IMG/VR virus record: IMGVR_UViG_3300048922_000467
Location: 1 to 64,000 of that record
Length of the DNA: 64,000 bases
Source of the DNA: a virus
Strand: one strand, 5' to 3'
Shown here: positions 1 through 64,000 of the stretch, piece after piece
How positions within the stretch are numbered: position 1 is the stretch's first letter
How the letters are laid out: every line of letters starts with the position of its first letter
Notes under the pieces: model-generated
The model's input: only the letters and a program-made list of their open reading frames with translations
What the model was told of the DNA's origin: nothing
Database searches by the model: none
Program-made: the position numbers and the translations under genes

Positions 1-795
1 ATGCCTACCATATTTTTGAGTCATAACTATCAAGACAAGCCGGTTGTAGAGCCAGTTGCTGCGGAGCTACGGAGAATCTACGGTCAGGATTCAGTTTTCT
101 ATGACGACTGGTCTATTCAGCCTGGCGACAGCATCATCGGTAAGATGAATGAAGGCCTTGCAGCGCCGGACTTCTTCTTTTTCTTTGTCACTGAAAACAG
201 CTTGAAAAGCGGCATGGTCGAGATGGAGTGGCAGAGCGCTCTATATCAAGCTGCCAAGGGAAAAATCACTTTTGTGCCGGTGCGTGTTGACGGGGCACCA
301 ATGCCAGCAATCGCAGTACATAGACTATTCATCGATATGTACACGAACGGCATTGAGTCAACCATTCAGCAGATCAAAGACCGGATCGCAGGCAAGACAG
401 ATTTCACACCGAAGCACTCGGATTTTTCAAATCTGACATACACGGTTGCGGGCGACCCGAGCAAAGAACTCAAGGTCACAGTAAAAGCGGCCCTGCTGCA
501 GGAGTCCAACCCTAAATTCATGTTCTTGGTCAAAAACGAGATGGATGACGTCTTCGTTTGGATTGAAGGTGCTGCCGGGATTCACTCTGGCCCACACCAG
601 AATGTGGATATTGAGGGCATCGGCAAAGCTGCAGGATTGATAGCCGCACCATTCACTGGGACTATTCGTCCAAATTTCCCTATCACATTCACCATCAAAC
701 CGAAGCCAGGATGCCCGCCTGTGGAGCTGCTGGATGTCCTTCACGAGACTAAGGCTGCTTTCTTCTCGCCGATCCCCCGCACCACCCTGCAGTAA
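1..795 (+). CDS. TIR-domain protein (TIR_2-like N-terminus plus beta-rich C-terminal domain), putative anti-phage
   Basis: IFLSH...VFYDDWSIQPGDSI...NEGL...S..V..EW TIR motifs including the catalytic Glu. Confidence 0.85.
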   Translation: MPTIFLSHNYQDKPVVEPVAAELRRIYGQDSVFYDDWSIQPGDSIIGKMNEGLAAPDFFFFFVTENSLKSGMVEMEWQSALYQAAKGKITFVPVRVDGAPMPAIAVHRLFIDMYTNGIESTIQQIKDRIAGKTDFTPKHSDFSNLTYTVAGDPSKELKVTVKAALLQESNPKFMFLVKNEMDDVFVWIEGAAGIHSGPHQNVDIEGIGKAAGLIAAPFTGTIRPNFPITFTIKPKPGCPPVELLDVLHETKAAFFSPIPRTTLQ

Positions 796-798
796 ACA

Positions 799-823
799 AA
801 AATCCCCGCGCTGCGGGGATTCT
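799..823. terminator. Intrinsic terminator hairpin between convergent TIR and tail-tip genes
   Basis: AAAATCCCCGC-gct-GCGGGGATT. Confidence 0.75.
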
Positions 824-845
824 AATTAATTTTCCTCAGCGCAAA

Positions 846-3218
846 TCAATCTGTCGCAGCCCTGGTTATGCGAACGATGATTGGGTCTGAGCCCACCCCG
901 GCGCTGTACGTGCTAACCCTAAACTCCAGCTCCCCCCGCAACACCCCACCATTGCTGCTCGCTTCCCCTTCAAAACTCCAGGCATTCCCGGTCAGGTTAT
1001 CCGACTGCTCAACCTTCACCCCTCCGGAATACACAGCAATCGACACGCTGCCAGCAAAGACTTGGTCACGATCGTCGGTATAGAAAGCCACCTCCTGCTC
1101 CCCCCCCGACCGGTACCGCCAGGTCACCTCTGCAAACCCAGAAATCTCCCCACCCGCAACCCCATTAACCAACACCCTCGCAGGCGGGAAAACCAGGTCA
1201 TTGACGGCTTTGACGACAAAGCTTCTTTCGACTGCTTCGGGCTCGGTCTGGCGACGGGTTTGAGTCTTGACCAGGGTTTTGAGGTACACCGCTGAGCCTG
1301 GTGCGAACTGGCCTTGAGTGATGCCATAGCCCTCGCTGACTGCCCAGACTTTCGTGCCTGGTAGGTGGGCTTTGGCGGTGCTACCGAAGAGAGCCCGTCT
1401 CACGTTCTTGAGCTGCGCGGTGCTGCTCGTGAGGATCGTGAAAGTCTCGTAGCTGAGCCATTCGCCGTTCACGTACAGGATGCCCAGGGCTTCACGGTTT
1501 TCGTTCTGGCTGTAGTTGTCCAGCATGCTGATGTCGCCGCTGATGATTGGGCCTGTGGCCAGGGTTGCAGGGCTTGCCGGCAGAGCTTCGGTGAGTTGGA
1601 AAACAGGCGTGAACGGGTAGTCGCCTTGCTCGCTCCAGGACTCGATTCCCTGCCGCGTTATGAGCTTGTAGTTCTGGCCGGCAGCGGGTTGCTCAGCGAG
1701 CACCATTAGCGTTCGAGTGAGGCCTGCAGTCTCGTTGAAAATTGATGGGGCTTCGACGACCAGGATGCTTGTTGGATCGACAGGCTCGAACACTGGCTTT
1801 GTCCAAGTTCGCTCGCCGCCGTCAGCGTAGACAGTATTTTGAACACCAAAAACGTCTTGGCTGAGCGTCAGTTTTATGGAACTGTCGTTCAGGCTCCCGA
1901 CGTCCACAGACATCACGCGCATGACCAAGCCTTGGACGTCTAATGGGGGCCAGTCGAGTGTTACCACGTCGAGCATTTCAATGTCGTACATGCTGCGATT
2001 GCACTCGACAATACAGCTGGCCAGTGGCACTGACAAAGGCCTAAGTTCTCGCTGCGCGACTTTGGCAGCAAGGGCCCCGGTCGAGATGCTCATGTAGTCG
2101 TAGCTGACGCCGTCGCTGTCGCCTTTGTGAATTCTGAGGCCGAGGTTTTGGGCCGTGGCCGTGCGCTCGGTGAAGCCATCCGCGATGGACATGTACTTTA
2201 TTTTGACTTCGTTCACGGCAGTGTCGAGGCTGCCCCGGTTGAAGTTGCTGACGCCCTTAATGTTCGAAGCGTCAAGGGCTGGCAGCTCGGCGATAACATA
2301 GTCCTCGCGAGCCAGTTTCAGCTTGAGCTTGCCAGTGGCCGCGTCAGTGACGAGAGATCCATTAATGACTTTGAGAATGTCGTCGATGACCGCTGACGCC
2401 TGTTTTGCAGAGTCGACCGCGCCGCTGACCCCATACCCTTCGTCTTTTAGGGTTTGGGCGCATGCTTCGATCGTTGCTAAGTCGACCAGGGTGGCTGATA
2501 TCGAGGCTCCAAAGCGTTTGTCAGTCAGGAGTTCATGGATGACGTAGGCCGGGTTTGCGTCATCACCGATGACTTCCAGGGTTGTGTTGCCGCCAGGTGA
2601 CTTGGGGAATCTGCTGCAGACGAAGGACACCTTTGCGGGCGTTTCAGTGTTGCCGATGTAAAACTGCTCAAGGACGGCATAGCAAACGCCGCGCAAGCCA
2701 GAAACGAGGTCGACACCAACCACCCGCTGCAGGTAAGCGTTCGCCTTCTGGAGTAGCCCACCGTTGTAGAAGCTGACGGTACCCTGAACTCCGCCGCCGC
2801 TCTCTTCGCCGCCGAACAAATCAGGCTTGTTGATAGTGAAAGAACCAGAGGTCACTTGACCAGACCAGGCTTTATCGTCGTCAAACCAAACTTCACGCAG
2901 GGTAACGTCCGGGCCGTGGCAGATCCCCAACTGGACACCCATGTAATACTTGTACCCAATGGTCATCTTCTTGGAAGAGAACCCTGACTTGACCTTTTTG
3001 GTGATCTCTTTTGAACGAAGATCCCCATACCAAAGAACGTTGGCACCGCCAAGCTTTCGAGTACCGTACAGAACCTGAATCGGTCTCTCTGCCGCAGTCG
3101 GGAAAGTGAAATCTTCTAATCCAGCAGGATTGCGGTCATCTTTTACTTTGCTGCCAATAAACATCATTGCGACGGCGATAACCATCATGATTATTTGGAA
3201 AATGGCTAAGGCGCCCAT
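846..3218 (-). CDS. Tail tip / host-specificity (central tail hub) protein
   Basis: 790 aa; FPTA..RPI.VLYGT...NVLWYGD, GY.YYMG..LGICHGP, DANPA.VI motifs; last gene of tail operon. Confidence 0.85.
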   Translation of the reverse strand: MGALAIFQIIMMVIAVAMMFIGSKVKDDRNPAGLEDFTFPTAAERPIQVLYGTRKLGGANVLWYGDLRSKEITKKVKSGFSSKKMTIGYKYYMGVQLGICHGPDVTLREVWFDDDKAWSGQVTSGSFTINKPDLFGGEESGGGVQGTVSFYNGGLLQKANAYLQRVVGVDLVSGLRGVCYAVLEQFYIGNTETPAKVSFVCSRFPKSPGGNTTLEVIGDDANPAYVIHELLTDKRFGASISATLVDLATIEACAQTLKDEGYGVSGAVDSAKQASAVIDDILKVINGSLVTDAATGKLKLKLAREDYVIAELPALDASNIKGVSNFNRGSLDTAVNEVKIKYMSIADGFTERTATAQNLGLRIHKGDSDGVSYDYMSISTGALAAKVAQRELRPLSVPLASCIVECNRSMYDIEMLDVVTLDWPPLDVQGLVMRVMSVDVGSLNDSSIKLTLSQDVFGVQNTVYADGGERTWTKPVFEPVDPTSILVVEAPSIFNETAGLTRTLMVLAEQPAAGQNYKLITRQGIESWSEQGDYPFTPVFQLTEALPASPATLATGPIISGDISMLDNYSQNENREALGILYVNGEWLSYETFTILTSSTAQLKNVRRALFGSTAKAHLPGTKVWAVSEGYGITQGQFAPGSAVYLKTLVKTQTRRQTEPEAVERSFVVKAVNDLVFPPARVLVNGVAGGEISGFAEVTWRYRSGGEQEVAFYTDDRDQVFAGSVSIAVYSGGVKVEQSDNLTGNAWSFEGEASSNGGVLRGELEFRVSTYSAGVGSDPIIVRITRAATD

Positions 3219-3235
3219 TGGGTTTCTTCTTATTT

Positions 3236-4036
3236 TTATAGGAATGGGTTTTCATCAGGAATGGTCAGGCATCCTGAGAAGTTGTCAAAGTTGTTGAACG
3301 ACTGGCAGGCCTTGGCTGATCTGTCACAGCCCTTAGCTAGTTTCACCTGGCTGCCGGCGCTTAGAGAGTCCATGCCGGAGATCATGGTGACGCTGTTCTC
3401 GGCTGGATTCACTTCCAAGATCATTCGATAGTCAGTTTCGTCAAACGAGACCAGGCCAGCTAAGTAGTAATCAGCTTCGTGATTGAGATCTGATAAGAAG
3501 ATTTTGGCGCCGCCGTCTTCGACTTTCAGGACTGTCTGGGTTTCTTGGTATTGCGTGATATCAAGGGTGCAGAGGTCGTCGTAAAGGTGGTGGTTGCACT
3601 GGCTCTGATACCCAAACCTCAGGATCTGACGACGGAGCAAGGCGCTTGCTGGGTTACAGGTCAGCGTAGCGATGCTGTTGTTCCATGCGACAGCACTGAC
3701 TTCGCCAGCAAAGACATTCACATACAGGCTCTTGTCGTCGCGTTGGGATCTGAAGATTTTGAGGTTTACGTGCTTGGCAGGCAGATGCGAGCGGAACAGC
3801 AAAGGGACTGGTGAATCGCCAGGCAAGTCTATTGTCAGCTGGTTTTTGTAGTCTTCTGCTGTCCGCTGGACTTTGCCACGCTTCATTGCCAAGGGTTCGT
3901 AAATAATGCCATCAGTGTGAAGATGAGCCTTGGAGCTGGAGGTGTAGGCGTAGAACTGTGAGCCGAACTCGAACAGATATAGCTCGACAGGCTTGTTAAG
4001 TGAGAGTGACCTCTCGATCGATTTCAGAGTCAACAT
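3236..4036 (-). CDS. DUF2163/BR0599-family tail tip protein (Cys-containing, lambda gpL-like)
   Basis: PVELY.F N-terminus; C..LYD..C and GCD....C..FNN..NF.G C-terminus. Confidence 0.85.
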   Translation of the reverse strand: MLTLKSIERSLSLNKPVELYLFEFGSQFYAYTSSSKAHLHTDGIIYEPLAMKRGKVQRTAEDYKNQLTIDLPGDSPVPLLFRSHLPAKHVNLKIFRSQRDDKSLYVNVFAGEVSAVAWNNSIATLTCNPASALLRRQILRFGYQSQCNHHLYDDLCTLDITQYQETQTVLKVEDGGAKIFLSDLNHEADYYLAGLVSFDETDYRMILEVNPAENSVTMISGMDSLSAGSQVKLAKGCDRSAKACQSFNNFDNFSGCLTIPDENPFL

Positions 4037-5681
4037 AGATCAGCTGCTTTATTATTTTTGTTATGGAGCTGTCAGCAGGCGTATCGAAAGTGTGAGCAAA
4101 CTCATCAGACTCGAAACGACCTAGAAATAGAGGCGCTATGTATTCAATGTCATCGATTTTGATGTTTTCGACTGGCTCCTGAAGCGTAACTACTTCGGTG
4201 TTGTCCTGACCTTGGATCGCACTGTCGACGTTTCGATATAGCACAGTTCCATTATACAACTTGAGTGCAATCGCCGGGGCAAAGGTGTTGGACTTCAGGA
4301 AGTTTTTGTAGTTAGCCTCGCCAATGGTGATTTCCAGGGTCGCTGCTTCGATATCTTTAGCAAGTCTCATGGAAACTAGCGCGCTCTCGATATAGAACTC
4401 GCCCTGAGCACCTCGTTCAAGCTCTGCAAAGTCATCAAAGCGCTTTCGGGAACTCTGGTCAAAGAATCTCCAACTGTACTGGAGATATTTCACTGCGCCC
4501 TGCACGCGATCGTGGATGAAGCGCCTACCGATAGCTGGGTCTAGTGTTTCCCTCAAGCGTTTGTATTGAATAGTGCAGTCTTTTGAGCGGTCGGGCCTAA
4601 TGTCTAACACCCGTCGATTGTTAAACATGGTGAAGTTGTCAACTGGAGCAGGACGAAGCAGCTCGACTTCGTCGAAATCTAACGATACCCCCGTTATCTC
4701 TACATCCATGCCATGCGCAACTGATGAAACGTCTTCACCGATCCAGGCCTGGCTTACTGGAATCAGGCGAGAGCCGCTTCGATAGTTTTTCTTGACCAAA
4801 TCACCAAAGACCACTTCCCTGCCAGCAACTGACGCAACCTTGCACACTTCCCACGTATCAGCGTCAGACAACATCACTCGGCAGCCTGGCACGACCCATG
4901 CGCTCAGATCGGACACAATGGCTTTGCTTTCAAACCTCGAAACAGGCTCTGCGAGCTCGGACTGAAACGGCCAGAGAGGCACCAGGTACCGGCCTGAAAA
5001 ATTGCCTACAAGGTTGCTGAAGAGGTACTGATCCGCATCAGCCAGGCCAAACTGGTAAGTGGCCGACAGCCGAGGTTGGTCACGAAGGGAAATCCTCTGT
5101 TCAATGCCACTCCAGCTCTCGATCGTCTCCGTCAAGTAGGTGTGCCGAAGCTCCGGCTGCATGCTCCAGTCGATCTGAAAGTGCAGCACGATGGCTTGTG
5201 AGGCGCTCAGCTTGAAATCGTATGAGCCTGCAGATCCGAAATCGAAGGCCGCTCTGTATGACGTATCGCTGTTTGTTTGGTTAAGAGAAACCAGGTATTT
5301 CGTCGACTCAAAGGCGTTTACAGAGCCAGATTTAGTGCCAGTCAGCTCGACGCTATCCCCCCCAAACTCCGCGATGCCCTGGAGCTCAATGCTCGATCGA
5401 TAGGTGTGCCAGAACGAAAACTCAAAACTCTCGTCGCCGGTAACGAGGCCTGCATCAATCACTGCCGGCGATACGAAAACATTGTCGAAAAACACGTCTC
5501 CCCACCCGCCAGCTTCGAGCCCTTGCCAGGCCATGTTCAAACCCGAATAGCCGACGTAACCATACCCACCTCGCACCATTTTTCGGGTGGCGATAGGCCG
5601 AGATCCGAGCACGAAGTCATACCCGGCGTAGCCAGGATCTTTCGCAGAGATCGACAGAAACCGTGGTGAGATCTTAGACAT
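3996..5681 (-). CDS. Virion structural / distal tail protein
   Basis: 561 aa in tail operon; EQRISLR..PR motif typical of Pseudomonas siphophage tail proteins. Confidence 0.7.
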   Translation of the reverse strand: MSKISPRFLSISAKDPGYAGYDFVLGSRPIATRKMVRGGYGYVGYSGLNMAWQGLEAGGWGDVFFDNVFVSPAVIDAGLVTGDESFEFSFWHTYRSSIELQGIAEFGGDSVELTGTKSGSVNAFESTKYLVSLNQTNSDTSYRAAFDFGSAGSYDFKLSASQAIVLHFQIDWSMQPELRHTYLTETIESWSGIEQRISLRDQPRLSATYQFGLADADQYLFSNLVGNFSGRYLVPLWPFQSELAEPVSRFESKAIVSDLSAWVVPGCRVMLSDADTWEVCKVASVAGREVVFGDLVKKNYRSGSRLIPVSQAWIGEDVSSVAHGMDVEITGVSLDFDEVELLRPAPVDNFTMFNNRRVLDIRPDRSKDCTIQYKRLRETLDPAIGRRFIHDRVQGAVKYLQYSWRFFDQSSRKRFDDFAELERGAQGEFYIESALVSMRLAKDIEAATLEITIGEANYKNFLKSNTFAPAIALKLYNGTVLYRNVDSAIQGQDNTEVVTLQEPVENIKIDDIEYIAPLFLGRFESDEFAHTFDTPADSSITKIIKQLIYVDSEIDREVTLT

Positions 5682-6618
5682 CGACCTTCACCGCAAAGCC
5701 CAACTGGTACAGAGGCCCAGTGCGAACAGCCGGGATCTGCTTGCCCAGGAACGGGAGAATTTTGAAGGTCTGGTCACCCACCACGTAGTCTTGCTCAGCG
5801 GCCATCAGATCGCAGCTCACGAAAAACAGATCGCTGAACTCCGAGTACGGGCACCAGGCGCCGCTGTGCCTCACATACATGTAAATCGGCATCAGTCCAG
5901 ACAGCCCATTCAACCTATTCGAGCTTCTCGCCGAGCTTCCGACGCTCCCAATCTGACTCGTCGATCCTGGGCTGAAATTTGGCACTCGAACAAGGTTGGA
6001 TGACGAGAACGATGGGCAGATGCCTTGGTTTGCGATGTAGCTATCGTTAGTCAGCCAGCCCGTGAAATCAGACTTCACGACTCGCACGGAGGTGGTGTCT
6101 GTCAACGTGTCAAAAGGCACAGACCACTCAGCAAATTTTGCCCCCTGCGTGCCCGCTAAGAACTGCCCACCAGTGCCACCGACATGGGTGTTGAGCAAGC
6201 CAAACAGGACGTGGGAGTACCTGCCAGTTTCGTACTCCGCAACCAGAACAACCTTGGAAGCGTCCGTGAACAAGTGATACACCCCAGAAGCCCCGGTTTG
6301 CACGTAGCGTCCGACTGACGAAAACCCTGGCTGTTCGTACCAGACGCTCGAAGCGCTGTAGCCAGTGCTGACGCGAATATCAATGCCAGTCTTCCCAAAT
6401 CCAGTGGCTTTAACATCACGCGCAGGATCGTAGTCATCGAAGTTCCGGAGGCTCACATACACATCACCACGGTGCAGGTGCAGACGCTTACCAAAGGTCG
6501 TGTCAGCAGCATCCACGTAGACATGAGAATCAGCGATCCAGCCCTCGGCAACGAGCTTGTCTTTAACGAGCTGCAGTAGGTTTTCGGACGATGAGTATGA
6601 GCCGGTCTGGTATTTCAT
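5674..6618 (-). CDS. Virion structural (minor tail) protein
   Basis: MKYQTGS...L...GW N-terminus; position after tape measure. Confidence 0.65.
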   Translation of the reverse strand: MKYQTGSYSSSENLLQLVKDKLVAEGWIADSHVYVDAADTTFGKRLHLHRGDVYVSLRNFDDYDPARDVKATGFGKTGIDIRVSTGYSASSVWYEQPGFSSVGRYVQTGASGVYHLFTDASKVVLVAEYETGRYSHVLFGLLNTHVGGTGGQFLAGTQGAKFAEWSVPFDTLTDTTSVRVVKSDFTGWLTNDSYIANQGICPSFSSSNLVRVPNFSPGSTSQIGSVGSSARSSNRLNGLSGLMPIYMYVRHSGAWCPYSEFSDLFFVSCDLMAAEQDYVVGDQTFKILPFLGKQIPAVRTGPLYQLGFAVKVDV

Positions 6619-7490
6619 TATGCGAGCCTGAAAGCGTAGTACTGCGACCCGCGAAACACGTTGGGCACGAGCAGATATTGAATGGAATCGATGGTGATGA
6701 CGGACTCAGCAGAAGCGCCCGCATTGCTGCATGCAAAGATGCCGTCGAGGTATCCCAGCCACAGACCATCATCAGTGCCTTCACCCGTCGCGGGAGAGCC
6801 TGATACAAGCATGGCGCTGTAGATTACGTGATCACCAGCAAGGGTCTTACCTAGCCCACCAACTCCGCCGTCAAAAGGCCAGGCGTACGCATAGTCCGTG
6901 CTGTAGGTTGGTTTGAAGTCCAGGGTGTCGCTCCCGCCGCTTTTTGCAACAGCTTGCCAACCGCCGCCAGGTAGGCAGACTTGACCAGGCCGAGATGTGC
7001 CTCCGTACCACGGGTACGCGCAAGCCTGTGTGGTAGTTGAAGACCAAAGCTCTGCATCACCACTTCCACCCGCAAAACACGGGAACGGATACGACTCAGT
7101 ATTCGCAAACGGCAGCAGCAAGCCCAGGTAAAAACTGTGATAGGAATTGGAGATCCGGCACACCCCCGCCAGGCGCCTTTCCGACACCGACAACCAGCAC
7201 TGGAAGCTTTGGTCATGCAGCGGCACCCTGGGTAGCTTGTACCCGCCGACAGGTGTCTTGATTGCACCAATCTGATCCGCAATAGCACGAGCCGGATCGA
7301 ACGAACGGAACGCCTGGAGCTCGACGTTAACCCCGTCGATAAGCAGCGCCACGTACCCACCAGATGGAATTCGAAGCACCTTAAAAGAAGCAGAATCCGA
7401 CTCAACAACCCACCCCTCAGCCTGTGCGTTGGCAAGGATTTTGGTCACAAAGTCGGTGTGGGATGCAGCAGTGAAAGTGTAGAGAGCCAT
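6618..7490 (-). CDS. Virion structural (minor tail) protein
   Basis: Paralog-like to the neighbouring gene; YP.P.F.GGS and G.LDG motifs; directly after tape measure. Confidence 0.65.
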   Translation of the reverse strand: MALYTFTAASHTDFVTKILANAQAEGWVVESDSASFKVLRIPSGGYVALLIDGVNVELQAFRSFDPARAIADQIGAIKTPVGGYKLPRVPLHDQSFQCWLSVSERRLAGVCRISNSYHSFYLGLLLPFANTESYPFPCFAGGSGDAELWSSTTTQACAYPWYGGTSRPGQVCLPGGGWQAVAKSGGSDTLDFKPTYSTDYAYAWPFDGGVGGLGKTLAGDHVIYSAMLVSGSPATGEGTDDGLWLGYLDGIFACSNAGASAESVITIDSIQYLLVPNVFRGSQYYAFRLA

Positions 7491-7527
7491 GTTGTTTTTC
7501 TTGTTGGCTTTTTATTTATTATAGCAC

Positions 7528-10296
7528 TTACATGCTTTTGATTTCAGAGCGATTTGCGCGAATGTGATTCATGATTACGCGCTCGCCGTCGGGGCCTTCT
7601 AGAGCTGATGCGATACTTGGGGAGTCCAGGACGTTGTTGATCGTAACCCGCTGCTGGCTACCACCCGATCCACCTTGTGAAAGGAGCTGGTCATTCCTGC
7701 GTTGCTCGGCTTTTGTCATGACCTTTTCGCCATCCTGAAGTACTGCCAGTCCCTCATCAGCGTTGAGACCAGAGGAAGCTGTCAAAGTACGGAATCGACC
7801 ACCACCAGAGCCGAAGATGCCACCGTCATGGTGAACCGGCAGCTTAACCGAGCTCGCTGCGCTAGAGGCCGTCCCGACGGCTGTTGAGCCCCCACCGGTT
7901 ACCATTCCCAGCATTGACTGGATGGCATACTGAACCATCAGCTGAGCGATGACCTGAAGAATCGTGCTAATCATCGCAGAGCCCATATCAGCGAAAGCCT
8001 CTCTCGCACTTTTCGACCCATTGACGATGCTAGTGAATGCGTCACCCAGGCCAGTAGACATGCTCGACTGCACATCTTTCCAAGTTTTGCTAAAGCTGAA
8101 GACCTCGGACTTAGCGGCCTCCAACGAGTCTTTCGTTCGATCAACATCGGTTTCGTTGCCCGTTGTCTCTGCAGCCTTTTGTCCACGCTCGCCCAGAGCA
8201 TTCACTTGGGTCAGGTAGTCTTTCGACGAGATCTGGTTGTTTTCCAGCTTCCGTTTCAGTGCCGCGTATCGCCGGTCAATCTCATCCAACTCTGCTTTCG
8301 CTTTCTTTGCCGCGACCAGATCTGCAGCAGCCGTTGAGTCCTCACCCATGGCCTCCAAAATGCGTTTGGTGTCAGCGAAATCACGCTCGATCTCAAGCAA
8401 GTCAGCTTTGTAATCAGAGCCACGGATGCGCAGCAGATCGACCTGGAGCTGATCTTTGATCGCCTGCACCTGGGCCTGTGAATCGGCAAGCGCAGAAGCC
8501 CTGTCAGCCCTCAGCACAGCCTCCTGGTTCGCCAGCTGAGACGTCAGGTTTACCTGCTCTTGGCGCTTCAACGTGATCTGAGATTCGATGTCAGCGATCG
8601 CACCAAGCGCAGTGCCACGCTCCGAATCAATGGTCGACTGACCCAGGACTTTTCGCTGTGCCGCGAGCTGGGCCTGCAGCACCTTCAAGTCTTCACCGAT
8701 CGAGGCTTTGCGCTGATCGCTGATCTCGCGGTTTGCTTTCAAATCGATAGCCAGGCGCTGATCTGCAATCTCGCTGGCAGTGAGTTTTTCTGCAGTTGCG
8801 CGGACGTCCAGGGCTTTCTGATCGAGCTGCTGCTGCGTCTGAATTCGCTCGATGTTCTTATCGATGGCCATCTTCGCGAGATCGGCCTGGAGCTTGGCCT
8901 GAGTCGCTGCCAAGGTTGCTGCGGTCTGCGTATTTGTCAGTGCGTTTTTGGCATCGCCGCCCTTGCTCGTGCCAAGTTTTGCTCGCTCCTGGTCTTGCTT
9001 CACCAGGGCTTCGTTCGCTTTGTTCAGTTCGTCGCCGCGAGCCAGAATTTGCTGAGTGAACCCCTTGATCGCACCGACAGTTCCTCCCTCGCCAGTAGCA
9101 AAGGCTTTCGTGGCTTGCTGGCCAAGCTGATCGGCGACCTTACTCAACTTGTCGACTTCAGCAGCCGCGCCCGTCAGCATTCCGCCTAGGTTGATGGTTA
9201 CGGGCTTGTTGAGCTCTGTTGCATAGCTGCTTATCGACTTCTGGACGCCCTCCATGGCCGCCGCCATCGAGCTCGCCATGCTGCCTGGAATCTTATCGAG
9301 CAACGCTTTGATGCCAGGTACGAAGCTGTTGGCAACAAGATTGAGGACGTCTGCAAATGCCTGGCGATAGAACGTGACAAAGCTGCCAGCAAACTTACCC
9401 ACGTAGGTGAGGATGGTGTCGATGCCAAGCAGGAAGAATTTGACAAAATCCGACCCGTAAGTGACCAGGCCGAAGAACACCGCGTACAGACCATCGACAG
9501 CCTGGCCAAGCTTCGCCATACCGTTACCGGTCGCTTCGATAACAGATCTCCAGATTTCTCGACCGGAGCTCCCCATCTTGTCCATGTCCGAGGACGCTTG
9601 GGTCGTGCCCTGGGTGATCATCTCGAACAGGGCCTGAATTTCCGGAGCAGCGTCAGCAACGCCCCGTTTGAACCCAATTGAAATAGTGCTCGTGAGCTCG
9701 TTGAAGGAGCGATTCATCTGCTCGACGCTTTTGGCGTCCAGGCTGTTGAGGGTCAGGCCCGCTTGCTTAGCGCTCGCCATCAGCTCCTTCATTTTCCCGG
9801 AGCCGTCTTGTAGGAGCGGGAGCAAATTGCGTAGATTGTCTGAGCCAATCTGATCAAGGAACGTGAATTGAGCAGACGTTGACATGCCCTTCATCACGTC
9901 CGAGATTTTTTGAAGTTGCTCCAGTGGGTTGAGCTTCATGAACTCAGCGCTAGATGTCTTCATAATCTGGAAGAAGTCGATCGCACCACCTGATTGGATC
10001 GAATTCATTTCTTCGATTTTTATCCGGACTTCTTCAAGGGCATCAACCAGTTGTTCCGCACCAACCCCGGTAGTCTTGAATGCAGCATATTGAGCAGCGG
10101 TAAGATCCTCTACAGTTACCCCCAGGCGGCGAGCAGCAACATCCAGCTCGGTAAGCTGACTTACTGTTTCTTTAATTGCACTTGCGCCTGCAAAAGCAGC
10201 AATGAGCCCGGCAATCTTAGCAGTAGCACTACTAAGGCCTTTGGACATGTCGTCACGGGCTCGCAGAACGAGCTGAATAATTGTACTTCCAGCCAT
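7528..10296 (-). CDS. Tape measure protein (prophage A)
   Basis: 922 aa, Ala-rich helical; C-terminal HDGG...E.LAVLQ.GE.V motif; follows tail chaperones. Confidence 0.9.
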   Translation of the reverse strand: MAGSTIIQLVLRARDDMSKGLSSATAKIAGLIAAFAGASAIKETVSQLTELDVAARRLGVTVEDLTAAQYAAFKTTGVGAEQLVDALEEVRIKIEEMNSIQSGGAIDFFQIMKTSSAEFMKLNPLEQLQKISDVMKGMSTSAQFTFLDQIGSDNLRNLLPLLQDGSGKMKELMASAKQAGLTLNSLDAKSVEQMNRSFNELTSTISIGFKRGVADAAPEIQALFEMITQGTTQASSDMDKMGSSGREIWRSVIEATGNGMAKLGQAVDGLYAVFFGLVTYGSDFVKFFLLGIDTILTYVGKFAGSFVTFYRQAFADVLNLVANSFVPGIKALLDKIPGSMASSMAAAMEGVQKSISSYATELNKPVTINLGGMLTGAAAEVDKLSKVADQLGQQATKAFATGEGGTVGAIKGFTQQILARGDELNKANEALVKQDQERAKLGTSKGGDAKNALTNTQTAATLAATQAKLQADLAKMAIDKNIERIQTQQQLDQKALDVRATAEKLTASEIADQRLAIDLKANREISDQRKASIGEDLKVLQAQLAAQRKVLGQSTIDSERGTALGAIADIESQITLKRQEQVNLTSQLANQEAVLRADRASALADSQAQVQAIKDQLQVDLLRIRGSDYKADLLEIERDFADTKRILEAMGEDSTAAADLVAAKKAKAELDEIDRRYAALKRKLENNQISSKDYLTQVNALGERGQKAAETTGNETDVDRTKDSLEAAKSEVFSFSKTWKDVQSSMSTGLGDAFTSIVNGSKSAREAFADMGSAMISTILQVIAQLMVQYAIQSMLGMVTGGGSTAVGTASSAASSVKLPVHHDGGIFGSGGGRFRTLTASSGLNADEGLAVLQDGEKVMTKAEQRRNDQLLSQGGSGGSQQRVTINNVLDSPSIASALEGPDGERVIMNHIRANRSEIKSM

Positions 10297-10299
10297 TTG

Positions 10300-10527
10300 T
10301 TATTCTTCTTTTTGGCTTAATTGGTCGATTAGATTCTTGAACTCTTTCCCGTCGCCTGTCGCAATTGCAATGCGAGACATATGGTCAGCGATGATCCGGG
10401 TCATTAGCTGGTCACGCAGACGCTCTTTATGAACGCCAACCAAATGCAACAGGCGCTTAATTGAGTACTGGTAGGGATTCAGCCCGGCATGACCATTTGC
10501 TATCAGCAGCTCGCAGCAATCGATCAA
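10300..10527 (-). CDS. Tail assembly chaperone GT C-terminal part (reached by -1 frameshift)
   Basis: The -1 frame from CTA AAA AAA AG is open into IDCCELLI... Confidence 0.8.
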   Translation of the reverse strand: MIDCCELLIANGHAGLNPYQYSIKRLLHLVGVHKERLRDQLMTRIIADHMSRIAIATGDGKEFKNLIDQLSQKEE

Positions 10528-10598
10528 GACAAGCGCGAACTGCTCAGGGTCTTGTTCTTCAGTAGGCTTAGATTTTTTCCTTGCCGCTTCAAACTGAG

Positions 10599-11006
10599 CT
10601 ACTTTTTGAGCAGGTGTAAGATCGTCGGTAGCAGCTTTTCCAGGCTTTTTTTTAGACCATCAGGAAATGTCAGAGCGAAGACTGTTGCCAGCAGCTCAAG
10701 CTGGATAGGGAAAGGGAGATTTCGAACATACTCTTCGGCACTACGCTGTTTGCAAGCACATGCAACACAAGCAGCCGCAAAGCCAGGAAAACTCAGCAAA
10801 ATCTCTTTCGACACATCAGGATCGGCCAGGGACTCTTTTACGTTGCGTAGAAAAATCGCAGCCAGGGCGTCTTTATAGCCGTCAACCAGGTAAATGAAAT
10901 CTTCAGTGTTCAGCCCGAACACATCGATGGTTACTTCCGGCTTGTCAGCGGATGCTTGGGTAATAGTGATGGGACGCGAGGGGATCACGAGATCTGAGAG
11001 TGCCAT
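10599..11006 (-). CDS. Tail assembly chaperone G
   Basis: Upstream of tape measure; slippery A8G near its 3' end. Confidence 0.8.
   Translation of the reverse strand: MALSDLVIPSRPITITQASADKPEVTIDVFGLNTEDFIYLVDGYKDALAAIFLRNVKESLADPDVSKEILLSFPGFAAACVACACKQRSAEEYVRNLPFPIQLELLATVFALTFPDGLKKSLEKLLPTILHLLKK
10645..10653 (-). promoter_or_regulatory. Programmed -1 frameshift slippery site AAAAAAAAG
   Basis: Frame check gives a fused G-T protein. Confidence 0.8.
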
Positions 11007-11212
11007 GCTTTCTTCTTATTATTATGTGGCTTTTATTCATTATACCGAACCCCGCAATCCCCGTGGGCCAAACCCAGTTTGACAACAAAGGAAATCGAGG
11101 TAGAACTATTTTCGCTGTATACCTCAATTGTCGACGCTGTCTACTGGTGCGGCATGGTAGGCGTCGGTAATATTGAAGATGTAAGCAATGCACAACAAGA
11201 GAGAGATTTGAA

Positions 11213-11446
11213 ATGAGCGATATCGAATATGACCCTGAGCTTATTGCAACGAAGGATGAGATCCGCGCAGCAGTCCGAGAAATTGCAATGAACACAGATG
11301 CAATTAATTTCATCGAATTCAGCTGGGAGGTAGAAGAATCGATTGGTTCTGACTTGATTATTCCTCCAGAAATGGACTGGATCGTCGAAGAGGCCATTCA
11401 GGATTATAGCTCACTGGCTCTGGACGAGGAGAACGGCAATGTTTGA
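11213..11446 (+). CDS. Small acidic hypothetical protein (moron)
   Basis: 77 aa, very D/E-rich; leader GCACAACAAGAGAGAGA; opposite strand to tail genes. Confidence 0.7.
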   Translation: MSDIEYDPELIATKDEIRAAVREIAMNTDAINFIEFSWEVEESIGSDLIIPPEMDWIVEEAIQDYSSLALDEENGNV

Positions 11447-11762
11447 TGCTCGCACTGATATCCCGCCGATGCTTACTGATTCGCAAATGATGTCGATGTC
11501 TTTGCAGGAAGTCACAGAGTACATGTGCAAGCGCAAGGTCGCTCAGCGCAATGACCCGGCTTACGAGCGTAAAAGGATTGATGAACTGGCTGAGTTCATC
11601 GAATCCAATCTGCTGGATGAGCTGGCTGACCAGGGCTGCGTCGAAGGTTTTTGCTTGAACGCTAGGGCGGGCCTTGAGCGGGAGTTTCCGAAGCATGAAG
11701 CGCTTAAAGGATCGTGGTGTACTGCAGCAGCGAAGCAGATCTGGTACAAGTACAACCACTGA
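11439..11762 (+). CDS. Hypothetical protein (moron)
   Basis: 107 aa, overlaps preceding ORF; GAGGAG SD. Confidence 0.7.
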   Translation: MFDARTDIPPMLTDSQMMSMSLQEVTEYMCKRKVAQRNDPAYERKRIDELAEFIESNLLDELADQGCVEGFCLNARAGLEREFPKHEALKGSWCTAAAKQIWYKYNH

Positions 11763-11775
11763 AATAAAGACCGGG

Positions 11776-12864
11776 CTACTCGCCCGGCTTAGAACTGTCT
11801 TGCGTTATTCTGAATATAGAGAAGGGAGACTCAATGTTTTCTGAGTCTCGGTCTATATCGGCTTCGGAAATCTCGCCGGCAACCTCCAACTCTGCAATGA
11901 TGTTCTTGATGTTGGCAATTTTATCAAGAACACTGGCCAAACCTAACGCCACTTCCAACCTAGTGTCTACAGAAGCCTTATTGGATGCATGCAGATAGGT
12001 TATATAATCGTCGTTAGGGTAGCTAGGCTTTTTCCTAATGCACTCATCGCGATAAGACTCGAAGAAGTCCAGTGCGGAACCACAGCGACCATCATGTTCC
12101 ACCAGTCTATCTATTAATTTAATATCTCTTTCTTTGTCCAGGTATAAGTGCGCATACAGCGAATCGCGCAAGTTCATCTCTGTCCCAGATCCGCTGATGA
12201 CCAACTGCTGATAAACTGAGCGTATTTGCCCCTCAAGCTTCGCAAGCAGCTGCCTGGAATTGTGATCATCATTGAACTTTGACCGGTACTTCAGATAGCC
12301 ACTAAATACTCGGATAAAAATCAGGTTGGCCAGCCTATCTAGAGTCGTCACGTTCCTTTCGGGAGACTTCAAAATAGCATCAGCTGAGTGCATGAAACCA
12401 TCAATCGTTATATCAAATTCAGTAGCCGCATCTAAACTCAAGCTCAGGACTTCAGTTAGGTTATCGCCGAGATCTCTGTAATGTATCAACTTCCGCATAA
12501 CCTTCGCATATCCTTTTGCGAGGTCTGCAAAGAGAACTGTTTCTCTCTCTTTAACCATCATATTGAAAAAATCATCTAGATTGTTTTCATAAACGACGTT
12601 GTTATTAACCTGGATTAACGTTTGTGGTATCACACCTGCGGGATGGCCGGTAATATGCTTCACGATTTGACCAGCACCATCTCGGACGAGGCCGACTGTG
12701 GCAACATTGAATTCGCCGCTGTCGATTCCTTCTTGCACGCGTCGATCGCTGTAATGAGAGTATTTCTTACCCACGTAATGCTCCGCACGGTACCAATGGG
12801 GCAACCCAAGCCTCCATTCTTGGGTGACAAAATACCGCGTGAGTGATCCGATGTCATCGCCCAT
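11776..12864 (-). CDS. Hypothetical AT-rich moron protein
   Basis: 362-aa ORF inserted between major tail protein and chaperone. Confidence 0.75.
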   Translation of the reverse strand: MGDDIGSLTRYFVTQEWRLGLPHWYRAEHYVGKKYSHYSDRRVQEGIDSGEFNVATVGLVRDGAGQIVKHITGHPAGVIPQTLIQVNNNVVYENNLDDFFNMMVKERETVLFADLAKGYAKVMRKLIHYRDLGDNLTEVLSLSLDAATEFDITIDGFMHSADAILKSPERNVTTLDRLANLIFIRVFSGYLKYRSKFNDDHNSRQLLAKLEGQIRSVYQQLVISGSGTEMNLRDSLYAHLYLDKERDIKLIDRLVEHDGRCGSALDFFESYRDECIRKKPSYPNDDYITYLHASNKASVDTRLEVALGLASVLDKIANIKNIIAELEVAGEISEADIDRDSENIESPFSIFRITQDSSKPGE

Positions 12865-12882
12865 TCTTGAGCGGGCGCGGCG

Positions 12883-13635
12883 TTAAGCGTATTCCTCCTT
12901 AAACAGCTTTGACAAACCACTGCCGCTGACGGCTTTGGACGCAAGCAACGTGCCCTTTATCTCTTGATCCCCCCAGTCGGTGGTGATGAGCTGTCGCTGA
13001 GCAGCTGGACTCAAGGAGACCTTGTGGTAGGTCACTTTCACCGCCTGGTCTTCTTCGCCTAGGTTCACGCCTTCAAAAATAATCTGCACGTTGACGTTCG
13101 AGTTAATCAGGCCTTCCAGCCGCGTGGAGGCCTTGGTGGCATACACGACAGTGGCCTCGGCGCCGTCAATGAAGCCAGCTGCCAAATCAAATTCGATCGA
13201 GCCGCCGGAGACGCGGTAGGCGCTTTCATCCAGGACTTCCCCGCCGACGGTGATCGATGTGACAGATGCAATCATGCCGGGCACGACGATGCTACGGCCC
13301 AGATAAGCACTGCCAGTCCAAGTTTTTTCAGTAGCAGCTGCATCTTTGATAACGTCAGCGAACAGTGCAAGTTTCATGACTTCGACGTTGAAGTCCTTGG
13401 CATTGATCGTGAGTTCGCCAGTGTTCTTGATAACGCGAGACTTTGCGGTGGCCAGGGTGCCGTACGTAGTATCTTGCATCTCTACTTTGTCACTAGTGAG
13501 AGCCAGGACTGCAGACGAAGAATGGGCAACAGCGTAAAAGCCGCCAGTCGGTAGGTCGTTGGAATCCAGCTTGGCAATCAAGATAGCGCCATTGCCGATC
13601 CAGCCGATGGAGGTGTCGATTGTTTGAACAGGCAT
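12883..13635 (-). CDS. Major tail (tube) protein
   Basis: 250 aa; V.YHKVSLSP...LI..DWG..E..G motif; position. Confidence 0.85.
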   Translation of the reverse strand: MPVQTIDTSIGWIGNGAILIAKLDSNDLPTGGFYAVAHSSSAVLALTSDKVEMQDTTYGTLATAKSRVIKNTGELTINAKDFNVEVMKLALFADVIKDAAATEKTWTGSAYLGRSIVVPGMIASVTSITVGGEVLDESAYRVSGGSIEFDLAAGFIDGAEATVVYATKASTRLEGLINSNVNVQIIFEGVNLGEEDQAVKVTYHKVSLSPAAQRQLITTDWGDQEIKGTLLASKAVSGSGLSKLFKEEYA

Positions 13636-13673
13636 TTCATGTACCTTTTATTATTGTTATTGGTGGTGATAGA

Positions 13674-14111
13674 TCAGTCGAACGCTACCCAGTGCGTCCA
13701 TGACAGCTGCCAGGCGCTAAAATTATTGTTAGATGGCTTGCCTGCGAACAACTCCTCAAAAGATGCAATCTTTGGAAGATTGGGATTCCGGCGTGGGTTG
13801 CCGCGATAAGCTTTTAGAGCTTTAGACAGTTCTACCCCGAAGTCCATTGCCTTTCTCGAAACGCCTTTGGTGTCTTGGTCAGCCTTAGAAACAATGAAAG
13901 CCCCGAAAACCGCATCACACACCATCTTGGGTGCGTCAGATATTAGCGGGCCACCACCGCAAGCAAGCAGCACATAACACTGACTGCCCTCCAAAGTGAT
14001 ACTGCTCAGTTCCTTGCCATCCATCTCACCTGAAAATAGTGCAACTTTCGGCTTTGATGGCAAATTCTCAATGAGGGTTTTGTAGGCTTCGAGGGTTTCG
14101 GTGATCGCCAT
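13674..14111 (-). CDS. Tail terminator / completion protein (Mu gp37-like)
   Basis: Position, size, C-terminal W...W. Confidence 0.6.
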   Translation of the reverse strand: MAITETLEAYKTLIENLPSKPKVALFSGEMDGKELSSITLEGSQCYVLLACGGGPLISDAPKMVCDAVFGAFIVSKADQDTKGVSRKAMDFGVELSKALKAYRGNPRRNPNLPKIASFEELFAGKPSNNNFSAWQLSWTHWVAFD

Positions 14112-14121
14112 GTTTTTCTTC

Positions 14122-14583
14122 TTATTTTATCACAGACGGAGTTGTGGTCAGGGCGTTTTCGAGGTTCTGCAAGAGGATATTTTGGTATTCCGCGAGCCAG
14201 GCTTTCGGGAGGCCTTGTTTGTCGGGAAGGAAACGTCTTTGTTTAACGGTGATGCCATACTGATGGTTATCTGCGTATATTAAGTTGCTGGCCAGTTCGA
14301 GATTCGTGCCTCGGACGTTGTGTTTGATGCTGTTTCGCAGCCTGCCCGTATCGAGGAGCGGCTGGCCCTGACGGTGATGGATCGGGGCCCAGGGGTTGCC
14401 GTATGGGTCTACTCCGCGCTGGAAACAGGTTTTGACCCTGGCAATCCAACGCACGCCGATCTGATTGAGGCCCTTTTTGACGTGCGGGTTTGCAGGGCCG
14501 AGTTGCCTGACTTTGCTCACCAGTTCCTGCAGGGCTGACGTGTCGACTTCGAGCGTTATTGGTTGGCTGGCTGCCGTGATCAT
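14122..14583 (-). CDS. Phage virion morphogenesis protein
   Basis: F..G.DP.G.PW.P...L.DTGRLRNSI...YA..HQYG...RRFL. Confidence 0.85.
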   Translation of the reverse strand: MITAASQPITLEVDTSALQELVSKVRQLGPANPHVKKGLNQIGVRWIARVKTCFQRGVDPYGNPWAPIHHRQGQPLLDTGRLRNSIKHNVRGTNLELASNLIYADNHQYGITVKQRRFLPDKQGLPKAWLAEYQNILLQNLENALTTTPSVIK

Positions 14584-14942
14584 GAGCGGATCAGCCTGAC
14601 ATTATGAAACCCCGATTTGCGGCTTTCCTGAGTTGCAGTGCGGATGCGGTTGCGGCCAGTGCCAAGACCTTCAAACCAGCGGCGTGCATCCTCGAACCTG
14701 ACGCGCTGCTCGTCCGTGGGGTTCTCGTCCCACCTGTAGTACCGAGCGATGTCCAGAACGAAACTTCTGATGTCTTCGATCGCTTCGACGTCAGTGAGTG
14801 GGGCATCCAGGCCTGCAGACCGAATGTAGCTATCTGCGAGCCGGGAGGCCTTCTCGATGACGCGGACGATTCGAACTTCGCCTTCGACGGGGAGCTGGTC
14901 ATTCGGGAATTCTGAGGTGTAGTCAAGGCAGGTTGCGTACAT
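14580..14942 (-). CDS. DUF1320 (Mu gp36-like) head-tail adaptor
   Basis: MYAT..D, AS...DSYI, DIARY, R...A..W motifs. Confidence 0.8.
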   Translation of the reverse strand: MYATCLDYTSEFPNDQLPVEGEVRIVRVIEKASRLADSYIRSAGLDAPLTDVEAIEDIRSFVLDIARYYRWDENPTDEQRVRFEDARRWFEGLGTGRNRIRTATQESRKSGFHNVRLIRS

Positions 14943-14943
14943 A

Positions 14944-15075
14944 GTTTTTCTTAACCAAAGAAACTGGGTTTATGGGCTCCCTCCCTTGGATCTTTACCCT
15001 CAACCCCTACATTCTCTTTTAAAAAGGAAAGAGACCGTTGAGGGTGACTTGAAGGATCTTTTGGTTAAGAGAAAC
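14944..15075. repeat. IR-bounded element, copy 1 (GTTTTTCTTAACCAA...TTGGTTAAGAGAAAC, internal ACCCTCAAC/GTTGAGGGT stem)
   Basis: Read directly; homologous copy at 40855-41001. Confidence 0.85.
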
Positions 15076-15079
15076 GCTT

Positions 15080-16030
15080 TTATGACAAAGTCAGGTCTTT
15101 AAGCTCAGTGAGAGGGATCACGTGATACGAGTCCTGGTCGACGAAACCGTCCAGTGGCATTCCCTTTTTCCACATCCGATGCCTAGTCGCCCCGAGCACC
15201 TTTATCTGGTCGTCTTCATCCAGGCCTTTCAGAAAGTCGTCAAACGTATCAGGCACAGGCTCATCGTGATCGTCGAACAAAGCGATCATCGTTGTGCGAC
15301 AGCCTGGATGGAACGGCGGCATCTTCCTCCTCGGATCACTGACTTTGAATTTCTTACCGTTCAGGGCCGCGCATGTAAACGTTGTCCTGGTGTCTAGAAT
15401 CGCGCTCAGTTGGTACTGCTCAACGCCTGCTTCTTGGAACCCAATCATGTCCGCGTTCGCAGTTACATGAGCTGCCGCTGTCCGAACCAGGATCTCGACA
15501 TTACGCCTTGAAGCATTGAATGGGTTGACAGGATCACTCACTACCGCGTCGACGATCTTACTCACCGGCAACCCGTTCACAACGCCCAGCCTCACCGCAC
15601 GCTTCACGGCATTTTGCGTGGCCAGGTTCTGCTCTTTGACCCATTCCGGCAGCAACTTGCCATCGAATGGATCACTCTCGATGAAGCTGCGGATGAAGTC
15701 TTCACTCGTCTGTGCGCCGCCGATATCAACTTCCAGAGCATCCGAACTCCAGTCAACTTGGCTCTTGTAGAGCTCCGTAAGCTCATCAACCAAATCCCTT
15801 TCCATCGCGGAGTATTGGTCTGCAATGGCCCTGTCGATCCTCTTGAGCCGCGCTTTCGATTGAAAAATGGTCAACATGGAGCTGCGCTTAAGACCGTCCT
15901 GCAGTTCCTCCGCGACCTTCTCTTTTAGCTGCTGAAGCTGAGCGACAGCACCCCTGGCAATGCGCGTGTATTGACCTCGCAGCTGGATCTGTCGCCCAAC
16001 TACCTGTTTCGGACTCACTTTCCTAGCCAT
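15080..16030 (-). CDS. Minor head protein (Mu gpF / SPP1 gp7-like)
   Basis: LVRT, A.LD.RT...C..LNG, PP.HP.CR motifs. Confidence 0.9.
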   Translation of the reverse strand: MARKVSPKQVVGRQIQLRGQYTRIARGAVAQLQQLKEKVAEELQDGLKRSSMLTIFQSKARLKRIDRAIADQYSAMERDLVDELTELYKSQVDWSSDALEVDIGGAQTSEDFIRSFIESDPFDGKLLPEWVKEQNLATQNAVKRAVRLGVVNGLPVSKIVDAVVSDPVNPFNASRRNVEILVRTAAAHVTANADMIGFQEAGVEQYQLSAILDTRTTFTCAALNGKKFKVSDPRRKMPPFHPGCRTTMIALFDDHDEPVPDTFDDFLKGLDEDDQIKVLGATRHRMWKKGMPLDGFVDQDSYHVIPLTELKDLTLS

Positions 16031-16518
16031 GTTTCAATCCATAGCTGCGACTCAGCCCGACGTCTATAGACAAGGCCCGGCATCCGCTTACCCTGCGCAT
16101 GCACCCATCGCATGAACTGAGCGGGAGCCTTCTCAAACTCACCCCTGTTGATCACTCGCCGCAGGGTTGAGATCTCCAGGTTGCCGCCGCCACAGTTGAA
16201 CGCGAAATCGATCAGAGCTGAATACTGGTTGTCGTTCAGCGGAACCTTGATCAGATTGCACACCGACCTGGCAGCCCGGCCAAGATCCTGCTCCAGCAGC
16301 TTCAAAGCATCAGCCTTCGTGATAGCCGGATACTTGCTCAAGGGCTCCCATTTCACGCGGGACAGTAGGTGGCCATAACCGATCGTTGGGAAGCCCACGG
16401 GATCGTGATAAGGCTCGATAAGCGCAGTCCTGGGATTCGGATCATGCAAGCCATCGAACTGCGGTCTACTAGCCAGCTCGACAGCTTGTTGAGGCACGTA
16501 GATCGCACCCATGATCAC
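16015..16518 (-). CDS. Lysozyme (GH24 endolysin)
   Basis: PY.DPVG.PTIGYGH, ALIDFAFN.G, GL..RR.AE. Confidence 0.9.
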   Translation of the reverse strand: MIMGAIYVPQQAVELASRPQFDGLHDPNPRTALIEPYHDPVGFPTIGYGHLLSRVKWEPLSKYPAITKADALKLLEQDLGRAARSVCNLIKVPLNDNQYSALIDFAFNCGGGNLEISTLRRVINRGEFEKAPAQFMRWVHAQGKRMPGLVYRRRAESQLWIETWLGK

Positions 16519-17033
16519 TTCTTCCAGCGATTCATCGTGCGGTTGCCGAACCAGAAGCTGATCACTGCAACCAACATTGCTTCGTCGAAATCAGTCCAGC
16601 TTCGAACGATCGCTTCCACCCCAGAAAGCCCCGACGCGGCCAGCAACTGGAAGGTCGCGATCTTGTAGAACATGTAGAAGCCGACCAGGCCGTAGGTGAT
16701 TACAGGCCTGCACATGCGGATGAAAAAGTCGACGTGAACACCGATTATAGCAACATACCCCTTGATCCAGCGTGGTAGGTCAGTCGCGGCAACGGACGAA
16801 ATCAGCTTGTCGCCGTAAGTCTCTTCGGGCTTGCGAACTGCAATGGCCTCGTCGATATCAGCACGGGCGTTGATCTCCTCCATTCGCCAGGTGTGCTCAG
16901 CATTTGCATTCTCAAGTCGGAGCTTCATCATCTCCAGTTCTTGTTTATGATCCTGGCTGCTTTGAAAGAGCTCAAATACCTTAGGAACGAATGGCGCCAG
17001 GAATCCAAACAAAGCACTAATCATGCTGATCAT
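16515..17033 (-). CDS. Holin-like membrane protein
   Basis: Hydrophobic segments, RP..TY and FWFG.R C-terminus; adjacent to lysozyme. Confidence 0.6.
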   Translation of the reverse strand: MISMISALFGFLAPFVPKVFELFQSSQDHKQELEMMKLRLENANAEHTWRMEEINARADIDEAIAVRKPEETYGDKLISSVAATDLPRWIKGYVAIIGVHVDFFIRMCRPVITYGLVGFYMFYKIATFQLLAASGLSGVEAIVRSWTDFDEAMLVAVISFWFGNRTMNRWKK

Positions 17034-17305
17034 TTCGACACCCCCTTAACAATCAAGGCATCAATCCGAACACTGATCTTGTCAAGTTTGTCTTCAATGC
17101 GCTTGCTGTCTTCTTTGCGCTCAATTTGATAAGTCTGAATTTGAGCTGAGACGATATCGACGCGCTGATCAAGCAGTTCGATTTTCTTGTCGAGACCTGA
17201 ATAAGCCCAGACACCTGAAACCACCAGTGATAACAGGGGAATCAAGGCGTACAGGGAAATAACTAAGTTCGAGGCGTTTGTAGGCGCCGTGGGAGTGGCT
17301 GACAT
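17030..17305 (-). CDS. Small membrane protein of lysis cassette (TM plus coiled coil)
   Basis: One TM helix followed by heptad-like region. Confidence 0.6.
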   Translation of the reverse strand: MSATPTAPTNASNLVISLYALIPLLSLVVSGVWAYSGLDKKIELLDQRVDIVSAQIQTYQIERKEDSKRIEDKLDKISVRIDALIVKGVSK

Positions 17306-17399
17306 TTGTTATTCTTCTTTTTATTGTCAGAAAGGGCTCTATGGCCTATATCTGATTGTAGCATGCGCCATTTAGCAAATGGCGCAATGTGGCTCTCTA

Positions 17400-18305
17400 T
17401 TATGTTTTATTTTCCGACTTGGAAAATGTGCACCACAGCTTCTTGCCTTCTGGGTTACGACCTGGCTCCCAAAGCACCTCGCCGGTTATTTCCTCTGGTA
17501 TTCTATAGACGATTTTTGTTGGCATCGTAACCAGCGGATTCACAGACTTGAAGTAGATACCATAACCCTTCTGCATCACAGATTCTGTCGTGTCGTAACG
17601 AAGTTCCTTTTTCTCCGGAGTAATTATTACCAAGCTACCCTCCGAAGGCAGTCGACCTTCAGAATCTTCATTCTTGAATGTAGCGTCAATAACAACGAAT
17701 TTCGACCCAGCCCAGGAGTCAGGTTCGCTGAACCTATTGTTTGTGCCCACGCTAGATTTTATCTCGCAAGAATTCATTCCGACGGTGAAATGGCCGAATC
17801 TTCCTTTCCTAAATGAGCTTTTAGTGAGTGCGTCGTACTGGCCAGAATTAGTTTTACCAAAATAAATGGATTGGCTCGCGCATCTGGCGATCTTGGAAGA
17901 CAGGGGCTTATATTCTGATTTCGCCCCAAAAAACTTTTCCGTATTTCGCCGCACCAGGAACTCCTCGTACCGAGCTTTAGCAAGCCAGTACTTTTTCTGC
18001 TGGTCATCAAGCTTATCTCTGGCAGCATCTAGCTCGGTTACAAAGGGTGTAGGGCCAAAGCTTTTTTTCATGTCTGTGATGATTGAGTCAGCCCCTGACA
18101 CATAGCGAAATATCGAAGCTCCGGAAAGGGTCGTTAGCGTAGAAATTAGGGCAGAAGCCTCTGACGCTGGGTGCTGAGAACTCAGCTCGCTGAACGCGTT
18201 ATTGCAGAACTCTGAAGTAAGCTTCTCTTCAGCGTAAACAACGGTGCTAGCAACCAGCAAACCACCAAAAACCGAAACCCTCAAAATTCGCACGCGCACC
18301 TCCAT
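17400..18305 (-). CDS. Secreted/periplasmic moron protein with DUF4352-like Ig C-terminal domain
   Basis: Signal peptide ending VYA-E; G.KFVVID..FKN and NP......IVY.IP motifs. Confidence 0.65.
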   Translation of the reverse strand: MEVRVRILRVSVFGGLLVASTVVYAEEKLTSEFCNNAFSELSSQHPASEASALISTLTTLSGASIFRYVSGADSIITDMKKSFGPTPFVTELDAARDKLDDQQKKYWLAKARYEEFLVRRNTEKFFGAKSEYKPLSSKIARCASQSIYFGKTNSGQYDALTKSSFRKGRFGHFTVGMNSCEIKSSVGTNNRFSEPDSWAGSKFVVIDATFKNEDSEGRLPSEGSLVIITPEKKELRYDTTESVMQKGYGIYFKSVNPLVTMPTKIVYRIPEEITGEVLWEPGRNPEGKKLWCTFSKSENKT

Positions 18306-18352
18306 ATGAATCACCGAACCGCCTGATCGCATTCTGCCATTGCGCCTTGGCC

Positions 18353-18742
18353 TCACCAAGGCTTTTGCGGCCAAAACACCGCGACTGGGTCAGGGGCTTC
18401 CGGGATATCGCGAAGGCCTTGCCGGTATTCTGCCAGAGCCAAGCGTGTGTTTTGGTCGACCTCGGTGCCGGCGATGAGAGCTTGGTCGTGAAGCATGCAG
18501 ACCCTGGCGTCAGCTTCCTGCAGTAGCTCTGCGCGTTTCTCTCTAATAGCTTTCATCAGAGATGCACGATTGGGCTCGAACACGAGCTGGCCATCGCGAA
18601 CGACTGGCACAAGGCCCTGGTTGAGGCTAGCAGCGATAGCCGGGCTCTCTGGGATTTCGAGGTATGGGAGTCCTGGCATGTCGGCAGAAGTGAAGCGGAA
18701 GACGTAGCCTGAGTCGTTGTAGTAAGCGCGCATAGTCATCAC
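18353..18742 (-). CDS. Tail fibre assembly chaperone
   Basis: R..R..LL.EAD...YRQ.LRDIPE......WP.KP. Confidence 0.85.
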   Translation of the reverse strand: MMTMRAYYNDSGYVFRFTSADMPGLPYLEIPESPAIAASLNQGLVPVVRDGQLVFEPNRASLMKAIREKRAELLQEADARVCMLHDQALIAGTEVDQNTRLALAEYRQGLRDIPEAPDPVAVFWPQKPW

Positions 18743-19956
18743 TTCTTGATGTAATAAGCCAAATTCTTTTCAGGGCGTTGAAGGTTCGGCAGGATGAGCG
18801 CGAAGCCAGGCCCGAAGTCTGCTGTATTCGTTTGCACGCTGCCGCTCTGACCCATAAGCGAGCCAGTTGCCCCCAGGCCACCAACAAAAGCGAACTCGTT
18901 GCTCAGGGGATCGAAATCAGCATCCGCATAGCCTGACATGACCGGAGCAGTGATCCAGGTGTTTCCACTGTCGAAGGAGATCATCGCAGGTGCGCTGGAC
19001 TCTGGGACTGCGATTAGCAAGCTATATCCAGTGCTGCTGTTGACTGCCACAAGTCGCTTTAGACTAAGTAGCGCTGGCAGAGTGATGGTATAGCTGTAGT
19101 CAAATTCAAGCGCTCGATACTCCAGTCTTGACCGGCTCTCGTAGATGAAGACCGCTCCGGCGCCGGCACTTTCAATGCACTCATGCTCGACGTCAGCAGC
19201 GATCTCAAGCATCAGAACAGTCGAAACCTGGCCATCCTCGAACATCAGCTTGTAGATGCCATGCTGACCGGCAATTGTGAGCTGAGCGTAAACATAGCCA
19301 GAACCAACCATCTTGATAGGCTTCGAAATGTCGGCAGGAATAGTGCCCGCTTTTATGAAGGAGGCTCCGTCATCTGCTTTGTAGATTGTCAGGACACCTG
19401 ACTCGACAACAGCCAGAAGCTCGTATCCATAGCTCGAATCAGCCGCACCGGCAATGCTTTCAAAGCTCGCGTTGAGTGCTACAACACCGATGTCTTGGAA
19501 AACCGTCCCTGCAGAACCGTAATAGATATGGCAGGCCGTTTTGAAGACAGACATGTTGTTCGGATAGCTGCTGGGCGTCGGGATACCCACCTGGAACACA
19601 TGCCAGTTACCTTCAGTTTTCGCCAATGTGGCTTGCCCAGAGCGGTACACCTGGGAGTAGAGATCAGTTCCAAACCTGGTCTCCGAGTTTTCATTCACCG
19701 AAACCCTGGCAGCCCCATACTCCTCGAAGTTCAGAGCAGTCTTGAGATCATCAAGGCCTTCGTCGTACAGATACGTTCCGTCGCACTCCAGTAGTCCTTC
19801 GTATGTTCCACGAGGTTTGAGCACGATGTCTCCGACCTTGACGGCTTTGGCCGCAACATCATAAACGCTCACTGACTCGGACGCGCCTGGCTTGTGAACG
19901 TGAAGCTTCATCGATACATCACCAGCCCAAGCTGGCAGTTCACTGATCGTTTTCAT
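18739..19956 (-). CDS. Fibre-like protein with split collar motif around a beta-propeller-like insert
   Basis: VGDIV...LLECDG at N-terminus, LPNL...YYIK at C-terminus, S.D.G.TW Asp-box. Confidence 0.65.
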   Translation of the reverse strand: MKTISELPAWAGDVSMKLHVHKPGASESVSVYDVAAKAVKVGDIVLKPRGTYEGLLECDGTYLYDEGLDDLKTALNFEEYGAARVSVNENSETRFGTDLYSQVYRSGQATLAKTEGNWHVFQVGIPTPSSYPNNMSVFKTACHIYYGSAGTVFQDIGVVALNASFESIAGAADSSYGYELLAVVESGVLTIYKADDGASFIKAGTIPADISKPIKMVGSGYVYAQLTIAGQHGIYKLMFEDGQVSTVLMLEIAADVEHECIESAGAGAVFIYESRSRLEYRALEFDYSYTITLPALLSLKRLVAVNSSTGYSLLIAVPESSAPAMISFDSGNTWITAPVMSGYADADFDPLSNEFAFVGGLGATGSLMGQSGSVQTNTADFGPGFALILPNLQRPEKNLAYYIKK

Positions 19957-20140
19957 AAATGATTACTTCACCGCTATCTGTTCTCTCAGCCTCAAACACG
20001 CCCTTGCTGAGCTCGTAAACCATCGCATTTGCTGGGATTGAAGGCGCCGTGCCGGCGAAGCGCCGATACCCTTTGCTGAGCACTCCAAAGATCGCGGCAG
20101 CACCAACTCGCCTAATCATTTGACTGCATGCACCCAGCAT
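19940..20140 (-). CDS. Hypothetical virion-region protein
   Basis: Short ORF coupled to neighbours. Confidence 0.45.
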   Translation of the reverse strand: MLGACSQMIRRVGAAAIFGVLSKGYRRFAGTAPSIPANAMVYELSKGVFEAERTDSGEVIIYENDQ

Positions 20141-20436
20141 TCAGCTGCGTCGGCTCCATCCATCAACCGCACCTGGATTGCTGCCCCACGATCAACGGCG
20201 ATGAACGAGCCTCCGCGAGCGTCCACAGGCGGCGAATCGGTACTGACAACGCCTCCAGCAGCGAAATGAATCAGAGAGTTGCAGAACAGGTACACAGCCT
20301 CTGATTCGCACGGCTCAGTCACCAACACCTCAGACCCCGAAAGCTCTTTCCGCCCCAGCAGCTCTGCCGGAGCAACGATCGGCAGCGGCTCTCTCTCACG
20401 AGTTTGAGCAGTGAACAGCCCTGGGCGCTTACTCAT
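20116..20436 (-). CDS. Hypothetical virion-region protein
   Basis: 106 aa, overlapping neighbours; GAGG SD. Confidence 0.6.
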   Translation of the reverse strand: MSKRPGLFTAQTREREPLPIVAPAELLGRKELSGSEVLVTEPCESEAVYLFCNSLIHFAAGGVVSTDSPPVDARGGSFIAVDRGAAIQVRLMDGADAAECWVHAVK

Positions 20437-20641
20437 CCTCAGTAACCTCTACAGCAGGCTTGCGACCCCGACGCTTCGGCTTTTCAGCTGCAAGCTCAGG
20501 TTCATCAGGAGCAGATCCAGCAGTGCCGCCGACGAACAGATACCCCAGGCCAAGCCAATGAGTTTCGGCTCTCGACCCGGCATCCACGAACACCCTGTGA
20601 TCCCCCAGCTGCAGTGAATTTACCGATACTTCGCGCTTCAT
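20429..20641 (-). CDS. Small protein downstream of capsid (basic C-terminus)
   Basis: Start reassigned to MKREV; the upstream MFHVEH is just the translation of a parS site. Confidence 0.6.
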   Translation of the reverse strand: MKREVSVNSLQLGDHRVFVDAGSRAETHWLGLGYLFVGGTAGSAPDEPELAAEKPKRRGRKPAVEVTEDE

Positions 20642-20663
20642 TTTTGTTCTCAAAAAAGGGTCG

Positions 20664-20679
20664 TGTTCCACGTGGAACA
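20664..20679. promoter_or_regulatory. parS: parS site TGTTCCACGTGGAACA
   Basis: Perfect 16-bp palindrome matching the chromosomal parS consensus used in Pseudomonas. Confidence 0.8.
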
Positions 20680-20736
20680 TATTATGGCGAATAGTGCCTA
20701 ACAAACTGAAGAAAGGGCCCCGGAGGGCCCAGTCTG

Positions 20737-21900
20737 TCAGTGGCCACCGAGCCTCAGCGCACGTTCAGGGCTCACGGTTTTCAAGCCGCAGAGGGTTTCA
20801 AATTTCCACTGAGTGGACTCGGTGCGAGGCTCGTACCAGCGAAGCATGCGGAGCGAGATTCCGGTGCGTGGGTCAGTCATCTGCGCAATGTTCACGCCAG
20901 CAGCGTCTTCTGGCACTTCGAGATTGCGGAAGGCGATCAGGAATGCGGACTTGGTGAAGGCCAGGTCGATCGGGTGATCGCCGAGGACGCTGACAGCAGA
21001 GCCAGAGGCGATGGCTTCCAGGACTGCCGGGTAGACTGGGACTGCAGAGCCTGCTGTGTCAGCAGTGACTACGAAAGTCTGATGGCTGCCAGCAACAGAG
21101 ATCACGTCGCCTTTCAGGAATGTCGCACCGTTCACTCCCGCCAGGGCAAGCGTAGTAGAGCCAGCTACTGCCTGTGCAGACAGGGTAATGCCGGCGTTTG
21201 CAGCTGCAGTGCCTGCGACGTGGTACGGAGCTTGAACGTCCGAGTACAGATCGAACCCATACTTGCGACCGATCAGGCCCTGGCTGACCACGTTCGCATC
21301 ACCGCTTTCGTTGATCTTCGAGAACTCAAGCAGCAGGTCAGCTTCAGTGTCCGAGGTCAGGACAATACTGCGACCGTTCAGGATTTTGCGGTTCTGCATT
21401 TCCTTCCGAGCGGCGATCAGATCGGACTTGTCGCGGCCAGCGGTCGAAGCCGGATTGCCCGAGATGTACGGGATGTCCTTGTACAAGCTGAACAGGTTTT
21501 TGTTGACGGTACGGCCAATGGCATCAACAGCAGCGGCAGCAGCAGACGGCAGAGTCAGCGAGTTCGCGTGCGCCAGGAACTCAGCGTCTTTCATCGCGAA
21601 CTGCTTGTACAAGTGCCGATCAAGCTTCACGTCGACTTTGCCGGCAGTGATGTCCTCAGACTGCGAGCCAGCCGAATCAGTTGGATGGTCTTCAGCATCC
21701 GAGAACTCGATCGGCTTTGCGATTCGGATCGTATCACCATGATTTTTTGCCTCATCGGCTGTATCGACGCTGACAAGATGGGGCATCGTCAGCTGGCCGT
21801 ATAGACGATCAATGGCCAGGGGCAGAATCACCTCTGTCATCAGGGCTTCAGTGTCATTGCCGTGGCGTACAAGAGCCAGGAGCGGGAGCATTGCAGTCAT
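20737..21900 (-). CDS. Major capsid protein (P22 coat-like family)
   Basis: GDTIRI..P, G.IGR.YGFD.Y, L.F.K.AF..A.R.L, G.K...PE.A motifs. Confidence 0.9.
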   Translation of the reverse strand: MTAMLPLLALVRHGNDTEALMTEVILPLAIDRLYGQLTMPHLVSVDTADEAKNHGDTIRIAKPIEFSDAEDHPTDSAGSQSEDITAGKVDVKLDRHLYKQFAMKDAEFLAHANSLTLPSAAAAAVDAIGRTVNKNLFSLYKDIPYISGNPASTAGRDKSDLIAARKEMQNRKILNGRSIVLTSDTEADLLLEFSKINESGDANVVSQGLIGRKYGFDLYSDVQAPYHVAGTAAANAGITLSAQAVAGSTTLALAGVNGATFLKGDVISVAGSHQTFVVTADTAGSAVPVYPAVLEAIASGSAVSVLGDHPIDLAFTKSAFLIAFRNLEVPEDAAGVNIAQMTDPRTGISLRMLRWYEPRTESTQWKFETLCGLKTVSPERALRLGGH

Positions 21901-22015
21901 TACTTCACCTGTTTTTGTTTTTTATTGGTGATTGATTTGGAGTTTGACGCGACATCAGCCCACGGGGCGTGATGGTTCCGGCACAACCGGAGGGGCCCGG
22001 AAGCCCCGAAGTGAA

Positions 22016-22786
22016 TCAGTTGATGACGATCTCGCCTGATGCTCTTTTTGCGAGCAAGGCTTTCTTTTCTTCTGCGCTTGCCGCGATCAAGGTGCGTTGC
22101 CATTCTGCAGTGCTGATGGCTTTTCCCGCTCCTGTGACGCCCCTGGAGCCGGAACCTGGCATTTGCTTGAAGTAGTGCGGTTTCGTTGCTGTGAGCCCGG
22201 AAATCCACTCGTCAGGTGTCAGAGGCCTGCCGTTTTTACCGATGGCGATGTTCCCGCTTGAGTCACGTGCTACGAGCTCCCCGGCGTCATTGAGCTGCCA
22301 AGTGTTGCCGGCAACGGACATCAGATCATCGAGCGCCGAGGGGTGGAAGAATTCATTTTTGAGCGCCACCTGGCCGATGCTTTGCTTGATCTGGAACTGC
22401 TTGAGCTTAAGTCTTTCGCCATCAACAGCTTTGCGAAGATCTTCTTTTTCGGCTTGCTCCGCTGCCAACTTCTCTTGCCAGGTGGCACTGTTGGCGTTGA
22501 CGCGCTTATCGAGCAGTGTTTGCAGATCCAGCTTGCCAGCTTTCAGAGCATCAAGATCGTCCTTCTCCTGAATGCCTGCTTCAAACGCCTTCATCCGCTC
22601 TGCCAAGGTTTTCTTCTCGTTCAGAAGATCGGCGTTTTTACTCTTTAGCGGAGTGACTTCTTTCTCTACGTGAGCTTTTAAGAAGTCTAGGAAGGCAGGG
22701 TTTTCCTGCAGGGCATTGAAGTCCAGTGGCGGAACTTCATCTTCGCCGAAGCGAATAAGGCTTACCAGCTTGTGCATCTGAAACAT
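22016..22786 (-). CDS. Capsid scaffolding protein
   Basis: Coiled coil, L..KN..LL.EKK, PHYF....GSG; directly upstream of capsid. Confidence 0.8.
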   Translation of the reverse strand: MFQMHKLVSLIRFGEDEVPPLDFNALQENPAFLDFLKAHVEKEVTPLKSKNADLLNEKKTLAERMKAFEAGIQEKDDLDALKAGKLDLQTLLDKRVNANSATWQEKLAAEQAEKEDLRKAVDGERLKLKQFQIKQSIGQVALKNEFFHPSALDDLMSVAGNTWQLNDAGELVARDSSGNIAIGKNGRPLTPDEWISGLTATKPHYFKQMPGSGSRGVTGAGKAISTAEWQRTLIAASAEEKKALLAKRASGEIVIN

Positions 22787-22874
22787 TTAGTCCCCCAAGG
22801 ACGTTGTTTTCTTATCGTTATGTCCTAATTATATCAATGCCAAACACACAAAGGGGGACAAATGCAAATATTTT

Positions 22875-23570
22875 TCAGGCTTTTTTCCGGGCATGGAATA
22901 GCTTGAGAAACTGCTGATCAGATGGCTTGAGCAAATTCAGTGCATTATAGAAAGACTGGCTCGGTACGAACTTGCCCGCCTGCGCTTTATATAGAATGTT
23001 GTGAACAAAGCCAGTGTCTAGCATCAGCCGCATAATCTCCATTGATGCCAGTTCTTCGTCTCCCTGACCGATAAACGGGACAACTTCATCCAACGACTCG
23101 AATGCTAGGTACAACTCCATCGCCGTGAGCTTTCGCTGCGGCTTCCGGCCAACTGACAGCTTGTGCAAATAGAACCTAACCAGGAGCATCCCCACATGAA
23201 ACTGGGAGTTCATCAGCGCAGCAGGGATCTGCTCGATCAACAGCTCATCTTGATGCTCCGCGAGTTGGTTCAACAAGCAACGCACAAGCTCGTAATCCCC
23301 TGAAATCGGAGCATTTCGCTGAGTTCCCAGCAGTACAGCCACGGGGCCAATCAGCGTCGCCAGCTCAAGCAGCATCTCCCGATAACCACCGTCCAGCGGC
23401 TTGCTTTTGCCATCAAACCCCAGGGCATGCAGGTGATCAGCGATGTCAGCGAGGAGCTGGACAGTGCCAGCTTGCAGCTCGTTTTTGTCCAGGTGATGGC
23501 GGATGCCCTGAAGGCCACGGAGGTTGCGAGCCTTGAAGTGTTGAAAGACCAGCTCAGCTGCTTCTGACAT
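22875..23570 (-). CDS. Hypothetical protein
   Basis: 231-aa Leu-rich ORF. Confidence 0.7.
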   Translation of the reverse strand: MSEAAELVFQHFKARNLRGLQGIRHHLDKNELQAGTVQLLADIADHLHALGFDGKSKPLDGGYREMLLELATLIGPVAVLLGTQRNAPISGDYELVRCLLNQLAEHQDELLIEQIPAALMNSQFHVGMLLVRFYLHKLSVGRKPQRKLTAMELYLAFESLDEVVPFIGQGDEELASMEIMRLMLDTGFVHNILYKAQAGKFVPSQSFYNALNLLKPSDQQFLKLFHARKKA

Positions 23571-23573
23571 ATC

Positions 23574-23921
23574 TCACCATTCATTGATTTGCCCGAGCAC
23601 CTCCCATGTGAGGGCATCAAGCGTGATTTTGTCGAACTCAGTGACTCGGAATTCGTACGTTGTGTGCCTAAACTTAAAGACTCCAGCGCTTAGCACGTAC
23701 TGAATCATGCACCTGAAAACCTCCCAGCAGGCATGGTCGCCAAGCTCTGCTTCGATGCCCCATTCTTGCAGGGCCTTCTGACGTTTCCCGCGAAAACAAT
23801 GTGACGCTCCTGAGTAAAAGTTTTTTGCCTTATCGAATCCACCGCAAAGATAAATGGCGCAAAGGTGTCGGGTGGATTCGTCGCAAGCCAGCACTGGCAC
23901 TACCAATGGATTAGCTGTCAT
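23574..23921 (-). CDS. Hypothetical protein
   Basis: 115 aa, A-rich leader. Confidence 0.65.
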   Translation of the reverse strand: MTANPLVVPVLACDESTRHLCAIYLCGGFDKAKNFYSGASHCFRGKRQKALQEWGIEAELGDHACWEVFRCMIQYVLSAGVFKFRHTTYEFRVTEFDKITLDALTWEVLGQINEW

Positions 23922-24061
23922 TTCGGGTGCTCATTCTTATTATTTTTATGCTTCATTATTAGCATTGAGCGGGGCTAAAATCAATATCATGGCACTTACT
24001 AATTAGCTCGGACACCACCGTCCTGGCGGATTTGGCTTGACCAGTAAGCAAGCCTGCGACA

Positions 24062-24077
24062 CTGTATATATGTCCAG
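24062..24077 (+). promoter_or_regulatory. LexA (SOS) box upstream of umuD
   Basis: CTGTATATATGTCCAG. Confidence 0.85.
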
Positions 24078-24100
24078 CAACCTGCCCGTAGTGCATCGCC

Positions 24101-24520
24101 ATGCTCACTCAACTCCCACATCTGTCGCTCAGTCAAATCCCGCTCCCCCTGCAGCTCTGCAAGCTCAAGGCCGGCTTTCCATCACCAGCCCTGGACTACG
24201 TCGAAGACAGACTGACGCTGAATGACGTGGTTAAGCTCGATCCCAGGTACTGCTATCTATGCCAAATTGATGGCGATTCCATGATCGACTACGGCATCCA
24301 GCCCGGAGATGTAGCAGTGATCAGCCGCAACGAGCCAGCCAGGCCTGGGAAGATTGTGGTCATCAGCATCGACGGTCAGAACACGCTTAAGCTGCTGTCT
24401 GAAGATGACCAGGGCCCGGTGCTCCTCGCCGGCAACAGCGCTTACAAGCCGATTCGGCCAGGTGACGGTGAGGAGTGGGTATTTCATGGGGTGCTGATCG
24501 CATGCACGCGCCTGTTCTGA
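24101..24520 (+). CDS. umuD: Pol V accessory subunit UmuD/RulA (S24 peptidase)
   Basis: AGFPSPA.DY, GDSM, K catalytic motifs. Confidence 0.92.
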   Translation: MLTQLPHLSLSQIPLPLQLCKLKAGFPSPALDYVEDRLTLNDVVKLDPRYCYLCQIDGDSMIDYGIQPGDVAVISRNEPARPGKIVVISIDGQNTLKLLSEDDQGPVLLAGNSAYKPIRPGDGEEWVFHGVLIACTRLF

Positions 24521-25812
24521 AGCCAGAATGGCGTCTGAGCGCAAATCAAAAGCGTGTGTACGCCTTGGTCGACTGCAATTCATTCTACGCAAGCTGTGAG
24601 CGGCACCCCCTTTGGCGCCCTGATCTTGCTGGGCTGCCGATAGTGGTGCTGTCGAACAACGATGGTTGCGTGATTGCTCGCTCCAAGGAAGCTAAGACCT
24701 TGGGGTACAAGATGGGTGACCCGTACTTCAAGATCCGCGACCAACTCGCCAACCAGGGCGTCCACGTATTCAGTTCGAACTACACGCTGTATGACGATCT
24801 CAGTAGCCGCGTGATGCTCACCCTGGCCGACTTCGCGAGCGAGCTGGAGGTGTATTCGATTGACGAAATGTTCCTCGATCTGACGGGCATGCGGGGCTAT
24901 CAGGTGATGGCCGAAGAGATGAAGGAGCGCGTGTTTCGATGGACTGGAATTCCCGTTGGCGTTGGGATCTCTACGACCAAGACCCTGGCGAAGCTCTCAA
25001 ACTGGGCTGCGAAAAACTGGAGAGGCCTTCCTGGTGTTGCAGTAGTACTTGACGATCAGCGGCACGAGCTGTTGCTCAAGCGTGCACCAATTGGGGAGGT
25101 TTGGGGGATCGGGCGTCGCTGGGCTGAGAAGCTGGAAGCCAAGGGCATCGTCACAGCCTGGCACTTGGCATGCGCGGACAACGAGGCTGTCGGTAGAGAG
25201 TTCAACGTCGTACTACAGCGGACTGCTCTAGAGCTCCGAGGCATCCCTTGCAATGATCTGGAGCTCCAGGCTCCGAAGAAAAAGCAAATCATCAGCTCAC
25301 GTGCGTTTGGAAGCCGGCAACAGGGGTGGAAACCAATTGAGCAGTCGATTGCCAGCTACGTTGCCCGCGCAGCTGAGAAACTCAGAGCTCAGGGGTCGGT
25401 TTGTCGGAAGATTGATGTTGGTCTCATTGTGAGGAAAGCCACGTCGGAGAGCTTCAGTGATGCGTACTCTTCAGCGACAGCCAGACTTCAGCAGCACACC
25501 GACGACACTCTCACGCTTCAAGGGGCGGCTGTTTCTTTGGCTAAGATAATCTTCGACGACAATGCAGTTTATGCAAAGTCCTCCGTGGCATTGAGCGAGA
25601 TCTGCCAGCCAGAAGACCTCACTACGGACATGTTCGCTGCTGCCAGCTCACAAAGCCCCAGAGCTAAGGTTCTCGATCAGATCAATGCCAAATTTGGCAA
25701 AGGCGCTCTGCGCTCAGCTACGACCATTGGCGACATGCAGTGGAGCATGCAACGTGGGCACCTGAGCCCTTACTACACTACGCGCCTGTCCGACCTGCCG
25801 AAGCTTCGGTAA
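24502..25812 (+). CDS. umuC: Y-family DNA polymerase V UmuC/RulB
   Basis: ALVDCNSFYASCE, VLSNNDGCVIARS, YSIDE, W.M.R..LSP.YTT. Confidence 0.95.
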   Translation: MHAPVLKPEWRLSANQKRVYALVDCNSFYASCERHPLWRPDLAGLPIVVLSNNDGCVIARSKEAKTLGYKMGDPYFKIRDQLANQGVHVFSSNYTLYDDLSSRVMLTLADFASELEVYSIDEMFLDLTGMRGYQVMAEEMKERVFRWTGIPVGVGISTTKTLAKLSNWAAKNWRGLPGVAVVLDDQRHELLLKRAPIGEVWGIGRRWAEKLEAKGIVTAWHLACADNEAVGREFNVVLQRTALELRGIPCNDLELQAPKKKQIISSRAFGSRQQGWKPIEQSIASYVARAAEKLRAQGSVCRKIDVGLIVRKATSESFSDAYSSATARLQQHTDDTLTLQGAAVSLAKIIFDDNAVYAKSSVALSEICQPEDLTTDMFAAASSQSPRAKVLDQINAKFGKGALRSATTIGDMQWSMQRGHLSPYYTTRLSDLPKLR

Positions 25813-25831
25813 AGCGTTTCTCTTAACCAAA

Positions 25832-26518
25832 TCACTTGCCCAGGTCAGCCCCGATTAGATAGTCAATCGACTCAAACTTCCCGGCATCCATTAGCCGTTG
25901 ACGAAGTACCTGCATAAACTCTTTGTCATTCTTCAAAAACTTGTCGCACTCAGAATCAGTTTGGCACTCATCCAGAATATCGGCACGTTCCGGATTAACA
26001 ACGCGATAGCGGCGAATGAATTCCTCACGCTTCTTATCATGAAAGCTCTGAATAAGTGACTTCATACTTCCTCCATAGATCATATCTTTAAACTTACCCA
26101 TGTACCTAAGGGAAAATTTCATCAGGGCTAAGTCATTTCTAGCGGACAGGCCCCAGTAGTACTCATCTGCCGCATTTTCTTTGACAATGAGAATCTTGTC
26201 TAGTCTAGAAACAAAGCCCTGCACCCAGGCAATGCCAGCAATCTCATTCCCGAGCTCATGAAACAGCAGGTCTTCGTCAGCAATCGATTCAACCAAAGCC
26301 CAGACCTTATAAAATCCTCGCTCGCGATAATAACTCTCCGGCAACGCCAGGAAGTTTGAGTACAAAACAACAATCAGATCGCGCTCAGACCTGTATTCAA
26401 GGCGCTCATAGATTACATAGCCATCTTCCGCTCTGAGCAACACTGGGAATACCCATTGCAGATATCTAACAAGCGACAGTCGCATTCTCGCTCCCAGTGG
26501 CTTTTTGAACATAGTCAT
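25832..26518 (-). CDS. Hypothetical protein (3rd of AT-rich trio)
   Basis: 228-aa ORF. Confidence 0.7.
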   Translation of the reverse strand: MTMFKKPLGARMRLSLVRYLQWVFPVLLRAEDGYVIYERLEYRSERDLIVVLYSNFLALPESYYRERGFYKVWALVESIADEDLLFHELGNEIAGIAWVQGFVSRLDKILIVKENAADEYYWGLSARNDLALMKFSLRYMGKFKDMIYGGSMKSLIQSFHDKKREEFIRRYRVVNPERADILDECQTDSECDKFLKNDKEFMQVLRQRLMDAGKFESIDYLIGADLGK

Positions 26519-26882
26519 TCAGGGCGCTGCAGGCTGCGTCGACATCGCTATTCTTAAGAGACCAGTAGGCTTTGGCCATAATTGCATCCAGGGCTTCATT
26601 GCGACCCAAGTCTTCAAAGAAAACTGTGTGTAGCAGATGCCAAAGAAACTCAACATCATCAATGTTTTTTTGCTCATCCGAAATACTGTGAGCGATGCTA
26701 CTGAGGCATTCAAATTCCCAATCCACATGAACTGTCGTCTCAGAGAACGAGTAAACCTGAGCGACATAATCAAAGAACTCAATGAAAGTGGCAAACTCGC
26801 ACTCATCGAAGTAGTATTTACTACCATCGAAACGGATCGTGGCTGGAGAACAGAATTTGATGATGTTTTGCAGGTACATCAT
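26466..26882 (-). CDS. Hypothetical acidic protein (2nd of trio)
   Basis: 138 aa, overlaps both neighbours. Confidence 0.65.
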   Translation of the reverse strand: MMYLQNIIKFCSPATIRFDGSKYYFDECEFATFIEFFDYVAQVYSFSETTVHVDWEFECLSSIAHSISDEQKNIDDVEFLWHLLHTVFFEDLGRNEALDAIMAKAYWSLKNSDVDAACSALNDYVQKATGSENATVAC

Positions 26883-27694
26883 AAGCCCAGCTCCGAGCCA
26901 AACATATATTCCCGCTGCTCAGCGCTCATCATTGCCATTCTGCCACGAAGAAAACCCATGTCCCCACTTAATAGTCGACGTAGCTCATCCTCACTTTCAC
27001 AAATCGAATACAGGTGATAAGCGTGAGGCCTGTCCAACTGAAGCTCTTTTATGATTAAAGGATGCATCAAATCAAAGATATCGTCATAGGCCTTTTTCTT
27101 ATCGATACCCAGACTCAACAGATCAGCAGAAAATCTTTCCCCGACATCCGCACTAGCATGAGCCGACTCATAATTCCCCGAAAGAATGCCAGCGATACAT
27201 TTAACCTGAGAAGTCCTGGAGGAATCGCTATCTCGCTCAGTAGTTAGGTATGTGAGCCAAAGCCTTCGAAGATGATCAAGCCTCTCTTCCCTAAGCATCC
27301 CTAAAAACCTGGAAACAAAGTCATTGGGACTGGTGGCGTTGAGAGCCGCAGTTGCGAACATGGGAGTAAAACTAAGAACAGGGCCATTCCAGATCTTGAA
27401 TTTAAAGCTCACAATAACTGCGACTTCAAGAAGCGAAGAGCAGTAACGATCTACAACACCATCTACTGTTTTCAATTTCAGCAGGTAATGACCACCCTGA
27501 AAGCTAAAGCCCCCGGTCATCGAGAATCTATCGTAGTCCCCAATTTGCTCGTTCAAGACTCGCTCAAGGAATTCGTGGCTCTCAGCCGAAATCCCCATCA
27601 GCCCCCTGGCTTTGGTAAACCATCTCCACGCCGCGACTTTTGGCTTCAAAAGCTTGAGTAGTAGCCTGTCTTTCGGAGTGATGAAGGTAAGCAT
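26879..27694 (-). CDS. Hypothetical protein (1st of trio)
   Basis: 271-aa ORF with upstream TTGCCA-N17-CATGAT promoter-like site. Confidence 0.7.
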   Translation of the reverse strand: MLTFITPKDRLLLKLLKPKVAAWRWFTKARGLMGISAESHEFLERVLNEQIGDYDRFSMTGGFSFQGGHYLLKLKTVDGVVDRYCSSLLEVAVIVSFKFKIWNGPVLSFTPMFATAALNATSPNDFVSRFLGMLREERLDHLRRLWLTYLTTERDSDSSRTSQVKCIAGILSGNYESAHASADVGERFSADLLSLGIDKKKAYDDIFDLMHPLIIKELQLDRPHAYHLYSICESEDELRRLLSGDMGFLRGRMAMMSAEQREYMFGSELGL

Positions 27695-27791
27695 GACCAG
27701 CTCTCAATATCATGGCAGTTATTGACAGATTGGCAATGGAGGGTAGGAATGTCAAGGGCCCAGCGGGGTGCCAGGCCATGGGGTGTGGGGG

Positions 27792-28067
27792 CTAGGCGGT
27801 TTTCAGGCGCTCCAGGCGTTCCTGGGCAATCCGGGCAAGGCAGGCATGAAACTCAGCCAGGCAAGCAGCGGCGCACTGCTGTTGCCATTTTGGGAGCTGC
27901 TTGAGATCAGGGCGATCAGCGGGTTTTCGAGTGTCTTGCTGAGCAAGTCTGAAGCACTCGTCTACACAAAAATCCTCGACCTTGGGAGCAACCTGAAAAA
28001 GGAAGTATGTGCCGGACGAATACTCAATTGCGGCCTTGGCGTCTGCGTAAATTTTGGTGATGTTCAT
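27792..28067 (-). CDS. Hypothetical protein
   Basis: Start MNITKIY after leader GCATAACAATAAGAGAG. Confidence 0.6.
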   Translation of the reverse strand: MNITKIYADAKAAIEYSSGTYFLFQVAPKVEDFCVDECFRLAQQDTRKPADRPDLKQLPKWQQQCAAACLAEFHACLARIAQERLERLKTA

Positions 28068-28137
28068 GAAGCGCTCTCTTATTGTTATGCCCTTGCATAC
28101 TGTCACTATGCAGGTGGAGCAAAAGAGAGCGCAACAC

Positions 28138-28836
28138 TTAATATGAGCCTTCTGCGCGCCAATTGAGGAACCGACACACACCCTCTATATCTGGATAAAT
28201 AGACTTTGAGGTAACACCGCAGCGCTCCAGGGTCATCAGGAAATCGACCTTGTCCTTACCCGCAATCACATACTCCTTCAGATACTTTTTGACTTCAGGG
28301 TTTCGTTCCAGGGGGACGAACTTCCCAGACTTTTCAGAAAACCTGTGGGCAGTAAAGTAGCCAGACTGCGCGATAATCCTATCGTTGCTAAGATTTGGGT
28401 TAATCACCCTGGTCTTTCGTTGGCTGAAGGGACTACCTTTGAGTGATGGCAGCATTAGCGAATGAGCTTCTAGTGTGTAGACATAGCAGTCATCCGTTCC
28501 CCTGGAGCTACAAGCAAAGTAGATTGCAGCCAGGGCATTCGAAGTCCAGTCCAACAGCCTGGTTTTCATTCCAAAATGCTGAGCAAGAACGAGCATATCC
28601 CAATCATTGTCAATGTCGACATAGCTGGGAATCATCGTCAGCCCGTGCCGCCTCAGATCAGCCAACATCGTTTTTTCGACTGCGGTTGTGTTGTTGGTGG
28701 GATCTTTCCGTGCGATACCAGGAAGCAGGTTGCCGCGTTTTGACTGCCCGCGAAACAGCACAGTCCCGCCCACCAGGTCATAACCGCTTAGACGATTGAG
28801 GAAATCCGGAACGTCCTTGATCGGAATTGAAGTCAT
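28138..28836 (-). CDS. FRG-domain protein
   Basis: LFRGQ, AQHFG..TRLLDWT, R..AQ.G.F. Confidence 0.9.
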   Translation of the reverse strand: MTSIPIKDVPDFLNRLSGYDLVGGTVLFRGQSKRGNLLPGIARKDPTNNTTAVEKTMLADLRRHGLTMIPSYVDIDNDWDMLVLAQHFGMKTRLLDWTSNALAAIYFACSSRGTDDCYVYTLEAHSLMLPSLKGSPFSQRKTRVINPNLSNDRIIAQSGYFTAHRFSEKSGKFVPLERNPEVKKYLKEYVIAGKDKVDFLMTLERCGVTSKSIYPDIEGVCRFLNWRAEGSY

Positions 28837-28838
28837 GA

Positions 28839-29219
28839 TTACGCCTGCAGCCAGCTTTCGACTTCCTGAGCCCCATGCTCCAATTTCCAGGCCTTCAAGG
28901 TGCTGTGATTACCGCCTTTCGTTTCGACGACTTCGTTTGTGTGCGGGTTCACATAGCGTTTAACTGCACGAGGCGCACGCGGCCCCTTACGCCCATCAAC
29001 CTTGCCACCCGCTGCAACCACAGAAGCCCCAGCAGCCTTGGGATCGAGGATGGCAATAACGTTGCGCAGAGACATGCCGTACTCCGCCAGCAGCTTGCGC
29101 AGTTTGTCTTCAAATTCCAGCTCCCTCTGCAGGGCTTCGCTGCCTTTGAGAGCTTCCAGGGCCTGAAGCTGTTCGGCGATCTGGCGCTCTAGGGCTCTGT
29201 ATTCTGCGGCTTTTGACAT
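28839..29219 (-). CDS. MvaT/MvaU-family H-NS-like nucleoid protein
   Basis: MSK.AEYR..E, Y.NPHT.EVVETKGGNH..LK.WK. Confidence 0.92.
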   Translation of the reverse strand: MSKAAEYRALERQIAEQLQALEALKGSEALQRELEFEDKLRKLLAEYGMSLRNVIAILDPKAAGASVVAAGGKVDGRKGPRAPRAVKRYVNPHTNEVVETKGGNHSTLKAWKLEHGAQEVESWLQA

Positions 29220-29338
29220 TAGTGGTGCTCCGTTTTAGTAAATGCCATGAAATATACATAGGTTGTAGCCGCTGTCAAATTCAAGCCATGACTACATATT
29301 GGACGAGCCGAGAATAGATTCATTCGGGCATTGCCTTA

Positions 29339-29354
29339 CTGTATGGGCATACAG
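29339..29354 (+). promoter_or_regulatory. LexA (SOS) box
   Basis: ta-CTGTATGGGCATACAG-ta. Confidence 0.9.
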
Positions 29355-29398
29355 TATATTTAAGTCAGTAGCCAATAAAAACAACAAGAGAAAAAGAC

Positions 29399-29593
29399 AT
29401 GCAAGGCACGATCATTATCAAGAATGGCTTATTCAACAACGCCTTCGAAATTCGAGACTGCGAGATAACCCTTAGCGATACAGCGAGCGTCAGCGAAGAT
29501 TGCGATTCGAACAAGAAATATGCTGAATTGACATACCGAGGCGACTCATTTCTGCATAAGTGTGTTGAGGATGTGAAAGCGCGCTTCCAGTAG
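29399..29593 (+). CDS. SOS-controlled small hypothetical protein
   Basis: 64 aa after LexA box; terminator at about 29610-29635. Confidence 0.7.
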   Translation: MQGTIIIKNGLFNNAFEIRDCEITLSDTASVSEDCDSNKKYAELTYRGDSFLHKCVEDVKARFQ

Positions 29594-29674
29594 CCATCAG
29601 ATCACAGAGAGGCTCACCCGCGAGCCTTTTGTTTTCAAATCCACCTGCAGCACATAATAATAAGAGAGAAGACA

Positions 29675-30121
29675 GTGATCTACAGCATTCACAAGAACGC
29701 CAGCCTATTTCATATAGTCGTTAAAGGCCGAACGATGCTTCTGATGGAGCTTTTTATGGGCTCAGACCACCAACACAAACTTGGCAATGGTTATCGATTC
29801 ATGGTTGCTGCTAAGCGACTTTTGGGAGATGGCTGCCTGAAAACGATAGCCAGCAAAAGGGCTGAGGGCGGTGCTCTAGTGCCCTACAAGGATACGTATA
29901 AGTACGTGGGCTCAGGAGTCTATGAGTTTTACAACGAAGTTAATGAAGAGCTCGTCAGGGCCTTTTTTGACGATAGGATTGGCATGGATGACCTGCGTTG
30001 CATCAAAGGGGACTACTTAGCCGCCCACATCGTTAAGCAAATTGACAGCCAAATGCCTGGCTACAGGGAAAAGTACGCCATGCGAATGTCGAGAGGAGCC
30101 TTGGGCTGGGTTTTCGAATGA
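29675..30121 (+). CDS. Hypothetical protein
   Basis: 148 aa; leader GCAGCACATAATAATAAGAGAGA; terminator at 30126-30146. Confidence 0.7.
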   Translation: MIYSIHKNASLFHIVVKGRTMLLMELFMGSDHQHKLGNGYRFMVAAKRLLGDGCLKTIASKRAEGGALVPYKDTYKYVGSGVYEFYNEVNEELVRAFFDDRIGMDDLRCIKGDYLAAHIVKQIDSQMPGYREKYAMRMSRGALGWVFE

Positions 30122-30217
30122 GCATGCCCCCGCCAGGGGGCTTTTTGTTTACAAACAGTTTTTCTTAACCAAAACACATGCGCAACCCAACCCTGCCTCA
30201 GGGCCGCATTTGAGTAT

Positions 30218-31117
30218 CTACTCCTTTTCTGCGGATCTTTTCTTTGCATCCTCCAGAATGCCGGGGACGTGCAATGCTACGAAAAGGAGAAAGGAGAAGG
30301 CTTTCATACTGTTTATTTCGGTGCCGTAGTCTGAAACCTCCCCATGCATGACCTGATGACGATTTAGGGCGTCAAAAACCTTACCAGTTTCGCGAACCTT
30401 TGCGTTACGGGCTCCCTGGCTTTTCAGGATATCGAGCTCATGTAACTCCAGCGCTGGAAGCAGACTGCCCATAGTTTTTGCGTCAGCACCAATTTGAGTA
30501 CTCAGCCATTGACTTCCCTTGATGAGATTCTGCCCTTTCACCTTGTCCATCGCTGAAGGGATGCCTGTCACTTCAGAAAAGATGCCATCTGCCTGAGCCA
30601 AGAATACAGGAATGCTCAGCGAGTAGCCGGCTGGAGCGAGGCTTCTGTGAGCGTTAATTGCCGCATGAATGGCAGTTGTGCGAGACGGATATTTTTCTGC
30701 CAGCAGCTCCGAGTAGTAGTCCCAATAATCGTTGTAGTAGGCCATCAATATTGTATCGATGTCACTAGCGCTCTTGGCTTCCCGAATGCTCTCCGTAAGC
30801 TCCATCACATCCTGAAATCCGCCTTGCCAGTTAAAAAACCAACCCTCACGGGAAGCTACTTTCATGGCTTGGCTTGAGGCCTCAGGGAAGCTCTCCAGGC
30901 GCTCCTGCACATGCTTCCAATCAACGCTAGCAACCCATTGGATCACTGGCGCAATCTGGGTGCCTATATCAGACAACCATTTGCCAAAAGACAGCAGGGA
31001 CTCCTGGATGTGAGGGGCGTGCTTTTGGAGTGCCTGAGCCAATACCTCCGCAATCCGCTGATTTTGGAGGTTTATGGCTTCATCGATGACATTTTTCTCG
31101 GGCATGAGGGCGCTCAC
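30218..31117 (-). CDS. Hypothetical protein with C-terminal HEPN-like Rx4H
   Basis: LNRHQVMHG and SIPVFLAQADGI. Confidence 0.65.
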   Translation of the reverse strand: MSALMPEKNVIDEAINLQNQRIAEVLAQALQKHAPHIQESLLSFGKWLSDIGTQIAPVIQWVASVDWKHVQERLESFPEASSQAMKVASREGWFFNWQGGFQDVMELTESIREAKSASDIDTILMAYYNDYWDYYSELLAEKYPSRTTAIHAAINAHRSLAPAGYSLSIPVFLAQADGIFSEVTGIPSAMDKVKGQNLIKGSQWLSTQIGADAKTMGSLLPALELHELDILKSQGARNAKVRETGKVFDALNRHQVMHGEVSDYGTEINSMKAFSFLLFVALHVPGILEDAKKRSAEKE

Positions 31118-31340
31118 CTACCTGGCGGGGCCTTTATTTAGCCACAACCAGTCGCCGCAGGCGATGAGCTCGCATTTCTCGCTACAGATACCCCAGGCCG
31201 CAGCTGGATCAACATGCAAAGCCTGGGGCCTGTGCTGCACGATTTTGCAGTCAAAAAGCTTTTTGAAAGTCTACCGCGCTGACCAGGGCAAGGAGCACCT
31301 GGCCTGGGTTTCTGAGCTCGGGCTGGCGGGGGATCTGGGG

Positions 31341-32117
31341 CTATGATGCCTGGCGCTGCATCCAATAGATCGACGCCTCAACAACTTCCAGAACTCGAAG
31401 CTTGAGCGTCTGTTCCATCAAGTTCATGTCTCGTTTGTACTTTTCAAAAGTAGCTACGCATGCTGGATCAAGGCGCTGCTGCTCGCTCAGCTCGTTGCCG
31501 AGGTTTTCAGGGAATGGGTGCAAGGGCCATGAACCATACTGATCTGCCAGCAGCCGCACTTTGTCTGTGAGAACCAGCCAGTCGAGCGCATGGTCAGGTG
31601 ATATTGACGCTGCCAACGTAAGGCCGTGCTGGAAATCCGGATACCTGGAGTGAGCGGTTTCCATTGCAAATTTGAGCTTGAGAATTTGAGCCCCCGTAAC
31701 AATCGAGCTCTTGTGGGCCTTCAAGTTGTCCAGAGCCAGGATGGATGGGTCGATCGATGTGATCGGTGTTTCGTGACCGAAAACCCGAGTGCGCTCGTAG
31801 GCGTCAATGACGGAGGCTAGGATCAGATTCAAAGGCGTTAGCGTCAGCGTCTCCCTTCGGTAGCTGGGTATGAGCTCGATCACTACATAGAACACATACG
31901 CAGAAAACAGCCCGACAAGAAGGTCACTGCTGACACTACCGGTGGCCTCGGCAGAGAGAAAGGCAGCAATCTTGCCCCCTTTCAGCCAGGGCCAAACCTC
32001 CAGCTGGAGGTTGATCAGGATGATGAGACCCAGAACAGTGAGAGCAGCTGCTAGTAGCCACTTTTCCCTCGTTTCACGCCATACCCACATGACCCAACTC
32101 TCCCTGAAATCCGGCAA
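31341..32117 (-). CDS. Two-TM membrane-anchored hypothetical protein
   Basis: Two N-terminal hydrophobic helices plus a soluble domain. Confidence 0.65.
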   Translation of the reverse strand: MPDFRESWVMWVWRETREKWLLAAALTVLGLIILINLQLEVWPWLKGGKIAAFLSAEATGSVSSDLLVGLFSAYVFYVVIELIPSYRRETLTLTPLNLILASVIDAYERTRVFGHETPITSIDPSILALDNLKAHKSSIVTGAQILKLKFAMETAHSRYPDFQHGLTLAASISPDHALDWLVLTDKVRLLADQYGSWPLHPFPENLGNELSEQQRLDPACVATFEKYKRDMNLMEQTLKLRVLEVVEASIYWMQRQAS

Positions 32118-32194
32118 GGATACCGGCAGGGAGGCCGTTTGACATCAAAACATGGCGTGGCCCATCTCTCCTGCGAGCGACGGCTCACAGGACA

Positions 32195-33142
32195 TCATTC
32201 GCCAATTGCGGTTTGGGCGGTCTTTTTCTCTAGGCTGCACAACATAACGATTGCAGATGCGGTCATGTGCAAAACGTATGCAGCGATCTCAGGCTCAACT
32301 TCTGAGACCTCCGAGCCTTGACCGTGCCCACCCTCCTTATTACGGATGGTTGGAACACTGCTTTCCAACAAGGTTGAGAGAGCATTCAGGTGGTTCTGGT
32401 GATACGACGGCAGGAAGTTATTAGCCAGGAGTACAGCCAGAAGCCTTTTAGCTGGTGAGGTCTTATCGTACTCCCACCCTCGAAGCTCCAGCACCACCTT
32501 GATGGTACTTTCAAAGGCCTTTAGTGCATCATTCAAGGCTTCTTTGAGGTTGCTATGCCGATAGTGCTCATATGCGCCAAGAAACTCATCTCTCGGGCCT
32601 GCGTATTCCGCTTGATTCAGAAAGCTTATTGCTGGCTTGACTGCTTCAGCGTGAAGAAACTCGGAGTCTATTCTAAGAACTCTTCCATCATTTATCTCGT
32701 ACCCCTTGCCATGCTCTTTGAATCGCGTGTTTAACTCGGAAACACACTCGTCAATGTAAGCGCCCGTATCCTCTTTGGGATATCGATAGGTATACGATTT
32801 ATCTCGGTAAGATTCCGCGATTACGAAGCAGAGTTCAATAGCATCAAGAACTCGATCAATGTCCCGTTCGATTGAAATGAACTGACCCAGCTCATCCATC
32901 ACTGTTGACCGAGCATGGAGACCTGTCACCAGCTTGTAGACCCCATATTCCCGCCGAAGCACTTCGCAAATGCTTCCGTAATTACGCTCCTGCTCATTAC
33001 GATCTTGAATGCCAAGTACATCGTCGATCACATAGCATATCTGAGCACGAAGGTTGGCATTGAAGTCGTCGTACGTGTAGACATCGGGTTCCAGACCCAG
33101 CTCACGCTTCCTACGTTTTGAATACAAATCGATGACTGGCAT
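32195..33142 (-). CDS. AbiJ-like / Abi_C (HEPN) abortive infection protein (STM4504-like)
   Basis: SKR....PDVY.YD...LR.Q N-terminus; KAFEST.K, RNKEGGHG C-terminus. Confidence 0.8.
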   Translation of the reverse strand: MPVIDLYSKRRKRELGLEPDVYTYDDFNANLRAQICYVIDDVLGIQDRNEQERNYGSICEVLRREYGVYKLVTGLHARSTVMDELGQFISIERDIDRVLDAIELCFVIAESYRDKSYTYRYPKEDTGAYIDECVSELNTRFKEHGKGYEINDGRVLRIDSEFLHAEAVKPAISFLNQAEYAGPRDEFLGAYEHYRHSNLKEALNDALKAFESTIKVVLELRGWEYDKTSPAKRLLAVLLANNFLPSYHQNHLNALSTLLESSVPTIRNKEGGHGQGSEVSEVEPEIAAYVLHMTASAIVMLCSLEKKTAQTAIGE

Positions 33143-33204
33143 AGGCCCTCCCGGCGCTGTGAATGGGCATCATAGCGAGCCGTGGGCCATTTGACATCAA
33201 ACTG

Positions 33205-34533
33205 TCAGGCAGCGACGTACTCAGTGGCCAGCCTGTCCGCGTTGTCTTCGATACTGAAGTCGTTGCCCATGATCCCACGGCGCTTGAGCTCGCGAAGGTA
33301 CTCGTATTGGCTCAGGTCGCCGTTGGCCCTGGCGGTAGCAAGCGCGGTGAGCTCCTGGGCATTGGCGTTGATGCCGTAGTCAGTGTTGATGTCCACCTGG
33401 AAATCAGCGTTCGACACACGGCTGAAACGGGCGAGCATTCCGAACACAGTCTTGAGGGCAGACGCTGTGGCCGTGGCCATCGAAGCAATCTGGTTGTTGG
33501 TGTCCGAGGCGTTTAGAGAACGGCCAGTCGCTGTTTCGACCACACCAGTGTTTTGGAGCATCTCGTTGCCATGTGACGCCATCAGCACCTCCAAGTCTTG
33601 AAGGCTGTCCCTGCCGGCAGTGATCGCAGCGCCCGTGTGCTCAACAAACTTGAGATCTGCACCCTCGGCACTGCACATGATCGCGCTATCGACACCGATC
33701 TTGACGACTGTGCCCTCAGGAATTCCTTTGCCGAACAGGATTGGCACCCTGGCAACGTGCAGGATGTTGTCCTGGTCGGACTGGGACTGCCAGTGCTTGA
33801 TGTTCATGTGCGCCAGATCCTTGAGCGGAGGCTCGCAGAACAATGTGCCCCTGGTATCAGCTGGGTTTGAGTGAATCGCCACCACCGGAATCTCCGAGAG
33901 CCCGAAATCCCTCCAGGCCTCGATCTGCACGTAGTCGGCACCGTCAGACTCTTGCCAGATTGCCCACAGCACTTTGCCGTTGACCTTCCTGAACACGCGC
34001 ACCCGGCAGACCGTTTTCTCGCCCCACTCACCATCCTCGACGGTTGCCTTCTCCGAAATCCTGATCTCACGCAACTTATCATCCTCGTCGAGCTTGTAGC
34101 CCAGGATGTCATCACCGCTGAGCCAGTAGGCATAGGGCTGCCCGCCGCCGATAGGTGCATCAACACAGAGGAAGGACGACCCGTTCCACAGCGCATCCTG
34201 GAACGCCATCGCCGCCAGCGCACTCACCGAAGTCCCTTTACCGTCGATGTTGCTGCTGAACAGCTCTGCCAGCTCAGGGTGAGATTCCGAAACCACAGCT
34301 ACAGGTCTTGAGAAAGGCTTTGCAGACAAACTCTTTACGACCCTGGCCATGCGGTTGTTCAGGTACGTCCTGCATAGCCGTTTTTTGTACGACTCCGGGG
34401 TCTCGCCTGGCTCGTGCGGGAGAAATTCCTGGCCAGCAGCGCGCATTGCATCAGTGCCGCCCCGGAGTGCTCGGATGGCCCTGCGATCTGAGAAGTATTT
34501 GGAGCAGATTTCGGACTTGTCTTGTACTTTCAC
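33205..34533 (-). CDS. Portal protein (DUF4055-like)
   Basis: L.GGT.AMRAAG..LP....E....Y..RL, PPL.DLA..N..H.Q..SD. Confidence 0.9.
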
Positions 34534-34563
34534 GGTCTTTTCGACTCTTATTATGGCGTTTAT

Positions 34564-36081
34564 TTAACCCATTATCCCATGAGAGACAGTGGTAACTGGG
34601 CGCTTCCAGGTCAGGCGATATGCCAGCGCATCCCATGCATGATCGTCAGGCCCTTTGGCCACGGCATCGAGTTGATCGTCGTCACGCTGCAGGAATGGCA
34701 GGGTCTTAATCAGGAATTTCGCAGCAGGGAAAAAGTATATGTGAGGGTTGGATGGATCTTGTACCTTGGTGGCCTGCAGCCGCCCAAACATGAGCTGCGC
34801 AGAGGTCACACGGGAGCCGGGAGACTTGTCAGAGTTCACAAAGTCGATGCCCTCAGCCTTCAAGTCCTTGGCCACTGTGGGTGCATTTCCCTGATCGACC
34901 TTTGAGCCGTTGTAGATCTGATTATCTGCTGGCCCTGGAGCGACTTTTTTGTGAGCACTCAACACCCCAGTCAGCAGCTTTTCCTCTTTCTGTTTGAGGC
35001 GTGCCCCGATCTGGCGAGCAGAGAGGAATAACCCAGCATCCGGGCGTGCCTGCTTGCCAGTTTTGGGATCGATTTCGGTGCCGTAATCCTCGCCAATCAC
35101 AACCAGGCTGCCCTTCGGAGGACAGAATTCACGATTCCCCACTCGCACAGATTCCCCGTTACTCTCGGCAACCCAGAGACAACAAAAGGGGGTGCTCTGC
35201 CCAAAGTCGAAGCACCGATCGACCTTCCAGTCAACAGGGATCTGGAACGGATCAAGCAGCAGGTTTTGAGACCAAACGGGGCCAAACATCGCTCCTGTAT
35301 CGACGGCTTCCCAGTCGCCCTCCAACCATGCAGCCCTTTTGGCCGGATCGGTGAGCTGGGCCAGGTAGTTTCGGATGTAGCCGTCGTCGATGTAGTGATT
35401 CTGAAAGATGGTGCCGAACAGTGCTGTGCGTTGCCTGGTGCCATCGGCGTTGTATGTGATCTCGCCGGGCTTGCGCCCCTCAATGAAGCGCTCATACACC
35501 CAGGTTCTGCCGGCGCCCCAGGGGTTTGTGGTGCTGCGGACTTGCAGAGGTGGCGGGAGTGGTTGTGATGGGGTCGGTTGATACGCAGTACGGAGCGTCG
35601 ACATCATTGCTTCGTAGACTTCGATCGTTGACCACGTTGCCAATTCGTCAAAGCCGATGAAGGCGTACTGGTGACCGTGGAATTTGCCGTCGTACTCCCG
35701 GACGTGTTTGATGTGATTGAAGATCAGCACCTCGCCCGTGGGGAAAGTCCATGAGTGCTTGGTCTCGTTCCATACGGCACCAGGGAAGATCCTGGGAATG
35801 AGCATGCCTGCAGTCTTCACCAGGTCAGCAAGGTGCTTGAACTCTTTCCGCAAGATGATCCCGCGCCAGTACGCACCCCAACCTTTTCCCACGTGCTGCA
35901 GGAACGCCATGATGAGTGCATCAGATTTGCCATTGCCCCTAGAGCCATGGAACAGCACTTCCCGAGTGAGGTACTGAGGCTGACCCAGCACAAGGAACAT
36001 CGACTGCGACCCAGGCAAGGGCTTCCATATGATGTTCTGCACAGCACGTGCAAGCGGACGGATCGCCTGGAAAGCACTCAT
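34564..36081 (-). CDS. terL: Terminase large subunit
   Basis: GSRGNGKS Walker A, IGFDE, TTNP, DFG, DHA.DAL.Y; start reassigned to MSAFQ (ATGA overlap). Confidence 0.93.
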   Translation of the reverse strand: MSAFQAIRPLARAVQNIIWKPLPGSQSMFLVLGQPQYLTREVLFHGSRGNGKSDALIMAFLQHVGKGWGAYWRGIILRKEFKHLADLVKTAGMLIPRIFPGAVWNETKHSWTFPTGEVLIFNHIKHVREYDGKFHGHQYAFIGFDELATWSTIEVYEAMMSTLRTAYQPTPSQPLPPPLQVRSTTNPWGAGRTWVYERFIEGRKPGEITYNADGTRQRTALFGTIFQNHYIDDGYIRNYLAQLTDPAKRAAWLEGDWEAVDTGAMFGPVWSQNLLLDPFQIPVDWKVDRCFDFGQSTPFCCLWVAESNGESVRVGNREFCPPKGSLVVIGEDYGTEIDPKTGKQARPDAGLFLSARQIGARLKQKEEKLLTGVLSAHKKVAPGPADNQIYNGSKVDQGNAPTVAKDLKAEGIDFVNSDKSPGSRVTSAQLMFGRLQATKVQDPSNPHIYFFPAAKFLIKTLPFLQRDDDQLDAVAKGPDDHAWDALAYRLTWKRPVTTVSHGIMG

Positions 36082-36515
36082 GCCCTGAAGCCCGCTTCGC
36101 GGTTTGCGCACAAGCCGTTTTTGCTTACAAACACAGCTTCGAGAACCACCATTTCGTGAAGCTTGCGGGGCTGCTGGGATTTGGGGTCTGGGTCGTGTGC
36201 CTGGTGACCGTCCCAGTACACTGCATGCAGGTTGTAGCCGCTGCGGGAGAGGATCGTCAGGATTGCGGGACGGTCTCGGACAACGTCGATGCTGCAGGGG
36301 TTGCCGGTGGTTTGGAGGTGTTGGTAGAAATCTGGAAAGGTTGCGTAGACCGGGCTCAGGCCAAGGCTCAGCAGGGCGTTGCAGGTGTCCGCTGCTGTTG
36401 TGCCACGCAGGTCTGCCTGGGGCCCAAAGCACTGCTGGGCTTGTTCGTAGGTGAGACCGAGTGCATTCGCCAGGCTGGCAATTCCGCAGTCAGTCAGAGT
36501 CCGTTGGGTGATCAT
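36078..36515 (-). CDS. Peptidase C39-like (papain-fold) cysteine protease
   Basis: Q-x5-CG.A.LA (TQRTLTDCGIASLA), H (HAVYWDG), D (HDP). Confidence 0.7.
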   Translation of the reverse strand: MITQRTLTDCGIASLANALGLTYEQAQQCFGPQADLRGTTAADTCNALLSLGLSPVYATFPDFYQHLQTTGNPCSIDVVRDRPAILTILSRSGYNLHAVYWDGHQAHDPDPKSQQPRKLHEMVVLEAVFVSKNGLCANREAGFRA

Positions 36516-37020
36516 TTGAGAGCTCTTTTGTTTTTGTTTTTGCGAGCTGTAGGGCGTCTTGTTGTTGCTGTGCGAGCACCTGGGCAATGTCCGCGTCGAT
36601 CATGGTTGTGGGAATGAGTGCGATGCCTGTTCCTGTCTCACCTCCCTCCTGACGGATTACGATTTCACGGCGTGCAGGGGCGGCGAATTGGTCTGGGAAC
36701 ATGCGCTGGAGGATATCGATGGCAACCCTCGGATCTTGCATTGCTCCTTTGAGCGCGGCGTCGGAAAGCCTTTGCCCGACCTTTGCGCGGGAGGCCTCGA
36801 TCGTGTCCAGAAACTCCAGCAGGAGCTCGTCATTCGGACTGAGATTTTCGCGTCCAGGGTTGCCGTCAGCTATGTCCTGAGCCTGGGTTTTCCAGTAGTA
36901 AAATGTGGAGCGAGGCAGCCCAACACCACCGACCGCGACCTCGATTAATGGGGTCTTGGTGAGGGCTAAACCGAGGCGCTTGATGAGATCTCTGGTGAGT
37001 GATTTGGCAGCCATGATCAC
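36490..37020 (-). CDS. terS: Terminase small subunit
   Basis: HTH G..RSTFYYW, A...L.R.FP; position. Confidence 0.7.
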   Translation of the reverse strand: MIMAAKSLTRDLIKRLGLALTKTPLIEVAVGGVGLPRSTFYYWKTQAQDIADGNPGRENLSPNDELLLEFLDTIEASRAKVGQRLSDAALKGAMQDPRVAIDILQRMFPDQFAAPARREIVIRQEGGETGTGIALIPTTMIDADIAQVLAQQQQDALQLAKTKTKELSNDHPTDSD

Positions 37021-37502
37021 TCCAGGAGGCGGATGCCGTATTTGGCGATCATCAGCGAGTCAGAGATGCCATCTTTGACTGAGGGGGTGCCGTCTTTGCG
37101 CTTACGCCCGTAGATCCCAGGGGCCTTGAAAATCTCGAATGCAACCTCGGCGGTCTGCTCCTTTGAGAGCCCGATCAGGTACTGGTGGCCTTTCCATTCC
37201 TGGGGTGTTGCGAACACCAGTCTGGCTGCGTAGACCTCTGACAGGGCCCGCACAACGCCATAGGAATCGCCGAAGCTAAACATCGACACGACACCCTGGC
37301 CTGGGCGCGCACCGACTTTCTCGATGACAGCCAGGTCAATAGCATGGGATTCAAAGATCGCCTGAAGACCTTTCGGGCAAACCTTATCCTTGCCACCGAC
37401 TTTCACCGTGGGCATGGAATAAGTTGCAATGAGGTTCAAGTTCTCGTCAATGACTGACAGACCTCCGGACTTGCCGGGGTCGATACCAAGGATTAAGCGC
37501 AT
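37017..37502 (-). CDS. RuvC-like Holliday junction resolvase
   Basis: ILGIDPG..GG, IEKV...PGQG..S.F.FG, PQ.WK, D...D...IA. Confidence 0.85.
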   Translation of the reverse strand: MRLILGIDPGKSGGLSVIDENLNLIATYSMPTVKVGGKDKVCPKGLQAIFESHAIDLAVIEKVGARPGQGVVSMFSFGDSYGVVRALSEVYAARLVFATPQEWKGHQYLIGLSKEQTAEVAFEIFKAPGIYGRKRKDGTPSVKDGISDSLMIAKYGIRLLE

Positions 37503-37524
37503 GGCGGGACTGACTTTATTATTG

Positions 37525-38283
37525 TTATTGTACAGTCATTGTAGCACTTGCTGATTGTTGTTTGTGCGCAAAAAAGCCTGGATGGCTATTCATTCCGTCT
37601 GCGCTGAGTTGTTCTTTCAGAGACGGCAGGTTACGCCCGAAGTTTTGAACAAGCCATTTGTAACGATCGGACTTCCGGAAAGCGGCTTCTTGGCCCTCAT
37701 AGCAATAGTCGAAGCCTTGCTTTTTGGCCCAGTCCTCCATCGTCATTGAAGTGCCATCAACACGAGGCTTAACCCATGGGCATTTGATATTGCGATTTGA
37801 GAAGATGAAGACGATGTGAATGTGGTTCTGCTTCGCAGCACAGATGTATTTTCTAGCAGTCTCAAGATCCGCGATAACCCCTTTGCCCTCGTAGACGATT
37901 CGATCATTTAGGGGGTCGATCCAGTCTGGCTGGTAGCTATGCTCGACATAGTAAGGAATCTTGTAAGCGGAAGGCTCGTAATCGAAGCCCTTCATGCCGC
38001 CGAAGTGCCCCATTCTGAATTCACTCCAGCTCCGATATGGGCGCGGGTAGCGAGGCAGGTCTGGAGTCTTGATGATTGACTCACCATCCTCAAACTTGCG
38101 CTGGTATGCCTGACGATTGTAGTCATTCCAAGGGAAGGCTTGCTCGACTTCATAACAAGCATCAGCACATAGCTTGAGGAGCTCGTTGTCGACATTTAGA
38201 TAGCCATGTGGCTTCTGGAAGTGTTTGGCGTATGAATCTGATTTAAAGATGTCAGCAATCTTCTGCGGATCTAGACCTTTCAC
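37525..38283 (-). CDS. T7 endonuclease I-like nuclease
   Basis: YRS..E, YE...IPY....Y.PDW, E.KG, W....GF. Confidence 0.8.
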   Translation of the reverse strand: MKGLDPQKIADIFKSDSYAKHFQKPHGYLNVDNELLKLCADACYEVEQAFPWNDYNRQAYQRKFEDGESIIKTPDLPRYPRPYRSWSEFRMGHFGGMKGFDYEPSAYKIPYYVEHSYQPDWIDPLNDRIVYEGKGVIADLETARKYICAAKQNHIHIVFIFSNRNIKCPWVKPRVDGTSMTMEDWAKKQGFDYCYEGQEAAFRKSDRYKWLVQNFGRNLPSLKEQLSADGMNSHPGFFAHKQQSASATMTVQ

Positions 38284-38445
38284 AATGCACTCTCTTATTC
38301 TTATTATGTGCTGCTATGATCTTATTATCGTCAATGAGCAAAACATGACGCAACACCTGGTCGCGCCTTTTATTCAATTATCTTAATTCTTTCTTATGCC
38401 GGACAACTTGCTGTGAGTTAGGGGCATCCTTGCCTCCGCAATCCC

Positions 38446-40635
38446 TTAAAGCCCGGTATACCCCTGCATCTGCTCAAGCGACTTCGGATCGATCACATAG
38501 TAATAGCCAGACTTACCGCCGTCCTTCCGCTTTGTTTTCAAACCATGCAGTGACATGATTTCGGAGATTGCCCCTTGTTTGCTTCGGTCAGAGACTGAAC
38601 CTGTGTTCTTGGGCATTTTGAATCCAGCCAGGATTGCTTCGTGCCTGACCGCATTGATTCGATCGTAGAGAGCTACTGAGTCGGCTGGAGTCCAGTTGTC
38701 GTTGAGGAGGCCATTGTGCAACTCCTGGACGAGCTTTTCGAAGGTGGTTGATGGCTCGACGAATAGCTTGCGATAGTTGTCCAGCTTCACCTGCCCGACG
38801 CCTTCACCCCAAAACTGTGCGTCGTGGAAAGTCAGCTCCTTTCGCTTCAGGCCTTGCTGAGCCTGGTATCGGATTGCGGCAAAGTGTTCAGCTTCGCTGC
38901 TGGAGCCGATCTTCTGTGTGCGCTTGGCCTGGGCTTCAGTTGCAGCGGTAGCGTTCAGAAGGGTCAGCGCGGTGTCCTTCTTCACTGCTCTGCGACCGGC
39001 GCTGTTCGCTTTGAAGCCCTCAATGCCAAGGTCGTTATCGCTCGGGATCATTTCCAGCTTGAATCCCTGGCGTTTCAGCTCATACGGCAGGGTTAGCTGG
39101 ATGTTGTCCCGGAGCCAGCCGGTGCGCTTCATGTGATCCTTCCGAGCACCATCGAAGGCGGACTTGGCTGAGGCCTCGAACTCGACGTCAGCAATCTCCT
39201 CGCGCTTGTTTTGCGGGTTGCGAAGGCCGATCACGAACTCATTCGCAGTGCGGTCACGGCGCATCATCTGGATTGCGGAGCGGGGAGTCACAGAGCCCTC
39301 AAACAAGCCGTAATGCGCCTGGAAGTGACCGCTGGTGATGCTCAGGGCCGAGGTTATTGCAGGTGAGTAAATCACTACCTGGTGGGCCGTGGTATTGGGA
39401 TTGCTGATGAAGGCTGCTTGGGCTGGCCAACCTGCGGATTTGCTGGTGATGACCAATGGGGCGATGCCAGCCTTTTCCAGGACTTTGCCCAGGGCCTCGG
39501 CGTCCCTGGCGATGTCGATTGCGATCAGGGTGTTCTGGCCTGCATGGGCTGCAGAGAGGGCCATGGCACGCACCTGGTCGAGAGCGCCTACTTTGCAGTT
39601 GACGTCAGTGTGGGCCTGATCGATCTCGAAGCAGTGAATGAATTCCTTGCCTTTTTTGATCAAGGCGAGGCATTCGTCGTTGACGTCAGCGTCCGCGAAG
39701 ACAACTGATTTCGCGTTGTGTACGACCTGCTTGAGGGTGTTCCAGACGACTTCGCGCTGCTGGACAGACCCTTCAAACACGTGATCGAGCACCTGAGCGG
39801 CCTCATCAATCACCACCAGATCAACGGCTTTGATGAAGTCGTCAAATTTCGCGCTGATGAGTGAGTTGACAACCACCTTGAGTCCACGGGTTTTCTGCAT
39901 CTGGCCTGGCTGTACGTCTTCGTAGTCAACGAGACCTGGGATGTCGATGCCCTTGACGATCGAGCGGCGATGGGAAATCACGAGAACCTTCTTGCCGGCG
40001 TCCAGGAAGTCGGAGATGCAAGGGTTGATGACGAGGGAGCTTTTACCCCACCCAGTCGGGCATTTGATCAGTGCGCGACGGTCGCAACGAAGGAGAACCG
40101 AGCGGAGCCAGGACGTGGAAACTGGCTTATGGACTACAGGGAAGTCATGGCTATCGCTTTTTGAATCGAAGAACGCCTGAACGCGAAGTGTTTTATCGGC
40201 GATGGCCATTGCGCATTCAGTCTCACCTTTTCCAGACACCAAGGCCAGGCGCTGAGCGGCGACTGCTTTGTTTCCGGCAATATATGTATCCCTAGCCAAT
40301 TCGTAAGCTGCTTTACTGAAATTGCCTTCAGTCATCTCGTTTTTGAGCACGAGCAGCGCAACGTCAGACTTGTTCAGTTGATAGACGTTATCTGTGATTT
40401 TCCCAGAGAGGGGATCGTAAAGGCCTGACGCGGTTTTAAATGCTGCTTCAACTGCTTTGCTTGCAGAGTTGGAGATGCTCACCAGTCTTTTAAGGCTTGG
40501 ATATTCGCTCTTAATGTACTGCGTGGAATCTGTGAGGTCATCAGCTGCAACGGTTTGGAAGCCATTGACAGGAAAATCCATGCCGATAATGACCGTATTG
40601 CCAGCGCCAGTGATGTTTTGTTCGACCTGATGCAT
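38446..40635 (-). CDS. SF2 helicase / origin-binding replication protein (CyRepA1/UL9-like)
   Basis: PTGWGKS, ISHRRS, VIDE..Q, YSP......SI, QM..R.R motifs; start MHQV. Confidence 0.75.
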   Translation of the reverse strand: MHQVEQNITGAGNTVIIGMDFPVNGFQTVAADDLTDSTQYIKSEYPSLKRLVSISNSASKAVEAAFKTASGLYDPLSGKITDNVYQLNKSDVALLVLKNEMTEGNFSKAAYELARDTYIAGNKAVAAQRLALVSGKGETECAMAIADKTLRVQAFFDSKSDSHDFPVVHKPVSTSWLRSVLLRCDRRALIKCPTGWGKSSLVINPCISDFLDAGKKVLVISHRRSIVKGIDIPGLVDYEDVQPGQMQKTRGLKVVVNSLISAKFDDFIKAVDLVVIDEAAQVLDHVFEGSVQQREVVWNTLKQVVHNAKSVVFADADVNDECLALIKKGKEFIHCFEIDQAHTDVNCKVGALDQVRAMALSAAHAGQNTLIAIDIARDAEALGKVLEKAGIAPLVITSKSAGWPAQAAFISNPNTTAHQVVIYSPAITSALSITSGHFQAHYGLFEGSVTPRSAIQMMRRDRTANEFVIGLRNPQNKREEIADVEFEASAKSAFDGARKDHMKRTGWLRDNIQLTLPYELKRQGFKLEMIPSDNDLGIEGFKANSAGRRAVKKDTALTLLNATAATEAQAKRTQKIGSSSEAEHFAAIRYQAQQGLKRKELTFHDAQFWGEGVGQVKLDNYRKLFVEPSTTFEKLVQELHNGLLNDNWTPADSVALYDRINAVRHEAILAGFKMPKNTGSVSDRSKQGAISEIMSLHGLKTKRKDGGKSGYYYVIDPKSLEQMQGYTGL

Positions 40636-40652
40636 TTCAATTTCTCTCTGTA

Positions 40653-41116
40653 TTGTTGTCGTGCTCTCTTGCACATTTATAGTGTTATCCATGAGCAAAA
40701 GACCATGCAACACCTTTTGGGGTTGACACTTGGGTATGTTGAGGTATGCAAGTAACGCTGGGTTGATTGGGGGCTATTGAGGTAACGCCCGGTTGATTTC
40801 GGTTGCGCGAGAATGCTGTTCGAGAGCAGGGCGTAACGCAGCGTTGTGATTTTAGTTTTTCTTAACCAAGAGACTTGACCTGCCTACTGGCTCGGGTTTT
40901 CATAAACTCATCACAAAGCATCTGCACCCTCAACCGCCCCTTTCTTTTATAAAAGGAGAGACCCGTTGCAGGCGAGGTAGTTTTCTTTGGTTAAGAGAAA
41001 CGGAAGTAGATTTCCTTTTGTATACCTCGACTCCAAAAATTGACAAGCGAAAAAGGTGTTGCGCAGGCTTTTACTCATATTCAACACTATAAATGTGCAA
41101 GAGAGCACGACAACAA
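40653..41116. repeat. Putative origin region: 34-bp perfect inverted repeat (40653-40686 / 41083-41116), iteron-like repeats, IR element copy 2 (40855-41001)
   Basis: AACACTATAAATGTGCAAGAGAGCACGACAACAA on both strands; GTAACGCnnGGTTGATT at 40752 and 40782, degenerate copy at 40833. Confidence 0.8.
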
Positions 41117-41133
41117 GAAGAGAGAGCATCACA

Positions 41134-42414
41134 ATGAAATTCGGCATTCAGTACTCAGCAGCTACTCGACAAGTGAAGAACTGTCAGGCGGCAAGTTTCA
41201 GAGAGTTTTACGATAACGTCTTGCAAGCCGAGAGCGTTGTCGAAGAGAAAAGCGGTCGCACTTTTACGCCCGCGATCTTCAGACATCCTGAGCGATTGAT
41301 CGAACACACGATGGAGCTATCGATGATCGTGTTGGACGTAGATCAGAAGCCCCATGACGACATTATCACCCTGGAAGAGATGGAAGACGCCCTGATCGAC
41401 ATGAACTTCGAGCACTGCATTTATACATCACACAGCAACACTGTCGACTGCCCGCGCTTCCGCGTTGTAATGCCCCTAGACACCCCAATACAACCCGAGG
41501 CATTGCCGGCAGTAGCAGCTGCGGTTATCGAATGCCTAGACGGATTCTTCGATGGCCGACTGATCAAGGTTCTCGATCGCTGCTGGCAAGAAGTATCCCG
41601 CTGCTACTTCACTTTTATGTCACACCCCGATCGTCGAAGCGCAGCCATGAGCTTTTATAACCCCGGCAAGCCGCTGTGCTCCCTGGATCTAAAACTCGCT
41701 CAAAGCAGCTATGGCCTCGACGTCGAATCCTCTACCCCCGGCAAGCCCCGCAAGCCAGGCACCGCTGTAGGCGCAGCAGGCCGTAGCTTCGAGCTCAATC
41801 GCATCCTGGGTGGCCTGTTCCGCTCAGCCTGCGAAGATCAGATTGTCCAAAAAATCCTGGAGGTCGACCAGGAACAGAATCCAGGCAGTGAATACTTCCG
41901 GGATCAAAGCTACGCCCGTCACAAACCGCGCCCTGGCGAAACCAAAGACGCAGCAGCCCTGCGCGCCTGCAAAGCCTGGGTCAGATCCCACTTGAACTGG
42001 CTGCGCCGAAAAGCCAAGGGCATCGACACCACGGTCGTGAACCGAAAGGCTCAGTCCAAAGAGCCAATGCCTACCCACGAAGCCATGATCCGCTTGAAAG
42101 ACTTTAAGCCCGGCAAGACCAAGGCAGGCGGCGAAACAGCCCTGGCCGAATTCGAAATCGTGTCTGGTGAGCACGCTGGCCGTCACGTCTGGCACCGGTT
42201 TTACGGCCAGGGTAACCACCCAACAGCGATCAAGATCTCCAACGAAATGATCGAAAAATTCAAGACCGCCGCCAGTCTTCCAACAGCCAGCTTCGACGAT
42301 GCTTTGAAAGCAAAAGGCGTGATCGTCCACGCCCGGATCAAGCTAAAGGCAGGGACTGGGGGATTCCCTGATCAAAACGAAATCGGGACGTTCTTCACTC
42401 AACCTGTGTCGTGA
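41134..42414 (+). CDS. AEP primase-polymerase fused to DUF669-like ssDNA-binding domain
   Basis: LDVD, YTSHS, PRFRVVMPL; C-terminal FEIVSGEHAGR.VW...NEI. Confidence 0.75.
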   Translation: MKFGIQYSAATRQVKNCQAASFREFYDNVLQAESVVEEKSGRTFTPAIFRHPERLIEHTMELSMIVLDVDQKPHDDIITLEEMEDALIDMNFEHCIYTSHSNTVDCPRFRVVMPLDTPIQPEALPAVAAAVIECLDGFFDGRLIKVLDRCWQEVSRCYFTFMSHPDRRSAAMSFYNPGKPLCSLDLKLAQSSYGLDVESSTPGKPRKPGTAVGAAGRSFELNRILGGLFRSACEDQIVQKILEVDQEQNPGSEYFRDQSYARHKPRPGETKDAAALRACKAWVRSHLNWLRRKAKGIDTTVVNRKAQSKEPMPTHEAMIRLKDFKPGKTKAGGETALAEFEIVSGEHAGRHVWHRFYGQGNHPTAIKISNEMIEKFKTAASLPTASFDDALKAKGVIVHARIKLKAGTGGFPDQNEIGTFFTQPVS

Positions 42415-42441
42415 TATGGTCGGCCAGCCTTTGGTGCCATC

Positions 42442-43182
42442 ATGTGCTGGCCCCCATCTCACGAGACTTTGGAAATGGATATTCGCTTTTTCTTTGAGCA
42501 GCGCCTGGAGTTCATCAAGCAGCTTTATATCAATGGCTCAGCGCCCTTCGAAGAGCGCATGAGCAAGATCGTGAATGGGGAAGAGCCATTCATTCCACCG
42601 TACAGTGAAGATGGAGAGCCACCATTTCAGCTCGAATGGGAGGAAGCTGATGCATCGATACAAGTGCTGGGCAGCTCTTGTCTTTCGATGATATCCGCAT
42701 CACTACACATCTACCTGGTGGCTTGGCAGAACCGTCTAGGGCCTGCTCCAGATTGCACAAAGTCTGCATTCAAGAATGGATGGCCAGCAGGGTATCAGGC
42801 TTTCTACGAGTCACACGGTTCAGCTAAATTCGACACTGGCCCATTCGATTACTCACTTGTTTCAGAAATTGTCTTGGCCCGAAACAGCATTCAGCATGAC
42901 GAATCCCTGACATCCAACACCTTCCGATACAGAGACAGCGACCTCCCGAAGCTACCGAGCCCTTTCTTCGTCAGTGACCAAGATAAAGAGCTAGCGAAGC
43001 AGATCGATGATGGTGAGAGAAGCTGGCTCTACCCGCCGCGCATTCACATCACCAAGGAAAAATTCCTACACATGATCTCTGAAATTTCGAATTTGGTTGA
43101 GTGGTTGGAAAAGCAAGGCGAGCAAATCCAATATCGGCAGTATCTAGAGCGTAAGAAACTGCGTGAGAGCAATCAGAGCTAG
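42442..43182 (+). CDS. Hypothetical protein with HEPN-like Rx4H (start possibly 42475)
   Basis: LARNSIQH; terminator at 43198-43223. Confidence 0.65.
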   Translation: MCWPPSHETLEMDIRFFFEQRLEFIKQLYINGSAPFEERMSKIVNGEEPFIPPYSEDGEPPFQLEWEEADASIQVLGSSCLSMISASLHIYLVAWQNRLGPAPDCTKSAFKNGWPAGYQAFYESHGSAKFDTGPFDYSLVSEIVLARNSIQHDESLTSNTFRYRDSDLPKLPSPFFVSDQDKELAKQIDDGERSWLYPPRIHITKEKFLHMISEISNLVEWLEKQGEQIQYRQYLERKKLRESNQS

Positions 43183-43399
43183 ATCATCAAGAAACTCAAG
43201 AGCCTCTACCCAGGGGCTTTTTCACGCCCTCACGGATTGACAGCCAACTACTTTAAGTTATACAGCAGATCACACTATTGCTTTCAAAATGTCGCTTTGA
43301 CAACCAACTAATCTTAGGTATACGCCTTGACAATCTGTTGTGCGCACAATGACTCAATGCCATAATCTAACCATAACAACAAGAAAAAGGAACTCGCCA

Positions 43400-43690
43400 A
43401 TGAATTATTTCACAGAACATCTTTCGAACATGTCTATAGAGCGGAAACTTGCACGGATTAAGAGCTATCTGAACTTCCTGCAGCTCCCAGGCATCGACCA
43501 GACATTCCTGGATTTGCTATTAATGTCCAGAGAGCTTCATCAGTCTTCGATGTGCCGTGGAGACACAAGTATCATTGACGTTGCGGACTCAATAGATGAG
43601 TTTGTACGCAAGACGCTAGATGAAGCTTGCGAACACATTGACCGACCATACCACGCAAAGACTTATGAGAACGAATCTACTGGCATGTAA
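43400..43690 (+). CDS. Hypothetical protein
   Basis: Leader CATAACAACAAGAAAAAGGAA then ATG. Confidence 0.6.
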   Translation: MNYFTEHLSNMSIERKLARIKSYLNFLQLPGIDQTFLDLLLMSRELHQSSMCRGDTSIIDVADSIDEFVRKTLDEACEHIDRPYHAKTYENESTGM

Positions 43691-43771
43691 ACCCACCAAA
43701 CTTTGCACTCAAAAAACCCAGCAGCTTTTGATTTATCCCCACATACAGCACTGTGGCAGTGGTAATATATA

Positions 43772-43873
43772 GATGTAGGCAGTTCCTCTCTCTTACTGCC
43801 TATGCCTTTATTGTTGTGTGCTGCACCCAATCCCTGGCCGGGCCTCTCTCTCTCTCCTGGCCGGGGCTTTTTT
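43772..43873 (+). ncRNA. Candidate two-hairpin antisense sRNA with CU-rich loops
   Basis: TGnTAATAT extended -10; stems 43775-43803 and 43832-43866; U6 tail; complementary to several phage leaders. Confidence 0.7.
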
Positions 43874-44098
43874 ATGTTGCCAATTTGTCAATTTCGTTAC
43901 CATTCGTCAGGAAAGCAATGTGAGAAAGTTGGGGCAGTGTCAGACAACAGCCGGAATTGCTGGGGTTGCTGGGAGTTGTTGTCTGATACTGGGTGTTAGT
44001 ACACTTAGTTGATTATTTCCCGACGGTTTACAGGGATATTGATTGCTCTTAGCCTTGTTCATGTCGGTTGACGACACAACAGAAAAGAGAGCGAAACG

Positions 44099-44320
44099 AT
44101 GGGGATGTACGAGCGGATTCCGAATGACCTTATTACTTCAAGCCAGGCGGCTGAGGTGCTGGGGGTGAGCATCAACACATTGAAGGTCTGGCGCTCCAGA
44201 AACCCCAACTTGGGTTACTACAGGGGTCACAACCGCGAGATTCGTTACTCGCTGAAAGAATGCCAGCAGTACTACCGCCGTTCGTTCCAGCGCGTTGTGC
44301 CTGGGTCTGGCGCGCAATGA
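44099..44320 (+). CDS. Excisionase-like HTH protein
   Basis: QAAEVLGVSINTL..WR...IRY. Confidence 0.8.
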   Translation: MGMYERIPNDLITSSQAAEVLGVSINTLKVWRSRNPNLGYYRGHNREIRYSLKECQQYYRRSFQRVVPGSGAQ

Positions 44321-44389
44321 AGACGCCCTCGGCTCGACAATTTATTATCAAAAATGATAGTTTTCTGTGGAGTCAGTCGAGGGTGAGTT

Positions 44390-44923
44390 ATGAATCGAAA
44401 GCTGCTGCTGGAATCGTGCAGAACGCTGGCAGCTGCCGGGGTGTGGTGCATCCCTGAATCGACTCTGATCGGGTTTGCGGGGTATCCAGACAAAGCTTAC
44501 TTCCGCGTTGCCATGGCCAGGCATTTTAGAGCCGGCATCATCGAGAAAATCGCCCCCAAGCTTTACGCCAATCCCTTCCTGCGCCCACCTGCGGCTGGGC
44601 TGTTTCGCTTAACCAATTTTCTAAGGCCATTGGACAGCTTTTATCTGAGCTGTGAATCGGTGCTCAGTGAGCATGGTTGGATCAGCCAGCTGCCTTTCTG
44701 CCTGACCTTCGTTACTACTGGCCGAAGCTATCGATACAGCACGTTGCTGGGTGACATCGACTTCGTGCACACCGAAGAAGACCCCGCAACCTGGTTAGGC
44801 CATCTGCAGCGAAATGAAGACCGTCAGGTATGGGAGGCGTCCCCTGAGAGAGCCCTGGCCGACCTGCAGCGCTACAAGCGCAACCTTGATCTCGTCCTGC
44901 CCGAATCCGAGCGCCCGCAATAG
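44390..44923 (+). CDS. AbiEi-like type IV antitoxin / transcriptional regulator
   Basis: Y.S.ES.L...G.ISQ, T..TT, A.PERAL.D motifs. Confidence 0.75.
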   Translation: MNRKLLLESCRTLAAAGVWCIPESTLIGFAGYPDKAYFRVAMARHFRAGIIEKIAPKLYANPFLRPPAAGLFRLTNFLRPLDSFYLSCESVLSEHGWISQLPFCLTFVTTGRSYRYSTLLGDIDFVHTEEDPATWLGHLQRNEDRQVWEASPERALADLQRYKRNLDLVLPESERPQ

Positions 44924-44977
44924 CCTCTCGCGGCGCCATGGCTTATTATCCCCGATATTTAGATCCGGGGCCTCGAC

Positions 44978-45961
44978 ATGCCAAAGCCATCTGCCATTGA
45001 GCTCAAGCGCAACCAGCTTGCCCGACTCAAAGCCAATCTCGACGAGTGCGGCTTTCGCTTGGCCGAGCCATTGGCAGCAGAAGACCCGCACACAGCTATT
45101 TTGCGCGCAAACGCGCTGTCCCAGCGCCTTAGCCTGGGGATGCTCATCTCAAGGGGTGGTGAGACGAAAGCCTCTCTCTCTAAGCAGCTTGCGCAGCTTC
45201 CCGCAGTGCATGACGTGTTCGCGTTTCAGAAAGCCCCGGAAGTCCATCTGCGCGTTGGAAAGATCGCAAAGTCGGATGAACAAGCCTACGTCGAAATGGT
45301 TGCTGAATTCACTCGCGAGCTTGAGGAGCTGAATGGCTTTGAGGTCGAGCAGGGAGAGGAGATATCAACACCTGAGTCGATATCCCAAAGGATCGAGTCA
45401 GCGCCAAAAATTGGCAGGCCATCAAAGACCCCTCTCGAAAATCTAGATCGGGGCTTGGCAGAAAACTACGGCATAGCCCGCCTTGCTTTAGCGAAAGCCA
45501 TGATCAACGAAGAGAATCCGAGATCGATGGGCCGCCCTGCACGGACAGTGGCTCAGGTTGAGGCGGACTACGCCCAGCGCAAACAGGATCTGGACACCTC
45601 GATCACTGACCTAGAGTCCAAGCTCAAGGGTGTGGAAATCCATGATCGGGCCAGCAAGATATACCGAGACGTTCTGGCTCAATTCAAACGGCTAGTGAAG
45701 GAGCTGGGAGGCGTAGACCAGATCGAAGCCAGGTCAGAAGTCACGCGCCTGGAAGGCCATCTGAAATTCCTGAAGCAGGATCGAAAGCGCTACATCGAAC
45801 TCGGCGAGCCCGACTTGCCCTTGGAGCACCATAACTCCCCACGCCACCACCTGTTGTCAGCAAAAGCAGAGCTGGCAGCAGTTCGCGACGTATACGACCA
45901 GCTGACGCTTCCGAGAGAGATCAAGCGCCTGAAAGACATCGAGGCCAGGAAAGCCAAGTAG
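44978..45961 (+). CDS. Coiled-coil hypothetical protein with GRP (AT-hook-like) motifs
   Basis: KIGRPSK and MGRPAR. Confidence 0.7.
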   Translation: MPKPSAIELKRNQLARLKANLDECGFRLAEPLAAEDPHTAILRANALSQRLSLGMLISRGGETKASLSKQLAQLPAVHDVFAFQKAPEVHLRVGKIAKSDEQAYVEMVAEFTRELEELNGFEVEQGEEISTPESISQRIESAPKIGRPSKTPLENLDRGLAENYGIARLALAKAMINEENPRSMGRPARTVAQVEADYAQRKQDLDTSITDLESKLKGVEIHDRASKIYRDVLAQFKRLVKELGGVDQIEARSEVTRLEGHLKFLKQDRKRYIELGEPDLPLEHHNSPRHHLLSAKAELAAVRDVYDQLTLPREIKRLKDIEARKAK

Positions 45962-46393
45962 CCCCTCCAGCTCCAGCCCCCAGTCAGCTTTGTTCCCGAA
46001 CACCTCGCTGGACGGCTCAAGCCGGGGGCAGCGTTGGTCGCGGCTAGAGCCAGATCGACAGAATGTACAAGATGATCAGCAGGTTGAACCCGTTGCGACA
46101 CAGATTTTTAATCGTAGTCATTTCTCGCCCCTGCCGACATATTATGGCAGTTATTAACTCACAGGTTCAGATCTAAATCAAGCTCAATGCCCCAGTTTTG
46201 CTGGGCATTTCACGTATGTCTCTCGTACCTACCTGCATTAGTACACTAAGTTTACTTTCAGTATATTGCCAATTTGTCAATTGTTTTCTCTGATAATTCC
46301 GACGAACGGCATTGCCAAGATCTCGATTTGCCAACATATTGATGTCAGACGGGCTGCGCAGTGTCGCCCGATTTGAAGACTGGGCAGAGTGAG

Positions 46394-46684
46394 ATGAATG
46401 CGTGTGTGAGGGTCGAAGACATTGAGGTAGCCATTGACAGGGCAGCTGCAGAGCGCGAGCGTGCGAGGCTGGCTGAGTCGCTGGGCTATTGGACAGAGAG
46501 CCAGGTTGCGATGCTGGCGGGCGTTAAAAAGTCGACGCTAGAGTCCTGGAGGAAGCGAGCGAAAGGGCCCGACTCTATTCTCTTCGGAAACGAGCCCCTT
46601 TACTCGATTGCAGACGTTAAAGGCTATTTCGACAGCCTTGCTCAAGCCAAATCAGACCGTAGTCACATCCGAGCCGCGTTGTGA
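46394..46684 (+). CDS. HTH DNA-binding protein (AlpA/Xis-like)
   Basis: VA.LAGVK.STL..WR....GP...LY. Confidence 0.75.
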   Translation: MNACVRVEDIEVAIDRAAAERERARLAESLGYWTESQVAMLAGVKKSTLESWRKRAKGPDSILFGNEPLYSIADVKGYFDSLAQAKSDRSHIRAAL

Positions 46685-47743
46685 ACGATCCTCGCTTGCA
46701 CGGCGAAGAGCTTTCCTCCGCTCCTGCAGGTGGACTGACTCGGGATTGATGTGTGTATATCGACGCAGAGTCTTCCAATCTTTATGGCCAGTGAAAAGCG
46801 CTACGGATTCGATATCAAGCTCGCGGGCAAACAGATCTGTCGTTGCTGTGTGCCTCAGGTCATGAAAACGCAGATCCTCGATACCAAGGGCTTGGCAAGC
46901 CCTGGTAAACGAAGCACTCACTGAACGATGGTTGTAAGGGAAGAGCTGACCTCGCCTCCTGCTTCCCATGGCTTTGAGAATCGGCTCCACAAAGTCATCA
47001 AGAATCGGAACAACGCTGTGGTTGCCCTTCTTGTCAGTGGGGTGCTTTCTATCTCTTACCACCATCACGCGACGTTCTAAGTCGACATCCTCAATACTCA
47101 GCGCACAGATTTCTTCCTGGCGCAGCGAAGTTAGAGTTGCGAACTCCATGACAGCAATCATATCAATCTGAGCGCGTTGCATTTTCCTGTAGTGTCCAGC
47201 CAGCTTCTCGATTTCCTCTGGTGAAGCGACTCTCGTTCGCTCTGTCGATCGAACCCTCAATCCCCTCTGTTTCAATGACCTTTTAACATCAACAGTGATA
47301 TCCGGGTTGACGTTCAACTTGCGAACATAGCGAGCCCAACTTAAGACCGTCCGGAGATAGGCTAGGTCGATGCTGATTGTCACTCCGCCAGCGCCATCCT
47401 TTACGCGTCTGTCGACGAAATCACGTACGATGGCCTCTGACAGAGATCTCAGCTTCACATGACCAATCTTGCGCTTGAATGACTTCAGCACAGCGGCCTT
47501 GTTCTTGCCGAAAGGCTTCACTCCACCAACATCTTCTTCGTACCGGACAATCAGATCCTCCAGATTTGCGTCCTTGTGTGGATCTATGTACTCGCCCGTG
47601 CTGGAGAGCTTGAGCTGCTGCTCGATCTCTTTCGCCCACTTCCTGGCGGTTTTTTCGAGATCGAAGGTCTGTGCCCTGTAGAATCCTCCAATCCTGACCT
47701 GAGCGCGGGTCTTGCCCGAAGGGAGTCGTGTAAATGTCGCCAT
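46652..47743 (-). CDS. int: Tyrosine recombinase / integrase
   Basis: R..EI, HDLRH, GH......RY catalytic residues; start MATFTRL. Confidence 0.93.
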   Translation of the reverse strand: MATFTRLPSGKTRAQVRIGGFYRAQTFDLEKTARKWAKEIEQQLKLSSTGEYIDPHKDANLEDLIVRYEEDVGGVKPFGKNKAAVLKSFKRKIGHVKLRSLSEAIVRDFVDRRVKDGAGGVTISIDLAYLRTVLSWARYVRKLNVNPDITVDVKRSLKQRGLRVRSTERTRVASPEEIEKLAGHYRKMQRAQIDMIAVMEFATLTSLRQEEICALSIEDVDLERRVMVVRDRKHPTDKKGNHSVVPILDDFVEPILKAMGSRRRGQLFPYNHRSVSASFTRACQALGIEDLRFHDLRHTATTDLFARELDIESVALFTGHKDWKTLRRYTHINPESVHLQERRKALRRASEDRSQRGSDVTTV

Positions 47744-47746
47744 GCC

Positions 47747-47832
47747 CGTGTGCACCCCGTGTGCAAAATCGTCTAGACATATTATGGACACTATTTAGAC
47801 CGTTCAAGCCCTTCGTGTGCACCCCGTGTGCA
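47747..47832 (+). repeat. Integrase arm-type direct repeats CGTGTGCACCCCGTGTGCA x2
   Basis: 19-bp perfect copies at 47747 and 47814. Confidence 0.75.
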
Positions 47833-47888
47833 CCAGCTGCACAAATCACGGTAAAATAACTCAATTTGAATTGCAAAATATCCTTATG

Positions 47889-47936
47889 AATCAACAAGTT
47901 ATGTCGCGCAAATTTTCCGTTGCGCCGATGATGGAT
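47889..47936 (+). other. att junction: IHF site plus dusA 5'-like core (SRKFSVAPMMD)
   Basis: AATCAACAAGTTA matches WATCAAnnnnTTR; frame stops after RVDQK instead of continuing as DusA. Confidence 0.75.
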
Positions 47937-48135
47937 CGGGTCGATCAAAAATGATGAACCATTAGATACTGGGTATTGGGGAGACCTGGTGTTTTGCTGT
48001 AGCAAAATCTCAGCAAATTTGAAAAGGTGATTTCGTAAATTATCAAGCAGAAGTGCTATCCCAGGCCGACATTGCGAGTACTCCTTCAGGCACAACTCGT
48101 CAGCTCGTTCTTAGTGATCCCGGATTGAATCCTTA

Positions 48136-48151
48136 CTGTACACAAATACAG
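48136..48151 (+). promoter_or_regulatory. LexA (SOS) box
   Basis: ta-CTGTACACAAATACAG-ta; followed only by a 16-codon ORF remnant. Confidence 0.85.
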
Positions 48152-48501
48152 TATTAGCTGGGCCTCATCATGGACACCGACATACCCGGCTTCGAGCTTA
48201 GTAATGCCGATCCTCAATAAACTGCTTCAGTAGCAGAGCCACCTGCGCTGCATTTTTAGCTCTCAAGTTTCGACTTTTGAGAGATTCCTACACATGTAAA
48301 CGCGCGAACGGATGGCTAAACTTAATATTTAAAGTAAGCGATCACCAAGGCAAAATAAAAAATTTTTGTGTACTTGGCTAGCGCCGACTATACTATCTAG
48401 AGTATATCGCGCCAGAAGCAATAACTAAGAATTAACCCCAGAACCCACAGATTCTTTCTTATGATAATCCAGCATCGAACCTAAGAATTAGAGGCAGTGA
48501 A

Positions 48502-49302
48502 ATGTACCTTGTGAAAAGCTGCGAAAGACAACACAACATAAAAAATTGCAACACCATTATGCTTGGAAGCCTTTACTACTATAGAGCCATAGAAAACCCA
48601 GAAATAGCTGATAAAGATGAAGGAAAAGCCACCTACGAGATTGAAATTACCGGCCCTGCAATTATAAAGAAGAAGTGGCTGAATGTAATTTTGCAGGGGA
48701 TATTCTCGATAGATGAAGGCGCTGAAGAGACTCAGATTGCTCATGGGTTATTAAAACCCACCATCCACAAATATCAGTCCACCGGAGAAGGAAAAGACAA
48801 CGTACGAATCGAAAAGCTTCACGCAACAATTGAAAGAGATTCTTTCAATGAATTCATATATTGCATGTCCCTATTCGAAACACCGCCCCGAGACCCTAAA
48901 ATATTTTCAGGATACGATGACTATTGGACAGTGGAATTAAAACACGCCGATGCTATTGGCGGCATCATAGCGAGATTGATTGGCAAAGCCATAGTGGAAG
49001 GGCGCGACTCAGGAAAACACGTAATTGACCCTTTGATTGATCTCGAAACCGTCGACTGCTTATTCAGGTGTGATAGCGTTATGTACACATCGAGAAAGCT
49101 CGAAATAAATGAAGCAAATAATATCGAAGCAGAAGAATTCTTAAGCAAAATCGAAGACATTGCCTTTATTAAACCAAAAAAATTTGAATCCGAAAATGAA
49201 TTTCGCTTTAGCTTTATTATCTGCTCGGGCAACCGAATACTAGAGATTATGCCAGAACACTTAATACTTGACTCAACCGAGATCAGAAAACTAATCATCT
49301 GA
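48502..49302 (+). CDS. Low-GC hypothetical protein, possible ADP-ribosyltransferase-like fold
   Basis: YYR...YCMS...K...F..ENEFR. Confidence 0.6.
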   Translation: MYLVKSCERQHNIKNCNTIMLGSLYYYRAIENPEIADKDEGKATYEIEITGPAIIKKKWLNVILQGIFSIDEGAEETQIAHGLLKPTIHKYQSTGEGKDNVRIEKLHATIERDSFNEFIYCMSLFETPPRDPKIFSGYDDYWTVELKHADAIGGIIARLIGKAIVEGRDSGKHVIDPLIDLETVDCLFRCDSVMYTSRKLEINEANNIEAEEFLSKIEDIAFIKPKKFESENEFRFSFIICSGNRILEIMPEHLILDSTEIRKLII

Positions 49303-49494
49303 AACCTTAGCTTTTGACATTTAGGAACTTTTCGATACGTATTATGAGTATGAGCCATACCATAGGTATTTTCACTCATACAGCACAACAATATTACACA
49401 ATCATGCATTTAAATTAGCACGAGCCAAATGACCTAATTTCTCACCACAACGAGCCTATGATTAATTCATTAATCGACTACAGGAAATTAATAG

Positions 49495-50340
49495 ATGCCT
49501 GACTATGACCAGCCAACTAGCAGGAACATTCCATTACCTGTCCAGCGAGAAGTACGCCAAAGATGCGGATTTGGATGCGTAATTTGCGGACTGCCATTGT
49601 ACGAATACGAACACATGGAAGAATGGGCAATTGTTAAAAGGCATGTAGCGGATGAGATCACACTCCTATGCGACCAACACCATCGCGAAAAGACAGGTGG
49701 CTTGCTACCTAAAGAAGCAGTATTAGCTGCAAACTCTAAGCCTTACAATCTTCAGAAAAACACCCCAAAGCCTTACACTTTTCATTTTTTTGGAACCCAC
49801 GCGGAAATAATACTCGGCGGCAACAAGTTCACTTGTGAAGACAAAGGCTATGGCACGACTGTCGCAGCGCTAGTAATAGACAACCTGCCTCTTGTTGGAT
49901 TTGTCATCGCTGACGGCCACTTGCTTTTCAACCTGGTTGCTTTTGATGAGTTCAACCAAAAAATTCTACACATAAAAAACAATCATTTATTCTACGCTAC
50001 TATGCCTTGGGATATTCAGTTAGTAGGACGGACCCTAACTATAAGAGAAGCCCATCGAAAAATATTGATTGAAATTGAGTTCTGCCCTCCCAATAAGGTA
50101 ATAGTGAATCGAGGAAGATTCTTATTCAACGGCGTGGAAACGCTAATAAGCCCTGACAGACTCATGATAACAAATAACTCTATCAGCTTGATTCGAATGG
50201 CTGCAGTAGATTGCCCGATAGGCCTTCGCGTAGGAACTGGAAATAGCGGACCAGCAGCCTTCGCATTTGACCAGATACCAAGGTATAATTTCGATCGCAC
50301 TCAAGCAGAAGAATTTGAAAATAACCTCATGAATAATTAA
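49495..50340 (+). CDS. HNH endonuclease with beta-rich C-terminal domain
   Basis: R.IP..V.R.VRQRCGFGCVICG.....EH...LLC..HH. Confidence 0.85.
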   Translation: MPDYDQPTSRNIPLPVQREVRQRCGFGCVICGLPLYEYEHMEEWAIVKRHVADEITLLCDQHHREKTGGLLPKEAVLAANSKPYNLQKNTPKPYTFHFFGTHAEIILGGNKFTCEDKGYGTTVAALVIDNLPLVGFVIADGHLLFNLVAFDEFNQKILHIKNNHLFYATMPWDIQLVGRTLTIREAHRKILIEIEFCPPNKVIVNRGRFLFNGVETLISPDRLMITNNSISLIRMAAVDCPIGLRVGTGNSGPAAFAFDQIPRYNFDRTQAEEFENNLMNN

Positions 50341-50390
50341 ACGGATAATTCACACGAACAATAAACCCTTTAAAAATCATTAACACCTGT

Positions 50391-50936
50391 TCATTTTATT
50401 ATTTGACTTATAAAACTTTGACAAGCCTGTAGCGCCCTCAATCCATCGTCGCCATCACCGGTGATGCCGACAATTCGTTGAGCATGCGCTGGGTCAAGTT
50501 CGGCTCGCGTGGCTCCATGAACCACGCCGCCGGCGCCGGCGGCGGCTCGCAGCCCACCGTCACCACCTGCGGGGGGACGGGCGCCGGCGTTGAGTAGGAC
50601 TGACAGCCGCAGGTCAGCAGTAGCAAGCCTGTCACGCAGGCGATCGCGCTCATTTTGAGCATGGGTGAGTTCCTTGTGGTGAAGTTGGTCTTGCGCCTGC
50701 AGGCGCTGCTCGAGCGCCCCGCGCTTGGCTTGTTGCTGCTGTACCTGCTCCAGGACCATCGAGACAGCGCTGGCCTGCCGCTGGGCAGACTGGCGCTGCA
50801 TGTCGGCCACCTCGCGGCCCTTGCTGGCCAGCTGTCGCCCGTACTCATTGTCCTGCCAGAGCCAGGCGCCCCGACCACCGACGTACAGGCCCAGCAGCAG
50901 TACCAGGATCGCCAACCGCCAGTTCAGGCCCATCAC
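50391..50936 (-). CDS. i-spanin (Rz-like)
   Basis: N-terminal TM, coiled coil, L.ACQ C-terminus. Confidence 0.85.
   Translation of the reverse strand: MMGLNWRLAILVLLLGLYVGGRGAWLWQDNEYGRQLASKGREVADMQRQSAQRQASAVSMVLEQVQQQQAKRGALEQRLQAQDQLHHKELTHAQNERDRLRDRLATADLRLSVLLNAGARPPAGGDGGLRAAAGAGGVVHGATRAELDPAHAQRIVGITGDGDDGLRALQACQSFISQIIK
50438..50662 (-). CDS. o-spanin (Rz1-like lipoprotein) embedded in Rz
   Basis: Lipobox LTCGC, Pro-rich CEPPPAPAAW. Confidence 0.75.
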   Translation of the reverse strand: MLKMSAIACVTGLLLLTCGCQSYSTPAPVPPQVVTVGCEPPPAPAAWFMEPREPNLTQRMLNELSASPVMATMD

Positions 50937-51478
50937 TGCAGTACCTGCAGCGCGGCCTTGTAGAACGCTTCACGTTCCTCCAAGCCGTTGGTACCGCCGT
51001 TGATTCGCTTGGTGATAGTCACGAAAGCCCCCTTGTCGGCCAGGCTGTTTAGCCCCTCCTTGTGCCAGAACCAGGCCGCCGAGTTCGCCGCGTGCTCTGG
51101 CTGCTCGAGAAGTTCGGGGTGGTTGAGCAGGTCCAGGCCCAGGGCCTCACCGCAGCGCGCGTGATTGTCGCGCCCAGTGATCTGGATCAGGCCGTGGCCG
51201 CGATACTTCTGCCCGTCGCCGTCAGCCTCGGGCGTGTTGCCCAGCCGCGCGGCCAGGGGGCCGGTGTCGTACTTGGCCAGGTACTTGTCACTGCCCAGCT
51301 CGCGCACGTAGCGGAACTGCCCGGACTCGTGCCCGACCTGGGCCAGGAAGGCCGCGCGGCGCAGTCTGGTGACGATGCCCCATTTGCCCATGGCCGCATT
51401 GAGCGCAGGAACAAAAACGCCGGCGTTGCGGCCGGCGTTGGGGAAAATCTGCTGTAGCTGTCGAACGGTGATGGTCAT
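50933..51478 (-). CDS. GH19 endolysin
   Basis: FLAQ.GHES, YRG.GLIQITG, INGG.NG. Confidence 0.92.
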   Translation of the reverse strand: MTITVRQLQQIFPNAGRNAGVFVPALNAAMGKWGIVTRLRRAAFLAQVGHESGQFRYVRELGSDKYLAKYDTGPLAARLGNTPEADGDGQKYRGHGLIQITGRDNHARCGEALGLDLLNHPELLEQPEHAANSAAWFWHKEGLNSLADKGAFVTITKRINGGTNGLEEREAFYKAALQVLQ

Positions 51479-51511
51479 CTTGCTTCTCCAGATAGGGGGC
51501 ATGGCCCCGCG

Positions 51512-52558
51512 TTACACCTGCACCACACGAAGCGGTTTGTCGGTTTTCTTGGTCTTCTTGCCTTTGGCTTTTGCCTTGCCCTTCTTGCCGCCGTTGCACT
51601 CCACGGTCGTGGTCCACCCGGACTGGGTGAACACTTGATCGACTCCGTCCACCAGGTACTCGCCGTCCAAGCCAGGCTTGAACCCTTGGGCGTTGATCGA
51701 GCGTTCGGCGAACAGATCAGTGCGCCCAGGCATCTCGAGGCGCACGCCGGCGGTGCTGCGGTTGAACGCTGCCAAACGCGCCTTGGCGGCCTGCTGGGCA
51801 GCGGTCTTGTTGGGGTAGACGTGCCGATCGGTATGCACAGGCGGCAGGCTGTCCGGGGCGTCGTCGTTGCCCAGCTCGACCACCTGCAGCTTTCCAGTCT
51901 TCTGGTCTTGGTGCTGGGTCTTCACCGCCTTCTGCGTGCTGCGATCGCCAAGCCGAAATTGGTACCGGTTCACGTCGGTCTTGTTGATCGTCACCACCGA
52001 CATGGCCTTGCCGGTGGTGCTCTGCCCGCCTTGACGCGGCATGACCAGCAGCTTGCCTTCGGCCACCTTGGCGGTGCAGTCGTATTGCTTGGCCAGGCGG
52101 GTGATGAAGTTAAAATCGGACTCGTTGCGCTGGTCGACGCGCTCGACCTTGGTGGCCACCGAACACACCGGCTCCCAGCCGTTGCGCTTGGCGATGTCGC
52201 CGACGATCTGCGACAGGGGCACGTCCTCCCAGCTGCCACTGCGCACGGTCTTGCCGCTGCCGCGCATGTCGCTGGCCTTGCCGCGCACCACGATGGTGTC
52301 AGGCGGGCCGGTCAGCTCGACCTCGTCGACCGTGTAAGCGCCCAATCGGGTCAGGGCCTGGCCTTCGTAGCCCATCAGGACCGCGACCTGACTCCCGCGT
52401 GCGGGCAGCGCCACGGCCTGATCGCGGTCGTCAATGCGCAGCTCGAACTCGTCCGACTCCATGCCGGGCTTGTCCGAGGTGCGCAGCATCAGCAGCCGAT
52501 CGTTGATCAGCGCCGTGATGTCGTTGCCGTCGGCGATGATCTGATAGGTAGGTTTCAT
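51512..52558 (-). CDS. P2 gpD-like baseplate hub
   Basis: D..G.ESD...L..DD, Q..ESD..F..RLA. Confidence 0.9.
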   Translation of the reverse strand: MKPTYQIIADGNDITALINDRLLMLRTSDKPGMESDEFELRIDDRDQAVALPARGSQVAVLMGYEGQALTRLGAYTVDEVELTGPPDTIVVRGKASDMRGSGKTVRSGSWEDVPLSQIVGDIAKRNGWEPVCSVATKVERVDQRNESDFNFITRLAKQYDCTAKVAEGKLLVMPRQGGQSTTGKAMSVVTINKTDVNRYQFRLGDRSTQKAVKTQHQDQKTGKLQVVELGNDDAPDSLPPVHTDRHVYPNKTAAQQAAKARLAAFNRSTAGVRLEMPGRTDLFAERSINAQGFKPGLDGEYLVDGVDQVFTQSGWTTTVECNGGKKGKAKAKGKKTKKTDKPLRVVQV

Positions 52559-52618
52559 GTGAGACTCCAGAAACAGCAAACCCCGCACCGGGCGGGGTTC
52601 GTGACGCGTAACGCTGCT

Positions 52619-52825
52619 TTAGCCGAACAGCTGCAGCAGCTCGACGGCAGGTGCCGCCAGGTCAGGTAGGTGGATGAGCAGACCGGCGCGGTACGGCTGC
52701 GCCTGCCTGGCCAGGTCCGGGTTGGCCTCCAGCACCGCCTCGACGGTGCCATTGAGGTGCCCGTAATACTGCTGACAGAGCACGTCCAGCAGATCCCCGT
52801 TAGACGTTCTGCAGGTCGTTGCCAT
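52619..52825 (-). CDS. P2 gpX-like tail protein (LysM-like)
   Basis: GD.LD..C..YYG....VE.VL.ANP.L. Confidence 0.9.
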   Translation of the reverse strand: MATTCRTSNGDLLDVLCQQYYGHLNGTVEAVLEANPDLARQAQPYRAGLLIHLPDLAAPAVELLQLFG

Positions 52826-53645
52826 AGCTCACAAACTCCAAGGTGAAGCCCTGCTTACGCGGGATGCCGCCGGCGAGCAGATTGCTCTGCTCTTCCTCGA
52901 CGCTGACCAGGCACCAGTCGCCCAGCACCTCGCCATAGCCGGTGACCAGATTCAGCGGCCGTAGGCCTCGCCCGATCGTGCGCAGGGTGTTGAGTTGTTT
53001 CAGCCCGCCCTTGTGATGCGGGAAGATCGCGCCCTTGAGGGTGATCTTCTCTTCGCCCAGGCCGACCGCCTGCTGGGCCACGCTCCGGCGCAGCCGCTCC
53101 TGACCCGCCCAGCGGAAGGACGCCTGCCGGCGCAGTTCGTCGAACGCGGCCGTGTCGAGGTTGAAGTAGTACGGTTGCACGTTGGGGTCGTGCGTCTGGA
53201 TGATCAGCAGATGCGGATACGGCGCCACGGCCTGGGGCTTCGGGGTTGCCGAGGCTGCCAGGCTGCTGGACGGCACGACGCTGGCCAGCGCAGGGCTGGT
53301 CTTGCCGGCGAACTGGATCACCTTCGCCGAGACCTTGCTGGCCATCTGCTTGAAGGCTCCCAGCCGCTCCTGCACCTGGGAGACCCCGGACACGACACGG
53401 TTGTACGTCGACGCTACCTGGCCGACCCGTGCCTGGGCCATGTTAATGGTACGCATCATCCGGCCCAGCTTTTCACTGGCACCTGACGGCAGAAACGGGA
53501 TGTTCTGCAGGTCCGTGGCCGCGCCGGTGATGTTGACCACGGCAGTATTGAGCGGGGCCAGCATGCCGTCTGCACTCTTGCGACCGGCCTCCCCCGCCGC
53601 CACCAGGCCCGACAGTGACGCCTCCAATTGCTGCATGTACGCCAT
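52800..53645 (-). CDS. P2 gpU-like tube initiator with N-terminal extension
   Basis: RW..Q.R.....Q..G.G...I.L.G, G...G.W. Confidence 0.85.
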   Translation of the reverse strand: MAYMQQLEASLSGLVAAGEAGRKSADGMLAPLNTAVVNITGAATDLQNIPFLPSGASEKLGRMMRTINMAQARVGQVASTYNRVVSGVSQVQERLGAFKQMASKVSAKVIQFAGKTSPALASVVPSSSLAASATPKPQAVAPYPHLLIIQTHDPNVQPYYFNLDTAAFDELRRQASFRWAGQERLRRSVAQQAVGLGEEKITLKGAIFPHHKGGLKQLNTLRTIGRGLRPLNLVTGYGEVLGDWCLVSVEEEQSNLLAGGIPRKQGFTLEFVSYGNDLQNV

Positions 53646-53654
53646 AGCGGTTCC

Positions 53655-56600
53655 TTAGACATGGGGTTGATCGAACAGCTGGGCCGAGGCCATACGCGAG
53701 GCCGCCTCGCGGCTCCAGGACTCGAACAATTGCCTCAGTGGGCCTTCCATCTCACGCAGCAGCTGCGCCGGGTCTTTCACGTCGCCCTGCACGTCGAGCT
53801 TGATGCTCGGCGAGAAAGAGAACGCTTGGTCGACCTTCGGCGCCGGCGGCGTCGCTGCCTTAGCCGGAGCGGCGTCGGGCAGTTTCGCCGGCGGCGCTGC
53901 GCTCTTGCTCATGCCGCGCACCAGGTCGCCCAGTCCGGCAGGCGGTTGAGGTCTGACGGGATCTGCGCCGGGGAACCGCACCGCACTGGCTGCAGGTGCC
54001 GGCACCACGAAGGGGGCTTCGGCCGGTGTCGCCGGCGCAGGCTTGGCCCTGACCGCTGCGCCCAGCTTTGGCGCCGGACCATGCTGCACGCGTGTCGCCG
54101 CTTCGGCCTTGGCTCGCCCCGCCTGCTCGGCTTCGTACTTCTCCCGGTAGCCCGGGGGCACCAGGTCAGCCCCCGGGAAGCGCACCCGCCCGGCCGTCAG
54201 TGCCGGCACCACGAAGGGATCTTCGCCGCCTGGGCCGTACTGCACGCCCGACGCCGCCCCGGCCTTGGCTTGCGCCGCCTGGGCTTGCTCCGCTTCGTAC
54301 TTCTCCCGGTAACCCGGAGGCACCAGGTCAGCACTAGGGAAGCGCACCCGCCCGGCCGCGAGTGCCGGCACCAGAAGCGCGTCCTCAGAATCAGGGTCGC
54401 GCGGGTCATACGACACAGCCCGTGTCGGCGGCGCAGGCTGCGGCTTGATCTCCCGATCGGCGGGCGGCGTGACGGGTAATGTTGCTGCAGGTGCGGTGGA
54501 TGGCTTCGCCTTGGCGCCCTCTGCCTTGGCCTCTTCCGCGTCCTCGCCGAATAGGCGCTTGCCCAGCCAGCCGCCTGCCGACTCGCCACCAAGCCCACCG
54601 AGGAACGCGCCGACCAAACCGCCGACCGCTGTACCGATCACCGGAACCACGGACCCGATCGCCGCGCCTGCAGCAGCACCGGCAAGCGTGCCCGCCATGC
54701 CACCAGCAGCACCGCCGTAGCCTTCGGCCTTCTCGTCCTGGGTCTTGGCATTCATCGCCACGTCCAGGACCGTAGCGCCGCCATCGATCAGCTTGGCGCC
54801 TGGCACGAACTTGCCCAGGCGTGTGACGCCGCGTAGCGCACGGGCGGCCTTGCCCAGCTTCGACGCGCCGGTGAGGGCTGACGGCGCTGCAGGTGGCACG
54901 GCTGGAATCTGCGGCTTGGGCACAGGCACCTTGGTCGACAGCTTGGCCTTGGCAGCAGGCCCACCAGCACCGCCCTGTCGCGCGGCGCGGCGGCGCTCCC
55001 GGCGCCGTGTCCGCCGACTGCCCTTTGAACCGCCTGCAGGGCCGTTATTAGCGACCCGACTGCCAATCCCACCGATGGCATCGGCATTGACCACGAACAC
55101 GCGCTGCGGGTCGTTGGCGGCCTCTGCGGCCTCAGTCGAGGCGCCCGGTGCGAATACCTTGCCCAGCAGGCCCAGCCCGGTGTCCAGCACCTTGCTGCCG
55201 GTCTTGGGCAGGTTGATAGGCGGCCGCGCGGCCCGGTTGCCCCGATCGGCCATGCCTTCCAGGCTGCGGCCGAGCGCGATGTTGAGTACCCCGCGCCCGA
55301 TCTTCAACGCACTGCGCGCCGTCACGAAGGCCATCACGGCCGCCGTGACGCCGGCAATGCCCATGACCAGCGGCTGGAAGTCGTCGGCCAAGGCGGTGAC
55401 CTTGCGCGCGACCAGGGTCAGTCCCTTGGCCGCCAGGTCAGTGGCCGGGCGGATGGCATCGCCAATGCTGCGCATCGAGTCGTCGGCCGCCTGGCGCAGT
55501 TCGTCCCACTGCTGTTTCGAGGTCTCGCGGCGCTCGGTCAGGTTCTTGTCGAGGATGCCCGAGGCCTTGCGCGAGTCGGCCTTGAGTTCTTCGTAAAGTC
55601 CGCGATTCTGCCCGTAGGCCGTGAGCGCGGCCTTGACTTGCATGTCGGCGAAGATGTCGCCGGTACGCAAGGTGCGCTCCAGCGCCTCGAGCGCGGCCTT
55701 GGCCTTCTCCGGGTCGGCCTCCTTGTCGATGTTGGCCTTGGCCTCTTCGATCTTCTTGGCCTTGGCAGGATCGGTCGCCTGGACGTACTTCATGGCCAGG
55801 GCCATGGACGACTCGATGACGTTCATGCCCTTCTGCAGGCCAGTGTTCAGCGAACCCTGATAGTCGATGCCGGCGTCCTTGTACGCCTTGACTACGTCGC
55901 CGGCGCCGATCTTCTCCATCCAGTTCTTGAAGTTGTTCGCCGCCTCGTCCGAACTGCCGGCGGTCTTCATCTGCACCTGCAGCATCGAGCCGAGCGAGGT
56001 CACCGCGTCCAGTCCGGTGATGCCGTTCTTCTCCATGCCGGCGAGCAGCTGCGGGAACCACTTGGCCATATCGTTGGCCTCGAAGCTACCCGCCTGGCCT
56101 TGGTAGGCGATCGCCTCCAGGGCCTGCTGCATGACCTTGGGATCGCTGATCTTGGCGTTCTGCTCGAGCGCCTGAATCATCGACGCCGTGTCGACGCCCG
56201 AGGCGCCCTGGCCCACGGCGAACTTGGCTGCCACCGGGGCATAGGACATGGCCTTGTCCAGGTCCATGCCAGCGCCGACCAGCTGGTTGACCAGGTCGGC
56301 CACGTCGTTGCGCGACATGCCGGTGTCCTTGGCCGTGTCGATCACGGTACGGCTTAGCTGCTGTTCCTCGGGCTTGTTGGCGATGTCGGCCTTGATGGCG
56401 ATGTCGCGGATGATGGCCTGATAATTTGCGCTGATCGTCGTCGGTACCGCAGCCAGTCCTGTGGCGACCACGGCCTGGCCGATGTTGGACTTGAGCGCAC
56501 TCTTACCCGCCTGCAGCTGCTGGTGACCCTTGAGCTGCAGGTCGGCCGCCCTCGCCTCGCGGCCCAGTCGCTGGTACTCGCGGCCCAGTCGTCCGACTTC

Positions 56601-56861
56601 GATCCCCTGCTTGCGCAGCGCATCCAGATTGCCGTCCAGTTTCTTCTGCAGCTTGTCGGCATTGGCCGACCCGCTGTCGTGCGCGCGCTTCCACTCCTCG
56701 CGCAGCTTGATGGTCTCGCCGATAGTGCTCTTGAGCACCTTGGCCTTGTTGCCCTTGGCCTCGAGCTTCTGGATGCCGTTTTCGACGGTCCTGAACGCGG
56801 CGCCGACCGACGAGGCGACCGCGCCGCCGATCACCAGCGATAACGCTACCCTGCCCGCCAT
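53655..56861 (-). CDS. Tape measure protein (prophage B) with C-terminal Pro/Ala repeats
   Basis: GQAGSFE..DMA..FP motif, glycine zipper; position. Confidence 0.9.
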   Translation of the reverse strand: MAGRVALSLVIGGAVASSVGAAFRTVENGIQKLEAKGNKAKVLKSTIGETIKLREEWKRAHDSGSANADKLQKKLDGNLDALRKQGIEVGRLGREYQRLGREARAADLQLKGHQQLQAGKSALKSNIGQAVVATGLAAVPTTISANYQAIIRDIAIKADIANKPEEQQLSRTVIDTAKDTGMSRNDVADLVNQLVGAGMDLDKAMSYAPVAAKFAVGQGASGVDTASMIQALEQNAKISDPKVMQQALEAIAYQGQAGSFEANDMAKWFPQLLAGMEKNGITGLDAVTSLGSMLQVQMKTAGSSDEAANNFKNWMEKIGAGDVVKAYKDAGIDYQGSLNTGLQKGMNVIESSMALAMKYVQATDPAKAKKIEEAKANIDKEADPEKAKAALEALERTLRTGDIFADMQVKAALTAYGQNRGLYEELKADSRKASGILDKNLTERRETSKQQWDELRQAADDSMRSIGDAIRPATDLAAKGLTLVARKVTALADDFQPLVMGIAGVTAAVMAFVTARSALKIGRGVLNIALGRSLEGMADRGNRAARPPINLPKTGSKVLDTGLGLLGKVFAPGASTEAAEAANDPQRVFVVNADAIGGIGSRVANNGPAGGSKGSRRTRRRERRRAARQGGAGGPAAKAKLSTKVPVPKPQIPAVPPAAPSALTGASKLGKAARALRGVTRLGKFVPGAKLIDGGATVLDVAMNAKTQDEKAEGYGGAAGGMAGTLAGAAAGAAIGSVVPVIGTAVGGLVGAFLGGLGGESAGGWLGKRLFGEDAEEAKAEGAKAKPSTAPAATLPVTPPADREIKPQPAPPTRAVSYDPRDPDSEDALLVPALAAGRVRFPSADLVPPGYREKYEAEQAQAAQAKAGAASGVQYGPGGEDPFVVPALTAGRVRFPGADLVPPGYREKYEAEQAGRAKAEAATRVQHGPAPKLGAAVRAKPAPATPAEAPFVVPAPAASAVRFPGADPVRPQPPAGLGDLVRGMSKSAAPPAKLPDAAPAKAATPPAPKVDQAFSFSPSIKLDVQGDVKDPAQLLREMEGPLRQLFESWSREAASRMASAQLFDQPHV

Positions 56862-56880
56862 GGATACCTCCCCTGCCCGC

Positions 56881-56982
56881 TCAGTCCGTGAGCCACCAAA
56901 CCATGTCGGCATACGACATGGTCATGATTTCTTGCGCGGAAAAATGCAGCTCGGACGCCAGGCGCCTGGCCGCATGCTTCAA
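56881..56982 (-). CDS. GpE'-like small tail chaperone extension
   Basis: LA.ELHFSAQEIM.M......W; not in ORF track. Confidence 0.6.
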   Translation of the reverse strand: MKHAARRLASELHFSAQEIMTMSYADMVWWLTD

Positions 56983-56992
56983 CGTCTGCGGG

Positions 56993-57289
56993 TTACAGTT
57001 CGTCTTCTCGCACCAGAAAGTTGTACCCGGTGGCCAGGCGGTTGTAGTCCTTGTAGGTCAGCCCCTCCAGATCCTTCACCCCCACTTCGGACAGGGAGGC
57101 GAACAGGTTCAGCTCGCGCTGCTCATCGTCGTCACCGCCGGTCTGCGTGGAAACGCGCACGTCACGCACGGTAGGCGAGCGCATGGTGATGGTCTGCACG
57201 TTCACGCCGTTGACCTCGCTCGGCTTGGTCAGGGTGATGGTGACGCTCTCGGCGCTCAGGTTCAGGTACTTCGGTACTGGCTTGCTCAT
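56993..57289 (-). CDS. Tail assembly chaperone (gpE-like)
   Basis: MR.PTV.D, E..LFA.L, DY.RL. Confidence 0.85.
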   Translation of the reverse strand: MSKPVPKYLNLSAESVTITLTKPSEVNGVNVQTITMRSPTVRDVRVSTQTGGDDDEQRELNLFASLSEVGVKDLEGLTYKDYNRLATGYNFLVREDEL

Positions 57290-57382
57290 GGTGTGGTGTC
57301 CTTGGGAAATAGTCGAGAGGCGGCCCACGTGTCATGGGTCGCCAGGTAGTCGGGGGGATAGGGAAGCCGAGGGGTAGCGGGC

Positions 57383-57892
57383 TTACAGGCCGAGGTCGGA
57401 GCGCTGGCTGGCCAGCTGGTCAGTGCCGTTGATCACGCGCTTCATGCCGATCGGATCGATCTCGTAGATCAGCTCGCCGCCGACCTCGAGCTTGTAGTAG
57501 GTGACGGCGATGCCATGCTTGACCTCGGCCTTGTCGCCGGCCTTCCAGTCGCCCATGTCCAGCTCCTTGAGCAGGCCGCGCAGGGTGACGACGACTGCCT
57601 TGGTCGCGCCGCGCTGGCCCTTGAACGAGCCACGGAACGTGCCGTTGAAGGCGTTACCGTCGGCCAGACCGAAGAACTTCAGCGACTCCTTGCGCACGCC
57701 GGTGGTGGTGAAGTTGGATTCCATCTTCTCCATGCCCATGTCCAGCTCGATGCCGATGTCCATGCCACCGGCACGGTGCTCCTCGGTCTTGAGCGTGAGC
57801 TTGGGCAGGGTCAGGCTGGGCACGTCGCCCTGAAAGCTGACGCCGTCGACGAACAGGTTGGTGTTCGCCAGGGTTTCGGGAATCAATGCCAT
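57383..57892 (-). CDS. Major tail tube protein (FII)
   Basis: N.NLFVDG, LPKL..K.EE.R.GGM. Confidence 0.92.
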   Translation of the reverse strand: MALIPETLANTNLFVDGVSFQGDVPSLTLPKLTLKTEEHRAGGMDIGIELDMGMEKMESNFTTTGVRKESLKFFGLADGNAFNGTFRGSFKGQRGATKAVVVTLRGLLKELDMGDWKAGDKAEVKHGIAVTYYKLEVGGELIYEIDPIGMKRVINGTDQLASQRSDLGL

Positions 57893-57904
57893 GCGGGGCA
57901 CTCC

Positions 57905-59083
57905 TTAAGCGGCTTTGTCCAGGACTTCGGTGAGCCACTGGTTGGTCACTTCGACTTGGAAAGTGGGGTTCTCAGCCGGTGGCACGTCGGTGAAACGGAT
58001 GTTCCAGTACACCTTGCCCTGCTCGAGCTGGGTCGCGGTGTTCAGCACGGGATCTGCGTACACCTCGAAGTTGATGATCGCGCCCTGATTCTTGAGGTCG
58101 CGCATGAACGCCTGCAGGCCCTCGGTCACGTCCTTGACGTAGGTCGCGGTAATGCCTCGGTCGACCGCCCAGCGGTGGCCGTACAGGATCGCGTCCATGA
58201 CCATGTCCATGGTTCGCACGCGAGTGACGAAGGCCCACTTGGGATCGCTCGACAAGGTGCGGTTGCCCCACAGGCGGTAGCCGTCCTCGCGGATGATGGT
58301 TGTAACATTGGCGTTATTCAGCAGGTTGGCCCGGCAGGTCTCGTCGCCGTCCAGGAACTCGACGGAACGAGTGGTACCGGTGATGCCGACGAACTCCTTG
58401 TTGGACGGCGAGGCCCAGAAGCCGTACTCGGCATCAGTCCAGGCGAACAGGCCAGCGGTATAGGCAGAACCCGGCGCGTCGATGGTGGCATTTTTGGTGG
58501 TGTCCCAGTACTGCACGCCAGGGTCGACCATGAATACGCGCCTGGAACCGAAGTTCTTGGCGTAAGCCATGGCCGCCTCGTCCGTGGTGCCCGGCCCGTC
58601 GATGATGGCGAGCGCGCGCAGCTTGCCGGCCAGTGCATCCATGGCCGTGGCCACCGCCAGGGTCGCGCTGTGCTTGGGCGCGATCAGCAGACGCGGCTGG
58701 GCGTTGAAGCGGCTCTTGCCGTCCAGCAACGCCTGCAGGCCGCTACGCTTGCCGCTGGCCAGCACCCCGCCAATGATGGCCGAGGTTTGCGCGGCCGCAT
58801 CGGCAACCTTGGCCACACCGCACCCAACGATCACCGCCTTGGCCCGGACGAAGATCGCCTGACAGGCCTTGGTGATGGCTGCATCAGCGCCCCAGGCGGC
58901 GATCGCCTCGCGCTCGTTGGTGATCAGCAGCAGATCGCCGGCGGCCGCAGTCGGTGTGCTCGAGGCGCCGGGGCCTGGGGTGAAGGTGTCGACCAGGCCG
59001 ATGATCGAGGAAGACGGCAGCGCAATGCTGCGCGCCCCGGTGTCGACGTTCGAGACCGTGACGCCGTGAAAGAATCTAGCCAT
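57905..59083 (-). CDS. Tail sheath protein (FI)
   Basis: FHGVTV, G.W.SPSN, G.RLWGNRT. Confidence 0.95.
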   Translation of the reverse strand: MARFFHGVTVSNVDTGARSIALPSSSIIGLVDTFTPGPGASSTPTAAAGDLLLITNEREAIAAWGADAAITKACQAIFVRAKAVIVGCGVAKVADAAAQTSAIIGGVLASGKRSGLQALLDGKSRFNAQPRLLIAPKHSATLAVATAMDALAGKLRALAIIDGPGTTDEAAMAYAKNFGSRRVFMVDPGVQYWDTTKNATIDAPGSAYTAGLFAWTDAEYGFWASPSNKEFVGITGTTRSVEFLDGDETCRANLLNNANVTTIIREDGYRLWGNRTLSSDPKWAFVTRVRTMDMVMDAILYGHRWAVDRGITATYVKDVTEGLQAFMRDLKNQGAIINFEVYADPVLNTATQLEQGKVYWNIRFTDVPPAENPTFQVEVTNQWLTEVLDKAA

Positions 59084-59177
59084 AGAAAGGCTCCAGAAAT
59101 CACAAGGCCGCGACAAAGGCGCGGCCGGGGTACAAAAAAAGCCGCATAGCGGCTTGGGGGTGATCCGACAAAACGGG

Positions 59178-59642
59178 TCAGGCGGCGTTGCCTACTCCCT
59201 GTACGGCGGCCTTGATGGCAGCGATGGCCGCGTCGGTCACCGCCTCTACTGCTTCATGCGTGCCTGCCTTGAGCGCTTGCTGCTTGCCCTTGAGGCGCGC
59301 GGCGCGGATGGCATACAGCGCACCTTTCCAGGCTGCAGCCTCCGCCAAGATGCTGTCGGCGGCATCCTGGGGCGAAAGATCAGCGGCATCGATCCAGGCC
59401 TGGACTGTGGCTGGTACAGTACCCTTGTAGCCGGCTACGGCGAAGGCCTGGGCTTCCTCGGCGGCGATTCGGTACTCGAAGGCGCGCAGTGGGTCGCCCA
59501 GCACAGCCAGACGCGCCGCGTCAGCTGCCTGGTCGACCTGGCGGCAAGCCACCTGCAAGGCCGCACCAAAGGGCAAGGCCGTGAAGCCGAAGCCGATATA
59601 GGAATTGCCGGCGTAGTCAATGGTCAGGTTTTGCTTTTCCAT
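59178..59642 (-). CDS. Tail fibre assembly-like protein
   Basis: D.AAD.AR..V.GDPLR..EY, IR..RL.GK. Confidence 0.65.
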   Translation of the reverse strand: MEKQNLTIDYAGNSYIGFGFTALPFGAALQVACRQVDQAADAARLAVLGDPLRAFEYRIAAEEAQAFAVAGYKGTVPATVQAWIDAADLSPQDAADSILAEAAAWKGALYAIRAARLKGKQQALKAGTHEAVEAVTDAAIAAIKAAVQGVGNAA

Positions 59643-59654
59643 GGGTTTCCTCGC

Positions 59655-60410
59655 TTAGAGCGCGTTCAGGTTGGTCAGGACGTTGTTCAGCGATTTCGGG
59701 TCGGTACCCGAACTGACGCCAGCGATGTATTTACCCCCGAACCCGCTAGGGAACGTCGTGGAGTACACGTTCAGCGCGGTGGCACAGGTGCTTGGTCCCA
59801 CCAGAGCGCCGAAGAAAGAGGCATCCATGGTTACAGCCAGGGATTCCAGCGAAACGCCAATGATCGGCGGCAGGCTCGATCCGGAATTGGCCCGGATCAA
59901 CGAACACAGGCGCGTGTTGGTGGGAGCAGGCGAAACGCCGGCCGTGGAAGGGAACACCACGTCGACGTTACGGATCTCGATCGAGGACGATTGCGACAGC
60001 ATCAAGAAGCTGCTCAGGCTGGTGATGACACCATCGGCCTCGGTGCTCTGGCTGTATTTGGGCTTGAGCTTGGGCTGGGTCGCCGCAAAACCGCCGTAGA
60101 TGTACAGGTAAGCGCAGCTTGAGATGATGCGACTTTCCATGGTGTAGTCGGACAGCAGGTTGACCTGACAGGTACCGGCGGCAGGCGTCGACTTCAGTGC
60201 CTTCTCGATGGTCTTGAAGGGCGCTTCGCGGGTACCGGGGTTGGTGTCCAGGCCCACAGCCTGATCGACGTACCAGGAACGAGTCGTCTCTGGCACGGCG
60301 GCGATGGCTGCGGCCACTGCGCTATCGATCGAGTTCTTGCGCGCGTTGAAGTAGTCGATCAGCGAGGTCGCTTTGCTGGTCAAGGCTGCAATTTCGGTTT
60401 CGAGACTCAT
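59655..60410 (-). CDS. Distal tail fibre / receptor-binding protein candidate
   Basis: MSLE..IA.L coiled coil, YVD...G.D.N.G...PFKTI..A motif. Confidence 0.6.
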   Translation of the reverse strand: MSLETEIAALTSKATSLIDYFNARKNSIDSAVAAAIAAVPETTRSWYVDQAVGLDTNPGTREAPFKTIEKALKSTPAAGTCQVNLLSDYTMESRIISSCAYLYIYGGFAATQPKLKPKYSQSTEADGVITSLSSFLMLSQSSSIEIRNVDVVFPSTAGVSPAPTNTRLCSLIRANSGSSLPPIIGVSLESLAVTMDASFFGALVGPSTCATALNVYSTTFPSGFGGKYIAGVSSGTDPKSLNNVLTNLNAL

Positions 60411-60415
60411 GGGTC

Positions 60416-61294
60416 TTACGCTCCGTTGATGTGTTTGGTCAGTTGTGTTTGTGTGGAAAGGATCGCTTCGGCAGCGCTGATACCCATGCTGCGCACGCCT
60501 TCATGGTCGGTCGCATGCTGCTGTTCGGCTGCCGCCAACCGTTCCCCGTGTAGCGCCAGGCGATCACTGTTACTGGTCTGCCGTCGGCTCAATTCGGTCA
60601 GCTGGTCTTGTCGTTCAAGGCCGCGCTTCTGCTCGCTGATCAAGGCCTCGGCGGCGCTGATACCCATGCTCAAGAGGCCATCGTGGTCATCGACCTGACG
60701 TTGCTCGACTGCCCCCATTCGGTTGGTCAGATCCTCGATCAGGCGGGCAGCTCGCTCGCTGCTGACCTGCTGCCGCTTTGCCAGCGCCTCGAGATCGTCG
60801 CGCTGCAGCAAGCCGCGTAGTTGCTCACCCAGCAGGGCACTGGCTATGGCAGCCAGGGGAGCCGCGAGCGTCAGGTTAAGACCGGCCGCACCGCTGACGA
60901 TGGTCACGCTGTCCGCCGGCAGCGCCGACAGCGACAGGTCATAGGCCAGCAGTAGGTCGGTGCCGGCCGCTTTGTAGGTCAGGATCTCGGTCGGGTGCGA
61001 CCACACCGCGAGCAGCGTGCCGTCGGCCAGGACAAAGCCGATCTCCCGTACCCAAAACTCGGCATCACCGTCGGCCAAAGCGGTCAGGTGGATCAGCGTG
61101 TCGCTCAGCCGCTCGCCCCCTGCGATCGGGTACTTGGCCACCTGGGCGCGCAGGCTTTTCTGTGAGTTGCTGGGGGTGTAACCGGCAGTACCGAGCACGA
61201 CGTGGGTAATCTGCGCGGACAGCCCGGTGTTGGTCTCATTCCAGACCGCCCCCAAGCCGGCCTTGGTGATCACAGGTTGCAACGGGGTACTCAT
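60416..61294 (-). CDS. Proximal tail fibre (P2 gpH N-terminal-like) with duplicated coiled coil
   Basis: IT.AGL, FWVREIG....DG.L.AV. Confidence 0.75.
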   Translation of the reverse strand: MSTPLQPVITKAGLGAVWNETNTGLSAQITHVVLGTAGYTPSNSQKSLRAQVAKYPIAGGERLSDTLIHLTALADGDAEFWVREIGFVLADGTLLAVWSHPTEILTYKAAGTDLLLAYDLSLSALPADSVTIVSGAAGLNLTLAAPLAAIASALLGEQLRGLLQRDDLEALAKRQQVSSERAARLIEDLTNRMGAVEQRQVDDHDGLLSMGISAAEALISEQKRGLERQDQLTELSRRQTSNSDRLALHGERLAAAEQQHATDHEGVRSMGISAAEAILSTQTQLTKHINGA

Positions 61295-62103
61295 AAAACA
61301 GCCTCCATCGTGCCGCGCACGACGATACGGGCGCGGGCCGCATTGGCGACCTGCACGCTTGCCTGAACATGGATCGGTACGCCCAGCGCCTCGGCAAAGC
61401 CTCGAGACACCGCGCGCGCTTGGGTTGCGTTGGCCCAGTGCAAGGCCTGGGCCGACAGCGGCAGCGGTACGGCCGTCGCTTCCAGGGTCGTGCGGTGCAG
61501 CGCCTGCCCTTGCGTGGCGTTGGCCAGCTGCAGGGTCTGCGCCGAGGGATCGAGCGGCACCGGCTGGGCTTGGGCCGTTTTTCGATGCAGCAGGTAGGCC
61601 TGCCCGGCGTTGGCCATGGCCAGGCCGCCATCGAATCGCGCACCGAGCCGAAAGGTATAGTGACTGCGCTCGTTCTTCGCCGCGTCGACCAGGGCGCGTA
61701 GCCGCTGCTCGAGCTGCGGCGAAATGATCGTGCCTTCACCGCCTCGGTTCTCGTTGGCCCAGGCCGTGACCTGGAAGGTGTACGGCACCCCGTTTGGGAT
61801 CTCCCGCCAGTCCTTGAGATCGGCGTTGACGTTCACCGCCCGCAGTACCCGGCGGATAGCACCGACCGTGCCCTTGGTCTTGTGGATCGGTATCGCCTGG
61901 CGGATCAGGGCGCGCTGCTGGTCTTCGGTGTTGGCCGCCTCCCAGCCTTCGACCTTCATCGCCCAGCCAAGCCAGGGCAGGAAGTTCGGCGGACAGCGCG
62001 CCGAGTCCGCCACCCCACGGATGATGTCGGGGTCGACGTTCTGGTCGCAGGCCACTTCCAGCGCGCGCTCGAGCTGGGTCGCGTTGGGCGGTAGCAGGCT
62101 CAC
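61291..62103 (-). CDS. P2 gpI-like baseplate/tail protein
   Basis: LLPPNAT.LERAL, CP...LPWL.W, H..KGT. Confidence 0.9.
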   Translation of the reverse strand: MSLLPPNATQLERALEVACDQNVDPDIIRGVADSARCPPNFLPWLGWAMKVEGWEAANTEDQQRALIRQAIPIHKTKGTVGAIRRVLRAVNVNADLKDWREIPNGVPYTFQVTAWANENRGGEGTIISPQLEQRLRALVDAAKNERSHYTFRLGARFDGGLAMANAGQAYLLHRKTAQAQPVPLDPSAQTLQLANATQGQALHRTTLEATAVPLPLSAQALHWANATQARAVSRGFAEALGVPIHVQASVQVANAARARIVVRGTMEAVL

Positions 62104-63080
62104 GTCACCACCTTCGTATCCAGCGCGATGCCGGTGCAGTTGGGGTAGTGACGCTTATCGCTCAGCACGTCGCCCTTGGGCTGGACCAAGTCGACGCGCT
62201 GCACCCCGCTGACGTGCAGCGCGGCGTAGATGGCTGACAGCGACAGTTCGCCTTCCAGATCCCGCGCCTTGGCAATGGCCGCGTCCAGGCTGGCTTTTGC
62301 AGCCTTCTTGACCACGGCAGGCTCCGGGCCGCTGTCCAGCTCGAGCGTGGCCACCACCTTGAAGTCCACCGGCTGGCCCAGCTGGGCACGCGGTCGATCG
62401 GTGAGCGGTCGCACCGTCTCGGCAGACAGCGCAGCCTGCACCAGGTCCACCAGCGCTTGCGGCTTCTCCTGGCTGTCCAGCCGTGGCAGCACGGCCAGGG
62501 ACACGTCGCCGGGCAGCGGGTTGGCCAGGCCTGCGTCGTAATCGCAGACCAGAACGATGGCCCCGGCCGGCAACTGCGCGCGCACAGCCTCCGGTACCGC
62601 GACCCCGACAAAGGTCGGCGAGTCCACCGACACGCTGCCCACGCTCGCCGAGGCACTGAGGCCGTGATACTCGTAGGCACCGCGACTGCCGGCAACGGAC
62701 AGGGCCTCGAGCGACAGCCGCGTGCGGTAGCGCAGTGGCTCGTCCTTTTCCATGACGGCCTCGACCGGCGGTACCGCGTCAGGATCGGCCGGGATGAGGG
62801 TCAGCCGCTTGACCTCGTAGTCGGCCGCGCGGTTGTCCAGGTCAGCGCCCTTGGCATAGGCCAGCAAGCTCGACTTGGCCGCATCGTTGGTACGCGCCCG
62901 ACCGAGCATCTTCTGGTAGGCCGCGACCTCGAGCAGCTTCACGACCGGATCGGACTCGAGCAGCGCCGTCCATTGATCGCCCATCTGCGCGCGGAAGTTG
63001 TCGAGTACTTCCTGATAGAGCGCTTCGTACTCGAGCGTTTCCAACACGTCCGGCGGTGGCAGTAGAGAAAGATCGATCAT
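62100..63080 (-). CDS. Baseplate J protein
   Basis: IDLS.LPPP, ESDP..KLLE, AGS..AY, VRPLTD. Confidence 0.93.
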   Translation of the reverse strand: MIDLSLLPPPDVLETLEYEALYQEVLDNFRAQMGDQWTALLESDPVVKLLEVAAYQKMLGRARTNDAAKSSLLAYAKGADLDNRAADYEVKRLTLIPADPDAVPPVEAVMEKDEPLRYRTRLSLEALSVAGSRGAYEYHGLSASASVGSVSVDSPTFVGVAVPEAVRAQLPAGAIVLVCDYDAGLANPLPGDVSLAVLPRLDSQEKPQALVDLVQAALSAETVRPLTDRPRAQLGQPVDFKVVATLELDSGPEPAVVKKAAKASLDAAIAKARDLEGELSLSAIYAALHVSGVQRVDLVQPKGDVLSDKRHYPNCTGIALDTKVVT

Positions 63081-63403
63081 GCACTAACCTCCACGACCAG
63101 GGCGTTGCCCAGGTATTCGCCGCTCAGGCGCAGGCCGATCTGTCCGTCGATCACCGAGACCACCTGGACCCGCTCGAGCTTGATGCGCGGTTCCCAGCGG
63201 CCCAGCGCGCGGGCAACCTCGGCCTGCACGGCACTTTTCCAACCGTCGTTGACCGGCATGTCGACGTAGCGGCGCAAGGTGCTGCCGTAAGCCGGACGCA
63301 TGCGCCGACTCCCTACAGGGGTCGTCAGGATGTCGCCGATGGACTGCTTGAGGTGGTCAACCCCGGACAGCGATAGGCCCGTGCTGCGGTCGACGCCGAT
63401 CAT
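63077..63403 (-). CDS. gpW/GP25 baseplate wedge protein
   Basis: HL.QSI.DIL.TP.GSR.MR..YGS, WEPR. Confidence 0.92.
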   Translation of the reverse strand: MIGVDRSTGLSLSGVDHLKQSIGDILTTPVGSRRMRPAYGSTLRRYVDMPVNDGWKSAVQAEVARALGRWEPRIKLERVQVVSVIDGQIGLRLSGEYLGNALVVEVSA

Positions 63404-63407
63404 GGGG

Positions 63408-63638
63408 TCAGCCCTCGCGCACCAGGTCCGAATGCGCCTGCAGGAAGGCCATGGCCTCAGCGTCGTCTTCGGCAACGCTCACCAACTGTGCACGCACGGG
63501 CAGTTCGCGCATGCTGTCCGGCAGGATCAGCACGCGGGAGGTGAAAACGGTGTCGCGGAACGTCACCTGCGCCGGCGCCGGTGCGGCCTCGGTGGTGGTG
63601 GTGTCTGGATCTGCTGCAGTGGTCTTTTTCGTGGCCAT
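63408..63638 (-). CDS. Small hypothetical phage protein
   Basis: FRD..F.SR.LI motif; GGAG SD. Confidence 0.6.
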   Translation of the reverse strand: MATKKTTAADPDTTTTEAAPAPAQVTFRDTVFTSRVLILPDSMRELPVRAQLVSVAEDDAEAMAFLQAHSDLVREG

Positions 63639-63694
63639 GTGTGGCTCCAATGAAAGGCCCGCACGCGGCGGGCCTTGGAAGGGTTGGTGAGGGG

Positions 63695-64000
63695 TTAGCC
63701 GTGCTTGGCGACGGCCTTTTCGACTTCTACAGCCAGCGCAGTGGCCAGGGCCTGGGGCTTGGCCGTGCTTTGGATGTTGAGGTTGATCGTCACACTGCGC
63801 GCCGGCCCTTCGATGTAGCGGCCGCCGCTCAATGCGCGGCACAGGCCCTCAGCGATAACCTCTGGCTCGTTGTCGCCGGCCAGCAGCCGACGCCAGTAGT
63901 CGCGCATGCGGTACTGATCAAATTCCCCGGTGATCTGCCGAGCCACCATGGTGGCCACCGTCTCGCTGTCGACCCCGTTGATGGGTCCGCGTGTCTTGCT
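63695..64000 (-). CDS. Hypothetical protein (5' end probably outside window)
   Basis: Open frame to window edge; terminator at 63653-63677. Confidence 0.5.
   Translation of the reverse strand, partial: SKTRGPINGVDSETVATMVARQITGEFDQYRMRDYWRRLLAGDNEPEVIAEGLCRALSGGRYIEGPARSVTINLNIQSTAKPQALATALAVEVEKAVAKHG

Follow-up and report, generated by a model that had tools for sequence, protein, structure and literature searches.

What happens in head assembly when the coat protein and the scaffolding protein of one phage begin with the same short peptide? The window analysed here, 64,000 nucleotides of the IMG/VR record IMGVR_UViG_3300048922_000467, holds a siphovirus-like Pseudomonas prophage. Its first-pass annotation had aligned the N-termini of the two proteins and proposed that a common leader is cleaved off during head assembly, by analogy with Staphylococcus aureus phage 80alpha. 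The locus raises the questions of whether the resemblance is genuine, how widely it is conserved and which enzyme might act on it.

A Leader Shared by Coat and Scaffold

The capsid protein belongs to the P22 coat protein family, matching PF11651 (P22_CoatProtein) over the curated cut-off (E 3.4e-22, 79.3 bits, cut-off 24, residues 22-386) and the phrog_283 major head protein profile (E 1.6e-67). The Pfam match opens at residue 22, which corresponds to profile position 9, while residue 21 corresponds to position 8 of phrog_283. Directly upstream, ending 115 nt before the capsid start, lies a gene whose product is a member of the phrog_206 head scaffolding proteins (E 1.9e-29, residues 15-242); a Pfam profile scan of this protein matched no family. 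The coordinates of the features discussed here are collected in table 1.

In the alignment of the two leaders, 7 of 16 positions are identical (1, 4, 7, 10, 12, 14, and 16), with conservative differences at 8, 9, and 11. The aligned leaders, these positions and the ORF coordinates were all confirmed on the sequence as first annotated. Each leader has 13-15 residues and is composed of a hydrophobic stretch, an end in which Phe, His, Tyr, or Cys is followed by Gly, and then acidic or amide residues. Ranked by BLOSUM62 score among the 2926 pairs formed by the N-termini of the 77 non-nested ORFs of the window, the capsid-scaffold pair comes second, the first rank being due to an unrelated inverted DNA repeat. 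When scaffold residues 2-16 were shuffled, the observed score was reached in 2 of 100,000 trials. The leader is shared by coat and scaffold beyond chance. A scan of the window ORFs found the motif at the N-terminus of capsid and scaffold only, and across 65 related loci nothing else matched at the N-terminus except lipoprotein signal peptides and truncated scaffolds.

The first-pass annotation had also left room for translation starting downstream. The first ATGs of both genes are preceded by a Shine-Dalgarno-like sequence that is conserved in related loci (table 1), and no comparable sequence stands in front of codon 21 of the capsid gene.

Table 1. Head and Terminase Features of the Window (positions refer to the 64,000-nt stretch).
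Feature	Position	Strand	Details
Major capsid (coat) protein	20737..21900	minus	387 aa, P22-coat family; N-terminus MTAMLPLLALVRHGND
Capsid leader	21859..21900	minus	codons 1-14, MTAMLPLLALVRHG
Shine-Dalgarno-like AGGTGA	21905..21910	minus	upstream of capsid codon 1; same sequence in clade A loci
Head scaffolding protein	22016..22786	minus	256 aa; phrog_206; N-terminus MFQMHKLVSLIRFGED
Scaffold leader	22745..22786	minus	codons 1-14, MFQMHKLVSLIRFG
Shine-Dalgarno-like GGGGG (within TGGGGG; CCTTGGGGG)	22792..22796	minus	before scaffold codon 1; conserved in clades A, B, C
Portal protein	33205..34533	minus	phrog_145, E 5.9e-102; DUF4055
Terminase large subunit (terL)	34564..36081	minus	real start at ATG 36081 (MSAFQ...)
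Stand-alone C39-like (papain-fold) cysteine peptidase, candidate leader peptidase	36078..36515	minus	145 aa, phrog_31365
Terminase small subunit (terS)	36490..37020	minus	phrog_4102, E 1.4e-35

Conservation and Co-Variation of the Leader

The motif, first noticed in a single coat/scaffold pair, holds across homologues and changes in concert in four clades. It is carried by 40 of 57 capsid homologues and by 95 of 95 scaffold homologues (94 by a strict pattern, P0149 by eye). The 40 leader-bearing coats are all those with the N-terminus kept at an identity of at least 47%, and 30 of them have Gly at residue 14. In 20 aligned scaffolds, G14 is the sole invariant residue within the first ~55 residues. 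The leader's reading frame stays conserved as protein sequence in coats with identities as low as 33%.

Each of the four clades has its own leader ending, and coat and scaffold change together (..R[FH]G, ..A[FY]G, ..VCG, and ..MFG). Two residues before Gly, coat and scaffold agree in 32 of 32 paired loci, a count that includes the window itself (R/R 14, A/A 15, V/V 2, M/M 1), and in clade B the residue immediately before Gly is F/F or Y/Y in 15/15. Over the seven residues before Gly, cognate coat/scaffold pairs share 4.8/7 versus 2.0/7 for cross-clade pairs. This pattern supports the view that the leader is a conserved signal co-varying between capsid and scaffold.

More distant coat proteins give a further indication of what the leader may represent. 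Coat homologues of 38% identity or less are leaderless, with a Met-(Ala/Ser)-Asn start that aligns with G14-N15, and the coat profiles (PF11651, phrog_283) likewise start at G14-N15, where the leader ends. The coat relatives in a phage collection, from which close records may be missing, have less than 30% identity, and in the isolated Vibrio phage KF4 coat and scaffold are both leaderless. The comparison supports the leader as an add-on absent from distant coat proteins. A mature capsid start near G14, as the first-pass annotation had predicted, would fit the alignment with leaderless homologues.

Search for a Known Protease

In 80alpha, the host protease Prp cuts both the coat (CP) and the scaffold (SP) between F and A, and Prp (PF04327) also matures ribosomal protein L27, which the phage motif copies; cleavage is dispensable there, the scaffold leader itself essential (the available part of PMC5744158). 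In a profile search, PF04327 had no match in the provirus record and none over the cut-off in the 3 Pseudomonas genomes with related prophages (best E 0.155), while controls were matched in 6 genomes. This agrees with the earlier remark that Pseudomonas is not known to have Prp, which we dropped as the leader protease. Given that Prp was found neither in the phage record nor in the host genomes, a different protease would be needed, as had been anticipated, and the phage's own genome offers a strong candidate (see below).

The head module of the prophage yielded none of the canonical prohead proteases (Peptidase_S78, ClpP-like, and S49). Peptidase_S78 and S49 had no match in the 86-kb record. 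The one ClpP match in the record, at ~67 kb and outside the window, was set aside as part of a second prophage, where it is fused to a coat gene; none of 5 related near-complete records has ClpP. No protease family emerged among 29 ORFs scanned with Pfam and PHROG. Between portal and scaffold, these profiles matched only AbiJ-like, MvaT-like, FRG, and UmuDC genes besides unknowns, and no protease. A conserved 115-aa ORF (23574-23921), without a family even at E 10, was dropped as a candidate because it is undetected in clades C and D.

A Candidate Peptidase between the Terminase Genes

The listed terL ORF runs up to 36432 (622 aa), but the added 5' part is spurious and conceals a small gene; PHROG terL matches start at residues 134-147 of the 622-aa ORF. 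The small ORF lies between terS and terL, overlapping the end of terS by 26 nt and the ATG of terL by 4 nt, and its product matches phrog_31365 at E 1.8e-80. It has the conserved order Gln (oxyanion hole)-Cys-His-Asp, with Q4, C10, H97, and D108 invariant across 18 sequences that are 26-89% identical, and a spacing that we take to resemble that of ComA. The catalytic pattern is intact in the peptidases of 28 of 28 loci (27 by the strict pattern; L072 deviates only by G-to-D at a non-catalytic site).

The AF2 model of this protein is confident (pLDDT 88.3), and its top ten Foldseek matches are all C39 peptidase domains (E 1.6e-4 to 9.5e-4). Comparison with C39 domains in VIA gave Z 11.8-12.7 and an rmsd of 2.6-2.8 Å over 113-118 residues, the top score (Z 12.7) being that of the ComA peptidase domain. 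Since the Z scores of two other papain-fold enzymes, PeiR and phytochelatin synthase, come within 1 of those of the C39 domains, the papain-fold clan is firm and C39 only the best-matching family. The model points to a papain-like fold closest to C39 peptidase domains. In profile searches, the window peptidase has no Pfam match even at E 10, two homologues reach PF03412 only at E 0.053 and 0.098, and 10 of 10 more distant family members list PF03412, 2 of them over the cut-off (22 bits). The 18-sequence peptidase profile, searched against PDB chains, returned nothing significant (best E 0.098, to unrelated proteins). When the peptidase was modelled in complex with residues 1-45 of the scaffold, without controls, the median score was 0.30 against a mark of 0.32, a result that we count on neither side of the binding question.

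The peptidase is present in 28 of 32 leader-bearing records, and the 4 misses are without a complete terL region; every leader-bearing record covering the terS-terL region has it. Among further peptidase-bearing records with a coat gene, both leaders occur in 3 of 3. The peptidase is found in 0 of 5 leaderless relatives, 2 of which are complete genomes with terminal repeats, and the phage collection gave no match to it. The leader-bearing phages appear to form one group sharing the terS-peptidase-terL order. As this one group carries both traits, the co-occurrence is not phylogenetically independent, and both leader and peptidase could go back to one event of gain or loss.

Comparison with Known Head-Assembly and Leader-Peptidase Systems

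Coat/scaffold assembly in phage P22 needs no proteolysis. The present phage resembles P22 in its PF11651 coat and in a separate scaffolding protein encoded just upstream; leader and peptidase, in contrast, are an addition in one sub-group, and the leaderless relatives fit the P22 pattern. In T4, capsid-targeting sequences on internal head proteins are removed during head maturation by the prohead protease gp21, a serine protease of another fold, and the tag serves to bring cargo into the prohead core. Both phages have a short N-terminal peptide common to several head proteins, with removal by a phage-encoded protease (putative here), but the tag studied here sits on coat and scaffold themselves rather than on cargo.

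The closest parallel to the paired leaders is 80alpha, as far as the available part of its description goes. There, too, coat and scaffold have an N-terminal motif in common, an aromatic stands beside a small residue at the site, and the stretch from portal to coat has no prohead protease gene. The systems differ in the enzyme, which is the host Prp in 80alpha and, as a candidate, a phage-encoded protein of papain/C39 fold here, where neither phage nor hosts yielded a Prp match. They also differ in the hosts, which are Gram-negative here, and in the site ([F/H/Y/C]-G here, F-A there); cleavage is proven for 80alpha, whereas here we infer it.

The C39 domains of ABC transporters such as ComA, PCAT1, and LahT150 cleave double-glycine leaders off bacteriocins and quorum-sensing peptides (the available part of PMC10318531). 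These three, whose cut falls after Gly-Gly, are the best structural matches of the phage protein, which has the same Gln...Cys...His...Asp order in ~140 residues, and its putative substrates likewise have a short N-terminal leader ending in Gly. In contrast to the C39 domains, the phage protein is stand-alone and cytoplasmic, without fusion to an ABC transporter, and falls below the PF03412 threshold. Its putative substrates are large structural proteins instead of exported peptides, and F, H, Y, or C, not Gly, precedes the last Gly at the putative site.

Proposed Role of the Leader and Alternative Explanations

We consider it rather probable that the leader is a recognition and cleavage signal for the phage C39-type peptidase, which would trim coat and scaffold in head assembly. 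In such a scheme, coat and scaffold would both be made with the 13-15-residue leader, and the peptidase, translated from the small gene coupled between terS and terL, would remove it from both at the invariant Gly during assembly. The trimmed coat would then begin where leaderless P22-type coats do. Cleavage, its assignment to the C39-like peptidase and to the Gly bond, and a role of the cut in assembly are what we infer from the comparative data. By C39/papain logic, the cut would fall after Gly (Gly as P1, the aromatic as P2); by analogy with the site of 80alpha, it would fall before Gly. The putative site has a bulky aromatic or Cys before Gly, unlike canonical C39 substrates, in which Gly, Ala, or Ser precedes the last Gly.

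That the resemblance is a product of chance or annotation, the true start lying downstream (e.g., capsid Met21), is highly improbable. Such a start would suit the Pfam and PHROG coat profiles, which match from residues 21-22 only, and Met21 is the annotated start of one database entry (P0011). Nevertheless, the shuffling result, the leader frame maintained in divergent coats and the Shine-Dalgarno sequences before codon 1 of both genes all speak against it, and the conservation data already contradict this explanation. A host protease might instead cut the leaders, which would imitate a host protein's N-terminus, with the phage peptidase playing no part in this processing. Host Prp in 80alpha provides the precedent (the available part of PMC5744158), and the leaders resemble its site in having an aromatic beside a small residue. 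We regard this as unlikely in view of the Prp searches of hosts and provirus, and because the leader sequence differs between phage clades infecting the same genus, a difference that a single conserved host protease would poorly explain and a phage enzyme co-evolving with its leaders would readily explain.

A weightier alternative, although still an improbable one in our judgment, is that the leader is a shared assembly signal acting uncut. Its partner might be a common chaperone, the portal/nucleation complex or the other of the two proteins, or it might control folding, the C39-like peptidase having some other substrate such as a host/defence protein or another virion protein. Co-variation of the leaders demands only one common binding partner, not a protease, and the peptidase family has distant members whose genes are not near head genes. 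Furthermore, uncleavable coat and scaffold mutants of 80alpha are viable while the scaffold N-terminus is essential (PMC5744158, available part), so that a cleavage-independent role of the leader is possible. On the other hand, the invariant Gly that closes the leader coincides exactly with the start of leaderless coats, as is typical of a removable propeptide; P22-type coats without such a segment assemble; and the neighbouring peptidase, present wherever leaders are, keeps its catalytic residues throughout.

To our knowledge, the head maturation proteases of tailed phages are serine proteases (HK97, T4, and ClpP types), with 80alpha and its host Prp as a notable exception. A literature search returned no description of such a head-assembly route in phages of Gram-negative bacteria, and in the available parts of phage genome papers C39 peptidases figure as annotation entries only (PMC6893657, PMC9915841). 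We put at about even the chances that the locus represents a new class, namely a stand-alone C39-type papain-fold head-maturation protease, coupled to terS and terL and recognising a co-evolving [aromatic]-Gly leader on P22-type coat and scaffold. If so, a phage C39-type cysteine peptidase acting on a common coat/scaffold leader would be a further, independent solution to head maturation, and would explain how P22-type heads, normally built without proteolysis, gained a processing step. Leader-dependent processing would then have arisen independently in Gram-positive phages (through host Prp) and in Gram-negative ones (through their own C39 peptidase). The clade-specific leader/enzyme pairs would also offer a natural system for the co-evolution of protease and substrate specificity.

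The Wider Peptidase Family

Distant members of the family were found in other contexts, away from head genes. The homologue of genome G406, for instance, adjoins a probable integrase and housekeeping genes (named by eye from ORF translations). A crude scan of 47 viral loci of distant relatives found signal peptides and repeats as the only shared N-termini. A related terL was seen in one of the distant loci only (L148), whose coat region is off the contig, and no P22-type coat was found in 5 records of distant relatives. Scans with the single proteins P0171 and P0174 gave no matches, and a 400-genome sample of the class gave 3 peptidase matches. Should the proposed function hold, phrog_31365 would acquire a testable role, possibly extending to a large viral family of small peptidases, and many phage "hypothetical proteins" could receive a first possible function. 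The family is large and mostly viral: 982 representative clusters match at E values up to 1e-3, and the Atlas clusters nearest to it are 57-100% viral.

A leader shared by coat and scaffold

In this siphovirus-like prophage the region falls within the head module, which is encoded throughout on the minus strand; near-identical database proteins carry the names of Pseudomonas plecoglossicida, P. juntendi and P. putida.

Features of the prophage, from the early region to the tail genes
Feature	Position	Strand	Remarks
ORF divergent from helicase	41056-42414	plus
Inverted repeat, arms	40653-40751, 41018-41116		99 nt, 78% complementary, 266 nt between arms
Helicase (-like)	38446-40713	minus	first in head-module gene order
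Endonuclease	after helicase	minus
RuvC-like resolvase	after endonuclease, before terS	minus
terS	36490-37020	minus	before terL
Candidate peptidase	36078-36515	minus	overlaps terS by 26 nt, terL ATG by 4 nt
terL	after terS, before portal	minus
Portal	33205-34533	minus	after terL
Accessory genes	22875-33142		~10 kb, between portal and scaffold
AbiJ-like gene	32195-33142		AbiJ_NTD4 and DUF7014
MvaT-type silencer	28839-29219		accessory region
FRG-domain protein	28138-28836		accessory region
umuD/umuC-like pair	24101-25812	plus	read by eye
Cys- and His-rich ORF	23574-23921		115 aa, two genes upstream of scaffold
Scaffold	22016-22786	minus	phrog_206
Coat	20737-21900	minus	P22-type, PF11651 and phrog_283
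405-aa ORF and tail-fibre-assembly-like gene	18353-19956		PF16778, several tail fibre assembly PHROGs
Tape-measure-sized ORF	7528-10296	minus	922 aa, end of tail genes; by size and position only

In the ORF translations the coat and scaffold N-termini align as the first-pass annotation had given them. The window yields 2926 pairwise comparisons of ORF N-termini, in which coat and scaffold score second; the first place is due to an unrelated inverted DNA repeat, and shuffled scaffold leaders reached the observed score in 2 of 100,000 cases. Compared by eye, the window's two leaders are dissimilar at the nucleotide level, so selection operates on the peptides. The first ATG of both genes is preceded by a Shine-Dalgarno-like sequence; in the window sequence, coat codon 21, an internal ATG, has none.

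The same annotation expected the motif to be conserved in homologous proteins, and it is: the leader occurs in 40 of 57 coat homologues and in 95/95 scaffold homologues (94 by strict pattern, P0149 by eye). The remaining coats comprise three N-terminally truncated gene calls and 14 sequences of at most 38% identity without a leader. A Gly stands at residue 13-14 in 38/40 coats and at residue 14-15 in 87/94 scaffolds, and when 20 scaffolds are aligned, only G14 is invariant over the first ~55 positions.

The first position of the Pfam and PHROG coat profiles falls at about residue 14. Leaderless coat homologues, two complete viral genomes among them, begin with Met-(Ala/Ser/Pro/Gly)-Asn, the Asn aligning with N15, and the coat of the isolated Vibrio phage KF4 is leaderless as well; thus, removal of the leader would leave an ordinary P22-type coat start. 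Judged from these alignments, the leader is an add-on to the P22-type coat.

Covariation of the two leaders

The comparison drew on 37 fetched loci containing a coat homologue (3 genomic, 34 viral contigs), and both N-termini were read in 31 of these plus the window. Four leader types were found, each on the coat and the scaffold of the same phage.

Leader types
Clade	Coat	Scaffold
A (window)	L-x-A-L-V-R-[HF]-G-N-D	L-V-S-L-I-R-F-G-E-D
B	L-V-V-L-x-A-[FY]-G-N-D	L-V-V-F-K-A-[FY]-G-E
C	K-E-L-F-V-C-G-E-N	E-L-F-V-C-G-E
D (locus L041, coat 33% identical)	H-L-L-M-F-G	F-L-P-M-F-G

The residue two positions before the Gly is identical between coat and scaffold in 32/32 loci, and over the seven residues preceding the Gly cognate pairs share 4.8/7 versus 2.0/7 for cross-clade pairs. 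Within clade B, the Phe or Tyr directly before the Gly agrees between the two proteins in 15/15 loci. Since a single changing signal is kept on two proteins, these sequence patterns imply that one common partner would read both leaders.

A candidate peptidase between terS and terL

The candidate gene was masked in the ORF list by a spurious 117-codon extension of terL. The longest terL ORF (34564-36432) opens with a GTG lying 117 codons ahead of the true start codon, the ATG at 36081, and it crosses the peptidase gene in another frame; such a gene could escape callers favouring long ORFs. Clade C and the compact locus of clade D encode between terS and terL a 152-155-aa ORF with a Q-x5-C motif at its start, and the window gene is its counterpart.

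The protein belongs to phrog_31365, a family without assigned function, and had no match in a Pfam scan, where two homologues show borderline similarity to Peptidase_C39 (E 0.05-0.1). Q4, D9, C10, H97 and D108 do not vary among 18 sequences that are 26-89% identical. When 1.84 billion representatives were searched with a profile, 982 relatives came up at E 1e-3 or below, most of them 120-200 residues long; PF03412 was listed for 10/10 of those scanned against Pfam, over cut-off in two. Viral members make up 57-100% of the nearest Atlas clusters. The AlphaFold2 model is confident (pLDDT 88.3, pTM 0.83), and a Foldseek search with it ranks C39 peptidase domains (PCAT1, LahT150, ComA) in each of the top ten places. 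VIA-align against the ComA domain gave Z 12.7 and an rmsd of 2.6 A over 115-117 residues, with other papain-fold enzymes at most 1 Z from the C39 scores. C39 domains, according to PMC10318531, cut off N-terminal leaders ending in Gly-Gly.

The peptidase is found in 28/32 leader-bearing records, with the catalytic pattern intact in 28/28 loci; in the other four, terL is missing or the record breaks off inside it, so that they are uninformative. Three further peptidase-bearing records that include the coat gene have both leaders, and the peptidase is absent from 5/5 leaderless relatives, two of them complete. This co-occurrence may reflect a single evolutionary event, since the phages with leaders seem to form one group. 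A search of the phage collection turned up no isolated member of the group. Distant members of the peptidase family sit in other genomic contexts, and a crude scan of their loci found no shared leaders.

Proposed processing and other proteases

Coat and scaffold would be synthesised with the leader, and the phage peptidase, co-expressed with the terminase genes, would bind its hydrophobic stretch and cleave at the invariant Gly. Papain-fold enzymes generally prefer a bulky hydrophobic residue at P2, a preference that a cut after the Gly, as in C39 enzymes, would fit. A cut before it would resemble the 80alpha site, between F and A, and would place the Gly where leaderless coats have their leading Ala or Ser. 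We lean modestly towards the bond after the Gly. Putative cleavage could delay assembly, coordinate folding of the two proteins, or be dispensable trimming; in 80alpha, according to PMC5744158, the scaffold leader is essential and its removal is not.

The principle is known from 80alpha, where coat and scaffold also carry a common N-terminal signal; trimming by a cysteine protease is established there and predicted here. The systems differ in enzyme class, phage origin of the candidate enzyme, site, and Gram-negative hosts. Full-text literature searches found no description of such coat/scaffold leader processing.

Among other proteases, Prp was not found in the provirus record and gave nothing over cut-off in 3/3 Pseudomonas genomes with related prophages, in agreement with the remark of the first-pass annotation that Pseudomonas is not known to have it. 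Peptidase_S78 and S49 were not found in the provirus record. A ClpP domain at ~67 kb of the record was rejected, as it forms a fusion with the coat of another, unrelated prophage, beside a portal gene; ClpP was found in 0/5 related near-complete records. This second prophage lies in tandem, outside the window (~65.9-69.2 kb of the window's own record, G000; locus L167), and in it the ClpP-protease/coat fusion, of 683 aa, comes after the portal gene; window ~44-64 kb probably belongs to it.

Neighbouring elements

The accessory genes lie amid the head genes and their content varies between related prophages, so the portal-scaffold interval resembles a hot spot where defence and moron genes collect. 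Clade B prophages (loci L025, at 7516-8067, L034, L035, L038 and others) carry there a ~183-aa ORF on the opposite strand (minus of the loci), with an N-terminus that by eye resembles a lipoprotein signal (...LAAC-G-E-S), likely a further moron. The Cys- and His-rich ORF is conserved in clades A and B at 29-47% identity; it was undetected in clades C and D and has no Pfam or PHROGs family.

The inverted repeat spans the 5' ends of the helicase-like ORF and its divergent neighbour, which therefore share 12/16 first residues; it may serve regulation or recombination in the early region of the prophage. The tail-fibre-assembly-like gene and its 405-aa partner directly follow the coat and two small ORFs, before the other tail genes, an unusual place for fibre genes; clades A-C all retain the pair.

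Follow-up and report, generated by a model that had tools for sequence, protein, structure and literature searches.

The gene between the terminase subunits

On the minus strand of the window (the whole 64,000-nucleotide stretch of DNA analysed here), the gene for a protein of 145 aa, P0001, lies between those for the two terminase subunits, in the following block:

37017..37502, minus strand: RuvC-like resolvase, conserved upstream of the terS-peptidase-terL block (phrog_1770, E 7.2e-31)
36490..37020, minus strand: terS, small terminase subunit (phrog_4102, E 1.4e-35)
36078..36515, minus strand: P0001, predicted C39-like papain-fold cysteine peptidase, 145 aa (ORF and translation, phrog_31365, AF2 model)
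34564..36081, minus strand: terL, large terminase subunit (Terminase_6N, E 1.4e-5; phrog_2, E 7.7e-31)
33205..34533, minus strand: portal protein, DUF4055 type (PF13264, E 6.5e-34; phrog_145, E 5.9e-102)

The P0001 ORF runs from an ATG to a TGA (36515..36078), and the earlier note's description of a 145-aa ORF overlapping both terminase genes was confirmed: the last 26 nt of terS are the start of P0001, and the TGA of P0001 overlaps the ATG of terL (36081) in the bases ATGA. A longer, TTG-initiated form of 169 aa (from 36587) finds no support, because 29 of 29 homologues begin at the same MI.Q. The gene sits in the late structural operon, outside the cargo island at 23.5–33.1 kb. The minus-strand codons of the four residues discussed below are at 36506–36504 (Q4), 36488–36486 (C10), 36227–36225 (H97) and 36194–36192 (D108).

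P0001 is a real conserved gene, more than a chance ORF, as indicated by its match to phrog_31365 (E 1.8e-80, residues 1–145 on profile positions 1–146 of 152) and by a family of 177 homologue clusters at E ≤ 1e-3 among 1.84 billion representatives. The relatives are mostly 130–160 aa long, and all 81 that were aligned also match phrog_31365, the function of which is given as unknown in PHROGs. A tblastn search of 50,697 phage records, from which close records were possibly left out, returned no match for P0001, P0043 or P0050, and related loci for P0043 and P0060, sought in viral contigs, were not confirmed.

Proposed catalytic residues and predicted fold

The Q-x5-C, H and D arrangement that the earlier note had read as papain-like is genuine and conserved: none of the four residues Q4, C10, H97 and D108 varies among 16 close homologues. 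In a wider alignment of 81 diverse sequences, with identities as low as 24%, C10 and H97 are present without exception, and at least 90% of the sequences retain Q4 and D108. On its own P0001 matches no Pfam family at E ≤ 0.1; 19 of its 81 relatives match Peptidase_C39 (PF03412; best E 9.7e-7), and no NlpC/P60-type family is among the seven Pfam families listed for them. Against PDB sequences, neither phmmer with P0001 nor a profile built from the 16 close homologues gave more than chance-level matches (E ≥ 0.3), and the best match of the family profile was the ComA peptidase domain (E 0.004).

An AF2 model was built from the 81-sequence alignment, in place of a single-sequence model that was unusable (pLDDT 44). 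It has a pLDDT of 91.9 and a pTM of 0.85 and places C10 at the start of helix 10–19 and H97 within strand 96–101, in keeping with the C39 pattern of a catalytic Cys opening a helix, a His, an Asp and, before the Cys, an oxyanion Gln, here Q4. The best Foldseek match in the PDB is PCAT1 (8vp5, E 4.7e-4), and LahT150 with bound leader (6mpz, E 6.7e-4) and ComA (5xe8, E 1.0e-3) were also recovered; VIA-align gives Z 12.9 for ComA (rmsd 2.7 over 116 residues), 12.5 for PCAT1 and 11.8 for LahT. In the model the fold is papain-like, with C39 leader peptidase domains as the closest solved structures, and the papain fold on which the earlier note had made its proposal depend was found by the model and by both structural comparisons. 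P0001 resembles the C39 domains of ComA, PCAT1 and LahT (PF03412) in fold, in approximate size (Z 11.8–12.9 over 113–122 residues), in how Gln, Cys, His and Asp are ordered and spaced, and at the profile level. It differs from these domains, to which it has ∼20% identity, in that it stands alone in the cytoplasm, is encoded by a phage and has no ABC transporter: its 145 residues include no exporter fusion, and its neighbours are terS and terL. On the model, P0001 would be an active stand-alone clan-CA cysteine peptidase from a branch of the C39 leader-peptidase fold that is divergent and confined to phages.

Other papain-fold proteins lie close to the model and suggest other functions. PeiR, a pseudomurein endoisopeptidase, reaches Z 12.2 against 12.9 and thus ties with the C39 domains, as a PeiR- or NlpC-like cell-wall peptidase for lysis or genome injection might; this function is highly improbable for P0001, which lies outside any lysis cassette, in whose 145 residues neither a wall-binding domain nor a hydrophobic stretch at the N-terminus was noticed on reading the sequence, and whose profile matches are those to Peptidase_C39 and ComA given above. 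The papain-fold toxin CdiA-CT (8ssm, Z 10.8) and a toxin/immunity pair (9l5u, Z 11.3) are likewise among the structural matches and would suit a toxin or exclusion factor directed against the host or competing phages, in the manner of C39-like CdiA-CT and type VI effector proteases. We consider such a role very unlikely: P0001 carries no delivery domain, no small immunity-like gene adjoins it (both neighbours are terminase subunits), and its place is in the structural operon and not in the cargo island. HlyB-type C39-like domains (Z 7.6–7.8) raise the further alternative of a catalytically dead, leader-binding chaperone, and inactive substrate-tethering C39-like domains are described in PMC6363468; the conservation of Cys10 and His97, and of Gln4 and Asp108, in the 81 members would be unexpected for a dead domain, and we hold this alternative to be very unlikely.

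A shared leader on scaffold and coat

The candidate substrates are encoded on the same strand:

22016..22786, minus strand: scaffolding protein P0031, 256 aa (phrog_206, E 1.9e-29)
22745..22786, minus strand: proposed 14-residue scaffold leader MFQMHKLVSLIRFG (motif, conservation in relatives)
20737..21900, minus strand: major capsid protein P0032, P22-coat type, 387 aa (phrog_283, E 1.6e-67)
21859..21900, minus strand: proposed 14-residue coat leader MTAMLPLLALVRHG (motif; leaderless homologues begin later)

Both N-terminal segments end in [F/H]-G and are followed by EDE in P0031 and by NDTE in P0032. The pattern L..L[IVLM][RKM][FHYW]G occurs twice in the six frames of the 64-kb window, at the N-termini of the scaffold and the coat. 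Good Shine-Dalgarno sequences precede both ATG codons (GGGGGA for the scaffold, AGGTGA for the coat), and a coat start at the internal Met21 was rejected, as the L020 lineage is without that Met and Met1 has its Shine-Dalgarno. A segment of the ORF at 17030–17305 is similar to the coat leader's hydrophobic core; it is internal (residues 20–28) and without [F/H]-G, and was taken as chance.

The coat leader, judged from sequence comparison, is an apparent add-on to a P22-type coat. The match of P0032 to Pfam P22_CoatProtein (E 4.8e-23) begins at residue 22, which corresponds to profile position 9, and the coats of Vibrio phages KF4 and 41E34.2, which are P22-type and leaderless, start 13–14 alignment columns later, that is, at the predicted mature end; no member of the P0001 family was found in the records of these two phages.

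Leader codons vary synonymously among relatives, whereas L10, R12 and G14 are fixed within the window's own Pseudomonas group (9 MCP and 6 scaffold sequences); the leaders of the L064 lineage differ from this group at R12 and elsewhere. A shared RNA element as the cause of the common leader was rejected on the grounds of this synonymous variation and of the many synonymous sites at which the two leaders differ. Across the peptidase-carrying lineages position −1 is always G, with F or H before it at −2. At −3 the scaffold and coat of each of the three lineages agree (R/R, A/A or M/M), so that the two proteins change together here, and position −4 is I/V in the window lineage and K/Q/R in the L142/L143/L148 lineage. 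Cleavage of the scaffold and coat leaders would fall after G14. A predicted complex of P0001 with coat residues 1–40 scored 0.01 against a mark of 0.32, a value that counts neither for nor against binding.

Proposed role and the wider family

Canonical prohead proteases are serine proteases that fold differently; their genes usually stand between those for portal and capsid, and the enzymes often digest the scaffold. P22-type coat/scaffold systems are generally considered protease-free, and 80alpha, which borrows its enzyme from the host, is the one known case of cysteine-protease head maturation. The earlier note had seen no serine prohead protease, and for the Pseudomonas prophage that carries P0001 this was upheld: Peptidase_S78 and Peptidase_S49 have no match in the whole 86-kb record, and the one CLP_protease match, a ClpP-capsid fusion at 67.3 kb (phrog_133), belongs to a second, neighbouring prophage beyond the integrase at 46652–47791. 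P0001 itself matches none of these three families. With the S78 (HK97 type) and ClpP/S49 (lambda type) proteases it would share a late-operon gene and the proposed head trimming, whereas it is papain-like in its predicted fold, lies between terS and terL and would remove only a 14-residue tag.

Peptidase, leader-bearing scaffold and leader-bearing coat are found together in 17 elements, namely the window, all 11 viral contigs in which a coat relative is present, three Pseudomonas genomes, the metagenome locus L148 and the viral contig L064. In L148 both leaders are present with a peptidase of 31% identity to P0001. Two further loci, L142 and L143, in which only the scaffold is visible, carry the leader as well. 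Leader-bearing relatives that lack the gene, which the earlier note had named as a finding that would speak against its proposal, were looked for among these 17 elements and two loci, and there are none (17 concordant, two more scaffold-only, 0 discordant). All 15 viral loci have the order RuvC-terS-peptidase-terL, as do metagenome loci L138–L148, down to 31% peptidase identity, and 19 of the 21 peptidases in a RuvC-terS-terL context form one clade (support 94/91). As all the concordant cases come from one or two lineages, related to each other and sharing terL, portal, scaffold and coat, the co-occurrence may stem partly or wholly from shared descent; no independent gain or loss of peptidase or leader that breaks the tie to lineage was found in these relatives.

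The closest functional parallel is found in 80alpha, in which, as described in PMC5744158, the host cysteine protease Prp removes 13 (coat) and 14 (scaffold) N-terminal residues at a shared motif. Prp is an essential host enzyme that acts on ribosomal protein L27 as well, and its cut falls between Phe and Ala; the 80alpha leader is needed for assembly, whereas its cleavage is dispensable for viability (PMC5744158). The present system resembles Prp/80alpha in the common N-terminal motif on coat and scaffold (14 residues) and in the processing by a cysteine protease that is proposed here, and differs in that P0001 is phage-borne, belongs with Gram-negative hosts and has a C39-like predicted fold; no Prp-type family or structure is among its Pfam, Foldseek and VIA-align matches. 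We favour, with a probability of roughly 0.55, the reading that P0001 is a cysteine protease of head maturation, carried by the phage itself and comparable to host Prp in 80alpha. The activity, substrate, cleavage position and timing that we infer for it would be as follows. P0001 would be made with the packaging and head genes through translational coupling between terS and terL, would recognise the short hydrophobic N-terminal leader common to the scaffold and the P22-type coat, and would cut after the invariant Gly14, preceded by Phe or His, so that the mature scaffold released begins with E-D-E and the mature coat with N-D-T-E. As 14 residues are removed, the scaffold would be left essentially intact.

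C39 domains, according to PMC6363468, hold a short helical leader in a hydrophobic groove and cleave behind a pair of residues that includes Gly; the motif is Gly-Gly/Ala/Ser, and the LahT pocket is described as narrow at −2 (PMC6363468). C39 leaders are hydrophobic at −4, as are those of the window lineage (I/V) but not those of the L142/L143/L148 lineage (K/Q/R). The candidate substrate of P0001 is likewise a short hydrophobic N-terminal leader ending in Gly. The presumed site, however, is [F/H]-G followed by E/D/N rather than G-[GAS], and the leaders, of 13–15 residues, stand on large structural proteins rather than on exported peptides. The bulky presumed P2 residue (Phe/His) counts against C39-like cleavage, the C39 substrates described having Gly at −2. 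The proposal of the earlier note that P0001 processes the capsid and scaffold leader is partly supported: it stands as regards the papain/C39-like fold and the co-occurrence with leaders in the window's lineage, and is weakened by the restriction of that co-occurrence to one or two lineages, by the [F/H]-Gly site and by the distribution of the family, which as a whole is not tied to capsid leaders.

This last point follows from the scattered phage contexts of the other clades. These lie away from head genes, with small early-type genes or other kinds of large genes nearby (ORF maps of 36 loci, five of which were read), and the complete phage G419 pairs a family member with a P22-type coat that is matched by Pfam from residue 1 and is therefore leaderless. 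Searches with phrog_3437 and Phage_capsid on the complete phage records with distant family members added nothing. Both the varied contexts of the 177-cluster family and the leaderless coat of G419 would be accommodated if P0001 were active on another substrate, either a host protein (for example as an anti-defence protease or a deconjugase of ubiquitin-like modifiers, in line with the alternative named in the earlier note) or another phage protein, the leader then being an uncleaved assembly or chaperone signal or one removed by the host. Josephin, UfSP and clippase folds of deubiquitinase type do match the model (Z 7–9), and, by analogy with 80alpha, in which cleavage is dispensable for viability, a shared leader can have a role besides being cut. 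These matches lie well below the leader peptidases that are best in both structure and sequence, the Gly-ended leader-like peptides of the window occur only on scaffold and coat, and in the window's clade the gene is fixed in the packaging/head operon with translational coupling to terL; we hold a different substrate to be the less likely reading. Were the leader not the substrate of P0001, the family would still be a widespread phage cysteine peptidase with a target worth finding.

If the head-maturation reading is correct, a phage-encoded papain-fold leader peptidase acting with a P22-type capsid would be a new enzyme class in phage assembly and a counterpart of the 80alpha/Prp system that needs no host enzyme. 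It would give a function to the phage-restricted family phrog_31365, now labelled unknown, and would extend C39 specificity beyond Gly-Gly, which is relevant to tag-removal tools. For phrog_31365 the predicted fold, the putative catalytic residues and the candidate substrate would be new here. In the full-text papers searched, no description of a phage C39 or papain-like head protease was found; two phage genome papers contain no more than an ORF entry under the name ‘C39 family peptidase’.

A bolder formulation can be offered tentatively, at somewhat short of even odds: that a self-contained, clan-CA, C39-derived protease matures the head of a P22-type tailed phage by cutting, after [F/H]-Gly, the 14-residue leader that its coat and scaffold have in common, that this class is undescribed for tailed phages, and that the wider 177-cluster family might be a general leader-removal toolkit. 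A hint of such a toolkit comes from the complete podovirus G428, in which the first 15 residues are common to the capsid protein and the next virion protein. This is the single convincing pair with a shared N-terminus among seven complete phage genomes; none was seen in G418, G419, G421, G424 or G427, and G432 is GC-rich, with unreliable ORF calling. Finally, when 400 genomes from the same class as G007 were searched with a profile, 25 matches were obtained, none of them informative here; the small ones, which lack the HxVYWDG..DP motif, belong to another subfamily of stand-alone C39-like proteins, with no terminase-like neighbours seen in their ORF maps, while those of 720–740 aa look like ABC exporters as judged by length only.

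The peptidase gene and its predicted fold

The head genes considered here, together with the resolvase genes upstream of terS, are arranged as follows.

37017-38283: two different junction resolvases adjacent to each other, namely
a RuvC-like resolvase (phrog_1770), one of the pair
a T7 endonuclease I-like resolvase (PF05367, phrog_28191), one of the pair
37020..36490, minus strand: small terminase, terS (phrog_4102, E 1.4e-35)
36515..36078, minus strand: peptidase ORF, ATG start, 145 codons
36081..34564, minus strand: large terminase, terL (Terminase_6N, phrog_2)
34533..33205, minus strand: portal (DUF4055, phrog_145)
22786..22016, minus strand: scaffold (phrog_206)
21900..20737, minus strand: major capsid protein (phrog_283; Pfam P22_CoatProtein, E 4.8e-23)

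The 145-aa ORF does overlap both terminase genes, as the earlier note had it: it shares its first 26 nt with the 3' end of terS, and its TGA and the terL start have the tetranucleotide ATGA in common. In every relative examined, this terS-peptidase-terL block has the RuvC-like gene beside it. Among 5.8 billion clustered proteins, a search found 29 homologues (145-157 aa, 62-88% identity; those named are from Pseudomonas and Stutzerimonas), all of which begin at MI.Q, so that a longer TTG-initiated form is not supported. The protein belongs to phrog_31365 (E 1.8e-80; function unknown in PHROGs), and its own sequence matched no Pfam family at E<=0.1.

A profile built from 16 close homologues and searched against 1.84 billion representatives matched 177 clusters at E<=1e-3 (12 at E<=1e-10 and 3 at E<=1e-30), nearly all of them stand-alone proteins of 110-200 aa. 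Two representatives were matched repeatedly, P0035 (2297 aa, E 1.2e-49) in 22 separate places and P0077 (616 aa) in 7; either could be a repeat protein or an artefact of assembly. Across an alignment of 81 sequences that extends down to 24% identity, C10 and H97 are invariant, and Q4, D9, G103, D108 and P109 are retained in at least 90%, giving the signature H-x-V-Y-W-D-G-x4-D-P. When the 81 relatives were scanned singly, 19 matched Pfam Peptidase_C39 (best E 9.7e-7), five Guanylate_cyc_2 and one DUF3335, the last two being families classed near C39 in PMC10318531. Searched against PDB sequences, the family profile scores best with the ComA peptidase domain (E 0.004).

AlphaFold2, supplied with the same alignment, gave a model of pLDDT 91.9 and pTM 0.85 with C10 as the first residue of helix 10-19 and H97 as part of strand 96-101. 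The best solved structures in Foldseek are PCAT1 (8vp5, E 4.7e-4), the LahT150-leader complex (6mpz, E 6.7e-4) and ComA (5xe8, E 1.0e-3), and the best predicted viral structure is a Bacillus phage 'Peptidase C39 domain-containing protein' (E 2.3e-6). A second structural aligner placed ComA first (Z 12.9, rmsd 2.7 over 116 residues), followed by PCAT1 (12.5) and LahT (11.8), with PeiR (12.2), phytochelatin synthase (11.5) and papain-like toxins (10.8-11.3) close behind and deubiquitinase-type folds at Z 7-9. The nearest neighbours in the protein atlas are solely viral 'hypothetical protein' clusters. We conclude that the peptidase represents a divergent branch of the C39-like papain fold, one that is confined to phages, stands alone and has its Gln/Cys/His/Asp set intact. 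This fold assignment is solid, and the papain-like Q-x5-C, H and D arrangement first read from the sequence is borne out by the conservation of Q4, C10, H97 and D108. A separate stand-alone C39-like subfamily (132-139 aa; Q-E-x-x-x-G-C-G-I-A start and Y-W-H-W-V-V motif) occurs in genomes from the same class as G007 (loci L052-L061), where ORF maps revealed no terminase-like neighbours.

Candidate leaders on scaffold and coat

The N-terminal sequences are MFQMHKLVSLIRFG-EDE for the scaffold and MTAMLPLLALVRHG-NDTE for the coat, each start codon (ATG) being preceded by a good Shine-Dalgarno sequence. The pattern L..L[IVLM][RKM][FHYW]G occurs exactly twice in six frames of the 64-kb window, as does a looser version, and both occurrences are the N-termini of these two proteins. 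The two leaders carry many synonymous differences and those of relatives are synonymously variable too, while L10, R12 and G14 are fixed within the window's Pseudomonas group (9 coat and 6 scaffold sequences; locus L064 differs), which shows selection on the leader as a peptide; an RNA element was rejected on the same grounds. In an alignment with two leaderless P22-type coats, those of Vibrio phages KF4 and 41E34.2, Met1 of the window's coat is followed by 13-14 additional columns, and the N-termini of the two homologues align with N15-D16-T17. The Pfam match begins at residue 22 (profile position 9). Judged from these alignments, the leader is an extension added to a P22-type coat.

According to PMC6363468, C39 domains cut leaders ending in Gly-Gly, Gly-Ala or Gly-Ser, and their groove grips a short leader helix through hydrophobic residues at -4, -7 and -12, with a narrow pocket at the cut site. 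The candidate phage leader resembles such substrates in being short, hydrophobic and Gly-ended, but differs in its aromatic residue or His at -2 (counting G14 as -1); if it is the substrate, the S2 pocket of the peptidase must differ from that of C39. In phage 80alpha (PMC5744158), the host cysteine protease Prp shortens coat and scaffold by 13 and 14 residues, cutting at a motif also present in ribosomal protein L27, and the scaffold leader is essential for assembly whereas its cleavage is not. The present case would be a phage-encoded, Gram-negative, C39-fold counterpart. A full-text literature search found no description of a phage C39 or papain-like head protease; two phage genome papers name a 'C39 family peptidase' ORF and nothing further.

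Co-occurrence of peptidase and leaders

A close relative of the peptidase was found in 15 viral contigs, between a RuvC-like gene and terL in all 15. Searching the same collection for coat relatives gave 13 loci. Eleven are contigs with a known peptidase, and in all 11 both scaffold and coat bear leaders; the twelfth is L064, and the thirteenth (28% identity) has neither leader nor, within the stretch read, peptidase. Peptidase, leader-bearing scaffold and coat also occur together in three Pseudomonas genomes. A metagenome scan added L139 and L141-L148, with peptidases just 31-42% identical and the RuvC-terS-peptidase-terL-portal order kept in most. In L144 the RuvC gene is broken into two frames and no terL was detected after the peptidase gene, so this copy of the element may be in decay; L147 stops inside the peptidase gene. 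Wherever the N-termini fall in view in the metagenome loci, the leader is present.

Leader ends in distant relatives (hyphen, presumed cut site)
L148: scaffold ..NLVVFQAFG-DEE; coat ..ALVVLRAFG-NDF
L142: scaffold ..NLVVFKAFG-EDD
L143: scaffold ..TMVVLKAFG-DEG
L064/L070, a separate lineage with unchanged gene order and the scaffold immediately after the portal: scaffold ..KTFLPMFG-DEG; coat ..KHLLMFG-IQD

Across lineages, -1 is Gly without exception, -2 is Phe or His, and a hydrophobic residue occupies -5. At -3, scaffold and coat have R/R, A/A or M/M and therefore change together. The co-occurrence that the earlier note had proposed to check was thus found in 17 elements with peptidase and both leaders and in 2 more with the scaffold alone in view, none of these being discordant. 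As terL, portal, scaffold and coat are homologous throughout the concordant elements, the linkage may be due to descent. Of the 21 peptidases in terS-terL context within a 50-member family tree, 19 form one clade (support 94/91), outside which L064/L070 are placed with weak support.

The remaining clades are different. Scanning viral contigs for the family pattern yielded 53 loci, 46 encoding a family member. ORF maps of the 36 loci beyond the close group showed the terminase arrangement only in L064 and L070; of the five inspected closely (L064, L070, L089, L098 and L081), three have other large neighbours. The complete phage G419 encodes a family member and, 22 kb away, a P22-type coat whose Pfam match begins at residue 1, so that this coat is without a leader. 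G428 (L132), a complete 38.5-kb podovirus, points the opposite way. The major capsid protein of this phage (phrog_3437) and the virion structural protein after it (phrog_486), encoded at 3082-3984 and 4021-4509, are identical in their first 15 residues, both ending K-G, and a distant family member lies among early genes at 29.6-30.2 kb; from these sequences, G428 may be a second, independent leader and peptidase pairing.

Predicted fold, leaders and co-occurrence favour the proposal that the peptidase cleaves the scaffold and coat leaders, while a candidate site that is not Gly-Gly and the leaderless G419 coat weigh against it; by comparative reasoning, we put its probability at about 0.55. 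The main rival, which we consider less likely, is that the peptidase acts on some other target and leaves the leader, then a signal, uncut. We class the protein as a C39-like peptidase, found in a new context and with a candidate site that is non-canonical.

Other proteases, the adjacent prophage and cargo genes

Neither Peptidase_S78 nor Peptidase_S49 has a match in the whole 86-kb record. CLP_protease was matched once, at 67.3 kb, by a ClpP-capsid fusion of 683 aa (phrog_133) adjoining its own portal (phrog_21) and terL (phrog_15). Past the tail genes at 48-64 kb, the order at ~65-72 kb is head closure, ClpP-capsid fusion, portal and terL (L168, record 64001-84000).

46652-47791: integrase, the boundary beyond which the second prophage lies
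53655-56912: tape measure
62100-63080: baseplate

These ClpP-type, portal, terL and tail genes lie past the integrase and therefore belong to a second, adjacent prophage, so the claimed lack of a typical serine prohead protease holds for the peptidase-bearing one.

The latter carries ~9.5 kb of cargo between portal and scaffold.

23574-33142: cargo region
32195-33142: AbiJ_NTD4 + DUF7014 protein
31341-32117: 258-aa protein, N-terminal part hydrophobic by eye, without Pfam or PHROGs match
30218-31117: phrog_28904
24475-25812, plus strand: ORF

Relatives vary in this cargo: the gene next after the portal is AbiJ-like in L002, L008 and L012, and is the scaffold gene in L064.

Follow-up and report, generated by a model that had tools for sequence, protein, structure and literature searches.

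A candidate small RNA gene in a Pseudomonas prophage, complementary to a leader cassette common to several of the phage's own operons

Does a short intergenic stretch of a Pseudomonas prophage encode a small RNA and, if so, is this RNA directed at the phage's own genes, at those of its host, or does the stretch act only in place? The locus (43760-43873, plus strand) lies in a window of 64,000 nucleotides, which is the whole stretch of viral DNA analysed here (positions 1 to 64,000 of IMG/VR record IMGVR_UViG_3300048922_000467). The original prediction, made from the sequence without database searches, took it for a trans-acting repressor RNA that silences many prophage genes by antisense pairing and gives immunity. 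In our analysis the locus is probably the gene of a small RNA of ca. 100 nt, a phage sRNA of a known regulatory kind. The multi-target repressor survives as a conserved, structured plus-strand RNA gene complementary to phage leaders, but the long pairing of its linker was not conserved, and its reading as the immunity repressor of the prophage goes too far.

The candidate RNA gene and its relatives

The -10 box, both hairpins, the linker and the U6 tail were all found where the original prediction had placed them (Table 1). The plus strand folds into exactly hairpins 1 and 2 (-36.6 kcal/mol, z -3.62), and none of 200 shuffled sequences folded equally well. As RNA, the loop of hairpin 1 reads UCCUCUCUCUU, the complement of AAGAGAG, and the linker reads UUUAUUGUUGUGUG, with UAUUGUU as its core, GUGUGCUGCA as its 3' half and UAUUGUUG as the putative seed. 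The terminator hairpin, the U-tail and the U-rich single strand 5' of this hairpin together form a feature typical of Hfq-dependent class I sRNAs. The consensus scan for sigma-70 sites listed none at the candidate gene, because the -35 hexamer is absent, and the consensus terminator scan did not list hairpin 2, because its 13-nt loop is longer than the 8 nt that the rule allows. A coding reading of the locus (ORFs 43753-43923, 43802-43999, and 43818-44012) was rejected, since these frames are broken in relatives by indels of 1, 2, and 4 nt, which indicate that the locus is non-coding.

Table 1. Parts of the candidate RNA gene and leaders that are its predicted targets (positions in the window).
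Feature	Position	Strand	Remarks
Upstream promoter region	43689-43759	+	with A-tract, conserved; the only variable stretch is the spacer 43748-43756
Extended -10 box	43760-43768	+	TGGTAATAT; relatives carry TGGTAATAT or TGATAATAT
Hairpin 1	43775-43803	+	9-bp stem GTAGGCAGT / ACTGCCTAT, loop TCCTCTCTCTT
Single-stranded G/U-rich linker region	43804-43831	+	linker TTATTGTTGTGTGCTGCA at 43808-43825
Hairpin 2 (terminator stem)	43832-43866	+	11-bp G+C-rich stem, (CU)n loop CCTCTCTCTCTCT
U6 tail (T6) of intrinsic terminator	43868-43873	+	
Best target leader	29646-29668	+	linker pairing 18 nt with 2 G-U (29646-29663), or 19 nt with 3 G-U if 29664 is counted; AAGAGAG follows directly; GTG start 29675
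Leader of endonuclease I-like gene	38290-38314	-	linker complementarity 14 nt (38301-38314); AAGAGAG
Leader of helicase gene	40643-40670	-	GUGC-AAGAGA-GCAC mini-hairpin, then GCAC-G-ACAACAAUA, then AGAGAGA; linker pairs with GCAC-G-ACAACAA at 40664-40651, one bulged G
Leader of primase-like gene	41095-41124	+	mirror copy of the helicase leader; linker pairs with GCAC-G-ACAACAA at 41105-41116, one bulged G
Leader of 73-aa HTH_17 (AlpA/Xis-like) gene	44074-44091	+	ACACAACAG, then AAGAGAG; linker pairing 9 nt (44074-44082)
Leader of 91-aa ORF	28074-28090	-	GCAUAACAAUAAGAGAG; linker pairing 13 nt (28090-28078)
Leader of 77-aa ORF	11189-11203	+	promoter/start block GGTAATAT..AGATGTAAGCA resembles that of the RNA gene; linker pairing 10 nt (11189-11198)
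Leader of 64-aa ORF behind SOS box	29376-29392	+	AAAAACAACAAGAGAAA

The element is present at 12 related Pseudomonas prophage loci (a further one, L059, was omitted from the alignment as a probable second copy of G007, the stretch looking identical). Across the 12 sequences 96.3% of the 240 stem cells are paired, and substitutions mostly give G-U pairs; G-U makes up 48 of the 240 cells, which on the opposite strand would be A-C mismatches, and this pattern points to selection on the plus-strand fold. An RNA from the minus strand was rejected on these G-U pairs and on its weaker fold (-29.7, z -2.56). Ten stem pairs are altered on one side only and one on both sides (G-C to A-U). Hairpin 1 is paired in 91.7% of its cells, its substitutions yielding G-U, and a single one of the 11 positions of its loop is variable. 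Hairpin 2 is paired in 100% of 132 cells, with a single G-C to A-U double change in L058, while the length of its loop varies by 4 nt; in all 12, its stem is followed by five or more consecutive T. The loops hardly vary, a constancy that a terminator loop does not require. Upstream, TG and TAATAT of the extended -10 box (TGnTAATAT, 6-7 nt before hairpin 1) are kept in all 12, that is, in the nine aligned sequences and in L054, L057, and L058. The conservation of loops and linker on which the original prediction could be judged was thus found for the loops, the stems and the linker core (UAUUGUU in 10 of 12 relatives), but not for the 3' half of the linker: it varies in 6 of 12, the leaders showing no corresponding change, and it differs in L057 and L058 too, which are metagenomic variants.

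Promoter, RNA and downstream block share 84-96% identity with nine of ten relatives, while the four-fold sites of the adjoining HTH gene and of orf177 reach only 36-80%. For the promoter region by itself (43689-43759) the values are 84-94% in nine of ten, with 72% in G009, and metagenomic contigs have mosaic breakpoints at 43289 and 43689. These contigs are probably of DNA, and none of the sequencing runs listed for the locus is recorded as RNA. Beyond these relatives little was retrieved: blastn of 43300-44400 against the phage database gave no match, a covariance model of the element matched in 2 of 151 Pseudomonas genomes, pattern scans of viral, genome and metagenome sequences gave only further close relatives, and a search with the HTH protein gave eight homologous proteins. 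The element appears to be confined to one narrow lineage of temperate Pseudomonas phages.

It is the entire 410-nt intergenic block that is conserved, and the part 3' of the terminator even more so (90-96% in nine of ten relatives), so that the constraint is not specific to the RNA. The element could mainly be a module acting in cis, in which hairpin 2 and the U6 tail terminate the rightward replication operon, the short RNA is a by-product and the likeness to the leaders is the relic of an inverted leader cassette; it may also be the part nearest to the promoter in a long structured leader that belongs to the AlpA/Xis-like HTH operon and whose read-through is set by a protein. This explanation fits its location, with the primase operon on one side and the HTH gene on the other, all on the same strand, and the highly conserved block behind the terminator holds a palindrome (43877-43891) and a long hairpin (43935-43993) with a compensatory change. 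However, a plain terminator needs neither an invariant CU-repeat loop nor a second hairpin with a CU loop nor a conserved TGnTAATAT, and in the fold the 5' arm of hairpin 2 has no second partner with which to form an antiterminator. We hold an action in cis to be unlikely but still plausible, and it would be compatible with action in trans: P4 CI and IsrK are leader-derived RNAs (PMC4825925).

Complementarity to the leaders of phage genes

At the sequence level, the element is antiparallel-complementary to a leader/RBS cassette common to the first genes of seven units: helicase, primase, endonuclease, HTH (AlpA/Xis-like), an SOS-module and two small-ORF units. All the linker pairings listed in the original prediction were recovered (leaders at 29646, 38301, 11190, 28074-28090, and 44074, and those of primase and helicase), and so was the AGAGAG that it had noted at the SD position: AAGAGAG stands 6-13 nt before the starts at 11213, 28067(-), 29675, 38283(-), 41134, and 44099, and AGAGAGA precedes the start at 40635(-). 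The predicted target leaders measure 30-40 nt and run straight into the start codons. A perfect CTGT-N8-ACAG SOS box (29340-29355) lies 5' of the 64-aa ORF, and the SOS-box gene ends in a weak terminator 5' of the best site (29646-29668); the genes behind this 19-nt site differ between relatives. The loop AAGAGA of the helicase and primase mini-hairpin is not conserved in relatives.

The motif might be read at the level of DNA, with the GCAC sites at transcript starts being orientation-independent operators or promoter elements and the linker copy a protein site and not an RNA seed. The motif does lie at predicted +1 regions, the arms of GTGC-N6-GCAC are kept in relatives while its middle varies, and the linker itself contains a small palindrome, GTGCTGCAC. 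Nevertheless, the eight leader copies share one orientation relative to their genes and only the copy in the RNA gene is inverted, the complementarity extends through AAYAAYAA and AAGAGAG, far beyond GCAC, and the G-U pattern of the stems bespeaks selection on the plus-strand fold, all of which makes this reading highly improbable in our view.

In a comparison with shuffled controls, which had been suggested as a check, the start regions (TIRs) of the phage came out far above the shuffles in contiguous pairing. The best contiguous score between linker and TIRs (40, among 59 TIRs) was reached by none of 2000 shuffled linkers, the second rank by one of 2000 and ranks 3 and 5 by none. Loop 1 has at least seven Watson-Crick pairs with 7 of the 59 TIRs against 0.57 ± 0.75 (maximum 3) in random windows, i.e., ca. 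12 times more, a count that includes two TIRs (28067- and 11213+) added by hand because they bear the motif and that becomes 5 of 57 without them. Loop 2 pairs at this level with 4 of 59, so that both loops display a feature of the C4 type, loop sequences complementary to RBS sites. Over the whole window AAGAGAG is no more common than chance would allow (14 copies where 10.1 are expected; 15 of 100 shuffles reach 14); its enrichment is only one of position, at gene starts. Cofolding gave a ddG of -23.8 kcal/mol for the best target and of -10.6 to -15.2 for the six other leaders that pair with loop 1 at this level.

The TIR set came from a crude ORF caller and was edited by hand, starting from 61 ORFs, minus 1+, 27768+, 31074+, and 43802+, plus the two additions just named, and with three starts moved (40635, 41134, and 43400). 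We used contiguous pairing because, by energy only, the best target in this set is not unusual (6.7% of 300 shuffles were as good), while ranks 3-8 are. Two other approaches were discarded: in a ranking of the whole record by RNA.duplexfold, G+C-rich host DNA prevailed, and a listing of G-U-tolerant runs was too noisy with such a G/U-rich query.

Co-variation of linker and leaders was not found in the relatives, with a mean score of 22.21 for the own linker and 22.04 for foreign ones; among 58 leader-genome pairs, the own linker came out ahead in 32 and behind in 26. This set leaves out the pseudo-leader 28148+ (a 7-codon ORF) and the 29399 leader, and keeps only the first BLAST hit covering query positions 30-66. 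In G004 and G006, linker changes abolish the long pairing with their own unchanged leaders, and in G001 the altered linker gains a match of 16 nt, CAUAACAACAAGAGAG, with the leader of its own 91-aa ORF, which speaks for pairing. The lack of co-variation counts in favor of an action in cis. Besides, A-rich TIRs are general in this prophage, so an inverted copy of a leader cassette could account for the complementarity to a shared motif.

AAnAAnAA is matched in sequence by 19 of the 59 TIRs, compared with 1.05 ± 0.97 for random windows. Excerpts of one study describe this as the A-rich motif of Hfq/Crc in Pseudomonas putida, where binding at the start site inhibits initiation in host mRNAs (PMC5113210), and in the phage TIRs the motif lies at the start site as it does in host mRNAs. 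Since the leaders match this motif and the RNA has a U-tail, Hfq probably assists the candidate RNA. CrcZ and CrcY, the antagonists of Hfq/Crc, carry the motif itself, whereas the candidate RNA carries its complement. The RNA might be aimed at the host, where its UUnUUnUU-like linker would pair with AAnAAnAA of Hfq/Crc host mRNAs or with CrcZ/CrcY and thereby shift catabolite repression in the lysogen; in favor of this are the linker, complementary to this class of motif, and the top Rfam match of the RNA, a weak one to ErsA (19.5 bits, E 0.08-0.19). Yet in the 5.5-Mb lysogen genome G009 the exact 14-nt target motif, GCAGCACAYAAYAA, occurs three times, all within the prophage (the RNA gene and two leaders), matches with one mismatch outside it number only 6 in G009 and 5 in G020 (the reversed control has 1 and 3), and the CU loops match the phage-specific AAGAGAG. 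We consider a host-directed role very unlikely.

Proposed mode of action and the question of immunity

The explanation that we prefer, and to which we would give an even chance, is an anti-RBS plus-strand sRNA of ca. 100 nt that regulates the leaders of the phage's own operons in trans. Its exposed parts are complementary to the RBSs of the phage's replication and regulatory genes, and for this reason it probably brakes them. We infer that it would be transcribed from the extended -10 promoter and end at its own intrinsic terminator. In vivo, hairpin 1, and perhaps hairpin 2, would pair through its CU-repeat loop with the purine RBS motif AAGAGAG, and the G/U-rich linker with the CA-rich AAYAAYAA element just 5' of it, G-U wobble allowing one linker to read both the C and the U variants. 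The duplex would mask the landing site of the 30S subunit, with less translation and lower mRNA stability for the first genes of the seven units as the predicted outcome, and the RNA may in this way have a part in lysogeny.

If this is true, a temperate phage marks its early genes with a private ribosome-binding signature and governs them by one RNA, and phage gene expression would be tied to the Hfq/Crc system of Pseudomonas. It would also be a compact and directly testable system: a single RNA of 100 nt, leaders that are short, and a Pseudomonas lysogen such as Pseudomonas shirazensis A_1.9.1, which carries the element.

A much stronger proposition would be that the RNA is the primary immunity repressor, that lysogeny is maintained by RNA alone and that SOS transcripts with the 19-nt site titrate the RNA and lead to induction. 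Both replication genes are among the predicted targets, and a weak terminator, that of a gene with a perfect CTGT-N8-ACAG box, immediately precedes the best site. Prophage A, furthermore, has no HTH_3 match, and its sole Peptidase_S24 match is the UmuD-like gene at 24161-24493 (a frame with both HTH_3 and S24, at 79631-80209, is outside the window). To this extent the original prediction was right that no CI-like repressor is visible, but it over-read the absence, as only two Pfam families are excluded; near the switch regions, over ten ORFs are without a match, and protein atlas searches with the 148-aa and 271-aa ORFs gave nothing usable. The same applies to the RNA-based immunity it proposed, which agrees with the replication genes being predicted targets but goes too far while operator-like palindromes and many ORFs with no assigned function remain. 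An operator-like palindromic motif recurs at four sites, one of them right behind the terminator of the RNA (43877-43891, repeated at 46266-46280), which suggests a DNA-binding protein regulator, and the GTGC-N6-GCAC palindrome at the start of both replication transcripts suggests the same; TTGCCAATTTGTCAA and GTGC-N6-GCAC are the candidate protein-bound motifs. The phage also has a gene for an MvaT-like silencer.

These hints of protein regulators and the presence of the silencer argue against immunity by RNA alone, as do the persistence of the prophage in G004 and G006 despite the loss of the long pairing and the differing genes behind the 19-nt site, and we find it quite unlikely. Taken to its extreme, the idea would give a CI-less tailed integrating prophage silenced by one master RNA that reads an AAYAAYAA-AAGAGAG start "barcode" of all early operons, with an SOS-controlled 19-nt decoy transcript bringing about induction, which to our mind is a long shot.

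Comparison with known systems

No Rfam family matched at its gathering score in the window, and in 43600-44110, where matches up to E 10 were considered, C4 is likewise absent; the likeness to C4 of P1/P7, which the original prediction had invoked, does not extend to a match with the model of that family. ErsA / Pseudomon-1 (RF01719), the top weak match, has a gathering score of 50, well above the value obtained here. Like the candidate, it is an sRNA of Pseudomonas that combines a G/U-rich single-stranded part with a terminator hairpin whose loop is rich in C and U, but the aligned part is essentially the terminator only, and the candidate RNA is not an ErsA member.

The c4 RNA is excised by RNase P from the leader of the single operon it controls, whereas a promoter-like box of its own precedes the candidate RNA, whose predicted targets are dispersed and number at least seven; the host of c4 is an enterobacterium and that of the candidate is Pseudomonas. 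Both have several contact sites and loop-exposed anti-RBS sequences, those of c4 of P1/P7 (immI) being, according to excerpts of PMC12197685, loop-placed complementary sequences that pair around an RBS and block synthesis of a phage regulator. The same excerpts describe the sar RNA of P22, which blocks ant translation, and VpdS of vibriophage VP882, which is Hfq-bound and affects phage and host mRNAs (PMC12197685). Like the candidate, these are phage-encoded RNAs that pair with phage mRNAs, but sar and its single target share a locus, VpdS is ca. 50 nt long and promotes replication, and neither is described in those excerpts as complementary to a leader cassette common to many operons. The study also has 38 uncharacterised phage sRNAs (PMC12197685). 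Our literature search, through titles and the openings of abstracts, gave no description of such an RNA in a Pseudomonas prophage.

Our tblastn search of the phage database with the helicase gave distant RepA relatives only (N15, VP882, and phiHAP-1, 27-35% identity over 37-39% of the query). P4 CI and N15 CA give immunity by RNA with no classical CI protein, and have a target sequence repeated in the phage transcripts, as would be the case here. They act by premature transcription termination in one leader, whereas the sites of the candidate RNA cover RBSs, and in none of its short predicted target leaders does a terminator stand between site and gene, as termination of the P4 CI type would call for. 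No similarity in sequence or structure between them and the candidate emerged from the Rfam searches. Along similar lines, the start-associated sequences (SAS) of Cluster K mycobacteriophages are reportedly a phage-specific motif repeated just 5' of many start codons; we know of no complementary RNA described for them, whereas the motif studied here has a matching RNA gene. To our knowledge, the known RNA-based phage controls (P1 c4, P4 CI, N15 CA, and P22 sar) each guard one operon, whereas the candidate RNA appears to address a leader cassette common to at least seven dispersed units, both replication genes included.

The RNA gene and its neighbourhood

The provirus record comprises 86,453 bases, of which the window covers the initial 64 kb, with a G+C content of ca. 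52% over bases 1 to ~50,400 and ca. 65% beyond. The host is a Pseudomonas: the element is also found in a Pseudomonas shirazensis genome, one homologue of the protein adjoining the RNA gene is assigned by name to P. cichorii, and the prophage carries a xenogeneic silencer of the MvaT type (PF22055, 76.5 bits) together with a UmuD/UmuC-like pair. Upstream of the RNA gene are a primase-like gene and two further ORFs without assigned function; downstream come a gene for a 73-aa HTH_17 (AlpA/Xis-like) protein, further ORFs, a Xis-like gene and the integrase. The tract ending at 43689 is a variable cassette containing ORF 43340-43690, relatives and metagenomic contigs diverging at 43289 and rejoining at 43689. 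The coordinates are collected in the table.

Features of the RNA gene, the leaders and their surroundings
Feature	Coordinates	Strand	Remark
RNA gene	43760-43873	+	hairpins 43775-43803 and 43832-43866, linker 43808-43825
Non-coding block	43689-44098
Variable cassette	43289-43689
HTH_17 (HTH) gene and leader	start 44099	+	3' of RNA gene
Hairpin in HTH leader	43935-43993
T-rich hairpin	43988-44009
Primase-like gene and leader	41134-42414	+	5' of RNA gene; leader named by start 41134
Helicase leader	start 40635	-
Endonuclease I-like leader	start 38283	-
148-aa ORF leader	start 29675	+
64-aa ORF leader	start 29399	+	behind perfect CTGT-N8-ACAG box
91-aa ORF leader	start 28067	-
77-aa ORF leader	start 11213	+
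GGTAATAT block	43761-43786; 11166-11190		RNA gene; 77-aa ORF
SOS box and TATATT	within 29337-29360
99-nt inverted repeat	40653-40751 / 41018-41116
GTAACGCnnnGTTG direct repeats	40752-40846
MvaT-type silencer	28839-29219	-
UmuD/UmuC-like pair	24101-25812	+
TTGCCAATTTGTCAA, exact	43877-43891; 46266-46280		behind RNA terminator; before Xis-like gene
TTGCCAATTTGTCAA, one mismatch	27722-27736	-
TTGCCAATTTGTCAA, one mismatch	35637-35651	+
HTH_3 + Peptidase_S24 frame	G000:C1:79631-80209	+	G000, the window's own record

On re-inspection of the sequence, all features of the RNA gene proved to be correctly placed in the original prediction. The two hairpins are the only notable structure in the plus-strand fold (-36.6 kcal/mol, z -3.62, equalled by 0 of 200 shuffles), and the minus strand folds more poorly (-29.7 kcal/mol, z -2.56). 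Protein-anchored and pattern searches recovered 11 more loci (G001-G009, G020 and two metagenome contigs), and the family is a narrow one: of 151 Pseudomonas genomes, a covariance model from nine sequences matched 2. Aligning the 12 sequences shows pairing in 96.3% of the 240 stem cells, with hairpin 2 reaching 100% of its 132 cells; ten stem pairs show a one-sided change, a standard pair being retained every time, and one pair has changed on both sides (G-C to A-U). The covariation support is modest because sequence diversity is small; one double change also arose in 41 of 500 column shuffles. G-U pairs fill 48 of the 240 cells and would be A-C if read from the opposite strand, therefore the fold under selection is that of the plus strand. 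A conserved reading frame across the gene was rejected, given indels of 1, 2 and 4 nt among relatives. The box TGnTAATAT is retained in all 12 sequences, 6-7 nt 5' of hairpin 1 (5 nt in one relative, L027), and the spacer upstream of it is the sole freely varying stretch. We consider it likely that the gene is made as a discrete RNA. A block GGTAATAT-(2-3 nt)-AGATGTA(A/G)GCA(A/G)T is common to this gene and the 77-aa ORF, which lies on the strand opposite to the tail genes around it; the two appear to have promoter and transcript start in common.

Constraint was assessed by comparing non-coding identity with that of four-fold degenerate sites in neighbouring genes, each relative against the window. 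The non-coding block is 84-96% identical in nine of ten relatives (72-90% in G009), vs. 36-69% at the four-fold sites of the HTH gene and 50-80% at those of orf177. Purifying selection acts on the entire block, and its best-conserved part is the stretch behind the RNA terminator (90-96% in nine of ten relatives), which means that the RNA is not set apart by conservation as such. Its distinguishing mark is that both loops, free to vary in a terminator, are nearly invariant CU repeats. The HTH gene leader also holds a long conserved hairpin, followed by a small T-rich terminator-like hairpin; one pair of the long hairpin, G-T in the window, has become T-A in L027, most relatives having G-C there.

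A common leader layout and its complementarity to the RNA

Eight transcription-unit leaders have the same layout: a -10-like box followed within a few bases by GCAC, a CA-rich AAYAAYAA and AAGAGAG (or a one-base variant), with the start codon 6-13 nt further on. They are kept in relatives, including the 29675 leader where the downstream gene differs. AAGAGAG, which by our reading fits the usual anti-Shine-Dalgarno sequence poorly, has no unusual copy number in the window; it is the position of the copies that is unusual.

The pairings originally proposed with leaders at 29646, 38301-38314, 40.6/41.1 kb, 11190, 28074-28090 and 44074 are all borne out by the sequence. When the linker was scored as a contiguous helix over 59 start regions, the top three scores (40, 31 and 27) were matched by 0, 1 and 0 of 2000 shuffled linkers. 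Loop 1 has 7 or more Watson-Crick pairs in 7 of the 59 regions (0.57 ± 0.75 in random windows), two of these being ORFs added by hand to a crude ORF set for bearing the motif, and loop 2 does so with 4 (0.29 in random windows). On cofolding, both hairpins persist and the linker pairs to the leaders, at a ddG of -23.8 kcal/mol for the 29675 leader and between -10.6 and -15.2 for the six others having loop-1 complementarity of at least 7 pairs. In G009, a 5.5-Mb lysogen, there are three copies of the exact 14-nt target motif, each within the prophage.

This picture has to be weighed against its behaviour in relatives. Of the linker only the 5' core UAUUGUU is kept (10 of 12), the 3' half differing in 6 of the 12, and the leaders do not track these changes: own linkers score 22.21 vs. 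22.04 for foreign ones, and of 58 comparisons the own linker comes out ahead in 32 and behind in 26. The long pairing is wholly lost in G004 and G006, while G001 gains instead a 16-nt match spanning AAGAGAG. With a variable 3' half, unresponsive leaders and this loss, the 19-nt match of the window is therefore lineage-specific. Conservation extends to the CU loops and a short seed, which is still compatible with an sRNA, yet weaker than what was first pictured. We put the chances that the RNA acts by pairing on the phage's own leaders at about even.

Several features accompany these leaders. A perfect SOS box (CTGT-N8-ACAG) overlaps the -10-like TATATT, and 3' of it follow the 64-aa ORF and then a weak terminator (the two within 29399-29640), with the 19-nt RNA-complementary site directly after. 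The inverted repeat (78% complementary) holds mirror-image promoters and leaders of helicase and primase, with three GTAACGCnnnGTTG direct repeats, iteron-like in appearance, between its arms. The phage start regions are A-rich, among them some dozen starts of late genes, and GGAG-type Shine-Dalgarno sequences are visible in few of them; AAnAAnAA is found in 19 of 59 (e.g., 3218-, 7490-, 10296-, 11006-, 14111-, 17305-) vs. 1.05 ± 0.97 in random windows, a ~18-fold enrichment. In Pseudomonas putida, Hfq and Crc block initiation by way of AAnAAnAA (PMC5113210). Translation of the phage genes could be linked to catabolite repression in the host.

The proposed immunity role and known antisense systems

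The RNA had been proposed as the immunity repressor of prophage A, where no CI-like HTH-S24 repressor was visible. Six-frame searches agree, with no HTH_3 match in prophage A and the UmuD-like gene as sole S24 match, but they cover these two families only. Outside the window, where the record is rich in G+C, there is a 252-aa open frame of CI/LexA type. The near-palindrome TTGCCAATTTGTCAA has 7 matches at up to 3 mismatches vs. 1.87 expected (0 of 100 shuffles attain 7) and looks like the operator of a DNA-binding regulator; GTGC-N6-GCAC, with which each of the two replication transcripts starts, retains its arms around a variable middle. Both are signs of protein regulators. As only two families are excluded and such signs exist, we rate the RNA as repressor possible but unlikely.

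No Rfam family was matched by the RNA gene, the best weak match being ErsA of Pseudomonas (19.5 bits vs. a threshold of 50), which rests on the terminator. Repeated start-site motifs are reportedly present in Cluster K mycobacteriophages, for which we know of no matching RNA. The proposed immunity logic is reminiscent of P4 CI and N15 CA. Closest in the proposed working principle are P1/P7 c4 and P22 sar, in which loop or single-strand pairing at the RBS blocks a phage gene (PMC12197685). Unlike these systems, the RNA gene has its own promoter-like box, would address many dispersed leaders and resides in a different host. It is probably a previously undescribed phage small RNA, and would represent a new form of the antisense-RNA control already known from temperate phages.
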